From an uncultured virus (IMG/VR IMGVR_UViG_3300023109_001645) (Duplodnaviria > Heunggongvirae > Uroviricota > Caudoviricetes), in IMG/VR virus record IMGVR_UViG_3300023109_001645: 57,670 nt of DNA. One strand, 5' to 3'. Made by a program: the position numbers and the translations under genes. Below, one piece after another: positions 1-57,670 of the stretch. Under the pieces are notes generated by a model that was given only the letters and a program-made list of their open reading frames with translations, had not been told where the DNA came from and did not search any database. How positions within the stretch are numbered: position 1 is the first letter of the stretch; every line of letters begins with the position of its first letter.

Positions 1-3000
1 CTGTCTTACAATCCTCGCAGAAATCAAGCAGCAAATGGTTTACTAAAATTTGACACAATTAAAACAACTGAAAATATACTAGATTCAAATGGTCTAAATT
101 TATCAGGTATTACAGTCAAGTGGAACGATCAAACAAACTCGAATTATTTTGAACAATTTGTTAAGATATTAAATTCAAGTTTGCCTTTGTCTAATTCAAT
201 TGGTAATCCTTTAAAGTCTGAATTAATTGCAGACGTCCAAACACAAAAATATCGATTCAATGCTACAAACACTGGAAAAGCAATATATCCATTTACAAAA
301 CGCATCGAAGGTGTAAGCACACGTTTTGAAATTGTAAGTACAGATATAGCAAGTGACAGTATTTTAGAAGAAGCGCCGCTTCCGGGTAATAGTCCTGCGT
401 TTTTGTTTAGGGATGACGGCCAAGGAGCAGGCAGTAATAATACAGGATTCTTTATGCATTTCCGTCAAGGTAAGCTTGAAACAGGAAATTTTGCAGTAAG
501 CAATCCAACACCAAATCAAGCTGTACAAATTGATGCTGAAAATATCAACGATAGTGACGTATGGCTATTCGAAGTAAACAGTTCTGGAATTGAAAGTAAT
601 CAATGGACAAAAATTGATTCAACTGAAGGTAACAATATTATCTATAACAGTTTGTTTAACAAAACTAGAGATGTTTTTGCAGTAACAACACGTATCGGCG
701 ACCGTATTAATTTAGTTTTCAGTGATGGTGCATTTGGAAATTTGCCATCAGGCAACTTTAGATCATACTACAGAACTAGTAATAATAGACGAAGTGTAAT
801 TACTCCTAGTGCAGTTAATACTGTTAGCATTGAAATACCGTATCAAGCAAGAAACGGATCTGCACAATTATTAACAGTTGGACTTAAATTAAATTATACA
901 ATTAGTAATGCTACTGCTAGCGAAACTAATGCAGAAATTAAACAAAACGCTCCTACTACATACTACACACAAAACAGATTAATTACTGGCGAAGATTATA
1001 ACATTGGTCCTCTTGCAATTAGTCAAGATATTATAAAAACTAAAAGTTCCAATAGAATTTCTAGCGGTATAAGCAGATTCTTTGATTTAAAAGATGCCAG
1101 CGGAAAATATTCAAACACTAGTTTGTTTGCAGACGATGGTATACTTTATAAAGAAGAATTTTTTGAAAAGCAATCTTTTACGTTTGCAACACAAACTGAT
1201 ATTGAAGGAATAATATATAATACCGTTGAAGAAATTTTAGGCGGAATCAATGTACAAAATTTTTATCTAGCAAAATATCCAAAAATTATTGTTGGAGATC
1301 TTAATGCAACATGGGATCAGTCAAGTACAAGTACCAATCAGTCTTTAGGTTTAATAAAAGATATTGATTCTAACACATATAGCGTTGGATCATTTACAGC
1401 TAATAGTTTAAGACTGTTAGAACCTGGGTCAATGTTAAAATTTATTGCACCAACAGGAAAACATTTTATGCCAAACGGCACACTAATGGATGATAGTAAT
1501 CAAGGAGATCATCTAGGCAAAACTACTTATAAATGGTGTAAAGTAGTTTCTGTTGCAGGCGACGGCACAACAATTAATGCAGATGGCATTGCTCCTATTA
1601 CACTAACAGATGTTATACCGACTGGAGCAATACTAGAAGAAATTATTCCAAATTTTTCTAAAACATTAATCAATGATGTAAAAACACAAATAATTGATCA
1701 AGTATTTGAATATAAAGATTTTGCACTACGTTACGATCAATATGACAGACAATGGAAAATAGTACTAGCAGAAGATATTAATACACTTAACAAATTTGCA
1801 ACTGGTAAAGCCGGCGACATTACTGGAGAAAACTTAGATTCAAGTTGGATGCTATATTTTAAAACTGACGGTGAAAAATATACTATCACATACCGTAATT
1901 TACGATATGTAATGGAAAGTGCTGAAGAAATTAGATTCTTTTTTGATGCTGCTGATAAAATTTATGATCCAGCAACAGGGCAAATTGTTAGAGATAAAAT
2001 TGATATTTTAAATATTAATAGAAAGCCCGGCACTGGAATTAACGGACTAGTTCCTTTTACTAGAGATTTTAATTGGACTATTACTGATGCATACAGAGAT
2101 GCTGAAGGATATCTCGATAGTAGAAAAATACAAGTACAATTTATTGACCTCGATGACGATGGTGTTGTTGACGATCCTGATATGTTTGAGCAAATTGTTG
2201 GAGAAAATAACACAGCTATATCTACAGCAAATAAAATTATATTTCAAAAGAAGTATACTACAACTGATGGTGTAGAAGATTTTAAATATTTTGCAAATCC
2301 TTTAATTAACAATAGTCAAGAAATTATTATAGTACAGAATGAAGCTGCAATTGCTCCTTATAGCACTAGACTAGAAGGGCAAATATTTTATTTAATTGAC
2401 GAAGATGTATTTAGGAAATTAAACAAAGTATTAAACAACACATCTCTTAATACTGATTATAAAGCATATTTTGGTAGAGCAGATTTAAAACTACATTATG
2501 TACATGTTGCTGACAGCGGATATAGAATAGATCCAAGTGCAAGTAATATTATCGATACATACTTGCTATCTAAAGCATACGATACTCAAGTTAAACAATA
2601 TATTGCAGGAACTGTTACAAATAAGCCAAGGCCTCCTAGCAATGACGAACTGTTTAGAAGTTACAGCGGTGAAATTAATAAAATAAAAAGTATCAGTGAT
2701 GAAATAATTTATCATCCAGCAAAATATAAAATTTTGTTTGGAGACAAAGCAGCCCCAGATTTACAAGTTAAATTTAAAATTGTTAAAAACTCTAATATGG
2801 TAATTAACGATAATGAACTTAAATCAGATATTATTGAAGCTATTAATAAATTTTTTGATATTGAAAATTGGGACTTTGGAGAAACATTTTACTTCCAAGA
2901 ACTTAGTGCCTATATTATGAATCAGCTATCTCCAAAATTGGTAACTATATTAATAGTACCTAGACAAACAACACAGTCATTTGGTAGTTTATTTGAAATA

Positions 3001-3222
3001 AAAAGTGAGCCTGACGAAATTTTTGCAAGTGCAGCCAAAGTATCTGATATTGAAACAATTGATCAATTAACAGCAACTAATTTACAAGCAAGCGGCAAAG
3101 TAATTAATACAGTAGAAACAAATATAACATCGGGGATTACGAGCAGTGCATCAACAAGTACACCAACTGCAATCAGCAGTTCTTCAAGCAGTGGATCTAG
3201 TGGCGGAGGTTATAGTTACTAA
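1..3222 (+). CDS. Baseplate wedge protein, T4 gp6-like (5' end lies outside the window)
   Basis: Frame is open from base 1 (LSYNPRRNQAANG...), so the track start at 181 is not the true start. Motifs LVFSDGAFGNLP, YYTQNRLITGEDY and C-terminal WDFGETFY resemble gp6/baseplate J-like wedge proteins. Confidence 0.8.
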   Translation: MSYNPRRNQAANGLLKFDTIKTTENILDSNGLNLSGITVKWNDQTNSNYFEQFVKILNSSLPLSNSIGNPLKSELIADVQTQKYRFNATNTGKAIYPFTKRIEGVSTRFEIVSTDIASDSILEEAPLPGNSPAFLFRDDGQGAGSNNTGFFMHFRQGKLETGNFAVSNPTPNQAVQIDAENINDSDVWLFEVNSSGIESNQWTKIDSTEGNNIIYNSLFNKTRDVFAVTTRIGDRINLVFSDGAFGNLPSGNFRSYYRTSNNRRSVITPSAVNTVSIEIPYQARNGSAQLLTVGLKLNYTISNATASETNAEIKQNAPTTYYTQNRLITGEDYNIGPLAISQDIIKTKSSNRISSGISRFFDLKDASGKYSNTSLFADDGILYKEEFFEKQSFTFATQTDIEGIIYNTVEEILGGINVQNFYLAKYPKIIVGDLNATWDQSSTSTNQSLGLIKDIDSNTYSVGSFTANSLRLLEPGSMLKFIAPTGKHFMPNGTLMDDSNQGDHLGKTTYKWCKVVSVAGDGTTINADGIAPITLTDVIPTGAILEEIIPNFSKTLINDVKTQIIDQVFEYKDFALRYDQYDRQWKIVLAEDINTLNKFATGKAGDITGENLDSSWMLYFKTDGEKYTITYRNLRYVMESAEEIRFFFDAADKIYDPATGQIVRDKIDILNINRKPGTGINGLVPFTRDFNWTITDAYRDAEGYLDSRKIQVQFIDLDDDGVVDDPDMFEQIVGENNTAISTANKIIFQKKYTTTDGVEDFKYFANPLINNSQEIIIVQNEAAIAPYSTRLEGQIFYLIDEDVFRKLNKVLNNTSLNTDYKAYFGRADLKLHYVHVADSGYRIDPSASNIIDTYLLSKAYDTQVKQYIAGTVTNKPRPPSNDELFRSYSGEINKIKSISDEIIYHPAKYKILFGDKAAPDLQVKFKIVKNSNMVINDNELKSDIIEAINKFFDIENWDFGETFYFQELSAYIMNQLSPKLVTILIVPRQTTQSFGSLFEIKSEPDEIFASAAKVSDIETIDQLTATNLQASGKVINTVETNITSGITSSASTSTPTAISSSSSSGSSGGGYSY

Positions 3223-6200
3223 TGGCTAAAAATGATCAGAACGAAAGTGCCCTGCCAGTTCCAGGACAAAACAACAAAATTACAGCAAGTGATTTTTTAC
3301 CTAAGTTCTTTAGAACACAGGCTAACAAAAAGTTCTTACAAGGAACATTAGATCAACTTATACAACCTGGCGTTGCAGAAAAAATTAATGGCTATTACGG
3401 TAGAACTACTGCTAAGGCGTACAAAACTTCTGATAATTATGTTGATGATGTAACCAATGATAGAACAAACTATCAGCTGGAGCCTGCAACAGTTATTAAA
3501 GACGTATATGACAATGTAACTTTTTACAAAGATTACAATGATTATATCGGGCAGTTAGGAGTTTTTGGTGCAAACACAGAAAATCATAGTCGTTTAAACT
3601 CGCAAGAAACTTATGCATGGAACCCAAACATTGATTGGGACAAATTTGTAAACTTCCGTGAATATTACTGGATGCCAAACGGGCCTGTTAGTATTCCTGT
3701 TAGAGGACAAAGCAGAGATATTGTTAGTACATATACTGTTACTACTGAAGACCAAGGTGATAGCGTTGCATATGTATTTAATGATGGATTAACACGTAAT
3801 CCTAATCTAAAACTATACCGGGGACAAACATATCGTTTTGAAATTGATGCTCCGGGACACCCAATAGCTATCGCAATCAGTAGAACATTTACGCCGGGCA
3901 CTGCTATACTAACAGCAGGTTCAGAAGGCCTACGTGCTCAAGGACTGTTTGACGCTGTATTATACGGTAACGAATATGATCAAGGTGAGTTTATTATTCT
4001 TCCAAGCGGCGGCAGTGTAACATTTGCAGATGATGATAATGTATCAACGCTTTACCCTGACGGTATCCGTAAGTTAGGTGAAGAAGGCGAAGAAGTAGCC
4101 ATTGCTTACATTGAAAAAGGCACCATTGAATTTACTATTCCAATGAATGCACCTGATAGGTTGTATTATATTAGTAAAAATGCAGTAGATACCAGTGGAC
4201 AAATGCGCATTTATGACATCGAAGAAAATTCATTTCTTGATGTTGGTAACGAAATACTAGGTAAAAAAACATACCTAAGTGCAAATGGCGTACAATTGTC
4301 AAACGGAATGAAAATTAAATTCCAAGGAGATGTTTTACCCACTGAATACGAAACAAATAATTGGTATGTTGAAGGCGTTGGCGACAAGATTAAATTAGTT
4401 AAAGACCAAGATTTAACTATTCCAGCTGCATACAGTGATACAAAGCGAGTTGCATTTGATAGCGATAACTTTGATACGTTGCCGTTTGGCGACGCAAGTG
4501 CATATGCAACAAAAAAGGATTATGTAGTTGTTAATCGTGCAACTCCTGATAGAAATGCATGGAGCCGCTACAATAGATGGCATCACAGAGATGTAATACA
4601 ACAAAGTTTTGACCTTAATCATTTACCAAGAGATTTAGACGAATCGACTAGAGCCAAACGACCTATTATTGAATTTGAAGCAGGACTAAAATTAAATAAT
4701 TTTGGTGCAGTTGCTAAAAAAGACGTCGATTTAATTGATACTTTTACTACTGATGTGTTTAGCAGTATTGAAGGCCAATCAGGATACAATATTGATGGAA
4801 TTAATTTAGCTGACAATATGCGCATCTTGTTTACGGCTGATACAGATGTATTGGTCGCTGGTAAAATTTATCAAGTTAAGTTTGTTGAAATTAACAATAC
4901 TAGACAAATTAGTCTAGTAGAAACAGAAGACACAACACCGATAGATCTTGAAACAGTATTGGTTACACAAGGTGTAAAAAATTCAGGTAAAAGTTATCAC
5001 TATCACGATAACGTATGGCTACCTGCGCAAGAAAAAACAACACAGAACCAAGCTCCGTTATTTGAAGTGTGTGATACAAACAAAAATAGTTTTAGTGATA
5101 CTAAATTTTATCCAGCAACTTCATTCAAAGGCACCAAAGTATTTTCATATGCCCAAGGCGAAGGAACAATTGATAATGAACTAGGATTTGCATTAGAATA
5201 TAAATCTATTAATAACACGGGCGATATTGTTTTTAACTTTAATTTATTAAACGATACATTTACCTATCAAACAGAAGCTGATATATTCGAACAAAAAATT
5301 AACAATGGGTATTTAAAGAAATATACCTCTCTTACTAATTTTAATTATGTAAATGGTTTTAGTAGTACACCTACAATTAGTAAACAGTTTGTTGTAAGAG
5401 AATACAGTGCAACTGATACAAAAGTTAATAATTTTGCAATTGATGTTTATAACAAATCAAGTAGTATAACTGATTTAAAGGTAGCTGTATTTGTAAACAA
5501 TAAGTTACAAAGTAACGATGACTACACAGTTGATAAAACTAATGAAAATGCAACTATAATATTTGCAAAAGATTTAACAGTCAATGATGTTATTAAAATT
5601 AAAACAGATAGTAAAACTATAAAAAATTCCAACGGATATTATGAGTTCCCATATAATTTAGAACGTAATCCATTAAATGATGATATCAACCAATTTACTC
5701 TTGGTGAAGTTATTGATCACGTTGATAGTATGTTGGAAGATATACCAAATTATTCAGGAAAATTTCTTGGAACAAGTAATTTACGAGATCTAGGTGAGCT
5801 TGATCATTACGGTAAAAGATTTGTTAAACATAGCGGTCCTATTAATTTACCTTTGTATCATGTAACTACTAAAACTAATAATATTATAAAAGCTTTAAAA
5901 TATTCTAAAAAAGAATACTCAAGATTTAAGAAAACATTTTTAGATACTGCTTCTACTTTAGGATACGATGGTCCTATAAAAGAGCATGTTGATCTTATTT
6001 TAAAAACAATTAATAATGATAAAGTAAAATCTCAACCGTTTTATTTCTCAGATATGGTTGCTACAGGAAAAGCTAATAAAATTGAGTACACTGTTTTAGA
6101 TATAAGAACAACAGAATATCCTTTAACTTCTGCATTTAACTTGGATAAGTTGAGTGTAAAAAGTGTATTAGTATATCTAGAAGGACTGTTGTTAACTCAT

Positions 6201-9200
6201 GGTAAAGATTATAATTTTAATGTATCTGGTTATATAACAATCGATGCCCAACAACAAGAAGGGGACAAAATTGAAATATACGAATATGAAAATACAGACG
6301 GTAGTTTTATTGCTCCTACTCCTACTAAATTAGGCTTATATCCAAAATACTATCCTGAACTTACTATCGATGATACACTTATTCAAGATGAACCTGAATT
6401 ATCTGGACCATTCAAAGTTTACGGCGAAGATACTGTAACAGGAGATAGAGGATGGTTTTATCCTGTTTACACAACTAAAAGTGATGCAGGACGCGGCAAC
6501 GCATCAAACTCTTACACATTTGTTGGAATGAATAAATTATTTTATATCCCAGCAACTGGTGCAACACTTGCTGGCAACGATGACATTGAAGTTGATGAAT
6601 ACCCAATCGGCGCTGCGTTCATTAGAGGTCATGATGGCAGTTATGTTAAAGCATACAAAGATTTTAGAGACGAATTATTATTAGAACTAGAAAAAAGAAT
6701 TTTTAATAATATTAAAGCTGAATATTCTACAGATAGAATGGATGTTAATAGTTTTATTGGCGGCGAATTTAGAACAAATGAATTTACTAAAACAGAAATT
6801 AATAACACGTTATTAGGCGACTTTCAAAAATGGCTACTAGATAATTTAAATAATCCAAACTATACAGATAATACGTTTTATGATAAGAATAACAATTTTA
6901 CATTCAACTATTCAGATACATTTTCTCCAAACAATAGTAAAAATTTAGGATTTTGGAGAGGTATATATAAAGACGCATTTGACACTGATCGTCCTCACAG
7001 TCATCCTTGGGAAATGTTAGGACTGTCTACAAAACCTTCATGGTGGAATACTGTGTACGGCCCTGCGCCGTATACCGGCGACAACCTAGTACTTTGGAAA
7101 GATTTAGAAGCAGGAAAAATTGCAGATCCTGACAATACTAGAATTGATATTAAGTATGCTCGACCTGGGTTAAGTAATTACATACCGGTTAGTAGTAGTG
7201 GAAAATTATTATCTCCTTTAGATAGTGGATACATTATTGATTTTAATATACAAAGCACAACTAGAAACTTTGCATTTGGCGATCACACACCATACGAAAA
7301 TTCATGGAGACGAAGCTCTGAGTATCCGTTTGCTGTATTGACAGCAATGGTATTAAATAAACCAGCGAAAACTATGGGACTTGGATTTGATACATCTAGA
7401 ATTACTAAAAACTTAGCAAACCAGTGGATAGACGCAAGCACAAATAAACCAGTTGTACTAAAAGATTTAAATTTTCCAAACACAGCTGAGTCAGACGCTA
7501 GAATTAATACATCTGGTTTAGTAAATTACATTTATAACTTGTTAGCAAGCGATATTTTAAAAGTTTATAATGATTATAAATTAGATATCACACAAATTAC
7601 AAACCAAATAGGCATTAAAATTGCAGGATTTACAAGTAAAGAAAAATTTAATCTAATACTTGATAGTAGATCGCCTACACAGTCATTAACGCAAGATGGA
7701 ATATTTGTACCACAGGAAAATTACCAAGTATTTTTAAACACGAGTAGTCCACAAGAACTTTCTGTATATAGTGGCATTGTCGCTGAACGTACACAATTAG
7801 GGTATGTCCTAAGAGGATACAATTTAGAAAAACCTTATTTTGAATATTACCAGACACAAGCAGGATCGTCATTCAGTGTAGTAAATGTAGGAGGAATTTC
7901 TGAAAAAGTAGTTCCTTGGGATTCAAACACTTCTTACATAAACGGAGAAGTAATTTTACACAACAATACATACTATAGGGTTATTAATTCTTTTACTAGC
8001 GGAATATCTTTTACTCTTGATGATATAGTTAAAATACCAAAGCTTCCGGTAAAAGGCGGCATATCAGCAGAATTTAAGAAAGATTTCGATACTACAACTG
8101 TTAAAAAACTTCAGTATGGAACACGTCTTGACACAGCACAAGATGTTGTTGATTTTATATTAGGCTATAACGTAAGACAAAAAGAAATCGGATTTAGTTT
8201 TGAAAATGTCATAGAAGGATCGAATAGTGTTGAAAACTGGAATTCTTCTGCAAAAGAATTTTTATTCTGGACCACACAAGGCTGGGCAAATAATTCATTA
8301 ATTGCATTAAGTCCTGCTGCTAGTTTGCTCGAATTTGAAAGAGATTATTATGTTGTTGATAATATTAAAGATGAGTTTTACGGTTATAATATTTTTAAAG
8401 CAGACGGATTATTCTTAGATTCAGAATTTAATAGTTTGTTACGGGATCAAAATAGTTTTGGAATTGAAACTGTAGGCACTGAAGAAGGTTTATATCATGT
8501 AGCATTGCCACTAGTACAAAAAGAACATGTTGTATTACTAGATAATACCACAGATTTTAACGATACAATTTATAACCCAAGTACTGGATACAGACAAGAA
8601 AGAATTCGTGTTAATGGTTATAGATCAGATAACTGGAACGGCGGATTGAATATCCCAGGATTTATTTATGATGACGCAACATTTACTGATTGGACACAAT
8701 GGAAAGATTATTCAATTGGCGATATTGTAAAATACAAACAATATTATTATGTAGCTACTAACAACCAATCCGGAGCTCAAAATTTTAATGCTAATAATTG
8801 GTATCAATTAAGTGAAAAACCGCAGTCGCAATTAATGACTAACTTTGATTACAAAGTTACGCAGTTTACTGATTTTTATGATTTAGACTCTGATAGTTTT
8901 GATATTAGCCAACAAGAAACAGCACAGCTTTTAATAGGTTATCAAAAACGCCAATACCTTGCTAACATTATCAATGACGATGTAAGTCAGTTTAAATTCT
9001 ATAGAGGTGCAATTGCAGACAAAGGCACGATGAATGTGTTTACTAAACTGTTCGACGCATTAGGTAATACTACTGATAATTTAGAATTTTATGAAGAATG
9101 GGCAATTCAAGTTGGGCGTTATGGTGCAGTCGATGATGTACAGCAAATAGAATATAATCTAAAACAAGATAAAATGCAGGAGTCGCCGCAAGCAATAGAA

Positions 9201-12200
9201 CTTGTCAATACATTGCCAGCAACTAACTTTGATAAAATTTATAGAATACTTCCAAACGAAGTATTTGATAAACCTGCAGATTATAATCATGCACCGTTTC
9301 CAACTAAAACTATTGAAACTGAATATATTAAAACTTCTGGTTATACAAACGAAAATGATGTTGATTTCATTGTTAGCAATCTGATAGATTTGTCATCGAT
9401 TGATGCTAATCAAATTAGTTTAGGAGACACTATTTGGGTAACAGATACTGACAATAATAGTTGGTCTGTTATGCAACTAATAAAAGCAAATACAAATGCT
9501 AATAGTCTAAACACTAATATCACAGAACTTTCAGATGACAACTTAAAATTAGTAGAAATAACATTAGATAAATGGGCTAACGGATTGTTTTCCGCTGGCG
9601 ATTACATTAGCGTTAGAGGATCTCAAGCATACGGTCTTAATGGAATATACGAAATTAATAGTACCAATTTAAATACTGTGCGTATAAAGGTTTTATTAGA
9701 CAATGAGATAAAAGATTTTCTAGAAGAGCAATTTATAGTATCTAAATTAAGGACTATAAGAATAGATAATATTGCAGCAGCTAACAATGCTACTAATCAA
9801 GATATCTATGATAATCAAAAATTGTGGATTGATAAGTATGATTCCGAATGGGCAGTATTAGAAAACAAGGCTGTATATTTAAATTCACAAATAATTACTA
9901 ATCCATCAGAATACGATAGTACAGATCAAGGATTTAGTGATAGTGTAGCAGTTACCCAAAATAATAACAACGTATTTGTAGCAGCTTCGAATGATAAAAA
10001 TGGTAAAATATCTGTATATCGCAGAACTAGAGAACAGTCTAATTTAATATTAGATCAAGAAATTACTATAGACAATGATTTATTTAATAATGTAGATTCG
10101 AATTTCGGAAGCAGTGTTGCAGTATCACCAGACGGCGAATATCTTATTGCAGGTATACCACAAGCAAGTGATGTTAAAACTCGTTTGTCTTACAAGACAG
10201 ATGCAGCCACAGGTCAAAGCACATTCGATTTTCAACCAGATGCAACATATGTTAAAAGTGATATTGTTCGGTATAGAGAAAGTTTATGGAAAGTTAATAG
10301 AGAAATCCTTCCAGAGATTGCCAATCAACCATTTAGTACTTTTGACACATATGTAAATATTGCTAGCTCAGCAGATACTGATAGCACAGAATTAACCTTA
10401 TTAGTTGCAGGCAACCCTGGGTTGCCAAATAGTACAACAAATCACTTGTTAGTCCGCGCTCCTAAAGATATGTATATTGGTACTAAAATAGGAGATACTG
10501 TTAACCTATTTTGGAATCAGCGCAGCTATGCATATCCTACACTTGAAAACTTCTTACCATTTGACGGAAATATTCCGCAAATTACAGGAGATGTTATAAG
10601 TCAAAGTCATACAATTGTTGAAAAGATTGACCATGTGTTCCTTATTAATACTTTTGTATCATTGCCACAGGTAGGCAATATTGTAACAACAGATACAGGT
10701 AGTGCTGAAGTAGCTTATGTAAGCAGCCTAAGAGATAGTGCAGTTGTGTATGTTAAAAATACAAACGGTGTTTTTAATGTAACTGGTGAATTGTTTATTA
10801 ACGAACTAGATTTCGTAGGATTTTATTCAGAAGAAGAAACTGTTGCTACAACTGATGCTGTTGCTGGTTTTTGGATGGTTAATATTGGGTTTGATTATCC
10901 AAATAATAGCACATATTATGATCCAGGCAGAGGTTTAGTATATTCTGATGTTAAGTTGCAAGATTCAGTACGTGATTTGAATGTGTATTACAACATTCAA
11001 AATACAGTTGGCTCTATCGGAACATTTGTAACTGAAAAAAATCGTGCAAGTTATATTGAAAATTTATCATACAGAGGCGATCCTGCAGGAGCAGATGCTA
11101 TTGCTGGAGTAGAAAGAGATTTACTCAGCAATAAGTTTGTAGTAAGAGCAGGAAAAACATTTAGCGATGGACTAACAATTGGAGATACTACTGAATTTAG
11201 ATTATACAATCTTGATAATAGAATAATTGATCTAGAAGCTACTGGATTCACTTATAGTATGTTAAACAAACAACAAACTATAGCTGATTTATGGGACGGA
11301 TATATTAATCTAGAATTAAATGAATTTGATTTTGCAGGATTTGCGTTTGAACCTCAAGTTGGTGATATTCTTGAAGATGTACAAGTGCCAAGAGACGGCG
11401 CAGGCGGGTTAGCATTAACTAGTATTACAACAAGTAGTGCTGAAGTTATGTTTATAAAACGTAATTTTAACGATGTTAAAGTTTATCTAAAAATATTAAC
11501 CGGAGAATGGACAGAACAATCAAATATTGGACGTTTTAATATACGCAGAAAAGCAAATATTGCTTTACGTGGTGCAACCGATGCAGATCGTGTAATTGGT
11601 GTCGTAAATGATGTTAACAATGATATAGTATTAGGAACATCTTTAGTTGGTAAATTGGTAGTATTTAATGCTGATTCTAATTTTTCTGTTGTAGAAACAC
11701 CTGCAATTTTAGAAGAAGAGTACTGGTTCTTTGATGAAACTACTGAATCAGGTATTCGTAGATTTGCTAATCCTCCTTATAGTCTAAACAAAGACTACAC
11801 ACAAATTTATAATGTTCCAGCAGACAAAGTAGGGCCATCTGCAACTTTACCAAATGAAGGAGCAGTTGCAATTTATAGGAGACTGCGTGACGGTACTTAT
11901 AGATTCCAAAATATGCTTGTATCAGAATACAGAGCAGCAAACAGACATTTTGGTTCAAAAGTTTCTATAACACAAGTTGGAAGCTATTACACATTACTTG
12001 TTGGAACCGATAGTGTTGTTAGTGCAAACGAAACAGACAGCACAGGCAGAAGAATACATCCTGGCTCGATAGAAATATTCCGCCATGGCACAACACCAAC
12101 TGATAATTTTAGAGGCGAATATCAATTAAGAGCATACAGTATTGGCGATATTGTAATATATAAAGATGATTATTATCTTTGCCGCAAGGCAACAACATCG

Positions 12201-15200
12201 ATACAAAACGTTATCTTAGATCCAATTTATTGGACTAATATTAGTTGGAAGCATGGCAAAGACTCAAATTATCGAGGAGTGTTTGATAATACTTACACTT
12301 ACAAAAAAGATAATGTTGTTGTGCAAGATAATGCACTATGGCGAGCAGTAACTAATATAGCTACAGGCGCAGCAATTCCAAGTAGTTCAAATAATTCTTG
12401 GACAAGCATAAGCACAGACGTAGATTATGTAGGCTATTTGCCAAATCTAACAGCAAATGCATTTTATAACGAAGATGTGTTTGATCCGATTGAAAATATT
12501 TTAGAATTTAGTAAAAGTTTTGATATTAGCAATGATGCACAAGTATTGGTTGTAACTAGTCAGCAATCTGATGTTACAAGTACAACAAATATAAAACTTG
12601 CAATTTATCGTGCAGTTGGCGATCAGTTCCAAATAGACCAAATAATATCTGCTCCTGATAATGTTACAAGCTGGGCAGACAAAGTTGCAATAAATCCTAA
12701 AGGCACACAGATTGCAATTAGTTCAATGTTAGTAGATACTAACAAAATTAATCAAGGTGTTGTATATATCTACACACAAACAAATGGTACGTTTGTATTA
12801 ACACAGACACTAACACCACCGCAAAATGAAGAAAGCGAAGGGTTTGGTTTTGGATTAGATTTTGGTACAGACAACTTAGTAGTATCGAGTTTAAATGGCG
12901 ATCAAACAATACCTACTACTTTTGATATACATTCTAAATTGTTAGATCCTCAACCTAAAGTAGGAGAAGACGAAGACGGTAATCCGATATTGGCAAAATA
13001 CGTTTTAGATAATACATCAGAAAACTCTACTGTTGTAACAACATTTGATAATAATTTTACAAATTTTGCAAACATAAAACTTGACAAAGGTGTAGTTTAC
13101 ATATACGAATCAGTTAGAGATAATTTGATATATTCAGAACAATTTGTATATCCGTTAACACAAACTACTTTTGGAGAAAACATTTATGCTAACGACAACC
13201 ATGTGTACATTGGTATGCCTGATCAACTTCTTGGCGATAGTACTAAAGGACAGTTAATAGATTTTAGAAAAAACAAAGGTGTGTTTGCTTGGAATGTAAT
13301 TAGTGAAGGAATAACTCCTGTAGATGTAGATAATATACGTGGAGCATTTTTGTACAATAAACGCAAAAATCAAATTGTAAGTTATATTGATTACATTGAT
13401 CCAGTGCAAGGAAAAATTGCTGGACCAGCTGATCAAGAAATTACATTTAAAACACCTTATGATCCTGCAGTTTACAATACAGGCAACATATCAGATAGTT
13501 CAGTTGATCCAAACAGAACGTGGACAGATAAACACGTTGGTCAAGTATGGTGGAATATTAGTAGTGCTAAATTTACTCATGCGTATCAAAGTTCAACTAC
13601 ATTCCAAAAAAATAATTGGAATAAACTAGCACCTGGATCTAGAATTGACGTTTACGAATGGATCGAAAGTAACTTTATTCCTAGTATTAGAGATTCGATT
13701 GCTGACACACCAGACGGAATAGCTAACGGAATTAGCGGAACAAGTTTGTTTAGTGATACTAGATATTCTACCAAAGTAATTTATGATGAAATTAGCAAAA
13801 CATTTAGTAACAAGTATTTCTTTTGGGTAGTTAATAGCACTGTAATTCCTGTAATGGAAAACAGAAAATTAAGTATCCGTGATATTACAGCACTTATTGA
13901 AAATCCAAGAACACAAGGATATCCGTTCATAAGTCTACTTTCTAAGAACAAGTTTGTGCTTAATAATTTTGATACGTTTGTTGACAATGATGACCTTGTG
14001 CTGAATATTAAATATTCGACAGGACCTAAAAAGACACAGAATTTACACAGTCAATATAAATTAATATCTGATGGATTATCAGCAAGTAAGCCTGATCCTG
14101 ATATTGAACGCAAATGGTTTGATAGTTTAATTGGATTTGACACTAATGAAAGAATTGTTCCTGATCCTACAATTACTGTTAAAAATCGTTATGGTATACA
14201 AAATCGTCCAAGACAAAGTATGTTTGTTAATAGATTTGAAGCACTAAAACAAACTATAGAAAGAATAAATCTTAGATTATCTGAAAATCTTGTAGTTGAT
14301 GAATACGATATTTCAAGCTTGTCCCAAAAGGACAATCAACCAACACTGTTGACTAGAGAATATGATTTAGTAATAGACACATTGGCAGACCTTACATTTG
14401 TAAGTACTAATAAAATTTCTCCTGCTAGATTAGAACCTGTAATTACCAATGGTAGAATTTCTAGAATTAATATTATAGATTCAGGACGTGGATATAAAGT
14501 TGCTCCTGTCTTTAAAATTAATGGTGAAGGTACAGATGCAGAATTTGAAACTACTATTAACAACTTAGGTCAAATTATTTCAATTAACGCAATAAATGAA
14601 GGATCTGGATACGATGCTAACACAAGCATAACTGTCAGACCATTCACTGTATTAATTAGAGCAGACGAAAGCATACAAAATAAATGGGCGTTGTATTCAT
14701 GGAACGGCACAGAATGGTATAGAAGAAAATTACAAAGTTATAACGTAGAATTATATTGGGATTATGCAGACTGGTATGCTACAGGATATAATCAGTTTAC
14801 AAATATTAATGATACAATTAAATCATCTTACCAGTTGCCTAGTTTAGAAAATAATATAAACGATACTGTAAAAATTGAAACTGTTGGCTCTGGCGGCTGG
14901 GTATTATTAAGAAAAATTAATAATATAGATACTGAAGATTATACTATCAATTATGAAACAATCGGAAGAGAAAACGGCACAATAAAATTTAAAGATACAT
15001 TATACGATTACGGTAAAAATACTGTAGGATTTGATAACCGTAGTTTTGATAGTAGTTTTTACGATAATAATCCAAGTGTTGAATTAAGAATTATACTTGA
15101 AGCTATTAGAGATAATATATTTGTAGGAAAATTAGAAATTGAATATAATCAGTTGTTTATGGCTGCTTTGCGATATGTAATGACTGAACAGCAATCAGTT

Positions 15201-18200
15201 GATTGGATGTTTAAAACTAGTTTTGTAAAAGCTAAACATAATAGAGAATCGTTAAATCAAAAAGATATAACATTTAATAACGACAATCTTGCAAGCTATC
15301 AAGATTTTGTAGAAGAGTTTAAACCGTATTCAACTAAAGTTAGAGAATTTGTTAGTGAATACAATGCGATTGATCCTACGAATAGTAGTGTTAGTGATTT
15401 TGATCTTCCTCCAGTTTACGATCTTGAAAGTAAAACTATTCAGCCTAGTAAAGCAATTATTAATAATGGCAGCATTGAAAAACAAAATTTAGATACTAGC
15501 ATCTATCCACGCAAGAATTGGAGAGATAATTACGGTTATGAAATAACTGAAATACAAATCGGCGACAGTGGCAGCGGATTTACATTCGAGCCAGTAGTTA
15601 CACTAGTTGGAGGCGGCGGTACAGGAGCTAAAGCCAAAGCTTATTTAGGATACGGAAAAATTACTAGTATTAAAGTAACATATCCAGGTAGTGGTTACAC
15701 TAGTGCGCCAACTGTTGTGATCTCAGGGTCACAAACAGAAACAGGAACTACAGCAAAAGCAACAGCAGTATTAGGCAATGGTGTTGTAAGAAGTCCACTT
15801 GTTAAAATTAAGTTTGATAGAATAAGCGGAACATTTACTTTTGATACTCTTGCTAAAGTAGAAACATTTACAGGAACTGGATTTGAAAACAGATTCTTCC
15901 TCGAATGGCCAATGAATCTAGATAACAAAAAAGTTAATGTATATGTAGATAATATTCTACAATTGCGCAGCAAATATACATATGAAAATATTAAAAATAC
16001 TGACAAAACTTATGTTAGAGATCAAGGAAAAGTATTATTTACAAAACCGCCTAAATTAAATTCAGTTATTCGTATTGAATATAATATTCCACTGAGTATG
16101 CTAACTGCTGAGGATAGAATTAAATTTGCATATAATCCAATTGCAGGAATGTATGGTAAAGATTTAGCACAATTAATGTCTGGAGTTGATTATGGCGGAG
16201 TTGAAGTACGTAGCTTCGATTTTGATGGTCCTGCAGGGTTTGATACAGCTCCGTGGTATACTGATAATTGGGACGAATTTGATAGTACATTTGAAGATGA
16301 AGTATTTACAGCAGACGGCAGTACGATTGCGGTACAGTTAAGTGCTCCGTTAGAAAGCGGTGTTGTTTATAACCTTTATAAGAACGGTGTAAGAATTGAC
16401 GATCCTAACTTTATTGCAGGCACTCCTACTAACGTAAATGCAATTACAAATAGTATTACAGGTGACGGTGTAACTGATGTAGTTTACGTACAGGATTTAG
16501 AAATAGAGTTGTTAGACGGCGATGTGTTTGTTGTAAGAAAAACTACAAGTGATGGTAGTGTACAACCTGATCAAAATAGTTATGATACTGCACTTAGTGG
16601 TGGCAACCTAGCATATACTTCTGCTAGAGGTATATCTGCTGAAGAAATTATTGTTGATGGTGACGGATTTGTTACACCTACTACATCTAGTGGTCCTGAA
16701 GAAGTTGTTCCTGGACAAATTCTTGACACACTTGATATCAAAGTTTATACAAGAGATGGCGAAGGACAAGGAGTAATTAACAGTCAAAGTTATATTATGG
16801 ATAATACTGTAACTTATGATTTAGGAATTAATCCAAATAGTAGCGATGCAATCATTGTAAAAGTTAACAATGTTGTAATTCCAAAAACTGATTATACAGT
16901 TAATTGGGCTTCTAATACTGTAACACTAGACACAGCAACAGTAGGAGCAGAACTTAACATTGTAACAGTTGCACAAGGAACACAAAATATATTAGATTTT
17001 GGAAAATTTGTTGGCGATGGATCCACAACTGAATTTGAAACAACAGTTGATTGGGAATTAAATACTACTGTTTATGCTAGTATTAACGGCGTACAACAAA
17101 CTGTTGTAGCATTTGAATCTGAGACAACTTCAAAAACTGTTATTAGATTTGACGAAGTCGTTGCAGACGCAGCAATTATTAATTATACTGTGTTCTCAGC
17201 AGATGAGCAAGTTAATTATAGCCAAATTACTAAAGATGAATTTACAGGTGACGGAACAAATGCTGTATTTACATTAGGTAGCGCACCATTATATGCTACT
17301 CCAACTGAGCATAATACAATTGTTAAAGTAGATGGTAAAATACTAACTCCAGGCTACAATATACAGTATACTATTCCTCAAAATACTCAAAGAGAATTTT
17401 CGTTACAAACATTCCAAATGCCATCAGGAAGTATAGCGGTTTCAGATCTTAAAATATTCCTTAATGGAGCAGAAATTTTTACTCCATTGAATTGGAGATT
17501 TGAACTTACAAATAGTAGTATTATTCTTACAGATGATACAGGTGTACCAGGCGACTTGTTAGAAATGTATGTTATTACTGATGGCGACTACAGAATTAAT
17601 AATAATACTATAACATTAGATACAGCGCCTGAAAATAACGCAAAGATTGAAGTAATACAATTTACTAATCATGATATATTAGGCATCGAACGTATTAACT
17701 ATGATGTAGTATCGAGAACTACATTAATACCTGAGGATGTTGACACTGTTACTTATAATAGACTAACAGTTGGTGAAATTACTCTACGTAAACCGGCTGT
17801 TGATGCACAGTATGTTTGGGTAAGTGTAAACGGAGAGTTATTGTCTCCTAGTGTAGATTATTATGTTAGTAACGACAAGTTAAAAGTTCAATTGGTTAAA
17901 CAACCAGCTGCTAATGATGTTATTGATATAATACATTTTACTGCTACTGTACGTAAATCTAAATTTGCATATAGACAGTTTAAAGATATGTTAAATAGAA
18001 CACATTTTAAACGCTTAGATAAAAGTTCTAGTAAATTGTTGCAGCCATTAAATTATTATGATTTAAGGATTGAATTGGAAAATGCAAGCACACTATCAGA
18101 ACCAAACAAAGGACAAAATTTGCCTGGAGTAATATTTATTGAAGGCGAGCGTATTGAATATTTTGTTAAAGAAGAAAATACTTTACGTCAACTTCGTAGA

Positions 18201-18659
18201 GGCACACTAGGTACTGGTGTTAAAAATATGTATGCAGCAGATACAAAAGTGTTTGATCAAAATATAAGTAAAACTGTTCCGTATAAGGATAATACATTAA
18301 CATATAATGCAACCGCAGACGGTCTTACAGCAACGTTTGAGATTGGTTACCCAGTAGCATCAATTAATGAAATTGAAGTGTTTGTGGGCGGTGTGCGTAT
18401 GCGTAAGGCATCACTAGATGTGTTTAACTATGCAACTGCATTAGATAGTCCAGAAGGCGACAGTGTAGTAGCAGCAGATTTTACATTCGATGCAGCTACA
18501 AATGAAATAACATTATTAGCAACACCAGCAGATGATACAAAAGTAACAGTAGTCAAAAAAGTAGGACAAAGCTGGACAACTTTCGGAGAATCATTGGGTG
18601 ATACAGAAAATAGTATTGCAAGATTCTTACGTGCAGGAACATCTGAGCTACCTGAATAA
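3222..18659 (+). CDS. Giant (5145 aa) virion baseplate/adhesin protein with gp7-like GxGY repeats, beta-propeller blades, CBM-like repeats and FxGDG repeats
   Basis: Single uninterrupted ORF coupled to the upstream gene by TAATG. Motifs include IIDSGRGYKVAP, YPGSGYTSAPTV, FGSSVAVSPDGEYLIAG, WKDYSIGDIVKY and FVGDGSTTEF. Confidence 0.8.
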   Translation: MAKNDQNESALPVPGQNNKITASDFLPKFFRTQANKKFLQGTLDQLIQPGVAEKINGYYGRTTAKAYKTSDNYVDDVTNDRTNYQLEPATVIKDVYDNVTFYKDYNDYIGQLGVFGANTENHSRLNSQETYAWNPNIDWDKFVNFREYYWMPNGPVSIPVRGQSRDIVSTYTVTTEDQGDSVAYVFNDGLTRNPNLKLYRGQTYRFEIDAPGHPIAIAISRTFTPGTAILTAGSEGLRAQGLFDAVLYGNEYDQGEFIILPSGGSVTFADDDNVSTLYPDGIRKLGEEGEEVAIAYIEKGTIEFTIPMNAPDRLYYISKNAVDTSGQMRIYDIEENSFLDVGNEILGKKTYLSANGVQLSNGMKIKFQGDVLPTEYETNNWYVEGVGDKIKLVKDQDLTIPAAYSDTKRVAFDSDNFDTLPFGDASAYATKKDYVVVNRATPDRNAWSRYNRWHHRDVIQQSFDLNHLPRDLDESTRAKRPIIEFEAGLKLNNFGAVAKKDVDLIDTFTTDVFSSIEGQSGYNIDGINLADNMRILFTADTDVLVAGKIYQVKFVEINNTRQISLVETEDTTPIDLETVLVTQGVKNSGKSYHYHDNVWLPAQEKTTQNQAPLFEVCDTNKNSFSDTKFYPATSFKGTKVFSYAQGEGTIDNELGFALEYKSINNTGDIVFNFNLLNDTFTYQTEADIFEQKINNGYLKKYTSLTNFNYVNGFSSTPTISKQFVVREYSATDTKVNNFAIDVYNKSSSITDLKVAVFVNNKLQSNDDYTVDKTNENATIIFAKDLTVNDVIKIKTDSKTIKNSNGYYEFPYNLERNPLNDDINQFTLGEVIDHVDSMLEDIPNYSGKFLGTSNLRDLGELDHYGKRFVKHSGPINLPLYHVTTKTNNIIKALKYSKKEYSRFKKTFLDTASTLGYDGPIKEHVDLILKTINNDKVKSQPFYFSDMVATGKANKIEYTVLDIRTTEYPLTSAFNLDKLSVKSVLVYLEGLLLTHGKDYNFNVSGYITIDAQQQEGDKIEIYEYENTDGSFIAPTPTKLGLYPKYYPELTIDDTLIQDEPELSGPFKVYGEDTVTGDRGWFYPVYTTKSDAGRGNASNSYTFVGMNKLFYIPATGATLAGNDDIEVDEYPIGAAFIRGHDGSYVKAYKDFRDELLLELEKRIFNNIKAEYSTDRMDVNSFIGGEFRTNEFTKTEINNTLLGDFQKWLLDNLNNPNYTDNTFYDKNNNFTFNYSDTFSPNNSKNLGFWRGIYKDAFDTDRPHSHPWEMLGLSTKPSWWNTVYGPAPYTGDNLVLWKDLEAGKIADPDNTRIDIKYARPGLSNYIPVSSSGKLLSPLDSGYIIDFNIQSTTRNFAFGDHTPYENSWRRSSEYPFAVLTAMVLNKPAKTMGLGFDTSRITKNLANQWIDASTNKPVVLKDLNFPNTAESDARINTSGLVNYIYNLLASDILKVYNDYKLDITQITNQIGIKIAGFTSKEKFNLILDSRSPTQSLTQDGIFVPQENYQVFLNTSSPQELSVYSGIVAERTQLGYVLRGYNLEKPYFEYYQTQAGSSFSVVNVGGISEKVVPWDSNTSYINGEVILHNNTYYRVINSFTSGISFTLDDIVKIPKLPVKGGISAEFKKDFDTTTVKKLQYGTRLDTAQDVVDFILGYNVRQKEIGFSFENVIEGSNSVENWNSSAKEFLFWTTQGWANNSLIALSPAASLLEFERDYYVVDNIKDEFYGYNIFKADGLFLDSEFNSLLRDQNSFGIETVGTEEGLYHVALPLVQKEHVVLLDNTTDFNDTIYNPSTGYRQERIRVNGYRSDNWNGGLNIPGFIYDDATFTDWTQWKDYSIGDIVKYKQYYYVATNNQSGAQNFNANNWYQLSEKPQSQLMTNFDYKVTQFTDFYDLDSDSFDISQQETAQLLIGYQKRQYLANIINDDVSQFKFYRGAIADKGTMNVFTKLFDALGNTTDNLEFYEEWAIQVGRYGAVDDVQQIEYNLKQDKMQESPQAIELVNTLPATNFDKIYRILPNEVFDKPADYNHAPFPTKTIETEYIKTSGYTNENDVDFIVSNLIDLSSIDANQISLGDTIWVTDTDNNSWSVMQLIKANTNANSLNTNITELSDDNLKLVEITLDKWANGLFSAGDYISVRGSQAYGLNGIYEINSTNLNTVRIKVLLDNEIKDFLEEQFIVSKLRTIRIDNIAAANNATNQDIYDNQKLWIDKYDSEWAVLENKAVYLNSQIITNPSEYDSTDQGFSDSVAVTQNNNNVFVAASNDKNGKISVYRRTREQSNLILDQEITIDNDLFNNVDSNFGSSVAVSPDGEYLIAGIPQASDVKTRLSYKTDAATGQSTFDFQPDATYVKSDIVRYRESLWKVNREILPEIANQPFSTFDTYVNIASSADTDSTELTLLVAGNPGLPNSTTNHLLVRAPKDMYIGTKIGDTVNLFWNQRSYAYPTLENFLPFDGNIPQITGDVISQSHTIVEKIDHVFLINTFVSLPQVGNIVTTDTGSAEVAYVSSLRDSAVVYVKNTNGVFNVTGELFINELDFVGFYSEEETVATTDAVAGFWMVNIGFDYPNNSTYYDPGRGLVYSDVKLQDSVRDLNVYYNIQNTVGSIGTFVTEKNRASYIENLSYRGDPAGADAIAGVERDLLSNKFVVRAGKTFSDGLTIGDTTEFRLYNLDNRIIDLEATGFTYSMLNKQQTIADLWDGYINLELNEFDFAGFAFEPQVGDILEDVQVPRDGAGGLALTSITTSSAEVMFIKRNFNDVKVYLKILTGEWTEQSNIGRFNIRRKANIALRGATDADRVIGVVNDVNNDIVLGTSLVGKLVVFNADSNFSVVETPAILEEEYWFFDETTESGIRRFANPPYSLNKDYTQIYNVPADKVGPSATLPNEGAVAIYRRLRDGTYRFQNMLVSEYRAANRHFGSKVSITQVGSYYTLLVGTDSVVSANETDSTGRRIHPGSIEIFRHGTTPTDNFRGEYQLRAYSIGDIVIYKDDYYLCRKATTSIQNVILDPIYWTNISWKHGKDSNYRGVFDNTYTYKKDNVVVQDNALWRAVTNIATGAAIPSSSNNSWTSISTDVDYVGYLPNLTANAFYNEDVFDPIENILEFSKSFDISNDAQVLVVTSQQSDVTSTTNIKLAIYRAVGDQFQIDQIISAPDNVTSWADKVAINPKGTQIAISSMLVDTNKINQGVVYIYTQTNGTFVLTQTLTPPQNEESEGFGFGLDFGTDNLVVSSLNGDQTIPTTFDIHSKLLDPQPKVGEDEDGNPILAKYVLDNTSENSTVVTTFDNNFTNFANIKLDKGVVYIYESVRDNLIYSEQFVYPLTQTTFGENIYANDNHVYIGMPDQLLGDSTKGQLIDFRKNKGVFAWNVISEGITPVDVDNIRGAFLYNKRKNQIVSYIDYIDPVQGKIAGPADQEITFKTPYDPAVYNTGNISDSSVDPNRTWTDKHVGQVWWNISSAKFTHAYQSSTTFQKNNWNKLAPGSRIDVYEWIESNFIPSIRDSIADTPDGIANGISGTSLFSDTRYSTKVIYDEISKTFSNKYFFWVVNSTVIPVMENRKLSIRDITALIENPRTQGYPFISLLSKNKFVLNNFDTFVDNDDLVLNIKYSTGPKKTQNLHSQYKLISDGLSASKPDPDIERKWFDSLIGFDTNERIVPDPTITVKNRYGIQNRPRQSMFVNRFEALKQTIERINLRLSENLVVDEYDISSLSQKDNQPTLLTREYDLVIDTLADLTFVSTNKISPARLEPVITNGRISRINIIDSGRGYKVAPVFKINGEGTDAEFETTINNLGQIISINAINEGSGYDANTSITVRPFTVLIRADESIQNKWALYSWNGTEWYRRKLQSYNVELYWDYADWYATGYNQFTNINDTIKSSYQLPSLENNINDTVKIETVGSGGWVLLRKINNIDTEDYTINYETIGRENGTIKFKDTLYDYGKNTVGFDNRSFDSSFYDNNPSVELRIILEAIRDNIFVGKLEIEYNQLFMAALRYVMTEQQSVDWMFKTSFVKAKHNRESLNQKDITFNNDNLASYQDFVEEFKPYSTKVREFVSEYNAIDPTNSSVSDFDLPPVYDLESKTIQPSKAIINNGSIEKQNLDTSIYPRKNWRDNYGYEITEIQIGDSGSGFTFEPVVTLVGGGGTGAKAKAYLGYGKITSIKVTYPGSGYTSAPTVVISGSQTETGTTAKATAVLGNGVVRSPLVKIKFDRISGTFTFDTLAKVETFTGTGFENRFFLEWPMNLDNKKVNVYVDNILQLRSKYTYENIKNTDKTYVRDQGKVLFTKPPKLNSVIRIEYNIPLSMLTAEDRIKFAYNPIAGMYGKDLAQLMSGVDYGGVEVRSFDFDGPAGFDTAPWYTDNWDEFDSTFEDEVFTADGSTIAVQLSAPLESGVVYNLYKNGVRIDDPNFIAGTPTNVNAITNSITGDGVTDVVYVQDLEIELLDGDVFVVRKTTSDGSVQPDQNSYDTALSGGNLAYTSARGISAEEIIVDGDGFVTPTTSSGPEEVVPGQILDTLDIKVYTRDGEGQGVINSQSYIMDNTVTYDLGINPNSSDAIIVKVNNVVIPKTDYTVNWASNTVTLDTATVGAELNIVTVAQGTQNILDFGKFVGDGSTTEFETTVDWELNTTVYASINGVQQTVVAFESETTSKTVIRFDEVVADAAIINYTVFSADEQVNYSQITKDEFTGDGTNAVFTLGSAPLYATPTEHNTIVKVDGKILTPGYNIQYTIPQNTQREFSLQTFQMPSGSIAVSDLKIFLNGAEIFTPLNWRFELTNSSIILTDDTGVPGDLLEMYVITDGDYRINNNTITLDTAPENNAKIEVIQFTNHDILGIERINYDVVSRTTLIPEDVDTVTYNRLTVGEITLRKPAVDAQYVWVSVNGELLSPSVDYYVSNDKLKVQLVKQPAANDVIDIIHFTATVRKSKFAYRQFKDMLNRTHFKRLDKSSSKLLQPLNYYDLRIELENASTLSEPNKGQNLPGVIFIEGERIEYFVKEENTLRQLRRGTLGTGVKNMYAADTKVFDQNISKTVPYKDNTLTYNATADGLTATFEIGYPVASINEIEVFVGGVRMRKASLDVFNYATALDSPEGDSVVAADFTFDAATNEITLLATPADDTKVTVVKKVGQSWTTFGESLGDTENSIARFLRAGTSELPE

Positions 18660-18662
18660 ATA
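18656..18662 (+). promoter_or_regulatory. T4-like late promoter box (ATAAATA)
   Basis: ATAAATA overlaps the stop of the giant gene, 17 nt before the next ATG. The same box recurs in the gaps at 23265, 25739 and 32540. Confidence 0.65.
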
Positions 18663-18679
18663 CAGTATAGGAAAAATAA

Positions 18680-19282
18680 ATGAGCGATAACATGCAAGAC
18701 ACAAACGGAGTACTGGTTCAAGGACATATTAAAATATTTGATCCTGAATCACAGAAGGTATACATTAACAAGCGTAATGCAATTCATTATGAAAACATGA
18801 GTATTGCACTTGCTGAAAGTCTAGCAAATGCCGGACAAGGATTTATATATGAAATGAGCTTCGGAAACGGCGGTACAAGCGTTGATCCAACAGGCGTTAT
18901 TACATACTTAACACCAAACAGCACAGGCACAAACGCAAGTCTATACAACCAAACCTATACTAAGGTTGTTGATGACAGAAGTGTAAACAACACAGATCCT
19001 GCAAGAAATAAACTAGAAACTAGACATGTTAGCGGCACCAACTACACTGATATTGTTGTTAGTTGTTTGTTAGACTACGGTGAACCAAACGGTCAAGATG
19101 CATTTGATACTGCAAGTGCAACTGATAGTCCTTATGTTTTTGATGAATTAGGGTTGCGCAGTTATAGTACAGATGGAACTGGACGATTAATTACACATGT
19201 TATTTTCCACCCAGTACAAAAGTCGCTCAACAGATTAATACAAATTGATTATACAGTGCGTGTACAGAGTTTAGCAGGATAA
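18680..19282 (+). CDS. Probable virion structural (baseplate/tail) protein
   Basis: 200-aa beta-rich ORF (FDELGL...THVIFHPVQKSLNRLIQIDYTVR) lying between the baseplate and fibre genes. Confidence 0.6.
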   Translation: MSDNMQDTNGVLVQGHIKIFDPESQKVYINKRNAIHYENMSIALAESLANAGQGFIYEMSFGNGGTSVDPTGVITYLTPNSTGTNASLYNQTYTKVVDDRSVNNTDPARNKLETRHVSGTNYTDIVVSCLLDYGEPNGQDAFDTASATDSPYVFDELGLRSYSTDGTGRLITHVIFHPVQKSLNRLIQIDYTVRVQSLAG

Positions 19283-19292
19283 GGAATAAAAT

Positions 19293-21347
19293 ATGCCATA
19301 TACAATAAACTATACTGACACTGTTAACAAAGGGACAATAACCGTTGTTGATAATACCCTTAATAATGAAACTACATTAAATTTTCCAGGTAGAGGAACA
19401 ACAGCATACGGTCAGGCAGTAAATGAAAACTTTTTACATTTACTAGAAAATTTTGCAAATACTACTGCACCAGAACGTCCAGTGGAAGGTCAACTATGGT
19501 ATGATTCTACACAAGGTGTAGATCAATTAAAAGTTTACGACGGAACCAACTGGGTAGCAAGTGGCGGACTAAAGAAAGCCAGTGCTGAACCAGCAGTAGC
19601 AAATTCAAGTGCAGGAGATCTGTGGGTTAACACAGAAAGTCAGCAATTGTACTTGTTTACAGGTAGTACATGGGTACTAGTTGGTCCAGATTTTAGTGAC
19701 GGTCTATTAACTGGTGCACAAGCACAAGCAATTGTAGGTACAGACGATATAACTTACAATGTTCTTGCAATTAAAGTTGAAGATCAGCCAGTAATTATTA
19801 TTAGTAGTCAAAGTTTTATTCCAAAGATTTCAATTAAAGGATTTAGAACAGGCATTAATCCTGGTATGAACATTGCAGACGAAGCAATTGTTGGTGTACA
19901 AGCATTAAAATATTATGGAATAGCTGAAAAAGCAGAAGGACTTGTTGTCGCTGGCACAACAGTACCAGCAAGTAACTTCCTAAGAGGAAATGCAGCAAGT
20001 AGTACAGATTTTCAACTTAGTGTTAAAAGTAATGATGGAGTTAAAATTGGAACCGGCGGACAATTAAGTTTAGGCATCGACGGCGAAACTGGAGTTATAC
20101 AGCATAACACTAGTGGTTCAAGTATTGACGTTAGAATGCGCAGCGGAAATTTAACACCAACGGTAGTAAGTATTAACAGCGACGGAAATACAGGATTTAA
20201 TAATAGTGCTCCAGAAGAAACAGTTGATATTAAGGGCAATCTTAAAATATCACCTAAAACTGGTGAAGCAGAAACTGGCGTAGTCACTATTACAAGCACA
20301 GAAAATTCTACATCAATTGGCACAGGTAGTATTACTACAACTGGCGGCGTAGGTATTGCACAAAATGCTTACATTGGCGGTGATGTTGATGTAGGAGGTA
20401 TCCTAATATCAGGAAATATTGCACCTGACTCCAATAGTACAAGAAATATCGGTACTTCGATTAACAAATATGATCAAATACATGCTACAACGTTTTTTGG
20501 TAATATTCAAGGTAACGTAAGTGGTACAGTAAGTGGAAGAGCAGGTAGTGCTGATAGGTTAGCTAGTGCTACTACTTTTGCATTAAGTGGCGATGTTCAG
20601 CCAAACAGTTTTGAATTTGATGGTCAGACAGGCGGCAGCACAAAAACATTTGCAGTTAGTATTGCTGACAGTTTTATAAGCAACAAAGATGTTACTTATG
20701 ATGCAGGCAATGCGGATGAGTTACTATTAAATGTAACCACAGGTGTAACAGGGGTTCGCAGAATTACAAAACGCAACTTCCTAAAAACAATTCCTCTAGT
20801 GCCAGCTGGTGCAATGATGCCATTTGGTGGATTAGACGCACCAACTGGTTGGTTATTATGCGACGGTAGTGAAATTAACAAGTCTGATTACAACGAATTA
20901 TGGATTGCCATACAACACAATTTTAAAGATGCTAGTTTAGTAAGCGACAATGGTGTAAACAAGTTTACATTACCTGATTTTAGAGGAAGATTTGCATTAG
21001 GACTAGACAATATGGGAGGCCCGGGTGCTAACCGTGTAACTGATATTGCAGCTGATGCAATTGGTGGAAACGCTGGCGCTGAATCGAAAACAATTAACAC
21101 TACTAACTTACCAGAACACGAACATGATTTAGAAGGCGAAAGCGGAACTCAGTTTTATGGTATTAGAGTAGGTGCTGGAGAACCAGTAGACGACAACGCT
21201 ATTGAACTTCCAATTGAGCCTGGATTAGGTGGAACACAAGGTATTGCTGCAAGTGGCGGGGTTAAAACTGAATCCTCCCTAGGAACACCAATAGATGTTA
21301 TGAATCCTTACTTAGCAGTCAATTATATTATCTATACTGGAGAATAA
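19293..21347 (+). CDS. Tail fibre protein with phage tail-collar domain (short-fibre-like)
   Basis: C-terminal VPAGAMMPFGG..APTGWLLCDGS...LPDFRGRF collar motif, HEH metal-site-like motif and terminal MNPYLAVNYII. Confidence 0.85.
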   Translation: MPYTINYTDTVNKGTITVVDNTLNNETTLNFPGRGTTAYGQAVNENFLHLLENFANTTAPERPVEGQLWYDSTQGVDQLKVYDGTNWVASGGLKKASAEPAVANSSAGDLWVNTESQQLYLFTGSTWVLVGPDFSDGLLTGAQAQAIVGTDDITYNVLAIKVEDQPVIIISSQSFIPKISIKGFRTGINPGMNIADEAIVGVQALKYYGIAEKAEGLVVAGTTVPASNFLRGNAASSTDFQLSVKSNDGVKIGTGGQLSLGIDGETGVIQHNTSGSSIDVRMRSGNLTPTVVSINSDGNTGFNNSAPEETVDIKGNLKISPKTGEAETGVVTITSTENSTSIGTGSITTTGGVGIAQNAYIGGDVDVGGILISGNIAPDSNSTRNIGTSINKYDQIHATTFFGNIQGNVSGTVSGRAGSADRLASATTFALSGDVQPNSFEFDGQTGGSTKTFAVSIADSFISNKDVTYDAGNADELLLNVTTGVTGVRRITKRNFLKTIPLVPAGAMMPFGGLDAPTGWLLCDGSEINKSDYNELWIAIQHNFKDASLVSDNGVNKFTLPDFRGRFALGLDNMGGPGANRVTDIAADAIGGNAGAESKTINTTNLPEHEHDLEGESGTQFYGIRVGAGEPVDDNAIELPIEPGLGGTQGIAASGGVKTESSLGTPIDVMNPYLAVNYIIYTGE

Positions 21348-21348
21348 C

Positions 21349-23256
21349 ATGAGTTACCAACTAAACAAAACAGACGGCACACTGCTACTGGACTTAATTG
21401 ATGGTCAAATTGATACAGCTAGTACCAATCTTACATTAGTTGGTAGAAATTATACTGGTTACGGTGAAGCATTTAATGAAAATTTTATTAAATTACTTGA
21501 AAATTTTAGCAACACTGCTGCTCCTAGCAATCCACTAACAGGACAGCTATGGTGGGATAGCACAGATCAACGTTTAAAAGTATATGACGGAAGTGTATGG
21601 AAATCAAGTGGTGGCCCAATTGTACAAAATACTCGCCCGCAAATGGTTGCAGGTGATTTATGGATTGATAATCTAAATAACCAAGTATATGCATTTGATG
21701 GCACAGACTTAATGCTAATGGGTCCGCAATACACAGAATCACAAGGCAAGAGTGGATTTGAAATAGGTAGTATACTTGACTCTCAAAGTAGATCACGTAC
21801 AGTTGTAAATTTATATGTCGGCGGAACACTTTCGGCAGTAATCAGTAACATTGAATTTACCCCTCAATATGCACAAAGAGTTCTAGGATTAGTTACAGCA
21901 GATAATCCAGATGGTATTATTAAAATAGGTTACAATATTGTCGATACTAATAATTTTAAATATAGAGGCATTGCAGATTCTGCTAACGCACTTGTTACAG
22001 AAGGCGGCATTGTTAGAACAGCTGACAGTTTCCTTCCATCGACAGCAAATGGTATTACAACTGGTACACTAACAATTCAAAACTCAGGTGGTTTAACAAT
22101 TGGCCTGTCACAAAACAATGTACAAAAAGTTGTTGGTCCACGTTTTTATATTGAAAACCAACTTACAGATCATGATTTAAGTTTGCGTGTTAAGTCAAGT
22201 ACATTTGGTGCTATTTCAGTAGATGCAATCTATGTGGATGCAAGTGCAGCACGAGTTGGTATATTTACAACAAACAGATTACCTGCTTATACATTAGATG
22301 TTGAAGGCGATTTAAGAGTTACCGGCGATTTAATTGTTGAAGGTGATAGAGTTGCCTTAGATGTTCAAACACTACGAGTTGAAGATAAAATTATTGAAAT
22401 TGGTGTATTAAATGATAGTACAGAATTAACAGACGCCCAAGCAGATAGTTCAGGAATACAAGTTAACAGCAGCGCAGGAAGCAAAGACATACTTTGGAAA
22501 ACTGCTACAAATGCGTTTACGTCTAATGTAAACTTTGATCTACTCAACAGTAGTACAAGTTATAAAATTGGCGGAGTTGACAAACTTACTAACGATAGTT
22601 TAACCAATGTAACCAAAGCACTTGATTTAGATCAAATTGGCACACTAACTATATTGCAAGTAGACGAGATTAATGTTAACGGCAAAACCATTAGTTCGAC
22701 TAATGATATGGCAATAATATCTACTAATGGTATTGCAATTACAGCAGGAAACGATATTAATATTACTGATTCACAAAAAATTACCGGCGTAGGTAAAGCA
22801 ATCAGTTCAAGAGAAGCAACAAGGTTAGCAGTAACAGAATCGATAGACAGTACGGTTACAACAAAGGCATACGTAGATCAAGAAATAGCCACAGATCCAG
22901 TAGTATTCAGTATGGATATTACAGGCATGGGAACAGGAACTGCACTACAAAATGCATTAGCAGCATATTTAAATGATTTATATCCTGCTGCTACGTTAAA
23001 TTCTAATAAAACTGCACGTATACACACAACATCTTATGCAGGAGCAACAGTTGAAGGTGTTGATGTTGAAAGTGCAAAAAATGTAAGTTACATCTCAGTT
23101 GATAGTAACGGAACACAGAACGAATCAGTAGTACAAGACATTGTATTTGATGCAGGCGGCGCAAGTGGTAATGTTATCCTTACACCGGCAAGAGGATTAA
23201 TGACATATACTTCAAATGGAACAGCATGGAATTACCAGTCAACTACAGCGTACTAA
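21349..23256 (+). CDS. Tail fibre/baseplate protein, paralog of its neighbours
   Basis: Shares the N-terminal YG..NENF..LLENF...P..GQLW.D...LKVYDG domain with the ORFs at 19293 and 23300. Confidence 0.75.
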   Translation: MSYQLNKTDGTLLLDLIDGQIDTASTNLTLVGRNYTGYGEAFNENFIKLLENFSNTAAPSNPLTGQLWWDSTDQRLKVYDGSVWKSSGGPIVQNTRPQMVAGDLWIDNLNNQVYAFDGTDLMLMGPQYTESQGKSGFEIGSILDSQSRSRTVVNLYVGGTLSAVISNIEFTPQYAQRVLGLVTADNPDGIIKIGYNIVDTNNFKYRGIADSANALVTEGGIVRTADSFLPSTANGITTGTLTIQNSGGLTIGLSQNNVQKVVGPRFYIENQLTDHDLSLRVKSSTFGAISVDAIYVDASAARVGIFTTNRLPAYTLDVEGDLRVTGDLIVEGDRVALDVQTLRVEDKIIEIGVLNDSTELTDAQADSSGIQVNSSAGSKDILWKTATNAFTSNVNFDLLNSSTSYKIGGVDKLTNDSLTNVTKALDLDQIGTLTILQVDEINVNGKTISSTNDMAIISTNGIAITAGNDINITDSQKITGVGKAISSREATRLAVTESIDSTVTTKAYVDQEIATDPVVFSMDITGMGTGTALQNALAAYLNDLYPAATLNSNKTARIHTTSYAGATVEGVDVESAKNVSYISVDSNGTQNESVVQDIVFDAGGASGNVILTPARGLMTYTSNGTAWNYQSTTAY

Positions 23257-23264
23257 GAAAAACG

Positions 23265-23271
23265 ATAAATA
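23265..23271 (+). promoter_or_regulatory. T4-like late promoter box (ATAAATA)
   Basis: Intergenic ATAAATA followed by an AGGGG RBS-like sequence and the ATG at 23300. Confidence 0.65.
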
Positions 23272-23299
23272 ATATAATAGCACTAGGGGTTACATAATA

Positions 23300-24775
23300 A
23301 TGGCATATGCAATAGACAGATACAATAACACACTGTTAACAACAGTGGAAGATGGGACAGTTGATCAAACAACTGATCTTAAATTTATTGGTAAAAATTA
23401 CGCTGGATACGGCGAAATACAAAACGAAAACTTTTTGTTTTTGTTAGAAAACTTTAGCGGAGCAAATCAACCAAGCAGACCAATCAGTGGTCAAGTTTGG
23501 TTTGACAGCGGCACAAGCAAACTAAAATTTTATGACGGAACACAATGGCGTACAACAGGCGGCGCCGAAGTTGGATCAACTCAACCTACAGGATTAGCAA
23601 ATGGCGATTTTTGGTGGGACACTGGTAATGACCAATTGTATGTGTACAACGGCACAAATTTTGTACTTATAGGACCACAGAACGCAGGCGAAGGTGTAAC
23701 CCAAATGCAAAGCCTAGAAGTTCTTGATACTACAAGTGCTACGAGAGGCATAATTGCTGCTGTAATTGAAGATGAAACAATTTATGTTATAAGCCCAACA
23801 CAGTTTGATTTAAATGCAAGCCAAACAGCACTAAAAGCCCAAGGTTTTGATAGAATTGTTAAAGGTATTACACTAAGAAATACCAAACTAGCGACAGCTG
23901 GTGTTACTAGTGAAGCTGATAGATTTCACGGCACAGCTACAAACGCAGAAAAACTTGGCGGAATTTCTGCTGCTAATTATGTACAAACAGGAGCTGGTAA
24001 CACAGTATTTGCAAGTGCAGTTGAAACACCTGATAGTGGTTTATTGGTTGGCGACTCGCAAGATTTCCAATTTAAAATTGACTCCAACGGGTTTGATGGC
24101 GTAATACAAAATATTACCAACAATGGCACTATTAAATTAAAAGTTACTAGTGGAGCTGGTGTACTTACACATGTAGGTACAGTTACCGCAACTGGAGTTG
24201 TACCAGCAGCAGACAACACATTTACATTAGGTAGTCCTAGCTTAGGATGGTCAAATGTTTATGCTGCTAACTTTACAGGCGAAGCGTCTAAAGCTGCTAC
24301 ACTAAGAGTTGGCAGTGACTTCCGAAGTGCAAGTTCTAGCGCAACAAATAATACAGTGGCAGTTAGAGATGCTACAGGCAACATTGCTGCAAACTTATTC
24401 CAAGGTACTGCAACACAAGCACGTTATGCTGACTTAGCAGAAAAATATACAACAGCAGAAGAATTGCCAGCAGGCACAGCAGTTGCAGTTGGCGGCGATG
24501 CAGAAGTTAAACCAGCAAATGCAAGCAATCACTGTATTGGTGTTGTTTCAACTGATCCGGCATATATGATGAACAGCGAAGCAGAAGGACAATACATTGG
24601 TCTTAAAGGACGTTTGCCAGTAAGAGTAAAAGGTCCAGTTTCAAAAGGTCAAGCAGTATATGCATGGCAAGACGGCGTAAGTACAACTATTGCTTCAACA
24701 GCGATGGTAGGTATTGCACTTGAAAGTAACAGTGATGAGGGCGAAAAACTAGTAGAATGTGTACTAAAGGTATAA
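23300..24775 (+). CDS. Tail fibre/spike with C-terminal intramolecular-chaperone (peptidase G2-like autocleavage) domain
   Basis: Shared fibre N-terminus; C-terminal ARYADLAEKY...IGVVSTDP...GLKGRLPVRV motif. Confidence 0.75.
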   Translation: MAYAIDRYNNTLLTTVEDGTVDQTTDLKFIGKNYAGYGEIQNENFLFLLENFSGANQPSRPISGQVWFDSGTSKLKFYDGTQWRTTGGAEVGSTQPTGLANGDFWWDTGNDQLYVYNGTNFVLIGPQNAGEGVTQMQSLEVLDTTSATRGIIAAVIEDETIYVISPTQFDLNASQTALKAQGFDRIVKGITLRNTKLATAGVTSEADRFHGTATNAEKLGGISAANYVQTGAGNTVFASAVETPDSGLLVGDSQDFQFKIDSNGFDGVIQNITNNGTIKLKVTSGAGVLTHVGTVTATGVVPAADNTFTLGSPSLGWSNVYAANFTGEASKAATLRVGSDFRSASSSATNNTVAVRDATGNIAANLFQGTATQARYADLAEKYTTAEELPAGTAVAVGGDAEVKPANASNHCIGVVSTDPAYMMNSEAEGQYIGLKGRLPVRVKGPVSKGQAVYAWQDGVSTTIASTAMVGIALESNSDEGEKLVECVLKV

Positions 24776-24784
24776 GGAACCCCA

Positions 24785-25708
24785 ATGGCAGATATAACAG
24801 CAGCACGGATTAACAACTTACAATCAAGTATTGGTTTAATATTAGGTAATGGTTCGGGACAAAACGGATACGGTCAAACAGTTACAAGCATTCCAGTTAA
24901 CAACACAGGCGATGTAGTTGAAGCAGCTGACATGAATGCTATCTATACTGATATACTTAATGCTAGAATACACCAAGTCGGCCCAACAGACGGCGGCGTT
25001 GCACAAGTTATACAAAATTTAAATATAGTTGCTGAAAATACTAGTAACTTTATAAATGATTCGGGTGTAACAACTACAGATCCAGATGGGTTTAAGAAAG
25101 GAATAATAGACTTTGAAAATCTTATGACCCAAGTACAAACTGATAAAGCACTTATGCATCCTTCACAAGCTTCGCTTGAGTCTGCAATTGCTAGTACACG
25201 AAGTACCACATGGAACGGTTTAATTTATCATGAAGTACAGGTTACTTTTAGTTCATCAGATTCGCGCAGATTCTTTTTTAATACAGGCGGCGAAATCAGA
25301 ATAAGCGCAAATAATACAGCAGCATCTACACCAAAAGGTTTAGATTGGAATCAGTTGTGTTCACAAGTAGGTACACTTAAATTTGGTTCAAATACAACTA
25401 CATCAACCAATGGTGGCGGCACTTCTATCGGTAACTATAATTTAACAAGTGCATTCCAAGACATTTACACAAAAATAGGTAGCGGAACATACAGTGCAGT
25501 TTATGCAGGCAACATTTATACTGTTAAAGCACGATCAGATATTGACACTCGTATTATTTTTAGAATTGAATTCAATGACGTTGTAGTTGATAATAATATT
25601 GACAATAATGTTGACGGTAGATTAGAAAGTGCAATACAACATTATCGTGCATCAGGAGATGTAACAGTTCCTGCTCCGTCATATTTTAACAGTCAAACGT
25701 TGGCATAA
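24785..25708 (+). CDS. Virion structural protein (paralog 1)
   Basis: T/S/N/G-rich; RRFFFNTGGEIRIS and IGNYNL motifs shared with the next gene; AAGGA RBS. Confidence 0.65.
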   Translation: MADITAARINNLQSSIGLILGNGSGQNGYGQTVTSIPVNNTGDVVEAADMNAIYTDILNARIHQVGPTDGGVAQVIQNLNIVAENTSNFINDSGVTTTDPDGFKKGIIDFENLMTQVQTDKALMHPSQASLESAIASTRSTTWNGLIYHEVQVTFSSSDSRRFFFNTGGEIRISANNTAASTPKGLDWNQLCSQVGTLKFGSNTTTSTNGGGTSIGNYNLTSAFQDIYTKIGSGTYSAVYAGNIYTVKARSDIDTRIIFRIEFNDVVVDNNIDNNVDGRLESAIQHYRASGDVTVPAPSYFNSQTLA

Positions 25709-25738
25709 TCAAACATAAAATGTTGTATTTGTTTTTAA

Positions 25739-25745
25739 ATAAATA
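25739..25745 (+). promoter_or_regulatory. T4-like late promoter box (ATAAATA)
   Basis: Intergenic ATAAATA 26 nt upstream of the ATG at 25772. Confidence 0.6.
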
Positions 25746-25771
25746 CATAGACAACAAAAAGAGATTGATAA

Positions 25772-26770
25772 ATGCCAACAACAATACTAGCCAGTAGATA
25801 TAACGATCTTAGAAATGATGTAAATCTTGTACTGAGTCAATCAGGTGCATCTACTCCTACATTCGGTTATGGCGAATCGACTACTACAAATAATGTAGCT
25901 GGAACACGTACTGTTTCTCCACCATCTAATGCAGATAAAGTTACTGCGCAAAATTATGAAGATTTATATATTGACGTTATAAGATGTAGAGCGCACCAAA
26001 TTGGCGCTACGAACGTAACTATAGATGATTTTGTAATTGGAGATTATGATAGTAATCCGGCAACAGCTGATATAATCGAAGAAGCGTATATCTCAGGTTT
26101 AGAAACGCTAGCAACAGACGTTCAAACTGACAGATTTTTAGTAGATTCTAGCAATTTACGTTTAACAAATGTTCCTTCGGCAAATAGCACACGCTCAGCA
26201 GCTGGAAATATTGCTTGGAATGGTATACTCATTCATATTTTTACAATGACGTTTTCCAATGAAGTAGAACGACGACACTTTTTTAATGCTGGCGGACAAA
26301 TTAGACTCAGCGCATCAGTAGATTATACTGGAAGTCAAGCTAAAACAGTTGATTGGCAAAGTATCTTAAATGATATGGGAACTATTAGTTTTAAGGCTAA
26401 TGAAACTATTAATAATGCAAGTCCTGTAGTTGGTACAGGATCTAGTATAGGCAATTATGATCTTAATAGTGGTTATCAATTAATTTATTCTAGAACCGGC
26501 GGAGCAGCATATGCCCGTAACGAATATCGAATATACGCCCAAAATTCTGCAACAACAGACGGAACTTCTCAAATAAAATTTAAAGTAGAATTTGCTGATG
26601 GTCAGCCAAATGATCCTAGTTACGGAGTAGACGAAGTTGTTTTTGGTACATTTAATAGTACAGTCCAAACAGCAACACCTGACGGTGAAGTTATTATTGC
26701 CGGAACAACATATGCAACAGTGCTTATAGAAGACGATCCAGTCGGCGCAATTATAAGAGCCCTTTCTTAA
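25772..26770 (+). CDS. Virion structural protein (paralog 2)
   Basis: RRHFFNAGGQIRLS and IGNYDL motifs; alignable with 24785-25708. Confidence 0.65.
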   Translation: MPTTILASRYNDLRNDVNLVLSQSGASTPTFGYGESTTTNNVAGTRTVSPPSNADKVTAQNYEDLYIDVIRCRAHQIGATNVTIDDFVIGDYDSNPATADIIEEAYISGLETLATDVQTDRFLVDSSNLRLTNVPSANSTRSAAGNIAWNGILIHIFTMTFSNEVERRHFFNAGGQIRLSASVDYTGSQAKTVDWQSILNDMGTISFKANETINNASPVVGTGSSIGNYDLNSGYQLIYSRTGGAAYARNEYRIYAQNSATTDGTSQIKFKVEFADGQPNDPSYGVDEVVFGTFNSTVQTATPDGEVIIAGTTYATVLIEDDPVGAIIRALS

Positions 26771-26781
26771 CCAGGCTCTGC

Positions 26782-26810
26782 TTGACAAAACACAAAATCT
26801 AATATATACT
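26782..26810 (+). promoter_or_regulatory. Sigma70-type promoter
   Basis: TTGACA (26782-87), 17-nt spacer, TATACT (26805-10), then AGGAG RBS (26825-29) and ATG at 26837. Confidence 0.85.
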
Positions 26811-26836
26811 AGTAGTAATAAACTAGGAGTTTAACT

Positions 26837-27187
26837 ATGGATGAACGTTTAGAAAAAGCACTAGATTTTTCAAACTACATGCTAACACTTAACAATCAAA
26901 AACGATTGTTAGCAGAAGCTTATCAAGAATCACTGATTCATTTTTATAATGGATCACAATTTACTATCACTAGAGAATTAATTACATTTGTAAGCACAAT
27001 GGTTTCTGTTGAACAAGACGAAGTTGTTATTACCGATGACAATAATATTCCTTGTATGGTAGAAAGCCTAGAAACTTTTTACAGTGAAATTATGAACAAG
27101 TATGCTACAGCGTCCAATGACTATCATACAGCATACCTAAAACTAAAAACTAATCGAAGTGTAGAAAAATTAGTTGACTATGAGTAA
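26837..27187 (+). CDS. Hypothetical protein (possibly fibre-assembly chaperone-like)
   Basis: 116-aa ORF with a strong RBS and promoter. The function is a guess from position and size. Confidence 0.6.
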   Translation: MDERLEKALDFSNYMLTLNNQKRLLAEAYQESLIHFYNGSQFTITRELITFVSTMVSVEQDEVVITDDNNIPCMVESLETFYSEIMNKYATASNDYHTAYLKLKTNRSVEKLVDYE

Positions 27188-28031
27188 AGGCGTATTTTTA
27201 ATTGCACGTAATAATATACACATCGATTATGTTAAACAATCGGTTTTTCTTGCCAAACGAATAAAACAATACCTAGAATTACCAGTAACAATTGCTACTG
27301 ACAGCGTAGACTATTTAGAATCAGCATTTGGCACAGATGACTTTGATAAAGTTATTGGATTAGAACATGTAGAAGAATCCAATAGCCGATATTTTTTCGA
27401 CGGCACTTTGTCTAAAAAAACAGCCAGTTTTAAAAATGCTAATCGTGCCAGTGTTTATGACCTTAGTCCATATGACGAAACACTACTAATGGACACAGAT
27501 TATATTGTTTCTAATAGTTTGTTAAAGTCTGCGTTTACATCAACTGCTGATTTTTTAATTTATAAAAAATCTAATGACGTTGCTAAAGTACGTGACGAAA
27601 GTGAATTTAGCAAAATTAGTGATACTAGTATTGATTTTTATTGGGCAACTGTTGTATTTTTTAGAAAAACAGCAACTAATAAAATATTTTTCGATCTTAT
27701 AAAACACATAGAAGAAGAATACAATCATTATAGACGAGTATATCAAATAACTTCGCCTTTGTTTAGAAATGATTTTGCGTTTAGTATTGCTATACATATT
27801 ATGAATGGATTTCAATCTGGCGACTTTGCACAACAATTACCTGGAAGTATGCTGTATACTACTGATAAAGATATCTTATGGCAACTTAACAACGATAAAA
27901 TGATGTTCTTAGTACAAAAGAAAGATTACTTAGGTGAGTATACTGCAATAAAAACTTTAGGACAAAATATTCATGTAATGAACAAAATTAGTCTTAATAG
28001 AATTATTGATAAGGAGTTTGCTAATGTCTAA
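27180..28031 (+). CDS. GT-A fold glycosyltransferase (GT8-like)
   Basis: LSPYDETLLMDTDY DxD motif and a C-terminal His motif. The ATG at 27180 is preferred over the track's TTG at 27174. Confidence 0.75.
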   Translation: MSKGVFLIARNNIHIDYVKQSVFLAKRIKQYLELPVTIATDSVDYLESAFGTDDFDKVIGLEHVEESNSRYFFDGTLSKKTASFKNANRASVYDLSPYDETLLMDTDYIVSNSLLKSAFTSTADFLIYKKSNDVAKVRDESEFSKISDTSIDFYWATVVFFRKTATNKIFFDLIKHIEEEYNHYRRVYQITSPLFRNDFAFSIAIHIMNGFQSGDFAQQLPGSMLYTTDKDILWQLNNDKMMFLVQKKDYLGEYTAIKTLGQNIHVMNKISLNRIIDKEFANV

Positions 28032-28866
28032 AGGCATAGTAGTTCTTGCACAAAATAATACCAATGACGATTATGTATTACAAGCCTGTTTATTGGCAAT
28101 GAGTTTACAAACTTATAACGATACAAAAATTAGTTTAATCACAAACGATACAGTGCCTAATAATTATATTTCATTATTTGATAAAATTATTCCTATACCG
28201 TTTAACGACTCTGCAGATAAAAGCGAATGGAAAATTGAAAATCGTTGGAAAATATATCACGCCAGTCCATATGATGAAACTATTGTAATGGATACAGACA
28301 TGTTGGTATTACAAAATATTGACATTTGGTGGAAATTTTTATCTAATTATGAAATGTTTTTTGTTAATAGAGTATTAAATTATCGAGGAGAAATTGCAAA
28401 TACTAGTTATTATAGAAAAACATTTATAAAAAATAATCTTCCTAATTTATTTAGCGGCTTTCATTATTTTAAAAAATGTGTGTTTGCACAGGAATTTTAT
28501 CAATGGTTAGAGTTGGTTGTAAACAATTGGCAAGCATTTTATGAACAACATTTAGAGCCTAGTACTCGTCCTAAACATATGAGCATGGATGTGTGTGCTT
28601 CTATTGTAACACGTATATTAGATTGTGAAGATAAAATTACAAATAATCATGTAAAGTTTCCAAGTTTTACTCATATGAAGACACGTTGTCAAGATTGGTC
28701 AGAAATACCTACCAGCTGGCAGGATCAAATGGGTGTTTATGTTAGTAAAGATGGAAGTATCAAGATTGGAAATTATGCACAAACTGGAATACTACATTAT
28801 ACTGAAAAAGATTTCTTAGAAAAATCTCCTGCATTTGAACGATATAGGAGTTTAGCAAATGTCTAA
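28024..28866 (+). CDS. GT-A fold glycosyltransferase (tandem paralog)
   Basis: ASPYDETIVMDTDM DxD motif and ILHY motif; AAGGAG at 28011-16 supports the ATG at 28024. Confidence 0.75.
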   Translation: MSKGIVVLAQNNTNDDYVLQACLLAMSLQTYNDTKISLITNDTVPNNYISLFDKIIPIPFNDSADKSEWKIENRWKIYHASPYDETIVMDTDMLVLQNIDIWWKFLSNYEMFFVNRVLNYRGEIANTSYYRKTFIKNNLPNLFSGFHYFKKCVFAQEFYQWLELVVNNWQAFYEQHLEPSTRPKHMSMDVCASIVTRILDCEDKITNNHVKFPSFTHMKTRCQDWSEIPTSWQDQMGVYVSKDGSIKIGNYAQTGILHYTEKDFLEKSPAFERYRSLANV

Positions 28867-30244
28867 TTTACAAGATTTAATTAAAAAAATACAAGTAAGT
28901 AGTGTAAATAATGAATCTTACATTTACTATAATAAAGACAGTGGTGTAATACATCAAATCAGCGGGAAAAATAATCTTAGCAACGACTATGCTATTATGC
29001 CGGTACCGTCTGAAGAAGTAGAAGAGCTTCTTACAGGGCAGCGTCGAATTGAAGATTATGTCGTAACATATGATTTAAGTCTTAAAGAAATTAGACTCAA
29101 AGAAGTTGAGTACGAAGACAATCATAAAACTGCATCTACGATGTCTTATCAGTTGCCTTTGATTAAGCAGGTGTTTTCTGATGGACATTTGTCTCTCGAA
29201 AAGGTATACCAAGATACATATGTATTCTTATGGACCAAAGGAAACGTTTATAATAAAGGACAGTGTGTTTGGTATAAAAATAATATATACAAATTATCAA
29301 CAGATTTGACAGTAGACGACGATTTTGATATAAAAGCACACACACTATTTTTAGAAAAAGTTATAATAACTACACTAGCAACTCAAGCACGTACCACAGA
29401 AAAAATAGAGTTACAGCCAGAATACGTAGGTGTACATATTGATGTATGGTATGATAAATTATCTCATTTAGCTGGGCAACACGTATATGCACAAGGTAAT
29501 GTTTGGAAATTATTAAAAGATACTGAAGAAGGTAGTGCCTTTGATAAAGCCAATGCAGAACTTCTTGTTGAAAATGTAAAATTATATGCAGATGAAAATA
29601 AAGCATTAGATACAGTTAAGTCTGTTAAAGCTGGTGACATGCTTTTAGATAATAATAATCTTTACCGTAGTATTTACAATATCAACATTACAAAAGAAGA
29701 TGTTAATAAAGATAAAGATAGTATCTTTTTTTATAACACGCCACACACGCTTTTACATTATAAAGATAAAAAATGTTATCAGGTTAATATAATAAACACT
29801 GAAGACGACAAAGTAATTACAAAAGATATAAAATTAAAACTAAGAGCAATTCATAATTTAAAAAAAGGACAATTAATATTAAGTGGCAAAGAATTATATC
29901 AAGTATGTGTAAACAAACAATACGATATTGTTCTACAACAAGATACACTTAACCATTCGTGGAATGTAATTATTAATCCTTACACTAAAAAGTTTTTACT
30001 TGCTGCTAAACATTGGGACCACTCATCTGAAGTATTACACCTTAGCGTTACTTCAAAATATGATCCAAATATTTTATACAGAAGTTTAGAATTTAATATT
30101 GGTGATTTACTAGACGAGCGTACATCAGTAATTCCATTCATTTATGATATTGAATTGTCCGAAGAAGACGTAAGTATATACACAGCAAAGTATTTTGATA
30201 GTTACGCACATGAGGTTATTAAATGGCAAAATTCAAACCTATAG
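28859..30244 (+). CDS. Hypothetical protein with degenerate CBM5/12-like repeats
   Basis: Internal repeats WTKGNVYNKGQCVWYKNNIYKL and WYDKLSHLAGQHVYAQGNVWKL. Confidence 0.55.
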   Translation: MSNLQDLIKKIQVSSVNNESYIYYNKDSGVIHQISGKNNLSNDYAIMPVPSEEVEELLTGQRRIEDYVVTYDLSLKEIRLKEVEYEDNHKTASTMSYQLPLIKQVFSDGHLSLEKVYQDTYVFLWTKGNVYNKGQCVWYKNNIYKLSTDLTVDDDFDIKAHTLFLEKVIITTLATQARTTEKIELQPEYVGVHIDVWYDKLSHLAGQHVYAQGNVWKLLKDTEEGSAFDKANAELLVENVKLYADENKALDTVKSVKAGDMLLDNNNLYRSIYNINITKEDVNKDKDSIFFYNTPHTLLHYKDKKCYQVNIINTEDDKVITKDIKLKLRAIHNLKKGQLILSGKELYQVCVNKQYDIVLQQDTLNHSWNVIINPYTKKFLLAAKHWDHSSEVLHLSVTSKYDPNILYRSLEFNIGDLLDERTSVIPFIYDIELSEEDVSIYTAKYFDSYAHEVIKWQNSNL

Positions 30245-31146
30245 ATTACGATATAATCTATTTGTCTTATGACGAACCAAACGCAGAAAAAAATTATGCA
30301 GATTTGTGTTCAAAAGTACCGTGGGCAAAACGTGTGCATGGCGTTGACGGCAGTGATGCTGCACACAAAGCCTGTGCAGAATTAAGTGAAACTGATCGTT
30401 TTATTACAGTAGATGGTGACAATCGCATACGAGAAGACTTCCTCAACCAAGAAATAGATTTTGACGAACATGCAGATTTACAAAGCACAGTAATTAGCTG
30501 GTGTGGACGCAATGAAATAAACGGACTAATGTATGGCAATGGCGGACTTAAATGTTGGCCCAAACAATATGTTCTAAACATGCGTACACATGAAAATGCA
30601 GATCCTAATAATGCCCACGCACAAGTAGACTTTTGCTGGGATGCAAAATATATTCAAATGAACAGTTGTTACTCTGATGTGTACAACAACGAAACACCTG
30701 GTCAAGCATGGAGAGCAGGCTTTAGAGAAGGTGTAAAACTTGCTACTGATCGCGGAGTAAGAATTGAAAAAGAAGAATTTAAAAACAATCATTGGCGCTG
30801 CTTACATTGGTTATACATCTGGAGCATGATAGGTGCAGATGTAGACAATGGAAAATGGGCAATTTACGGAGCTCGAGAAGGCTTGTATAAAACAATGTGT
30901 ACTGACTGGGATTATGTTCAAGTAAGAGATTTTAAATATCTAAACAGTCTTTGGGCTCAAGTTGAACCAAAGGTATCAATGGATGGACTACAAGACTCTA
31001 TTGAAGATTTGGGCGATAAGATTCTAACTGAATTAGATATACCAATTTCTCCTAAGCCATTAGATGCACAACAAAGCAAATTTTTTAAAGCAGTATATCA
31101 GCATCCCTCAAGAACCGACAATCAAAGGTTTATAGAAAAACTATGA
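30223..31146 (+). CDS. GT-A-like glycosyltransferase
   Basis: DIIYLSYDEP...AHKACA...FITVDGDN (DxD); paralog of 40263. Confidence 0.65.
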   Translation: MAKFKPIDYDIIYLSYDEPNAEKNYADLCSKVPWAKRVHGVDGSDAAHKACAELSETDRFITVDGDNRIREDFLNQEIDFDEHADLQSTVISWCGRNEINGLMYGNGGLKCWPKQYVLNMRTHENADPNNAHAQVDFCWDAKYIQMNSCYSDVYNNETPGQAWRAGFREGVKLATDRGVRIEKEEFKNNHWRCLHWLYIWSMIGADVDNGKWAIYGAREGLYKTMCTDWDYVQVRDFKYLNSLWAQVEPKVSMDGLQDSIEDLGDKILTELDIPISPKPLDAQQSKFFKAVYQHPSRTDNQRFIEKL

Positions 31147-32543
31147 GTAACGAAACTGACAGAATAAAACAAACCAAAGAGATTACAAATAAAATTAGTC
31201 CTACTTTTTGTTTGGCAAAATGGCATCATACTACAATTTATTTGCACACGGGCGATACTCACAGTTGTTATCATCCATCGCCACATCACATACCTCTTGA
31301 AGAGATTGCAAAAGATCCGTCAGCATTGCACAATACAATCGAAAAGAAAAAAGAACGGGCATTAATGCTAATAGGCGAAAAACCCAAAGGCTGTCAGTAC
31401 TGTTGGAATGTTGAAGGGTTAAGTGATACACACATTAGTGACAGACATGAACGAAATGCAGGCATTTATAATCAGCATAGACTAGAAGAAATTGTTAATA
31501 GTCCGTGGGACTTTAATATTAATCCTGAGTATATTGAATTAGCATTTAGTAACGAATGTAATTTTAAGTGCGGATACTGTCATCCTATGGCTAGTAGTTC
31601 ATATGATGCAGAGATAAAAAAGCATGGACCTATGCCTGTTAAAAATCACACTCTAAATGTTGATTGGTTCAAACCTTATGCTGAAGATGAAAATCCTTAT
31701 ATAAAAGCGTGGTGGAAATGGTGGCCAGAAGTTAGCAAGACACTAAACATTTTACGTCTTACAGGCGGCGAGCCATTAATGCATAAAAGTACTTGGAGAC
31801 TGTTTGACCTTTTACAAGAAGAAGCAAAGCCCAATTTAGAATTAAATCTAAACAGCAATCTAGGAGTTAAGCCGGCACTTGTAAAAAAACTAGCAACAAA
31901 TGTTAAAGACTTGGTAGAGAATAAAAAGATTAAAAACTTCAAATTATTTTCAAGCCTGGATTCTTGGGGCAAAAAAGCAGAATATATTCGCACTGGATTG
32001 AAAACTGAGCTGTGGGAACAAAACTTAGAAACTTATATAGCAACTACAAATGCTCCAGTTAGTATCATGTGTACGTTTAATATTTTAAGTGTAACTTCGT
32101 TTACAGACTTCTTGCAAAAGATTTTAGAATGGCGAGCAAAATATCAACCTACAATGAACCCTGGTGGATACGGCAGGCGCATTAGGTTTGATACGCCTTA
32201 TTTAAAAGAGCCGTTACAATACGATATGATGATTTTACCCAAAGAAGAATTTTTACCGCACTTTGATAAAATATTAGATTTTATTAATGATAACAAAGAT
32301 GATTATGATGCTACTAAATTTACAGAACTAGAGTATCAAAAGTTTCGACGTGTACGTGATTACTTTGCTACATCTAACTACGATGAAAAAAGAGTTGAAG
32401 AAGGGCGTGTAGATTTTTACAATTGGTTTAATGAATATGACCGTAGACGTAATGTAAACTTTTTAGAAACATTTCCTGAAATGGAAAACTTTTATAATCA
32501 TTGTAAAGAATTAAGCGAAAATGACAACAATGTGCAAGAATAA
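31143..32543 (+). CDS. Radical SAM protein with N-terminal twitch domain
   Basis: CNFKCGYC and GGEPL motifs; N-terminal CLAKW...GDTHSCYH...CQYC. Confidence 0.9.
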   Translation: MSNETDRIKQTKEITNKISPTFCLAKWHHTTIYLHTGDTHSCYHPSPHHIPLEEIAKDPSALHNTIEKKKERALMLIGEKPKGCQYCWNVEGLSDTHISDRHERNAGIYNQHRLEEIVNSPWDFNINPEYIELAFSNECNFKCGYCHPMASSSYDAEIKKHGPMPVKNHTLNVDWFKPYAEDENPYIKAWWKWWPEVSKTLNILRLTGGEPLMHKSTWRLFDLLQEEAKPNLELNLNSNLGVKPALVKKLATNVKDLVENKKIKNFKLFSSLDSWGKKAEYIRTGLKTELWEQNLETYIATTNAPVSIMCTFNILSVTSFTDFLQKILEWRAKYQPTMNPGGYGRRIRFDTPYLKEPLQYDMMILPKEEFLPHFDKILDFINDNKDDYDATKFTELEYQKFRRVRDYFATSNYDEKRVEEGRVDFYNWFNEYDRRRNVNFLETFPEMENFYNHCKELSENDNNVQE

Positions 32544-32546
32544 ATA
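32540..32546 (+). promoter_or_regulatory. T4-like late promoter box (ATAAATA)
   Basis: Overlaps the radical SAM stop codon in one of the few gaps in the cluster, upstream of 32574. Confidence 0.55.
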
Positions 32547-32573
32547 CTACTATAATGATTTGAAAGGGTTATA

Positions 32574-33308
32574 ATGGACCAAATGACAGACGTATTCAAT
32601 AGGGATATTTTTAAAGATGCTACGGAATTTAACCTATCTAAACCGATACCTATGGGTGTTATAGACGAGTTTCTTCCTAAAAGTATTGCATTAAGTATGC
32701 ATGAAGAAAGTCAAATTATTCCGCAAGAACACTGGAAAACCTTCACAAGAAACGGTAGTCATATGATGGAATTAAATAAAATGGAGTTAACACCTGTTGC
32801 ATTTAATACTCTCAACTATTTGCATAGTTCTAAATTTTTAGAATTGTTATCAAAATATACAGGAATTACAGGTTTAATTCCTGATCCACACCTAGTCGGT
32901 GCTGGATATAGCAAAAGTTTTAACGGTGATATACTAAATGTTCATACTGATTTCAATTGGAACGAGCAGTTGCAGTTACACAGAGCGTTGACTCTTACAA
33001 TATACCTAACTCCAGATTGGAACGAAGCCTGGAATGGTGCATTGGATTTTTATGATTCTAAAAAAGAAAATATTGTAACTACAGTAGATTCTTTGTTTAA
33101 CCGTTGCCTTATTTGGAAATACGATAGATTTGGATACCATGGGTATTCTAATCCAATTGAGTGCCCAGATGATAAAAACAGAACAACATTCAGAGCATTT
33201 TATTATACCAGTAATAGTACACATTTACCAGACGATCCGCCGCATAGAAGTTTATATTGGGTCGACAAAATAACAAATATGCCATGCGACAAGAGAACAC
33301 AACAATGA
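32574..33308 (+). CDS. 2OG-Fe(II) oxygenase (prolyl-hydroxylase-like)
   Basis: HTD...YLTPDW..WNGAL...YHG...R facial-triad pattern. Confidence 0.85.
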   Translation: MDQMTDVFNRDIFKDATEFNLSKPIPMGVIDEFLPKSIALSMHEESQIIPQEHWKTFTRNGSHMMELNKMELTPVAFNTLNYLHSSKFLELLSKYTGITGLIPDPHLVGAGYSKSFNGDILNVHTDFNWNEQLQLHRALTLTIYLTPDWNEAWNGALDFYDSKKENIVTTVDSLFNRCLIWKYDRFGYHGYSNPIECPDDKNRTTFRAFYYTSNSTHLPDDPPHRSLYWVDKITNMPCDKRTQQ

Positions 33309-34498
33309 AAATTTATACTAAAACTGGCACAACAAGCATGTACTTTAACGAAAGTATAGTAGCCCGGATTGCCAAAAAGCCAGCCACTAAGCAAAGATTT
33401 GATCAAGGATCAGTATTTTGGTATGACCAACACGACGGTTCAGTTAATGAGCTACCGTTTAATGAATTCTTAGATAACAGAGTAGCTAAACAGTTGCGTA
33501 TAGATCCAACATCTAAAATTCTTTTATTTTATGGCGATGAATATATTAATAAAGCTGATATAAATCGTATATGCAGCAGTTTAATAGAAAAACAGGTTTC
33601 AGCAAAACAATTATATTTGATATGTATTGACGAAAACTTTAAAAACTGGGCAATCGATTTATTCGATGAACTAGGGTGCAACGGTGTAAATGTTACTGAT
33701 CTAAATGTGTTGTTACAAAGAGTTGATGTACCAGATTTAAAACCTAGTAAAATACAGAATAGATTTAATGCTTTTAGTAGAAATTATTTGGAATGGAGAC
33801 TACAATTCTTTTGCGAATTAATCGACAAAGACGTACTAAAGAATTTTGACTATACATTTAATAATATTACACCCTACACTCCAGTTAAGACATTTTCGCA
33901 TAAAGAAATGCTTACACATGCAAAAGAAATGGGTTATTCTCATACTCCGGAATTACTTAAATGGGTCGAGCGAATTCCGTATACTTTAGAAGGTACTTGG
34001 AAAGAAAAAATGCCAACCGAGATTTACCAAAAGATTGCATCGTCGGGTATTAGTGTTATAATAGAATCACACTTTGATCCTCTTTGGAATGGAAAAGATA
34101 GATTTAACATACATTGGAAAGAACTTAGTCCAGCTTTTCCAACAGAAAAAACTTACAAAGCTATAGGAATGACTAAGCCGTTTATAATAGTTTCTACTCC
34201 TGAGTTTTTAAAAGAATTTAAACAAATGGGTTATAAAACATTCCATCCGTACATAGATGAAACATACGATACAATTGAAAACAACAATGATCGAATGAAA
34301 GCAATAACATCTGAAATACAAAGACTATCAAATTTATCAGATCAAGAGTTTACCGCAGTAGTTACAGAATGCAAAAAGATTGCCGAACATAACGCACAGG
34401 TTATGCAAATCAAGCGAGCAAACTATTCGTTTCCACCAGAATTTAAATGGGTAGAAGAAATAATGACAAATACTTTTGCAAAACCTAAAGTAATATAA
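33305..34498 (+). CDS. Putative GT-B/GT10-like glycosyltransferase
   Basis: IIES...PTEKTYKAI...PFII...GYKTF.PYIDE.YD motif; start placed at the ATGA overlap (33305). Confidence 0.5.
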   Translation: MKIYTKTGTTSMYFNESIVARIAKKPATKQRFDQGSVFWYDQHDGSVNELPFNEFLDNRVAKQLRIDPTSKILLFYGDEYINKADINRICSSLIEKQVSAKQLYLICIDENFKNWAIDLFDELGCNGVNVTDLNVLLQRVDVPDLKPSKIQNRFNAFSRNYLEWRLQFFCELIDKDVLKNFDYTFNNITPYTPVKTFSHKEMLTHAKEMGYSHTPELLKWVERIPYTLEGTWKEKMPTEIYQKIASSGISVIIESHFDPLWNGKDRFNIHWKELSPAFPTEKTYKAIGMTKPFIIVSTPEFLKEFKQMGYKTFHPYIDETYDTIENNNDRMKAITSEIQRLSNLSDQEFTAVVTECKKIAEHNAQVMQIKRANYSFPPEFKWVEEIMTNTFAKPKVI

Positions 34499-34499
34499 T

Positions 34500-35501
34500 A
34501 TGCACATTTTTATAACAGGTATAGCTGGCTTTTTAGGAAGTCATTTAGCTGATAGATTTATTGAACTAGGACACACAGTGTCTGGTAATGATACACTCAT
34601 AGGCGGCTACGAAGATAATGTAAATCCGGAAGCCGTTTTATACAAAGTTGATTGTTGTGACAGGGCACGTATGACTGAAATTCTAAAAGATACTGATATA
34701 GTTATACATGCAGCAGCTACAGCCCATGAAGGCCTTAGTGTGGTAAGTCCAGATTTTATTACAAAAAATATATTCCAGGCAAGTGTAAGTGTTATAAGTG
34801 CTGCTCTTGCCAATAAAGTAAAACGATTTGTGTATTGTACATCTATGGCAAGGTACGGAGATCAGCAAACACCGTTTACAGAAGATATGCAACCTAAGCC
34901 AGTTGATCCGTATGGTATTGCAAAAGTAGCAGGAGAAGATGTGCTTAAAGCACTTAGCGAAACACACGGTATGGAGTGGAATATTGCAGTTCCACATAAT
35001 ATAGTTGGGCCAAGGCAACGATATGATGATCCGTTTCGTAATGTAATGAGCATTATGATAAACAGAAATTTACAAGGCAAGCCTGCTATAATATACGGTA
35101 ATGGACTACAAACAAGATGTTTTTCTTATGTTACTGATTGTGTTGATTGCTTAGAGCGTATGAGTTTAGATCCTAGTATTGTAAATGAAGTTATAAACAT
35201 AGGTCCGGACGAAGGTACAATTACTATTACAGAGTTAGCAAGTTTAGTTGCAAATGAAACAGGACTAAATGCAGCACCAATACATATGGAAGACAGGCCT
35301 CGTGAAGTAAAACATGCTATGTGTAGTGCTGACAAAGCAAGATCTCTATTAAATTACAAAACAACGACAGATATACAAACATCAGTTATGAAAACAACTG
35401 AATACATTAGACGCAGAGGTGTAAAACCGTTTGATTACACATTTCCATTAGAAATTGTAAACGATAAGACACCTAAGACTTGGAAAGATAGACTAATTTA
35501 A
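34500..35501 (+). CDS. NAD-dependent nucleotide-sugar epimerase/dehydratase (extended SDR)
   Basis: TGIAGFLG, YGIAK and NIVGP motifs. Confidence 0.9.
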   Translation: MHIFITGIAGFLGSHLADRFIELGHTVSGNDTLIGGYEDNVNPEAVLYKVDCCDRARMTEILKDTDIVIHAAATAHEGLSVVSPDFITKNIFQASVSVISAALANKVKRFVYCTSMARYGDQQTPFTEDMQPKPVDPYGIAKVAGEDVLKALSETHGMEWNIAVPHNIVGPRQRYDDPFRNVMSIMINRNLQGKPAIIYGNGLQTRCFSYVTDCVDCLERMSLDPSIVNEVINIGPDEGTITITELASLVANETGLNAAPIHMEDRPREVKHAMCSADKARSLLNYKTTTDIQTSVMKTTEYIRRRGVKPFDYTFPLEIVNDKTPKTWKDRLI

Positions 35502-36809
35502 ATGCATTTTTTATTCGAAGAGATAAAACACGGCGAGTTTAAAAACTTTGTTAAATGCCGAGACATTAATAGTTCACGAATACGTAGATTTACTCCTAGT
35601 CCTATGGCAATTGAGTTTTATAGACACCGTGAAAATTTAATGCACAGACATCATACATTTTCTACCACCCGAAGCAAACATCAACAATATATTATTGCAA
35701 CTGGTGTTGCACATGCTCCTTGGGATTGGTGTGGTCCTGATAACATAGGATTAGGCTTTGATAAAAATACTCCTGATAAAAGTTCATTATTTGCACACAT
35801 AGGTAAAAAACATCGGAAATCATTAAAAAGAAAAAATGCATTTTTACTAATAGATCAGTCTCACGAAGGATATCAAACAGAATGGTTATGGGCGTGGTTT
35901 CATAATAATTGTGAGGAGTATGGTATTCCGCCTACACAAATAATATATGTGACTGGAAATTTAGATAGCCGAGATCAATATAAAGAATGGTCCAAAGACC
36001 GATTAACAGGGGACAAAATTCTAGTAGTTCCTTATCCGCATTTTGAAAGTTCGATATCTAATATTTTAATTGACGGTATAGAAAATTACCCAACATTTGA
36101 ACAACAAGTAGAATATAAAAAAAATAATATAGACAGTATAAAAACTTATAGTGCATTACAAAAACGACCAAGGGCACACCGAGCATGGTTTTTTAAATAT
36201 CTAGTAGATTCTAACCTATTAGATTGTGGTATAAACAGTATGAATGCCTTCGAAATTAACAACACGCATTATGAAGGCAAGCAAATGACACCACAAGAAT
36301 ACGATAATGTCATAGACAAACTTCCAATTTTGCCGCCCAACACCAACAAACAAGGCTTAAAGGGATTTGCCAGCCAAGATTGCGGATCATATTTAACAAT
36401 GTTTAATGAGCAAATAATGTTAGATACATGGTTAACAGTAGTAAGCGAAGCATCTTTCGGCGAAAGCGAGAATGAATGTTTTCTTAGCGAAAAAACGTTT
36501 AAGCCAATTGCATGCTGTCATCCTTTTATAATAGCAGGTAACAAAGGATCGTTATCTAGGTTAAGAGAATTGGGTTATAAAACCTTTAGTCCATATATTA
36601 ATGAAGAGTATGATAATTTAAATACGTGGGAAAGGATGCCGGCAATTACTAAAGAACTTAAAAGAATAAACAATATGTCTTCTAAAGATAAATTAGATTG
36701 GTTTTGTAATCTAAAACCAATATTAGAATACAATTACGAACTTTTAAAATCTAAATCTAGTAATTCTTCGTCTGAGTATTTAAAAATTATAGAAAATTAT
36801 GTCGAGTAA
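35502..36809 (+). CDS. Putative GT-B/GT10-like glycosyltransferase (paralog of 33305)
   Basis: VVSE...FLSEKTFKPI...PFII.G...LGYKTF.PYI.E.YD motif. Confidence 0.5.
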   Translation: MHFLFEEIKHGEFKNFVKCRDINSSRIRRFTPSPMAIEFYRHRENLMHRHHTFSTTRSKHQQYIIATGVAHAPWDWCGPDNIGLGFDKNTPDKSSLFAHIGKKHRKSLKRKNAFLLIDQSHEGYQTEWLWAWFHNNCEEYGIPPTQIIYVTGNLDSRDQYKEWSKDRLTGDKILVVPYPHFESSISNILIDGIENYPTFEQQVEYKKNNIDSIKTYSALQKRPRAHRAWFFKYLVDSNLLDCGINSMNAFEINNTHYEGKQMTPQEYDNVIDKLPILPPNTNKQGLKGFASQDCGSYLTMFNEQIMLDTWLTVVSEASFGESENECFLSEKTFKPIACCHPFIIAGNKGSLSRLRELGYKTFSPYINEEYDNLNTWERMPAITKELKRINNMSSKDKLDWFCNLKPILEYNYELLKSKSSNSSSEYLKIIENYVE

Positions 36810-36817
36810 GAAAAGTT

Positions 36818-37843
36818 ATGTATAAATTACAAGTTAATGAAATAAACAAAGATTTAAAAAAGACTAAAAAAGCTATTATTGCAATAGGCTGTTCTTTTGT
36901 ACAAGGACAAGGAGCAATCGATGACGAATTGTATCAGGATTATGAATGGAATTATAAAGAAGGAGTTCCGCTCACTATTAATACTTCACACAAACAACGC
37001 AAACGAATTTTAAAAAAATACTCTAATATTACTGATGACGGAAATGGTACATTAGATTTTACCATGATGGAATATAAAAATGCATTTGTTAATGTATTGT
37101 GTAAAAAATATTTTAACGGGTTGTATACTCCTATTAATTTAGGAATTAGAGGATGCGGCAATCGAGGATCTATCAAAGAATTGTATATGTATCCTGATAT
37201 CAACTGGGACAGTATAAAAGAAATTATAGTGTTGTATGTTCCTAGTGGTCTCGAAAGATTTGATTTTATTAATGATCAATCCCAAGACCATTATAACTGG
37301 AAATGCATGTGGCCCCATTATGAAAATTGTACTGGACCTAGGCATAATCTATGGCAAGGCTATAGCGATACACTATATAGTGATAAATTTGAAGTATTAG
37401 AACAGCTTGCACATGTACAAGAATTAATGACATGGTGTAAATACAAAAATGCAAAACTAATAGTAACTCCTGGTTTTGATAGGAGATATGACAAAGAATA
37501 TTTTCAAGAATGTTTGGCACACGAAGTAGAACGAACTCATGATGAAACGTTTGTAAAATCATCTAAACCTTTATTATGGAAATCACCTGCTGACAAAACA
37601 CATTTATTAGATTTATTTCCTTGGTCTTCGATGTTTAGGCCCAACGGTCATGCTACATTTATAGATTTAGTATTGTCAATGGAAGAAACATTGGAAGATA
37701 AACAGGATCATTATATGCAGTTTTTAGGGAAAGGTTCATCTGAAGGATGGATAACTTCCTGTTCGCATCCTAGTCAAAAGAGTCATGATTTATTTGCTAA
37801 TCACTTATATAAACATATAGTTGAGGATAAAGTAGATGGCTAA
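36818..37843 (+). CDS. SGNH/GDSL-like hydrolase or acyltransferase
   Basis: IGCSF (block I), NLGIRGCGN (block II) and C-terminal HP. Confidence 0.65.
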   Translation: MYKLQVNEINKDLKKTKKAIIAIGCSFVQGQGAIDDELYQDYEWNYKEGVPLTINTSHKQRKRILKKYSNITDDGNGTLDFTMMEYKNAFVNVLCKKYFNGLYTPINLGIRGCGNRGSIKELYMYPDINWDSIKEIIVLYVPSGLERFDFINDQSQDHYNWKCMWPHYENCTGPRHNLWQGYSDTLYSDKFEVLEQLAHVQELMTWCKYKNAKLIVTPGFDRRYDKEYFQECLAHEVERTHDETFVKSSKPLLWKSPADKTHLLDLFPWSSMFRPNGHATFIDLVLSMEETLEDKQDHYMQFLGKGSSEGWITSCSHPSQKSHDLFANHLYKHIVEDKVDG

Positions 37844-38717
37844 AAAGAAAACAAGAGCAATGCTAGCAAGATTTCGTTCAAAAACTTCTAATACTGTAAA
37901 ACATTTCGAGTCATCCAATGATCCTAGTCTTCCAGATTATTTAGATAATCCTAAGATTCCATTCGGTATACAATCTGTTAGGAACTTTAATGACCAAACT
38001 CAGGATAGATCTCCAGCTCCTTCGCCTTGGATGCAGGGCGATAATCAAGAAACATTTAAGAAAAATAAAAAAGTAATGGGCGAAAAATGGAAATATTATG
38101 ACAAAACAATTACATATACTTTTAATGAACATGGATTTCGATGTCCCGAATGGGATCAGATAGATTGGAAAAATTCTATTGTATTATTTGGGTGTTCGTG
38201 TACATATGGCATTGGTTTATCAGACGAAGAAACTATTTCGGCACATTTAGAAAAATTGTCTAACAGACCAGTAATTAATCTAGGAGTACCTGGAGGATCC
38301 AACAGTTTGATGATACAAAATGCTACTAACTTGCTACATTTTTTTAAAGCGCCTTATGCTGTGGCTAATATTTGGAGTACTTCAGATAGATTTGAATATT
38401 TTTTAAAAGATAGTATTCATCATGCAGGACCATGGGACGGCAAGAATCAATCAGTAGATAATGTTCAAAAATTATGGCAATATACTTACGAGTATCCTGA
38501 TCATGAACAAGGACTTAATTATTACGAAACAAAAATTGGAAAATATTTGTGGCAAGATAGAAGCAAATATTCTGCTATATCATTTTTTCCATCTACTGTA
38601 ACACGCACACAATTAGAAAAACAGTTTGTAATAGATAATCAAGCTAGAGATTTAATTCATCCTGGCGAAAACAACGCTATAGAAGTAGCAAACTATTTAC
38701 ATGAGAGATTCAAATGA
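37836..38717 (+). CDS. SGNH/GDSL-like hydrolase or acyltransferase
   Basis: FGCSCTYG, NLGVPGGSN and DLIHPG motifs. Confidence 0.7.
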   Translation: MAKKKTRAMLARFRSKTSNTVKHFESSNDPSLPDYLDNPKIPFGIQSVRNFNDQTQDRSPAPSPWMQGDNQETFKKNKKVMGEKWKYYDKTITYTFNEHGFRCPEWDQIDWKNSIVLFGCSCTYGIGLSDEETISAHLEKLSNRPVINLGVPGGSNSLMIQNATNLLHFFKAPYAVANIWSTSDRFEYFLKDSIHHAGPWDGKNQSVDNVQKLWQYTYEYPDHEQGLNYYETKIGKYLWQDRSKYSAISFFPSTVTRTQLEKQFVIDNQARDLIHPGENNAIEVANYLHERFK

Positions 38718-40231
38718 GTGATTATAATAAATCAGCAGATGTAGCAGAAATACAACTAAAACGTATTTCTCCAAGCATGTGTTATGCCAAGTGGGCACAA
38801 ATGTCCATGCATTTAACCAACGGCACTACGCACAGTTGCTATCATCCTCCTTTACATAAAATTGATGTAGAAGAAATAAAAGAAAATCCTAGTGCTTTGC
38901 ATAATACAAAACAAAAAAAGCAAGAGCGTAAAGAAATGCTGGCTGGAAAACGTCCTGAAGGATGCAACTATTGTTGGAAAATTGAAGATCAAGGCGGACG
39001 CAGTGATAGGATATATCGTAGTGGCGAACAATGGGCACAAAATTCTAAAATAGATATTATTGAAGCATTGGATACAGGAGATATTACTCCTCGATATGTA
39101 GAAGTAAACTTTAATCAGGCCTGTAATTTAAAATGTTCTTATTGTAGCCCACATCTCAGCACTGCTTGGGAAGAAGAAATTAATAAATTTGGTTCTTATA
39201 GTATTATAAATGAAAAGGGCGAAAATGCAGAACACAACAACACTGAATATCTAGCAAAAGATGGATTGATGCCATTAAAAGTTCCACAAGCTGCTAATCC
39301 TTATGTAACAGCATTTTGGAAATGGTGGCCAGAGTTATATAAAAAACTTGAAGTATTTAGAATTACTGGCGGCGAGCCATTAATGGATGTTAATACATTT
39401 AAAGTTTTAGATTACATCTACGAAAATCCAAATGCGTGGCTAGAAGTTAGTGTAACTAGTAATTTTTCTCCTCCTAAAACTGAGCTAATGGACAAGTTCA
39501 TTGCCAAGTTAAAAAAATTAGAAGAAATACAAATATGGAAAGACGAAGAACGTTTTAATCCAGGCTCTGGCAACAATTGGTATGTTAACATGGCATTAAA
39601 AAATGTTGCTGTGTTTGTTAGTGTCGATAGTGTAGAAGAACAAGCTGAATACATTAGAACAGGATTAGATTATAGTGCAATGCAAGGTAATGTAGACAAG
39701 TTTTTAGCAGAAACTAATAACACAACAATGACGTTTATTAATACATTCAACGCACTAAGTGTTCCTAAATTTAAAAACTTTTTAGAATATGTACTTTCTT
39801 TAAGAGCTGAATATAGCAGAGACAATCAAGGAACAAAATATATTCCTATATATGATCAGTATAATACACACGACGATTATGAAATACATCCAAGGCAGCG
39901 TATTTGGTTTGATATTCCATTATTAAGAAATCCAGCATGGCAAGCAATACAAATATTACCACAAGAGTTTGATCATTATTTAGAAGATGCAATTGATTTT
40001 ATGAAAGCAAATTCTAATACAGATAATTTTGTAGGATTTTATGATTTTGAAATTAAAAAAGCAGAAAGAAATTTAGCAGCGTTACAAGCAAGAAATTTAA
40101 GCAGCCCAGAAGCACTTGAAAGAAACCGCCGCAATTTGGTTAAGTATTTTGATCAGCATGATATTCGTAGAAACACCAACTTTTGTAAAACATTTCCAGA
40201 ATTTGTTGAGTTATACAATCAATATTCTTGA
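38714..40231 (+). CDS. Radical SAM protein with N-terminal twitch domain (paralog of 31143)
   Basis: CNLKCSYC, GGEPL and CYAKW...GTTHSCYH...CNYC motifs. Confidence 0.9.
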   Translation: MSDYNKSADVAEIQLKRISPSMCYAKWAQMSMHLTNGTTHSCYHPPLHKIDVEEIKENPSALHNTKQKKQERKEMLAGKRPEGCNYCWKIEDQGGRSDRIYRSGEQWAQNSKIDIIEALDTGDITPRYVEVNFNQACNLKCSYCSPHLSTAWEEEINKFGSYSIINEKGENAEHNNTEYLAKDGLMPLKVPQAANPYVTAFWKWWPELYKKLEVFRITGGEPLMDVNTFKVLDYIYENPNAWLEVSVTSNFSPPKTELMDKFIAKLKKLEEIQIWKDEERFNPGSGNNWYVNMALKNVAVFVSVDSVEEQAEYIRTGLDYSAMQGNVDKFLAETNNTTMTFINTFNALSVPKFKNFLEYVLSLRAEYSRDNQGTKYIPIYDQYNTHDDYEIHPRQRIWFDIPLLRNPAWQAIQILPQEFDHYLEDAIDFMKANSNTDNFVGFYDFEIKKAERNLAALQARNLSSPEALERNRRNLVKYFDQHDIRRNTNFCKTFPEFVELYNQYS

Positions 40232-40256
40232 CAAATCAAATAATTTATGCTAGAAT
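40228..40256 (+). promoter_or_regulatory. Sigma70-type promoter with extended -10, probably giving a leaderless mRNA
   Basis: TTGACA (40228-33), 17-nt spacer, TGcTAGAAT (-10 at 40251-56). The ATG at 40263 sits at the expected +1 and has no SD. Confidence 0.8.
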
Positions 40257-40262
40257 ATTACA

Positions 40263-40937
40263 ATGTACGATATAGTCTTTATTAGTTACCAAGAGCCTTC
40301 AGCAGATGAAAACTATGCTGCACTAAAGGCACGATTTCCTATGGCTAAACGTGTACACGGAGTTAAAGGAATACACCAGGCACATATAAAGGCAGCAAAG
40401 AAATGCTTTACTAAAATGTTCTGGATTGTAGATGCAGATGCACTTATACTAGATACATTTAATTTTGATTATGAAGTTCCAGATCATCAATTAGATCACG
40501 TACATGTATGGAGAGCAAAGAATCCTATTAATGGATTAGAATATGGCTATGGAGGAGTAAAGTTATTTCCCCGCAAACTTACAATAGATATGGATACAAG
40601 TAAGGCGGATATGACTACAAGCATAAGTGAACATTTTATTGCTATAGATGAAGTTGCAAATACTACAGCATTTAATACAAGTCCATTTGAAACATGGAAA
40701 GGTGCATTTAGAGAATGTGCCAAATTAAGTAGTAAGACAATCTTGAGGCAAAACAATGAAGAAACAGACGATAGACTTAATACGTGGTGTACAAAAGGCT
40801 CTAAGGAACGCTATGGCAGCTACGCTCTTAATGGTGCTAATGCTGGTAGGAAGTTTGGGATTTCTAATAGGAGCAATATTAGTCTTATAAATGATTTTGA
40901 TTGGCTAAAGGAACAGTTTAATGCAGCTAGTTTCTAG
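40263..40937 (+). CDS. GT-A-like glycosyltransferase (paralog of 30223)
   Basis: DIVFISYQEP...AHIKAA...FWIVDADA (DxD) and YGYGGVKL motifs. Confidence 0.65.
   Translation: MYDIVFISYQEPSADENYAALKARFPMAKRVHGVKGIHQAHIKAAKKCFTKMFWIVDADALILDTFNFDYEVPDHQLDHVHVWRAKNPINGLEYGYGGVKLFPRKLTIDMDTSKADMTTSISEHFIAIDEVANTTAFNTSPFETWKGAFRECAKLSSKTILRQNNEETDDRLNTWCTKGSKERYGSYALNGANAGRKFGISNRSNISLINDFDWLKEQFNAASF
40756..40890 (+). CDS. Candidate overprinted 44-aa membrane peptide (+1 frame inside the glycosyltransferase)
   Basis: MKKQTIDLIRGVQKALRNAMAATLLMVLMLVGSLGFLIGAILVL; GAGG precedes ATG 40756 and TAAGGA precedes ATG 40813. Confidence 0.45.
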   Translation: MKKQTIDLIRGVQKALRNAMAATLLMVLMLVGSLGFLIGAILVL

Positions 40938-41976
40938 TATTAAGACAGTTCATGTTGAACTTACAGATAAATGTCAAGCACAGTGTCCTATGTGTGCCAG
41001 AAACTACCACGGCGGCGCCACTCGACCTTTTATACGTAACGGCGATATTAGTATTGAACAATTTAAAGAATGGTTTCCTCGACAATTCCTAGCACAATTA
41101 AATAATTTCTATAGTTGTGGTAACTACGGAGATCCTGCATTTGCAAAAGATTGTTTAGAAATATATGCATATGTACGTGAATGTAATCCAACAACACGGT
41201 TAGCAATCCATACCAATGGAGGTATGAGAAATCCTGCATGGTGGAAAAAACTAGCACAACATAATATTGATGTTATATTCGCAGTTGATGGTTTCAAAGG
41301 AAAGCACGAACTATATCGTAAAAATACAAATTTTGATAAAGTAATAGAAAATTTAAAAGCATTTATTGATGCTGGAGGCAATGCGTCAGTTGATAGTTTA
41401 GTATTTTTACACAACGAACACCAAGTAGATGAACTTGAAACATACTTGTTAAACATTGGAGTACAAAAAGTAAACTTTGTTAGTACGACACGATTCTACG
41501 AAATGAAAGAATACGAAGTACATGACAATAACGGCAATGTAGAATATACTATTGCTCCTGCACAAACACAAAGATTTAAAAAAACACCGTCAAAGTCATT
41601 AACGGCATTACTAGATAAAACGTATAGAGATTCTGCAATAGCTCATAGTACAATTACGCCTAAATGTGAAATAGAAAATGGTATATATGTAGATCCGTAT
41701 GGTGATATTTTTCCTTGTTGTTGGTTAGGAGGAGACTACTTAGAGCAGCCAATACAAGAAGTACTGCCAATACACCAATTGCGTAATCTAAGTGTTGAAA
41801 ATACCAAACAAGTATTGTTAGATGTTGGTATTCCTAACTGCAAAGATGGTATACTATCTAACAATGCAACGTTATTTAAAAAGTTGTCTGATTATTGGGA
41901 TGGAGTGGACAAATGTATGACATGTTCCCGACAATGTAGTAAACTAATGTATGAGAGTAATAACAAATATGAATGA
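40921..41976 (+). CDS. Radical SAM protein with C-terminal SPASM/twitch domain
   Basis: CQAQCPMC and GNYGDP motifs; C-terminal C...GDIFPCC...CMTC. Confidence 0.9.
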   Translation: MQLVSSIKTVHVELTDKCQAQCPMCARNYHGGATRPFIRNGDISIEQFKEWFPRQFLAQLNNFYSCGNYGDPAFAKDCLEIYAYVRECNPTTRLAIHTNGGMRNPAWWKKLAQHNIDVIFAVDGFKGKHELYRKNTNFDKVIENLKAFIDAGGNASVDSLVFLHNEHQVDELETYLLNIGVQKVNFVSTTRFYEMKEYEVHDNNGNVEYTIAPAQTQRFKKTPSKSLTALLDKTYRDSAIAHSTITPKCEIENGIYVDPYGDIFPCCWLGGDYLEQPIQEVLPIHQLRNLSVENTKQVLLDVGIPNCKDGILSNNATLFKKLSDYWDGVDKCMTCSRQCSKLMYESNNKYE

Positions 41977-42952
41977 CTTTCAGCAAATTCCGTGGGATAA
42001 CATTACAAAATTTGGGCAGCAAACTCTATTAGATACCAATCTCTTTACAGTATCATGGATACTTGCTAGATTTTGCAACTATAATTGTAGTTATTGTTGG
42101 CCTTATGCTAGAAGTAGCACTCCTGACCATCAAAAATTAGAAGTCTATTTAAAAACATTAAACAATATTAAACAGCAAGCTCGAGACAACGGATTTACTG
42201 ATTTTCATTTTAGTTTTAGCGGAGGCGAACCAACTGCTTATAAATACTTTGGGGAGATTATAGATCATTACTGTAGGGATACAGCACCCGAGTACCAAAG
42301 CATCCACATGACGACCAATCTTAGCCCAGGCAGCAAATGGTGGAGTCGATGGTTAGAATCAACTAGTACTTTACAACGTAAAAGTATTACAGCAAGCTAT
42401 CATGCAGAGTTTGCAGATGAACAAGAGTTTGGAGATAAATGTCTCCAATTAATAGAAGGAGGAGTATATGTTACGATCAATCAAGTTATGGTTCCTGAAA
42501 TGTTTCAAGAGCTTTACGAACGCTTGGAACGATTTGCCGCCAGAGGTATTAACGTCACTCTCAAGCCCCAGTCCGATCCAACCGCCTCCCACGTGGTACA
42601 TGGATACACTGAAAGCCAGATCACAACAATGCGACAAGGATTTCCTCAGCACTGGAACGGAGAGCAAATCGCCCAAATCGCACTCTATGACGATAAAGGA
42701 ATAAAATACGAATTAGATCAAGCAGAACGCTTTAATGCGTTTGGATTTAACAAGTTCAAAGGATGGACTTGCAACGCAGGCTATCAGGGATGTGTTATCC
42801 GCGAAAATGAAGTTAGACGTAGCTATAGTTGCCATGACGAACCGTTAGGTACATTAGATGACGGTTTTAAATTGTTTAAAACACCAAAGAAATGCGTTAC
42901 ACCTAGTTGTGTAAGCAGTGCAGATAGTAAAATACCTAAGAGGAAATTATGA
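41969..42952 (+). CDS. Radical SAM protein with C-terminal Cys cluster
   Basis: CNYNCSYC and SGGEPT motifs; WTCNAG...C...CVTPSC. Start at 41969 preferred over 41951. Confidence 0.9.
   Translation: MNDFQQIPWDNITKFGQQTLLDTNLFTVSWILARFCNYNCSYCWPYARSSTPDHQKLEVYLKTLNNIKQQARDNGFTDFHFSFSGGEPTAYKYFGEIIDHYCRDTAPEYQSIHMTTNLSPGSKWWSRWLESTSTLQRKSITASYHAEFADEQEFGDKCLQLIEGGVYVTINQVMVPEMFQELYERLERFAARGINVTLKPQSDPTASHVVHGYTESQITTMRQGFPQHWNGEQIAQIALYDDKGIKYELDQAERFNAFGFNKFKGWTCNAGYQGCVIRENEVRRSYSCHDEPLGTLDDGFKLFKTPKKCVTPSCVSSADSKIPKRKL
42239..42246 (+). promoter_or_regulatory. Intragenic perfect T4 late-promoter consensus TATAAATA
   Basis: Exact TATAAATA immediately before a GC-richer, hairpin-rich segment and a nested ORF. 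It could arise by chance in AT-rich DNA. Confidence 0.45.
42468..42704 (+). CDS. Candidate overprinted 78-aa Pro/Ser-rich protein (+1 frame inside the radical SAM gene)
   Basis: AAGGAGG (42456-62) lies 5 nt before the ATG. Host-frame codon usage shifts to C-ending codons with no TTA across the overlap. Confidence 0.55.
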   Translation: MLRSIKLWFLKCFKSFTNAWNDLPPEVLTSLSSPSPIQPPPTWYMDTLKARSQQCDKDFLSTGTESKSPKSHSMTIKE

Positions 42953-43683
42953 AATTTGGAATACTAGGATATGGATATGTAGGAAAGGCTACGCACAGAG
43001 GCTTGCTTAATGATGCAAAAGTTATTGTGCATGATATTACATTTGACACCAAAAGAGAGATTTTAAAAGATGCCGATACAGTATTTGTTTGTATACCAAC
43101 AGCAACGCAAACAGATATCGATACGGTTATTACTGAAATACAACTAATACAAGAATTTAATCCATCTGCAACATTTATAATTCGTAGCACATTGCCATTG
43201 GGCTCATGTGAACGTATACAACAAGAAGTAGGCGATATAATTTATATACCAGAATTTTTACGGGAACGTTATTGGGATACAGATTGTCTTAAACGTCCGT
43301 TGATTGTCGGTAACGATAATAAAGAATTACCGAAATGGTTGTTAGACGAAGAAATTAAAACATGTTCTACAACAGAAGCAGAACTAATAAAAATGTACTC
43401 TAATAACTTTGCTGTAATGCGTATTGCATTTGCAAACGTATTTTATGATTTGTCAGAAAACGTTGGTGCCGATTATAATAAAGTATTAGATATGTATTTG
43501 GATGTACAACAAGATCAAACATACATGGAAGTTCCAGGACATGACGGCACTCGAGGCTTCGGAGGCAAATGTTTGCCTAAAGATTTAGATTTCCTTATTG
43601 AAACACTAGATCAACACAACATTGATCAAAATTGGTTCAAACATATTAGAGAGTTAAATAACGGATGGAAAGAAAAGTTTTAG
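42949..43683 (+). CDS. ugd: UDP-glucose/GDP-mannose dehydrogenase family protein (short form)
   Basis: GYGYVG, RST, PEFLRE, AELIK..SN and GFGGKCLPKD motifs; the C-terminal domain is absent. Confidence 0.85.
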   Translation: MKFGILGYGYVGKATHRGLLNDAKVIVHDITFDTKREILKDADTVFVCIPTATQTDIDTVITEIQLIQEFNPSATFIIRSTLPLGSCERIQQEVGDIIYIPEFLRERYWDTDCLKRPLIVGNDNKELPKWLLDEEIKTCSTTEAELIKMYSNNFAVMRIAFANVFYDLSENVGADYNKVLDMYLDVQQDQTYMEVPGHDGTRGFGGKCLPKDLDFLIETLDQHNIDQNWFKHIRELNNGWKEKF

Positions 43684-44534
43684 TAACTGGATCGCACGGA
43701 TTCATAGGTAGTCACTATTACGACTACTTAAAGCAACAGCAACAGAATGTAACGCCTTATGATATAAAATATGGAGGCGAAGACTTAGCAGATCCAAATA
43801 CTACCAAACATATGCCAAATTTTGATGTTGTTGTACATTTAGCTGCAACTAACGGTACACGATTGTTTTACGAAAATCCTACAGATGTATTAATTAACAA
43901 CACATTGCCTACTATCAATCTTATTCAGCGTTATAAAAACACCAATACAAAGTTTGTGTTTGCAAGCACTTGTGAAATATTTAATGGAGCAATAGATGAA
44001 GGTTACTACCCTATTCCAACTGATGAGCAAGTACCAGTTATGTTTAACGACATTACGAATCCACGTTGGAGTTATAGCATACCAAAAGCACTAGGCGAAA
44101 ACCTAGTTGCTAATAGCGGACTAGAATATCTTATTATACGGTACTTCAATGTGTATGGTCCAGGACAAGTAGATCACTTTATAAATGAGTTTGTAGAACG
44201 TTGTAAACAAGGTGAGTATTACATCAACGGCGACGATACTCGTAGCTTCTGCTATGTAGACGATGCTGTACGTATGACAGATATGCTTGTACGCAATCAC
44301 AGCAACTTAACTGTAAACGTTGGCACCCAAGAAGAAATCAAAATTAGTGTAGTAGCAAAACTAATAATGGGCATTATGAATATCAATCCTGACAAACTTG
44401 AAATACGTCCTAGTCCTGTTGGTAGTGCAAAACGCCGTTGTCCGAATACGACTCTTGTTAGATCCTTAACAGAGTTTACAGATTATACACCGTTAATAGT
44501 TGGATTAAGAAAAACTGTAGAGAGTCTGCTATGA
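43665..44534 (+). CDS. Extended SDR, UDP-glucuronate decarboxylase/epimerase-like
   Basis: TGSHGFIG, ASTCE, PRWSYSIPK, RYFNVYGP and TRSFCYVDD motifs. Confidence 0.8.
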   Translation: MERKVLVTGSHGFIGSHYYDYLKQQQQNVTPYDIKYGGEDLADPNTTKHMPNFDVVVHLAATNGTRLFYENPTDVLINNTLPTINLIQRYKNTNTKFVFASTCEIFNGAIDEGYYPIPTDEQVPVMFNDITNPRWSYSIPKALGENLVANSGLEYLIIRYFNVYGPGQVDHFINEFVERCKQGEYYINGDDTRSFCYVDDAVRMTDMLVRNHSNLTVNVGTQEEIKISVVAKLIMGIMNINPDKLEIRPSPVGSAKRRCPNTTLVRSLTEFTDYTPLIVGLRKTVESLL

Positions 44535-45136
44535 AAGTTAACATACAAGACGTATTATTTTGGATGGACGCTATCCGTAACAGTGATGATCGCTATCGCA
44601 CACTTGAAAGTTTTTGGAAAGGGCAAGTAAACAGTAAAGTATGGCTAACTGAACAGTTACCCGGTTTTGTACCTGTTAGACCGTTAAATATTGTTATATA
44701 TGGTGGTTGGAACGGTGTGCTGGCAAGTATACTCTTTAACTCTAACATAGCTGTACAGAGCATTACAAGCGTTGACATAGACCCTGTGTGCGAAGATATA
44801 GCAACAACAGTAAACAAGCGTTACGAAATACAAGGCAAATTTAGTGCTGTAACAGCAGATATGTGTGAATACACCACTGACGCTGATGTAGTTATAAACA
44901 CCAGCTGTGAGCATATTACACAACAACAGTATGACAAATGGCTTTCCAATCAACCAGATGCTGCTACATTTGTATTACAAAGCAATAACTATTTTGAATT
45001 AGACGAACATATTAGATGTAGTACAGACTTAGATGACTTTGTGCATATGAGCAATATTAATTCTTACCTACGCAAAACATTAGAAACACCTAAATATGAA
45101 CGTTATATGATTATCGGAAAAAAGAAAAATGTCTAA
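44531..45136 (+). CDS. Class I SAM-dependent methyltransferase
   Basis: IYGGWNG motif I, SVDID and INTSCEH. Confidence 0.75.
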   Translation: MKVNIQDVLFWMDAIRNSDDRYRTLESFWKGQVNSKVWLTEQLPGFVPVRPLNIVIYGGWNGVLASILFNSNIAVQSITSVDIDPVCEDIATTVNKRYEIQGKFSAVTADMCEYTTDADVVINTSCEHITQQQYDKWLSNQPDAATFVLQSNNYFELDEHIRCSTDLDDFVHMSNINSYLRKTLETPKYERYMIIGKKKNV

Positions 45137-46535
45137 ATATTGGTACGCAAAAGATGATACAAGACTCGGTAAGTTCCAAAGACAATTGGAGTCTAAATCG
45201 AGTTGTACATTTTGTGTATTACCTTGGATACATTTAGCAACCCGTCCTAACGGTGATATGCGCTTATGCTGTACTGCTAACGCCAGTGGAGCCGGCGACA
45301 ATCACACAGTCGGGTTAATTAAAAACAAAGACGGTAGTCATGCTAACTTTGGTAAAGTAACTCCTATGGAAGCATGGAACAGTGACTTTATGAAAAATGT
45401 TCGTAATACTATGCTTGCTGGAGAAATACCAGCAAGTTGTACAGGTTGTTTTGATGAAGAATCACAAGGTATCGTTAGTAAGCGCATATGGGAATCTGCT
45501 ACTTGGTTAAATGACGAAGGAGTTGATGTTGAAGAACTTATTTCCCAAACTCAAGAAGATGGCACAGTTCCTGAACAGTTACAATATTTAGATTTAAGAT
45601 TAGGACACACTTGTAATATTAAGTGTGTAATGTGTAGTCCGCATGATTCGAGCAAATGGGTAGCAGACTGGAAGAAACTTGTTCCGCAGTTAGAAGACGA
45701 ATCTGTAAAACAACAGCTAACCTGGGACAAAAAACAGTTTAACAACAAATGGCACGAACGCAAAGAATTTTGGGATGAGCTTTATGCACAAGTTCCAAAT
45801 TTAAAACAAGTATATTTTGCTGGCGGCGAGCCACTAATGATCAAAGAACACAAAACGTTCTTGGAAGAAATTGTTAGACAGGGTTACGAGCAGAATATAT
45901 TATTACGTTACAATTCAAATGGAATACTTGTTGACAAAGAACTAATTGAACTTTGGAGTAAATTTAAAAAAGTTAAGTTTGCTATTAGTATTGATTCCTA
46001 TCAAGAACGTGATGAATACATTCGATATCCAACTAAGTTTACCGAAGTTGAAAGCACACTAAGACTATTAGATGACACACCAGATAATATACACATTAGT
46101 ATAGCAACTGCTGTGCAGATTTTTAATATAAAAACTATTCCAAATTTTATTAAATGGAAAGTAAACAGTAATTTCAAAAAAGTAAATGTAGGACTTATTG
46201 ATGGAAACATAATGGGAGGCGGCTTGGTAAATGCGCACCTTGTACATATTCCAACATTTCTTAATATTACAATATTACCAGAAGCTGACAAGCAAGAAGT
46301 GCGTGAAAGATTTGCAGAACTTAAAGATTGGCTTTGGAATAACTTCACACAAGACGACGAATTTTGGATACACAATCCTAAAGGATGGCGACAATGGGAA
46401 GGCTTGTTAAAGCATATGGACAGTCGCGACAATAGTCATTTATTATCTGGTTTCAAAGAGTACGTAAACAAACTAGATGCTATTCGCGGATTAAACGCAG
46501 CAGCAGTATTTCCAGAATTGGCACATTTACTATGA
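45129..46535 (+). CDS. Radical SAM protein with N-terminal twitch domain
   Basis: CVLPW...NGDMRLCC...CTGC followed by CNIKCVMC and AGGEPL. Confidence 0.9.
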   Translation: MSKYWYAKDDTRLGKFQRQLESKSSCTFCVLPWIHLATRPNGDMRLCCTANASGAGDNHTVGLIKNKDGSHANFGKVTPMEAWNSDFMKNVRNTMLAGEIPASCTGCFDEESQGIVSKRIWESATWLNDEGVDVEELISQTQEDGTVPEQLQYLDLRLGHTCNIKCVMCSPHDSSKWVADWKKLVPQLEDESVKQQLTWDKKQFNNKWHERKEFWDELYAQVPNLKQVYFAGGEPLMIKEHKTFLEEIVRQGYEQNILLRYNSNGILVDKELIELWSKFKKVKFAISIDSYQERDEYIRYPTKFTEVESTLRLLDDTPDNIHISIATAVQIFNIKTIPNFIKWKVNSNFKKVNVGLIDGNIMGGGLVNAHLVHIPTFLNITILPEADKQEVRERFAELKDWLWNNFTQDDEFWIHNPKGWRQWEGLLKHMDSRDNSHLLSGFKEYVNKLDAIRGLNAAAVFPELAHLL

Positions 46536-47521
46536 CAGATCTTTTAAAAATTATTAATACACAAGAGCAAGACTATATTACAATAACATATTTTCCAACT
46601 GACATATGTAATTTTGATTGTTCTTATTGTTTTCCAGGAAGTCACCCTGGAAAATTTAGATACAGAGATGACGTTAATTTTGTAATAGATAACTTTCGAA
46701 CATTATTTAATTTTTATAAAAATAAATTTAATAAAACAAAAATCTATTTAGAAATAGCCGGAGGCGGAGAACCTACGTTTTGGCCGCATCTAGTAAAATT
46801 TTGCACCGAAATAAAAAAAGAACACGATGCTTATATACAATTAACGTGCAATGGTTCTCGCACAGTACGATGGTGGAAAACTATAATTCCTTATATAGAC
46901 GAAGTTTTACTAAGTTATCACAATGAGTATACAAATATAGAACATTATATAGAAGTTGCAGATCTTATTTGGGAAAATGATAAGAAAGTTAATGCTATGG
47001 TATTGATGGATGCTCTTAAATGGGATAAGTGTGTAGCTGATATAGAAACAATGAAAAAAAGTAAGTATAGTTGGTTTATAAATGCAAAAGAAGTAGTTAC
47101 TGCACCCGGACATGATGTTGAATCTTATTCTGAAGAACAGTTAAAATTTTTAGATCAACCAATAAAACGATTGCCTACTTCTGATTATATCCTAAAGAAT
47201 CTCAAAGATTACAGAATCGTAGAAAGTATAGCAATGTATCCAGATGATAAAATAGTGCCTGCAAATGCAAACTATTATCTTGTAAATAAATTAAATTACT
47301 TTACAGGCTGGAAGTGCAATGTTGTGTCAGAAAAAATTACAATATTTCCGTCAGGTAAAATTACGGGATCGTGTAATGTCAAGTTTAATGCAGATTTAAA
47401 TTTATATTCAGAAGAGTTATCTAACGATTTGAAAAGTATAGATATGCCTTATATTATTTGTGATAGAGATTGTTGTGCCTGTCAAAGCGACACACATATT
47501 ACGAAGTGGCAATCTTTGTAA
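46532..47521 (+). CDS. Radical SAM protein with C-terminal Cys cluster
   Basis: CNFDCSYC and GGEPT motifs; GWKC...GSC...CDRDCCAC. Confidence 0.9.
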   Translation: MTDLLKIINTQEQDYITITYFPTDICNFDCSYCFPGSHPGKFRYRDDVNFVIDNFRTLFNFYKNKFNKTKIYLEIAGGGEPTFWPHLVKFCTEIKKEHDAYIQLTCNGSRTVRWWKTIIPYIDEVLLSYHNEYTNIEHYIEVADLIWENDKKVNAMVLMDALKWDKCVADIETMKKSKYSWFINAKEVVTAPGHDVESYSEEQLKFLDQPIKRLPTSDYILKNLKDYRIVESIAMYPDDKIVPANANYYLVNKLNYFTGWKCNVVSEKITIFPSGKITGSCNVKFNADLNLYSEELSNDLKSIDMPYIICDRDCCACQSDTHITKWQSL

Positions 47522-47543
47522 GAGGAATATCAGCAGCACACTT
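47499..47543 (-). pseudogene. Orphaned 3' end of the radical SAM gene at 48630-49538
   Basis: The minus strand reads KCAADIPLTKIATS*, versus TCVADIPLTKVSVK* in the intact gene. Confidence 0.7.
47514..47540. repeat. 27-bp imperfect direct repeat, copy 1
   Basis: ctttgtaagaggaatatcagcagcaca; 24/27 identical to 48645-48671. Confidence 0.85.
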
Positions 47544-47544
47544 G

Positions 47545-48633
47545 TTATGAATGTCCTGCATCTGCTTTAAGAGAAAAATTAATTCTAATATTTTTAATTT
47601 CTCTTCTCAACACACTTACTAAATTTTCCTGTGCTAGCAATCTGTGCTTTAAGGAATATTTTGCAGCAGTGCCTTCATAGCAAAAAATATTTGATAGGTT
47701 AATAAGTGTTTTTAGATTAGGATCAATATAGTCTACAATAGATAACTCGTTGAGTAAGTCTGTGTATACAAATATATATTCAACACCGTCTTTGCGAGGA
47801 CAATTCTCTTGCCAGTAATCTAATGCACGTTGATTGTAGTCGTAAAATATCACACGGCCCTGGTCAACTAAGTCTAGGTATAACGTTCCACTTGCTGGTA
47901 TTACTAGTTGCTGGTATGTTTCATTGATACCAGTAGTCCATTCGGTATTATCGATATGTACATATTCTTCCTTGCAGTAATTAAACTTATGTTCTATATA
48001 TTCTGCATGTATATAATAGTCTTGTTCGCTTTCTGGATAGTAATGTTTTTTATTATTTCTAATAGACTCGTTGAATACAATAACTGGAAAATTATTTTCA
48101 AATGCCAGTCGTAAAACGTTCCATCCATGACACCGATTTGCATAACCCACCTTACGTGTTCCTGTTGTTACAGATTTGGGTGTGTAATCGTCATGCCAGT
48201 TTTCTAAACTACGGATAGGTTCTGTCTGAGTATGTGACACATGTTTTTCAAAAACACCTACTGTAGGGCACTGTAGACGCTTGTAATACTCCATATTAAC
48301 TACATAGCATTGATGATGTAGTTCGTAGTAAGCATCATACATTGTTCTATCTAACACATGCCCTGCTATAAAAAAGTCTTTGGTTACAAGTTCTTCTAGT
48401 GCTGTAAAGAACGCACTGCCGTTGATATATTCTGTACCCGGACTCATTACAACTGCATAATCATATTGACAAACTTCTTTCAATACATTGTCTGCGTTTT
48501 TATTTACAAATACATCATAACCTTTAGTTTGTAGATTTGATATTGTAAAGTCGCAAATGTTGTTGATAGTGGTTTGGATTTCTTCGTTAGCATAAGAATC
48601 GATATCATCTATAATACAAAATGCAATTTTCAC
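47545..48633 (-). CDS. Hypothetical protein, possible GT-A-like N-terminus and Rossmann-like C-terminus
   Basis: GTG start overlapping the upstream TGA (GTGA); motifs AGHVLDR..YYELHHQCYVVN and FYDYN..ALD...NLSNIF. The fold call is tentative. Confidence 0.55.
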   Translation of the reverse strand: MKIAFCIIDDIDSYANEEIQTTINNICDFTISNLQTKGYDVFVNKNADNVLKEVCQYDYAVVMSPGTEYINGSAFFTALEELVTKDFFIAGHVLDRTMYDAYYELHHQCYVVNMEYYKRLQCPTVGVFEKHVSHTQTEPIRSLENWHDDYTPKSVTTGTRKVGYANRCHGWNVLRLAFENNFPVIVFNESIRNNKKHYYPESEQDYYIHAEYIEHKFNYCKEEYVHIDNTEWTTGINETYQQLVIPASGTLYLDLVDQGRVIFYDYNQRALDYWQENCPRKDGVEYIFVYTDLLNELSIVDYIDPNLKTLINLSNIFCYEGTAAKYSLKHRLLAQENLVSVLRREIKNIRINFSLKADAGHS

Positions 48634-49538
48634 TTTACTGATACCTTTGTGAGAGGAATATCTGCAACACAAGTACAAAATTTACGTGTGCATATAATTT
48701 CTTGTTTAGGTGATTCAAATGTGCCGTTGTATATGTTGCCTAAACTACCGCCTACTCTACACGTAGCACGATGTACTTCACCGTCCCAGTTGATCATTAA
48801 ACTTTCAAGCCCAGCAGCACAACTCCAACCTTCAAATTGATTTAGTTTATGTTTAATAATATCATTAGCATGCATCATATCTTTTTCGTCTATAACACAA
48901 TTAGCTTTTACAGTAGAAGTTTTGCTTAGAATCCATTCTAAATCTTTTTCTTTATACTTCATATCATCAAACCAATCACGGTCATCTGCTTCCGTCCATC
49001 TTATACGTCTACACACATAAGGAATGTTATGACCTTCTAATAAATTTGCCGCAGCCCGAACATTGTCCATATACTTATGATGTGCCATTAGATTAACTTG
49101 GAATAATGTAGCCATTCCTTCCATCTCTAGAAGTTGTGCATACTTAACAACATTTTCAGCAGCACGTTGTGCATGCTCGTTATCAAAATGCAAACTGAAC
49201 ACCCATTGATTTACAGGCTGTCTAATATACCAATCACTAGAACGCAATCCGTTGGTTGTAACACTAATCCAGTCTAAACGTCTACGTGCGCAACTTAGTA
49301 TATCATTAATCTTAGGATGCACCGTGGGCTCGCCGCCTGTTAAACTTAGACGTATAGGTTTGTTAAATTTTTCTAATTCGTAAATAGTATTAATCATAAC
49401 GTCTAAGTCAGTGTGTGGACTAAAGTTATCGTGTATTTCTGCAGGGCAATATGCACAATCTAAATTACAGCGTTTACCAATATTCCACTCAACATGAATA
49501 CTAGTATGATGTCCCCAACGACTTTCTACTTTAAACAT
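48630..49538 (-). CDS. Radical SAM protein with C-terminal Cys cluster
   Basis: CNLDCAYC and TGGEPT motifs; GWSCAAG...RATC...CTRKFCTC. ATG at 49538 preferred. Confidence 0.9.
   Translation of the reverse strand: MFKVESRWGHHTSIHVEWNIGKRCNLDCAYCPAEIHDNFSPHTDLDVMINTIYELEKFNKPIRLSLTGGEPTVHPKINDILSCARRRLDWISVTTNGLRSSDWYIRQPVNQWVFSLHFDNEHAQRAAENVVKYAQLLEMEGMATLFQVNLMAHHKYMDNVRAAANLLEGHNIPYVCRRIRWTEADDRDWFDDMKYKEKDLEWILSKTSTVKANCVIDEKDMMHANDIIKHKLNQFEGWSCAAGLESLMINWDGEVHRATCRVGGSLGNIYNGTFESPKQEIICTRKFCTCVADIPLTKVSVK
48645..48671. repeat. 27-bp imperfect direct repeat, copy 2
   Basis: ctttgtgagaggaatatctgcaacaca; encodes CVADIPLTK on the minus strand. Confidence 0.85.
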
Positions 49539-50796
49539 ATGGTGTAAACTCTGGATTAGCTGCAAGAAAGTCTTGCCCGCGAGTTTTATCTAACCGCTTG
49601 TTAAACTCTATACAGTCTTGCCAATGTGATTTATACATGCATTTTGCTTGTAAGAAATTTATATTGTCTTGTATTTGCTGTAGTGTAACTTTTTTAAGCA
49701 ATTCATTTTCTTGTACTAGTGAATATGTTAGTACAGTTTCTTTCATTGCTTCGAGTTTAGTAATAACTTGTTGTTTTAATTCTGGAGGCAAAACTTGTGC
49801 AGATAATGCCATTGGATAGTTTACTCTGTGCGAATAAAATATAATACCCATGTCTTGTAAAAAGTATTCAATAACTTTATCTATTTGCATAATATTGTTT
49901 GCTTGTACAGTAAACGCACCTACAACCCTGCTTACATTAGGAAAGCTCTTAAATATTTTTACATTTTCTTCTATTTCAGCAAACTTGCCGTTGCCTCTAA
50001 TGTACTCGTAAATGTCGTGTACACCGTCTATGCTTACGTTTACTGCTACACTTTTAAACTTAGGCCAATAGTCGTGTATAGTACGTCCGCCTTTGATACC
50101 TAGTGTAGTGCCGTTTGTAGCATACTTAATTTCGATGTTGTCACCATACTCTGCAAGTTTGTCTAGTATTTTGTAGTGATATGGATCCATTAACGGCTCG
50201 CCACCTGCAAACTCTACACGTCTAAAGTAAGGTAACAGTTTTTCAAATGACGTCCACCAGTTGTCTGAATTATCGAACGGTCCAATATACTGACCTGGTT
50301 TGTTTACTAGTTTGTCCACAATTGGTATTAGTATGTTATTTTCTTTTTTGTAGAACTCCGTGACCTCGCCCCAATCTTTCCAGCTTGTGCTGTCTAATGG
50401 ATTACACATACGACACTTTAAATTACACAAGTTATTGAGCTTAATCTCCATAGTAGGTAATTCAAACGGCATTGTGTAATCTTCTTCTAGTGCGTCTAGT
50501 GCATTAGGGTACAAGTTTATACGTGCTTCGGGTATTACACCTTCTACATGTCGTTGCCGTAAGCTTTGAACACCTTGATCTTCCAAGTCAAAACACGGCT
50601 TACAAACATCAGGACGCTCGTCATTTAGTACTTGTCTGCGCACTTCACGCATGGCATCACCATTCCAAACTTCTTCTAAAGTTTGATCTTGTATAAAGCC
50701 AATTGGCGCACTGCGACAACATACTTTAATAGCACCATCTTCCCTAGTAGCCAATCCAGTAAACGGATGCATACAAAACGTACAACTTTTAGACAT
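49531..50796 (-). CDS. Radical SAM protein with N-terminal twitch domain
   Basis: CMHPF...DGAIKVCC...CKPC followed by CNLKCRMC and AGGEPL. Confidence 0.9.
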   Translation of the reverse strand: MSKSCTFCMHPFTGLATREDGAIKVCCRSAPIGFIQDQTLEEVWNGDAMREVRRQVLNDERPDVCKPCFDLEDQGVQSLRQRHVEGVIPEARINLYPNALDALEEDYTMPFELPTMEIKLNNLCNLKCRMCNPLDSTSWKDWGEVTEFYKKENNILIPIVDKLVNKPGQYIGPFDNSDNWWTSFEKLLPYFRRVEFAGGEPLMDPYHYKILDKLAEYGDNIEIKYATNGTTLGIKGGRTIHDYWPKFKSVAVNVSIDGVHDIYEYIRGNGKFAEIEENVKIFKSFPNVSRVVGAFTVQANNIMQIDKVIEYFLQDMGIIFYSHRVNYPMALSAQVLPPELKQQVITKLEAMKETVLTYSLVQENELLKKVTLQQIQDNINFLQAKCMYKSHWQDCIEFNKRLDKTRGQDFLAANPEFTPYV

Positions 50797-51469
50797 TATC
50801 TATTCCCCATTGTCTTTCTTTGCACCAAAAACATTCGCCACATTCTGGAACGTGTTGACCTACTGCATATGATGTATAATCTAAATCCTCAAACTCTCCT
50901 TCACAACTGCGAGTGAGATTTAATAAATCTACGATATTGTTTTTATAGTACTGTCTTATAATCCAATCTTTTTTAGTATACACGAAAGGATGGCAAATGT
51001 CAACTCCATTGTGTACAAAATGAGGATCTAGTACTCCTTCATTACGTTCATCCAGTTGTCCAGGTATGTCTATATCTGGATTCATAGTTACACCTACATA
51101 CAATGCATCTAAGTTATGTTTATGTGCAATGTATTCATTGTGTGAACGCAGTATGATTCTATTGCCGGGTTTTTCTTTTCCGTATTCATCTTTAATTAGT
51201 GTAGTATGAGGCTCTTCCATTTCTGGCGGAATTAAATTTTTATGTATATAAAATTTATTATTAAAATTATCTTTAAACCAATTGATTACGTTATCTGCAA
51301 TATGTTCTTGCCAAGGGCGTGTTCTCCAAAGTCTTATCTGTGAAGTAATATGTATATCTGTAGTTGTACTTACGTTTTTACATATTAAGTAAGCAAGCAA
51401 CGCACTATCTGCACCACCACTAAGACTAATGCCTATCCGTTCCCATGATTTTTTTAAGTATAGTTCCAT
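50789..51469 (-). CDS. QueC-like PP-loop ATP pyrophosphatase
   Basis: SLSGGADS PP-loop and TRSC...CGECFWCKER Zn-site pattern. ATG at 51469 preferred over TTG 51484. Confidence 0.7.
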   Translation of the reverse strand: MELYLKKSWERIGISLSGGADSALLAYLICKNVSTTTDIHITSQIRLWRTRPWQEHIADNVINWFKDNFNNKFYIHKNLIPPEMEEPHTTLIKDEYGKEKPGNRIILRSHNEYIAHKHNLDALYVGVTMNPDIDIPGQLDERNEGVLDPHFVHNGVDICHPFVYTKKDWIIRQYYKNNIVDLLNLTRSCEGEFEDLDYTSYAVGQHVPECGECFWCKERQWGIDNV

Positions 51470-51474
51470 TGTAA

Positions 51475-51518
51475 TATTTACCAAGAAAAGTGCGCGGTTA
51501 ACTTAGAAGCGGTAAATA
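51475..51518. promoter_or_regulatory. Back-to-back late-promoter-like boxes (GGTAAATA on each strand)
   Basis: TATTTACC (51475-82) and GGTAAATA (51511-18) form an 8-bp inverted repeat, each 4-5 nt before an ATG. Confidence 0.65.
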
Positions 51519-51522
51519 CTTT

Positions 51523-52167
51523 ATGCTTACACAAACATCATTTAGAGCTCCGTTATCTAACATAGATATTTTTGGTGAACCTGGAAAACACGATCTCACG
51601 CAACAAACTGGTGACTTCTTTTATGATCCTTGGGAATTAAAACAAGAGTATAAAGATACCATATGGGAAGAAATATGGTGTAGTCTTCCTGGTGACACTG
51701 GTCAAGCAAGAATTATAGTTTTAGAATCACCCAGTTGCTATACGCAACACGCAGACATCGATGACAGGTACCATTTAAATTTATTTGGAGATGAATCTTA
51801 TCTTATAGATTTAGAAAATACACAAATGTATAAACTTGTACAAGACGGTATTTGGTATGAAATGGATGCTGGAAGATTACACAGTGCTATAAATATTGGT
51901 GAACATATGCGTATGCAACTTGTAGTTAGAAAATTATTGAAGCAAAATGTTCTAACTAATTCAACAGAAGTAACTATTAGTGCAGCTGGCAATAATCCAC
52001 GATACCATTTTGATAATAAATTAAGTCCTTGGCTTAATCGTGCAAACAAAAGAGGTATTATAAACAGTTTTCAGCGTGATGGCGGAACAGTTTATTTTAA
52101 TATTGAACACAACTGTATTTTTGAGCTACAAAACATAATGCCCAAGGAGTTTATTTTTGAATATTAA
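51523..52167 (+). CDS. Asp/Asn-beta-hydroxylase-like cupin oxygenase
   Basis: HAD..DRYH...HSAIN.G...R pattern. Confidence 0.7.
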   Translation: MLTQTSFRAPLSNIDIFGEPGKHDLTQQTGDFFYDPWELKQEYKDTIWEEIWCSLPGDTGQARIIVLESPSCYTQHADIDDRYHLNLFGDESYLIDLENTQMYKLVQDGIWYEMDAGRLHSAINIGEHMRMQLVVRKLLKQNVLTNSTEVTISAAGNNPRYHFDNKLSPWLNRANKRGIINSFQRDGGTVYFNIEHNCIFELQNIMPKEFIFEY

Positions 52168-52843
52168 TAATTGGAAGCCTTACTTAAAATTAGACACAGA
52201 AGGCAACCCGTGTATGGCACAACAAACATATGAGCCTTTGGTAAGTCCTGATGGTAAAACATTTTGTAAAAATTACGAGTTTCCAAACGAGTATCAATAC
52301 AGAGATGAAAAAGATCGCCCGTTGTATACTGACGAAGTATGTGATTGGTTCTTTGATAATGAAGTAAAATATCTTTTAGAATTTGAAGACAAACCTTATG
52401 CACCTGAAGATATTGATATTGACTTTGCTAACAGACGTATATTTTTAAAATGGCATAGTAAAAGTTGTAATCAGGTAATGTATGCTCCTAATGGATCATG
52501 GCCTCAAGGTGAATGGCGAGATCAAATTAAAGATATTATGCTTGATCAATATAATGAAGGTATATATAAATTAACAATGTATCCACACTGTCATTATGTT
52601 GACAGTCAAGGACAAATGCGGGCAATTGATTGGTACGGATGTGTGCCGATAGATGCTCCTTATATTGCAGAAAAGTATATGCAAGGAATAATACACGAAA
52701 CTGCACAATTTAGATTAGAAGAAACAGGTAAAGCAGTAGACAATGTATTAAATTTAGAAACTATGTTCAAACGTAGTTTAAGTACTCATGTTCTTTGGGG
52801 AGACCAAAACATGAGTTATATCTATAAAAAGATATTTGAGTGA
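52157..52843 (+). CDS. Degenerate protein-kinase-fold protein
   Basis: TFCK, F.NEV.YL and GIYKLTMYPHCHYVD..G.MRAIDWY align to kinase subdomains; TTG start with AAGGAG RBS. Confidence 0.55.
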   Translation: MNINNWKPYLKLDTEGNPCMAQQTYEPLVSPDGKTFCKNYEFPNEYQYRDEKDRPLYTDEVCDWFFDNEVKYLLEFEDKPYAPEDIDIDFANRRIFLKWHSKSCNQVMYAPNGSWPQGEWRDQIKDIMLDQYNEGIYKLTMYPHCHYVDSQGQMRAIDWYGCVPIDAPYIAEKYMQGIIHETAQFRLEETGKAVDNVLNLETMFKRSLSTHVLWGDQNMSYIYKKIFE

Positions 52844-53435
52844 AAGGAAACAAACGTTGGCGAAATTAATAGGAACAACAGACGGCATAATTGACTGGGA
52901 TCCTATAGTTGACCTATGTGTCGATTGTACTACTGGTGATTACAACTCAGTTAAGTCAGTAGTTGAACGGTCAGAAGGAAACTGGAGAGATAATCCTGAA
53001 TTATTAGGTTCATATCACGATGTAATCAACACATGGGATCAAGCAGGATATAATTTAGAAGAAATTGAATGGTGGGATTATTACCCCGGTGAACATTTTG
53101 ATATAGAAATACAAAACAAGTTTGCTAAAATTATAGATGCAGAACCGTTGAGAGTTTTTGTAAGTGATGTTAGGCCCGGAACTAATGCTCCATATCACTG
53201 GGACGTTGAAGACAACGAACAAGAATGGTTAGAACAAGGCGAACTAAAACGCTGGGTGTGCTTTATGGACAAACCTCGTTGGGGTACTGTTCTTATATTG
53301 GAAGATGAAGCATTTCATAATATTCCGCAAGGACAAATATGGGAATGGGATAGCTATAGAAGTTATCATGCTGGAACATGTATGGGAGTACATCATCAAT
53401 ACCTGTTTCATTTTTTAGGGAGACCAAACAAATGA
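52836..53435 (+). CDS. Cupin/2OG-Fe(II) oxygenase-like protein
   Basis: APYHWD...YHAG metal-ligand pattern. Confidence 0.65.
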   Translation: MSERKQTLAKLIGTTDGIIDWDPIVDLCVDCTTGDYNSVKSVVERSEGNWRDNPELLGSYHDVINTWDQAGYNLEEIEWWDYYPGEHFDIEIQNKFAKIIDAEPLRVFVSDVRPGTNAPYHWDVEDNEQEWLEQGELKRWVCFMDKPRWGTVLILEDEAFHNIPQGQIWEWDSYRSYHAGTCMGVHHQYLFHFLGRPNK

Positions 53436-53962
53436 TTAAGAATATAGGTATATGCGATACTATCGATTGGGATAGTTTAATCGAGCAATGTGCAAGTGTT
53501 GAACCTGAGTTTGTAGGACCAAGTCACAAACGTGGAGACACTATACCTGGTCTAGATCCTATATTAGATATGTGGGAAGAAGCAGGCATAGTAACTGTAC
53601 ATGAAGGCGGAACAGCAGGCTGGGATATGTTTATTCCTGGCAAGCAATTTGATCAAAGTATAGCAGATGCATGGAATGAATTTTATGGATTAAAGTGTGA
53701 AAACATCTGGATAAGCAGAGTATGGCCTGGACGGTTTGCTCCTGTACATTGGGATGTACACGATGACGAAGTTAATCTGCCCGACTGCCCAAGATATCAT
53801 TGTCATATAGGTAAACCAACATGGGGTCATATCTTTATTGCAGACCAACAAACATTTTATAATGAGCCGCAAGGAACTACTTATGAATGGATTGATCGCA
53901 AGTTATGGCACGCCGGAACAAATTGTGGCTTAACGCCTAAATACATATGGAATGCATGGTAA
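53432..53962 (+). CDS. Cupin/2OG-Fe(II) oxygenase-like protein (tandem paralog)
   Basis: APVHWD...WHAGTN pattern; ATGA-coupled start at 53432. Confidence 0.65.
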   Translation: MIKNIGICDTIDWDSLIEQCASVEPEFVGPSHKRGDTIPGLDPILDMWEEAGIVTVHEGGTAGWDMFIPGKQFDQSIADAWNEFYGLKCENIWISRVWPGRFAPVHWDVHDDEVNLPDCPRYHCHIGKPTWGHIFIADQQTFYNEPQGTTYEWIDRKLWHAGTNCGLTPKYIWNAW

Positions 53963-53972
53963 AGGAAAAACA

Positions 53973-54569
53973 ATGGAAAAAGTATTATTAGAATATCCAC
54001 GTATATCAGTTTTCACTGATGTGTTAACAGATGAAGAAGCTGCATATTATGTTGACAAGTATACCCAGGTTGGTATGAATCCTGATGCTGGATTGGAATC
54101 ACGAGAGCAAACACATGGACAAATTACAGAAGAAGTAGAACAGCGTAGTATTAGTTGGGACACATCGCCTGAAGATAGAGAGTTTTTTAAAAAGCGTTTA
54201 GCGGAAACAGTAGGATTTCCAATTGAACATATCGAAGCTGGCGACATATATAGATATTCACCAGGACAATATTTTGGATTGCATCACGACTTTCCGTATA
54301 CACCAGAAGATATTGCTTACTATGAAAAAGGCGGCGATAGAAAAGCAACAGGCATTTTTTGGTTAACAAGTGACTTTGATGGTGGCGCCTGTGACTTTCC
54401 TGAATTAGGTGTTTCAGTAGAACCAGTTAAAAATGGTATGTTTTATTTTGAATATGACTATGAGGATGAAGCAGTTAACCAATCAACTATACATGAAGCA
54501 ATGCCTATTACACGAGGAGACAAGTGGATAGCAGCATTTTTTATTGCTAATGGTCCGAGAGTAGAATGA
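53973..54569 (+). CDS. Prolyl 4-hydroxylase-like 2OG-Fe(II) oxygenase
   Basis: YRY..GQ.F..HHD...GG...FP...HEAMPI..GDKW; AAGGA RBS before 53973. Confidence 0.85.
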   Translation: MEKVLLEYPRISVFTDVLTDEEAAYYVDKYTQVGMNPDAGLESREQTHGQITEEVEQRSISWDTSPEDREFFKKRLAETVGFPIEHIEAGDIYRYSPGQYFGLHHDFPYTPEDIAYYEKGGDRKATGIFWLTSDFDGGACDFPELGVSVEPVKNGMFYFEYDYEDEAVNQSTIHEAMPITRGDKWIAAFFIANGPRVE

Positions 54570-55009
54570 AATTTTATATTACAGGCAGTACAAGAGGATT
54601 AGGAAAGTGTTTAGCTAGACATTTTGATTGTACTACTGTAGATCGACCTATTGATTTAAACACTGATATTCATGATGTAGTTGATATGTTTGAAGAAGGC
54701 GATTGTGTTATATTAAATGCACATGCTAATCAACTTGAATACGTTAATAGACTTAGAGACAAATGTAGATTGGTAGTAATGGGCAGTTTAGCAGCAGTGC
54801 ATCCGGACAGCTCTATGCCTGAATATAGCCAAGACAAATCTCAACTAGAACAAGAAGTAGTAAAATATTCTGTACACAGTAAATACCCAATATTATATTT
54901 ACGGTTAACTAGCAGCAGCTACAAAAATCATAAAATGATTATAAGAAGTATAAAGTTTTGGTTAGAAAATCCAGATATTAATTTTATAGGATATAATATA
55001 AATGACTAA
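54566..55009 (+). CDS. Minimal short-chain dehydrogenase/reductase
   Basis: TGSTRGLG, LNA, MGS and YSQDK motifs. Confidence 0.7.
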   Translation: MKFYITGSTRGLGKCLARHFDCTTVDRPIDLNTDIHDVVDMFEEGDCVILNAHANQLEYVNRLRDKCRLVVMGSLAAVHPDSSMPEYSQDKSQLEQEVVKYSVHSKYPILYLRLTSSSYKNHKMIIRSIKFWLENPDINFIGYNIND

Positions 55010-55598
55010 GAAAATAGTAATTACAGGACACACAAGTGGTATTGGTAAAGCAATATTTGATAAGTTTACAGAAGTTAGCTGTCATCAAATTATTGGCATG
55101 AGCCGCAGCAATGGATATGATATTGAAAAAGATTTTGATAAAGTTGTAGAAGAAGCAGCAGGCGCAGAAATTTTTATTAATAATGCATATAGAGACCAAC
55201 AACAGTTAAAATTGTTTAATGCACTCAAAGACAAAGTAGATAGTATGGTTGTTATGGGCAGTGTAAGCAGACACTATCCCGAACTTATTCCTACAGATTA
55301 TGTACAAGATAAGCAACAATTACACGAAGCATGTAGATTAGAAAGTATTAGACCAAACGGAATTCCTGTATTACATTTAGACTTAGGATTTTTAGAAGGT
55401 ACTACAGTAGAGGACAGTGATCCTACTGCATTTATAAGTGACTACAATACAGATCTAAATGATATAGTTGACACAGTTATATTTTGGGCAAGTCATCCTT
55501 CAATTAGACAAGTTGAATTTACGTGGAAACTAACAGAACATGTAACGAAAGAGTTTGAACGTATTAATCCTAACGCAGATCTATCAAGAGTCAAATAA
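55002..55598 (+). CDS. Short-chain dehydrogenase/reductase
   Basis: TGHTSGIG, INNA, MGS and YVQDK motifs. Confidence 0.75.
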   Translation: MTKKIVITGHTSGIGKAIFDKFTEVSCHQIIGMSRSNGYDIEKDFDKVVEEAAGAEIFINNAYRDQQQLKLFNALKDKVDSMVVMGSVSRHYPELIPTDYVQDKQQLHEACRLESIRPNGIPVLHLDLGFLEGTTVEDSDPTAFISDYNTDLNDIVDTVIFWASHPSIRQVEFTWKLTEHVTKEFERINPNADLSRVK

Positions 55599-56258
55599 GT
55601 GCGGTTCTAAGCGGATACAAATAAAAAGCCAATCTTCGTTTGATGGGTTCCATAATGCATGTGGACTATTTGTCGCATCAAAAATATATGCATCGTATAA
55701 TCCCATATCGTCAATCCTGTCGTCTACTTTTAATTTAACTTCATTATTACTTTTAATGTTTACTAGCAACGAATAATTAGGAGTTCCGTCATCACCATCG
55801 GTATGAGTATGTAGTATACTAGAAGGAGAGAACCAAAAAATTAATGCTTCTCTAGCAATATTGCATTTATCTAAATATAAATTTTGTTCTTTTAATAAAT
55901 TGTTCACATAAGGATGTGCCCAATCTTTATCTGAGTGATAAGAATAAATTACTCTCCATTCGGATTCTTGTTCTAACAAGTGTTGACTTTCCTCAGGAAA
56001 ATTACATATTAGTTCTTCTGTTATTTCGTCACTTGCAGTTTCACAGGACGAAGTAAGGTGTGCCATATTATCCTTATATTGTAAAAAACTCCAAGATTCG
56101 AAATCGTTATAGGTTGGACTTTTTAATATGTTTTCTTTAATGTCATTAACATCTAAGTTTTCAAAATGTGTTTTTATATATTTTACTAATTCTTCTATTT
56201 TAGATAATTTTTCACCTTCTAAAACTTTCTTTACTCCGACGTCTTGTTTTATGTCCAT
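55584..56258 (-). CDS. Asp/Asn-beta-hydroxylase-like cupin oxygenase
   Basis: LHTHTD...YIFDA...HALWN pattern. Confidence 0.65.
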   Translation of the reverse strand: MDIKQDVGVKKVLEGEKLSKIEELVKYIKTHFENLDVNDIKENILKSPTYNDFESWSFLQYKDNMAHLTSSCETASDEITEELICNFPEESQHLLEQESEWRVIYSYHSDKDWAHPYVNNLLKEQNLYLDKCNIAREALIFWFSPSSILHTHTDGDDGTPNYSLLVNIKSNNEVKLKVDDRIDDMGLYDAYIFDATNSPHALWNPSNEDWLFICIRLEPHLFDS

Positions 56259-56800
56259 CTTTCGAATCTTTCTAAATTAGCAAAAAATGCATCAGGATGT
56301 ATTTCCCACACAGTTTGATCTGTATGTCTGTAATGCACTTCTTTAATTTTACTTACTATACCTATTTTAGCAAGTGTAGGAAAATATATAGAGTGTACTA
56401 GTCTTTGACTTCCTTCTTTACTTTTGTTTGATGTAGCAAATACTCTACCTTTGCCCTTTGTCCACTCTAAACAAGCAGGAAGCATAAATTGATCTGTTAA
56501 GTTTTGATGTTCAGCACAGAGTCGATTTGCTTTTACTAATCCGTTGTGTGGTCTTGCTTCACCAAATGTACATACTCTTGTAAGTATCCTATATGAGTTA
56601 GGACCCATGACATCATCAAACGAGTGTGCTGCTACACTGCCTATTGCTTTATCATCATTATAAAGTATCCAAGCATTCCATTCACGTTCGTTATGAAAAC
56701 AATCAATCATTACTTTCTGACTAGCATTGTTTACAAAACCACGCTTGCCTGCTTCGCTATAAAAATTAGCCAAGTCTAAATCTTTATTCCATTCTACCAT
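56249..56800 (-). CDS. GNAT-like acyltransferase
   Basis: WILYNDDKAIGSVAAH...YRILTRVC pattern typical of the GNAT beta strands; ATG at 56800 preferred. Confidence 0.5.
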   Translation of the reverse strand: MVEWNKDLDLANFYSEAGKRGFVNNASQKVMIDCFHNEREWNAWILYNDDKAIGSVAAHSFDDVMGPNSYRILTRVCTFGEARPHNGLVKANRLCAEHQNLTDQFMLPACLEWTKGKGRVFATSNKSKEGSQRLVHSIYFPTLAKIGIVSKIKEVHYRHTDQTVWEIHPDAFFANLERFERWT

Positions 56801-56801
56801 T

Positions 56802-57497
56802 TTATGCATAAATTTCTTTAGCCTTTTCCATTACATCATCTCTAAAGTTTGTTTTAAAACTATCAAATGCTAACAGTTGTATTTTTTGATGTTGGGTTGC
56901 TGCATCAACATCAATACCAGCGGCAATCATTTTAGGAAATAAGTCTGCTTGTCTATCTTCGCTAATGTGACTCATTACACTACGTAAACTTATATCATCA
57001 TCACTTGAATCGTATGTAAAAAAGTAATTCATACTTTTTAGTTTACCGTCTACAATAAAATAGCTGCTAGGATGCAAGCTGTATTTTGTTAATCCCAAGT
57101 CTTTGTGTGCTTGTATTATTTCAAGCATCTGTGTATCCCAATCTGGTAACACTTTCGAATAATCTGTACCAATACATCCAGCTTGTTCCCACAAGTCTGC
57201 TTTTTGTACACCTAAGTATATTTTTCTTTCTTCTAAATTAATGTCTTTAATTTCTGGAACATGTTGTGGATAATGATTTTGCATAAGCAGCAAGTATTCA
57301 ACTTCTCTGTCAAATTTTTCTTGCATCAAATTAGGATCAACAACTTGATTATGTCCTCCGTGATATCCTTCATCGTTATGATACCATTGACAAAATGTTT
57401 TTCGATCTTTACTAATAAGGCTAGTGTAAATAAGATTATTCCTACAAAGTCCTTTGCCTGGAACGTTGTTATAATAATATGAAAAATTAGTGTTCAA
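56802..57497 (-). CDS. Degenerate protein-kinase-fold protein (paralog of 52157)
   Basis: KTFC, FDREVEYL, VPEI.DI and GLTKYSLHPSSYFIVDGKLKSMNYF motifs. Confidence 0.55.
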   Translation of the reverse strand: MNTNFSYYYNNVPGKGLCRNNLIYTSLISKDRKTFCQWYHNDEGYHGGHNQVVDPNLMQEKFDREVEYLLLMQNHYPQHVPEIKDINLEERKIYLGVQKADLWEQAGCIGTDYSKVLPDWDTQMLEIIQAHKDLGLTKYSLHPSSYFIVDGKLKSMNYFFTYDSSDDDISLRSVMSHISEDRQADLFPKMIAAGIDVDAATQHQKIQLLAFDSFKTNFRDDVMEKAKEIYA

Positions 57498-57669
57498 AGT
57501 TTACTACCTTAATATTTTGTGTTTGTGTTATATCGTAATTATCTGCTGTTTCTGTTTTGATTAAATGTATTTGCTGATCGTTATATGATAAAATAAAATT
57601 ACCATCATTAAAATTTTGCTGTATTCTAAATGCGCTGTCTGCATTTATTACTATAGCATATTGTGCAAA
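57487..57669 (-). CDS. 3' end of a hypothetical protein starting beyond the window
   Basis: Open minus frame ...FAQYAIVINADSAF...NIKVVNFEH* overlapping the next start; not in the ORF track. Confidence 0.6.
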   Translation of the reverse strand, partial: FAQYAIVINADSAFRIQQNFNDGNFILSYNDQQIHLIKTETADNYDITQTQNIKVVNFEH

Positions 57670-57670
57670 C

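What the first reader, a model, noticed from the sequence alone, without database searches (positions are those of the whole stretch)
42456..42704. Probable overprinted gene hidden inside a radical SAM gene
Seen: AAGGAGG sits 5 nt before ATG 42468, which opens a 78-codon +1-frame ORF (MLRSIKLWFLKCFKSFTNAWNDLPPEVLTSLSSPSPIQPPPTWYMD...). Over this interval the host frame abandons the genome's usual codons: Leu is CTT/TTG/CTC/CTC with no TTA, and Ile is ATC in 4 of 5 cases. The first ATA codon creates the nested stop. GC is 34/60 at 42541-42600, far above the flanks. Inference: dual-coding selection for a protein with an amphipathic N-terminus and a Ser/Pro-rich core. SPSP/PPP tracts would be plausible substrates for the cluster's prolyl-hydroxylase-like enzymes and glycosyltransferases, but that link is speculative.
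Basis: partly seen in the sequence, partly recalled or inferred. Interest (0 to 1): 0.8.

Follow-up and report, generated by a model that had tools for sequence, protein, structure and literature searches.

The report
Persistent shadow ORF in phage gene
A 78-codon second reading frame inside a phage radical SAM gene is real and unusually persistent among relatives, but shows no protein-level selection, so it is more likely a by-product of a C-rich, recombining stretch than a hidden gene.

Summary

Chance alone gives about one +1 ORF of this size per window. Among 170 distinct full-length homologues, 100 keep the frame open and 70 do not. All 38 bacterial homologues read in register carry 2-9 stops.

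For a gene:
- The frame is open in 81 of 93 close relatives. Two control +1 ORFs of the same window are open in 0 of 24 and 4 of 21.
- Stop-creating synonymous changes are scarce on open branches, P about 0.001-0.02. That test reads low in the controls too.

Against a gene:
- dNN/dNS is 1.02.
- Host synonymous change is not suppressed over the Ser/Pro core.
- The nested peptide flips Ser/Leu and Pro/Leu repeatedly.
- The GC3-rich core spans only 42530-42595.
- Blocks identical between phages span 42389-42613, not the ORF.
- The peptide has no homologue or family.

Verdict: probably a shadow ORF (0.6). A young, clade-restricted overprinted gene remains possible (about 0.2).

The parts
41951..42952 (+). 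Host gene: radical SAM enzyme, 333 aa, with the CNYNCSYC cluster motif near the N-terminus. It is mosaic among phage relatives.
   Evidence: ORF list. Pfam PF04055 46.8 bits, cut-off 29.5. phrog_13987. Mosaic identity profiles.
42450..42455 (+). TAA TAG in the +1 frame, closing that frame directly upstream of the nested ORF.
   Evidence: Sequence. The +1 frame is open only 4 codons upstream of the ATG.
42456..42462 (+). Shine-Dalgarno-like AAGGAGG, 5 nt before ATG 42468. It is made by host codons GAA GGA GGA (Glu-Gly-Gly).
   Evidence: A strong SD is present in 30 of 61 open haplotypes.
42468..42704 (+). The +1-frame ORF of 78 codons plus stop, the candidate nested gene. The ATG comes from host TAT GTT (Tyr-Val). 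The stop comes from host ATA AAA.
   Evidence: Open in 100 of 170 distinct homologues. No Pfam, PHROG or NCBIfam family and no homologue.
42530..42595 (+). C-rich synonymous-site core over host codons about 193-214, which encode the invariant motif RFAARGINVTLKPQSDPTAS. GC3 is 0.50-0.64 in open haplotypes and 0.23-0.35 in closed ones.
   Evidence: Invariant columns.
42389..42613 (.). Block identical base for base between the window and L004/L006/L048 (L003 from 42410), whose flanks are only 44-84% identical. This is a short recombination or gene-conversion tract.
42449..42676 (-). Antisense ORF of 75 aa over the same patch, in register with the host codons. Its length is not conserved among relatives (34-109 stop-free codons).

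Best explanation
The +1 ORF is most likely a shadow ORF: an open alternative frame that is not under selection as a protein.

The proposed mechanism has four parts.
(a) The ORF overlies the most conserved part of the host enzyme (VTINQVMVPE...RFAARGINVTLKPQSDPTAS). Two of the three bases of each +1 codon are therefore frozen by selection on the host protein. Only host third positions at Val/Ile/Leu codons followed by an A- or G-starting codon can create +1 stops. There are about 7-11 such sites.
(b) In one phage sub-clade these third positions are T or C, and a 22-codon core is strongly C-ending. This removes TAA, TAG and TGA from the +1 frame. In the window it does the same for the antisense frame.
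(c) The SD-like AAGGAGG and the ATG are the ordinary codons of host Glu/Lys-Gly-Gly-Val-Tyr-Val.
(d) The stretch is passed between related phages by short-tract recombination. This keeps one open allele class common.

Shown here: the anatomy, the composition, the mosaicism and the lack of protein-level constraint.
Inferred: that nothing selects on the product.
Not explained: why the core is C-rich.
For: Chance and signals
- About one +1 ORF of 78 aa or more is expected per window. Three are observed against 0.88 expected.
- AAGGAGG is not enriched: 3 against 3.43 expected.

No protein-level selection
- dNN/dNS is 1.02, bootstrap CI 0.76-1.37, from 36 distinct sequences.
- Host synonymous-difference fraction is 0.38-0.45 over 42536-42600, against 0.39 gene-wide.
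- Stop-risk codons change synonymously often in the 60-row clade: codon 175 has 16 events, 178 has 10 and 201 has 15, against a gene mean of 9.6. Each such change swaps Ser and Leu in the nested peptide.
- The strongest synonymous dip of the gene lies elsewhere, at host codons 96-109. The +1 frame is closed there.
- Against L032 the nested peptide is 32 of 69 identical. The host segment is 50 of 69 identical.

Stops in relatives
- 70 of 170 distinct homologues carry +1 stops.
- These include L150, L164, L182 and L180/L187, nested in the open clade. Their core GC3 is 6-18%.
- 38 of 38 bacterial homologues read in register have 2-9 stops.
- Openness tracks core GC3: Spearman -0.60, and Mann-Whitney P = 2.5e-5 within protein identity 0.72 or more.

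Boundaries and recombination
- The GC3-rich core covers only 42530-42595.
- Identical shared blocks run 42389/42410-42613.
- Parsimony needs 5 closed-to-open changes. That fits import of the allele by recombination.

No match for the peptide
- No homologue among 5.8 billion clusters in the near-length range.
- No Pfam, PHROG or NCBIfam family.
- The Atlas recognition score is 2155, below the 2300 reached by 91% of known families.
Against: Persistence
- The frame persists better than comparable chance ORFs. It is open in 22 of 24 haplotypes at protein identity 0.72 or more in the first viral set, and in 81 of 93 with all loci.
- Two other 80-aa +1 ORFs of this window are open in 0 of 24 and 4 of 21. 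This is despite higher nucleotide identity in the controls, 0.80 and 0.83 against 0.71.

Scarcity of stop-creating changes
- On branches whose parent is reconstructed as open, stop-creating changes at the 7 risk sites number 8. The 15 interleaved control sites predict about 29 (bootstrap P = 0.008, Mann-Whitney 0.024).
- Against risk sites outside the ORF, Mann-Whitney P is 0.007.
- On closed branches the risk/control ratio is 0.94.

Variable 3' part
- Of 6 diverged host versions in the 5'-open class, 5 stay open against 2.5 expected.
- In the 5'-closed class, 3 of 14 versions are open against 3.5 expected.

Start codons
- Nearly all open haplotypes keep a start codon at or within 4 codons of the aligned site.

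Other frames and the cause of the patch
- The antisense frame is not similarly conserved, so composition alone is not the whole story.
- The cause of the C-rich core is unknown. No higher-GC donor was found.

Caveats on these signals
- The clade was chosen after seeing the data.
- Recombination violates the tree.
- The site-permutation test also gives P = 0.018-0.11 for the control ORFs.
- Over the whole family, cell counts normalised by control sites show little or no specific depletion.
Confidence: 0.6

Rival explanations
1. A young overprinted gene restricted to one phage sub-clade. Ribosomes start at the internal SD and ATG (or TTG) and make a 69-82-aa protein. It would have a basic amphipathic N-terminal helix and a Ser/Pro-rich middle. 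Selection keeps the frame open but constrains the sequence only weakly, as is typical of de novo, partly disordered overprinted proteins.
For: - A perfect SD lies 5 nt before the ATG.
- The frame is open in 81 of 93 close haplotypes, against 0 of 24 and 4 of 21 for two control ORFs.
- Stop-creating changes are 3.5-fold scarce on open branches: 8 against about 29 expected, P = 0.008.
- Purine-ending Val/Ile/Leu codons are used where they are safe. Val 42596 is GTA before C, and Ile 42620 is ATA only before C. They are not used where they would make a stop. Val 42593 before G uses GTG or GTT, which are safe, and not GTA.
- The variable 3' part is open in 5 of 6 versions against 2.5 expected.
- A start codon is kept in nearly all open haplotypes.
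- Host synonymous divergence dSN is 0.86 in the region, against 1.53 upstream and 1.27 downstream.
- The AlphaFold2 single-sequence model has mean pLDDT 68.8 and three helices.
Against: - dNN/dNS is 1.02.
- Ser/Leu, Thr/Met and Pro/Leu flips recur at many nested positions.
- The Ser/Pro core is not conserved.
- The frame is lost in at least 4 places inside the clade and closed in most of the rest of the family.
- 13 of 61 open haplotypes have no SD before their first ATG.
- The peptide has no homologue or family.
- The retention statistics rest on a clade picked afterwards and on trees blurred by recombination.
- The permutation test is low in the controls too.
Confidence: 0.22
2. The nucleotide stretch itself is what is maintained, and the open frame is a side effect. 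It could be a preferred crossover site between the N- and C-terminal modules of the gene, with GC-biased repair of heteroduplex raising GC3. It could also be an unknown cis-acting DNA or RNA signal.
For: - Blocks of 204-225 identical bases are shared with phages whose flanks are 44-84% identical.
- L002 is identical to the window up to about 42613 and diverged downstream.
- Parsimony finds 5 apparent closed-to-open gains on the flank tree.
- The core is the most C3-rich stretch of the window.
- Both C-ending and G-ending two-fold codons are raised there.
- A run of almost invariant synonymous sites, CGA TTT GCC GCC, lies at 42530-42541.
Against: - The shared blocks include an AT-rich part at 42389-42467, with GC3 0.19-0.29. 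Biased repair would be expected to raise that too.
- Stop-risk sites outside the core are also kept safe.
- There is no Rfam match.
- The fold z-score is -0.75.
- RNAalifold on 26 diverse open haplotypes gives -5.84 kcal/mol with 0 compensatory pairs.
- GC-biased conversion in phages is my conjecture, not a tested fact.
Confidence: 0.13
3. The frame is read by programmed +1 frameshifting from the host frame. This would give a radical SAM core with an alternative C-terminus, with the SD-like element acting as stimulator.
For: Only this: an SD-like element lies inside the gene just after the last +1 stop codons.
Against: There is no slippery site or in-frame stop or rare codon at 42463-42475. 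The ATG or TTG at the frame's start and the stops 4 codons upstream fit initiation better. No frameshift signal was tested further.
Confidence: 0.02

Closest known systems
Shadow (alternative-frame) ORFs caused by local composition. The concept is recalled from the literature on long non-coding ORFs in GC-rich DNA. Schlub et al. 2018 (PMC6188560) was seen only as a search listing and abstract start.
   Same: The ORF sits in the most GC3-rich stretch of the window. An antisense ORF covers the same patch. Openness tracks local GC3. There is no protein-level constraint.
   Different: It persists in 81 of 93 close relatives, while two control shadow ORFs decay to 0 of 24 and 4 of 21. The GC3-rich core explains only 3-4 of the roughly 11 stop-risk sites.
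Overprinted genes of viruses and phages, such as Rz1 embedded in the +1 frame of Rz in phage lambda, or gene E within D in phiX174. These examples are recalled, not looked up. The reviews PMC8227390 and PMC3494269 were seen only as search listings.
   Same: A small ORF lies wholly inside another gene in the +1 frame, has its own SD and start, is Pro-rich and is restricted to a sub-clade.
   Different: The host gene is a radical SAM enzyme in a sugar/radical-SAM cluster, not a lysis gene. No lipoprotein signal is evident: FLKC at residues 9-12 has Lys before Cys, and the lipobox consensus is recalled. There is no purifying selection on the nested frame.
Mosaic phage genes with recombination at conserved segments (a general property of phage genomes, recalled).
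   Same: Identical 204-225-nt blocks are shared between phages with diverged flanks. Different relatives match the window on different sides of the patch.
   Different: Here the exchanged segment coincides with an extreme C3 peak and an unusually persistent alternative frame.

Membership tests
Overprinted (overlapping) protein-coding gene | Alternative frame open in homologues beyond chance | tested here: inconclusive
   100 of 170 homologues are open. 81 of 93 close ones are open, against 0 of 24 and 4 of 21 for control ORFs. Stop-creating changes on open branches number 8 against about 29 expected, P = 0.008. All 38 bacterial homologues and 70 phage ones carry stops. The clade was chosen afterwards, and the permutation test is low in the controls.
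Overprinted (overlapping) protein-coding gene | Conserved start codon and ribosome-binding site | tested here: inconclusive
   Of 61 open haplotypes, 39 have ATG, 17 TTG and 5 another codon at the aligned site. Thirty have a strong SD. Thirteen have their first ATG 2-4 codons upstream without an SD. Both signals are by-products of host Gly-Gly and Tyr/Phe-Val codons.
Overprinted (overlapping) protein-coding gene | Reduced synonymous variation of the host gene over the overlap | tested here: not met
   The synonymous-difference fraction is 0.25-0.35 at 42446-42535 but 0.38-0.45 at 42536-42600, against 0.39 overall. The dip starts upstream of the ATG. The deepest dip of the gene is at codons 96-109. 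dSN of 0.86 against 1.27-1.53 is only a mild reduction.
Overprinted (overlapping) protein-coding gene | Purifying selection on the alternative-frame protein (dNN/dNS below 1) | tested here: not met
   dNN/dNS is 1.02, CI 0.76-1.37. My own OLGenie-like script has low power for 78 codons.
Overprinted (overlapping) protein-coding gene | Evidence of translation | not testable with these tools
   No ribosome profiling or proteome data were available for this uncultured phage lineage.
Embedded o-spanin (Rz1-type) | Embedded in an i-spanin gene of a lysis cassette, with a lipoprotein signal and lipobox Cys | tested here: not met
   The host is a radical SAM enzyme among sugar-modifying and radical SAM genes. 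The N-terminus MLRSIKLWFLKCF has Lys directly before the only early Cys. The lipobox consensus is recalled, and no predictor was run.
RiPP precursor peptide of a radical SAM/SPASM maturase | Small peptide with a conserved core next to its maturase | tested here: not met
   The Ser/Pro core is not conserved among relatives. There is no peptide family hit. Modification itself is not testable here.
Structured RNA element | Stable fold with covariation, or an Rfam match | tested here: not met
   No Rfam match at E up to 1. Fold z-score -0.75. 0 of 16 predicted pairs are compensatory in 26 sequences.
Radical SAM superfamily (host gene) | CxxxCxxC cluster motif and a Pfam PF04055 match above the cut-off | tested here: met
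   CNYNCSYC lies at residues 42-49. PF04055 scores 46.8 bits against a cut-off of 29.5.

The most novel reading that the evidence does not exclude
A de novo gene was born by overprinting on the stem of one clade of uncultured phages, inside the most conserved motif of a radical SAM enzyme. It is translated from a near-perfect internal ribosome-binding site into a roughly 70-80-aa protein with an amphipathic head and a Ser/Pro-rich middle. Selection keeps the frame open while the sequence drifts. The open allele spreads between phages by short-tract recombination.
Probability: 0.2. Interest if true: 0.65.

Novelty: already known. Interest (0 to 1): 0.38.

Why it matters
If the frame is only a shadow ORF, the case is a useful caution. 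A perfect SD, an ATG, a long ORF and deviant codon usage can all arise from ordinary host codons plus a local composition anomaly. Even the frame's conservation is inflated when the overlapped protein segment is nearly invariant.

If the minority reading is right, this would be a datable, clade-restricted birth of a gene by overprinting in large dsDNA phages. Hundreds of natural variants are already sequenced, so the early evolution of a de novo protein could be tested directly.

Either way, the extreme C-rich synonymous patch remains unexplained. It is exchanged as a 200-250-nt cassette between diverged phages and may say something about recombination and base composition in phage genes.

Tried and rejected
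Higher-GC donor. No homologue is GC3-rich overall: locus GC is 0.32-0.39. The best bacterial patch identity is 0.68, against 0.57 for the rest of the gene. No other copy of the patch lies in the window.

Accuracy-driven codon bias at conserved residues. Rejected. The equally conserved Cys-motif region has GC3 of about 25%.

RNA structure. Rejected.

Named phage relatives.
- No DNA match in GenBank phages.
- By protein, the only hit was a Campylobacter phage CP21 radical SAM at 23% identity.

Bacterial relatives.
- The first scan of bacterial genomes with the single protein found nothing.
- The repeat with alignment A1 found 79 loci, mostly Bdellovibrionales MAGs at about 50% identity.
- Of these I analysed 39 (L068-L109 without L105, L106 and L108).
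- L104 came out of register in my extraction and is disregarded.
- L110-L146 match only the N-terminal domain and were not analysed.

Own assembly. It is not held, and I did not pursue the nearest record.

Earlier notes of this scan: none.

Peptide look-ups.
- The Atlas look-alikes were weak: score 0.90-0.91, with 121-133 of 256 shared features.
- The single-sequence AlphaFold2 model (pLDDT 68.8) does not discriminate, and I ran no fold search.

Tests that turned out circular or biased.
- The first cell-count Fisher tests on risk against control sites are circular when restricted to open sequences. I give them no weight.
- The site-permutation test is biased low, as the control ORFs show.

Rows dropped.
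- L201 and L210, for internal stops in my extraction.
- Partial sequences under 850 nt or lacking the region.

Literature. Two searches gave method papers and reviews by listing only. None of the 5 papers holding 'radical SAM', 'overlapping gene' and 'phage' looks relevant by title, and I read none of them.
Full report
**What is there**

The window reads as phage DNA. It holds a tail-collar protein, a 5145-aa ORF, two 2OG-Fe(II) oxygenases, nucleotide-sugar epimerases and dehydrogenases, and nine ORFs with radical SAM matches (eight above Pfam's cut-off). The finding lies in a 333-aa radical SAM gene at 41951-42952 (Pfam PF04055 46.8 bits, phrog_13987).

- AAGGAGG lies at 42456-42462, 5 nt before ATG 42468.
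- A 78-codon ORF follows in the +1 frame and ends at 42704.
- TAA TAG lies directly upstream at 42450-42455.
- Host Leu codons in the interval are CTT, TTG, CTC, CTC, and Ile is ATC four times and ATT once. Window-wide, CTC is 2%, ATC 9%, GTC 4% and TTA 48% of their families.
- GC is 34/60 at 42541-42600.

The composition anomaly is real. The 30 codons from 42533 have GC3 0.60 and C3 0.47, against 0.219 and 0.124 window-wide. That is the most extreme of 17,893 such stretches.

**Chance in one genome**

The ORF itself is not an outlier.
- The window has 22 alternative-frame ORFs of 78 aa or more in 43 large ORFs.
- Three are in frame +1, against 0.88 expected from within-gene synonymous shuffling. 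Six per cent of 200 shuffles give 3 or more.
- AAGGAGG occurs 3 times against 3.43 expected.
- The SD and ATG are the ordinary codons of host Glu-Gly-Gly-Val-Tyr-Val.
- An antisense 75-aa ORF covers the same patch.
- Given the host protein and the window's codon usage, the +1 frame would be open over this interval with probability 2e-4. That value is typical of intervals of this length in this gene: it ranks 120 of 253.

**Relatives**

Protein-guided scans gave 67 and 80 viral loci and 80 metagenomic loci at 62-98% protein identity. They also gave bacterial homologues at about 50% identity, mostly Bdellovibrionales MAGs.

- Of 170 distinct full-length phage-type sequences, 100 keep the +1 frame open for at least 66 codons from the aligned start. 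Seventy do not.
- All 38 bacterial homologues read in register have 2-9 stops and no SD or ATG.
- I built a tree from the gene without the nested columns. On it the open sequences form most of a 60-row clade, with 55 open and 5 closed. Other clades are mostly closed.
- The 5 closed rows in the clade (L150, L164, L182, L180/L187) have core GC3 of 6-18%.
- Openness tracks core GC3: Spearman -0.60, and P = 2.5e-5 within protein identity 0.72 or more.

**No protein-level selection**

- An OLGenie-like count gives dNN/dNS = 1.02, CI 0.76-1.37, for the nested frame.
- The host synonymous-difference fraction is 0.38-0.45 over the Ser/Pro core, against 0.39 for the gene. A mild dip to 0.25-0.35 at 42446-42535 begins upstream of the ATG.
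- The deepest synonymous dip of the gene is at host codons 96-109, where the +1 frame is closed.
- Host third positions are nested second positions, so every synonymous host change alters the nested protein. Such changes are frequent. Codon 175 has 16 events, 178 has 10 and 201 has 15, and each swaps Ser and Leu.
- The tract SPSPIQPPP in the window reads SNHNPTPLPP and SNPNLILPPV in relatives.
- Against L032 the nested peptide is 32 of 69 identical and the host segment 50 of 69.
- The peptide has no homologue in the near-length range and no Pfam, PHROG or NCBIfam family. Its Atlas recognition score is low.

**The patch and recombination**

- In the 100 open sequences, the GC3-rich core spans only host codons about 193-214 (42530-42595), with GC3 0.50-0.64. 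This encodes the invariant motif RFAARGINVTLKPQSDPTAS.
- The rest of the nested ORF has ordinary GC3 of 0.28-0.42.
- The gene is mosaic. L003, L004, L006 and L048 are identical to the window over 42389/42410-42613, while their flanks are 44-84% identical. L002 is identical up to the patch and diverged after it.
- Neither the core nor the shared blocks match the ORF ends.
- Parsimony needs 5 closed-to-open changes on the flank tree. These are best read as import of the open allele by recombination.
- No higher-GC donor was found among phage or bacterial homologues, and there is no second copy in the window.
- RNA structure is not supported.

**What speaks for a gene**

The frame is more persistent than I expected.

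- Controls. I ran two other 80-aa +1 ORFs of this window (at 10114 and 13387, in the 5145-aa gene) through the same pipeline. They are open in 0 of 26 and 4 of 29 homologue haplotypes, or 0 of 24 and 4 of 21 at protein identity 0.72 or more. The target is open in 23 of 36 (22 of 24) in the first viral set and 87 of 145 (81 of 93) with all loci. This holds although nucleotide identity is lower in the target region.
- Branch counts. On branches whose parent is reconstructed as open, stop-creating changes at 7 risk sites number 8. These sites are Val, Ile or Leu codons ending in T or C before an A-starting codon. The 15 interleaved control sites average 4.2 events per site. Bootstrap P is 0.008 and Mann-Whitney 0.024, and against risk sites outside the ORF it is 0.007.
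- On closed branches the risk/control ratio is 0.94, and outside the ORF it is 0.94-1.03.
- Codon choice. Purine-ending codons are used where they are harmless and avoided where they would make a stop.
- Variable 3' part. Five of 6 diverged host versions in the 5'-open class stay open against 2.5 expected. In the 5'-closed class, 3 of 14 are open against 3.5 expected.
- Start codons. A start codon is kept at or near the aligned site in nearly all open haplotypes.

**Why I discount this**

- The clade and the 66-codon criterion were chosen after looking at the data.
- The trees are quick, midpoint-rooted and blurred by recombination.
- Events at control sites are dominated by five sites with old polymorphisms. 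At the level of sites the test is only P of about 0.05-0.1.
- The permutation test gives 0.018-0.11 for the control ORFs too.
- At the window-defined risk sites alone, 67-70% of target haplotypes have no stop, against 54% and 28% for the controls. Much of the contrast therefore comes from the near-invariant host protein, which closes most other routes to a stop.
- Over the whole family, cell counts normalised by control sites show little or no specific depletion.

**Verdict**

| Reading | Probability |
|---|---|
| Shadow ORF | 0.6 |
| Young, clade-restricted overprinted gene kept open but weakly constrained | about 0.2 |
| The nucleotide patch itself is maintained (crossover site with GC-biased repair, or unknown signal) | about 0.13 |
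| Programmed frameshifting | about 0.02 |

The shadow ORF would be made possible by three things: an invariant host motif, a C-rich synonymous core of unknown cause, and short-tract recombination that spreads one open allele.

Supplements of the listed papers were not consulted. The papers were seen only as search listings.

Noticed in passing
window 3222-18659 (+): A single ORF of 5145 aa next to tail-collar and Peptidase_G2-like genes. Segments of it have 46 and 56 viral-contig homologues at 58-88% identity (plus three distant ones at 31-39%). It contains two non-conserved 80-aa +1 ORFs, which I used as controls.
   Followed up: partly
window 31143-50796: A dense cluster of nine ORFs with radical SAM matches, two with SPASM domains. 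They lie at 31143, 38714, 40921, 41951, 45129, 46532, 48630(-) and 49531(-), with a weak one at 38714. They are interleaved with nucleotide-sugar epimerases and dehydrogenases and a 2OG-Fe(II) oxygenase. The substrate is unknown.
   Followed up: partly
L069-L109 (genome contigs): Full-length homologues of the host radical SAM gene at about 50% identity sit on large contigs and chromosomes of Bdellovibrionales MAGs, up to 3 Mb. The family is therefore shared between these bacteria and the phages.
   Followed up: partly
window 42389-42642; L002-L006, L017, L024-L028, L048: Strong mosaicism of the host gene. Different relatives are identical to the window on different sides of the patch. N- and C-terminal parts appear to be reshuffled at the conserved core.
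   Followed up: partly
L007, L013-L015, L024-L043 and others, after host codon 237: A 13-codon insertion variant (RIPDEFKKII-type) replaces HWNGE in many relatives. It ends the +1 frame at 69 codons instead of 78.
   Followed up: partly
L060-L063: In these AT-rich outgroup sequences (region GC 0.31) the +1 frame is also stop-free for 77 codons across the patch. It has two stops just after the aligned start and no ATG there.
   Followed up: no
window-wide codon context: G-ending Val and Leu codons are much rarer before A- or G-starting codons. GTG is 0.01-0.03 there against 0.16-0.19 elsewhere, and TTG is 0.06-0.10 against 0.25-0.28. ATA is rarer before A or G as well. This codon-pair bias affects any off-frame-stop statistic.
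   Followed up: partly
window 42236-42280 (host codons 96-109): This is the lowest synonymous change of the whole gene in the 60-row clade: 36 events per 10 conserved degenerate codons, against a mean of about 96. A second GC3-rich stretch lies nearby at 42245. Unexplained.
   Followed up: no
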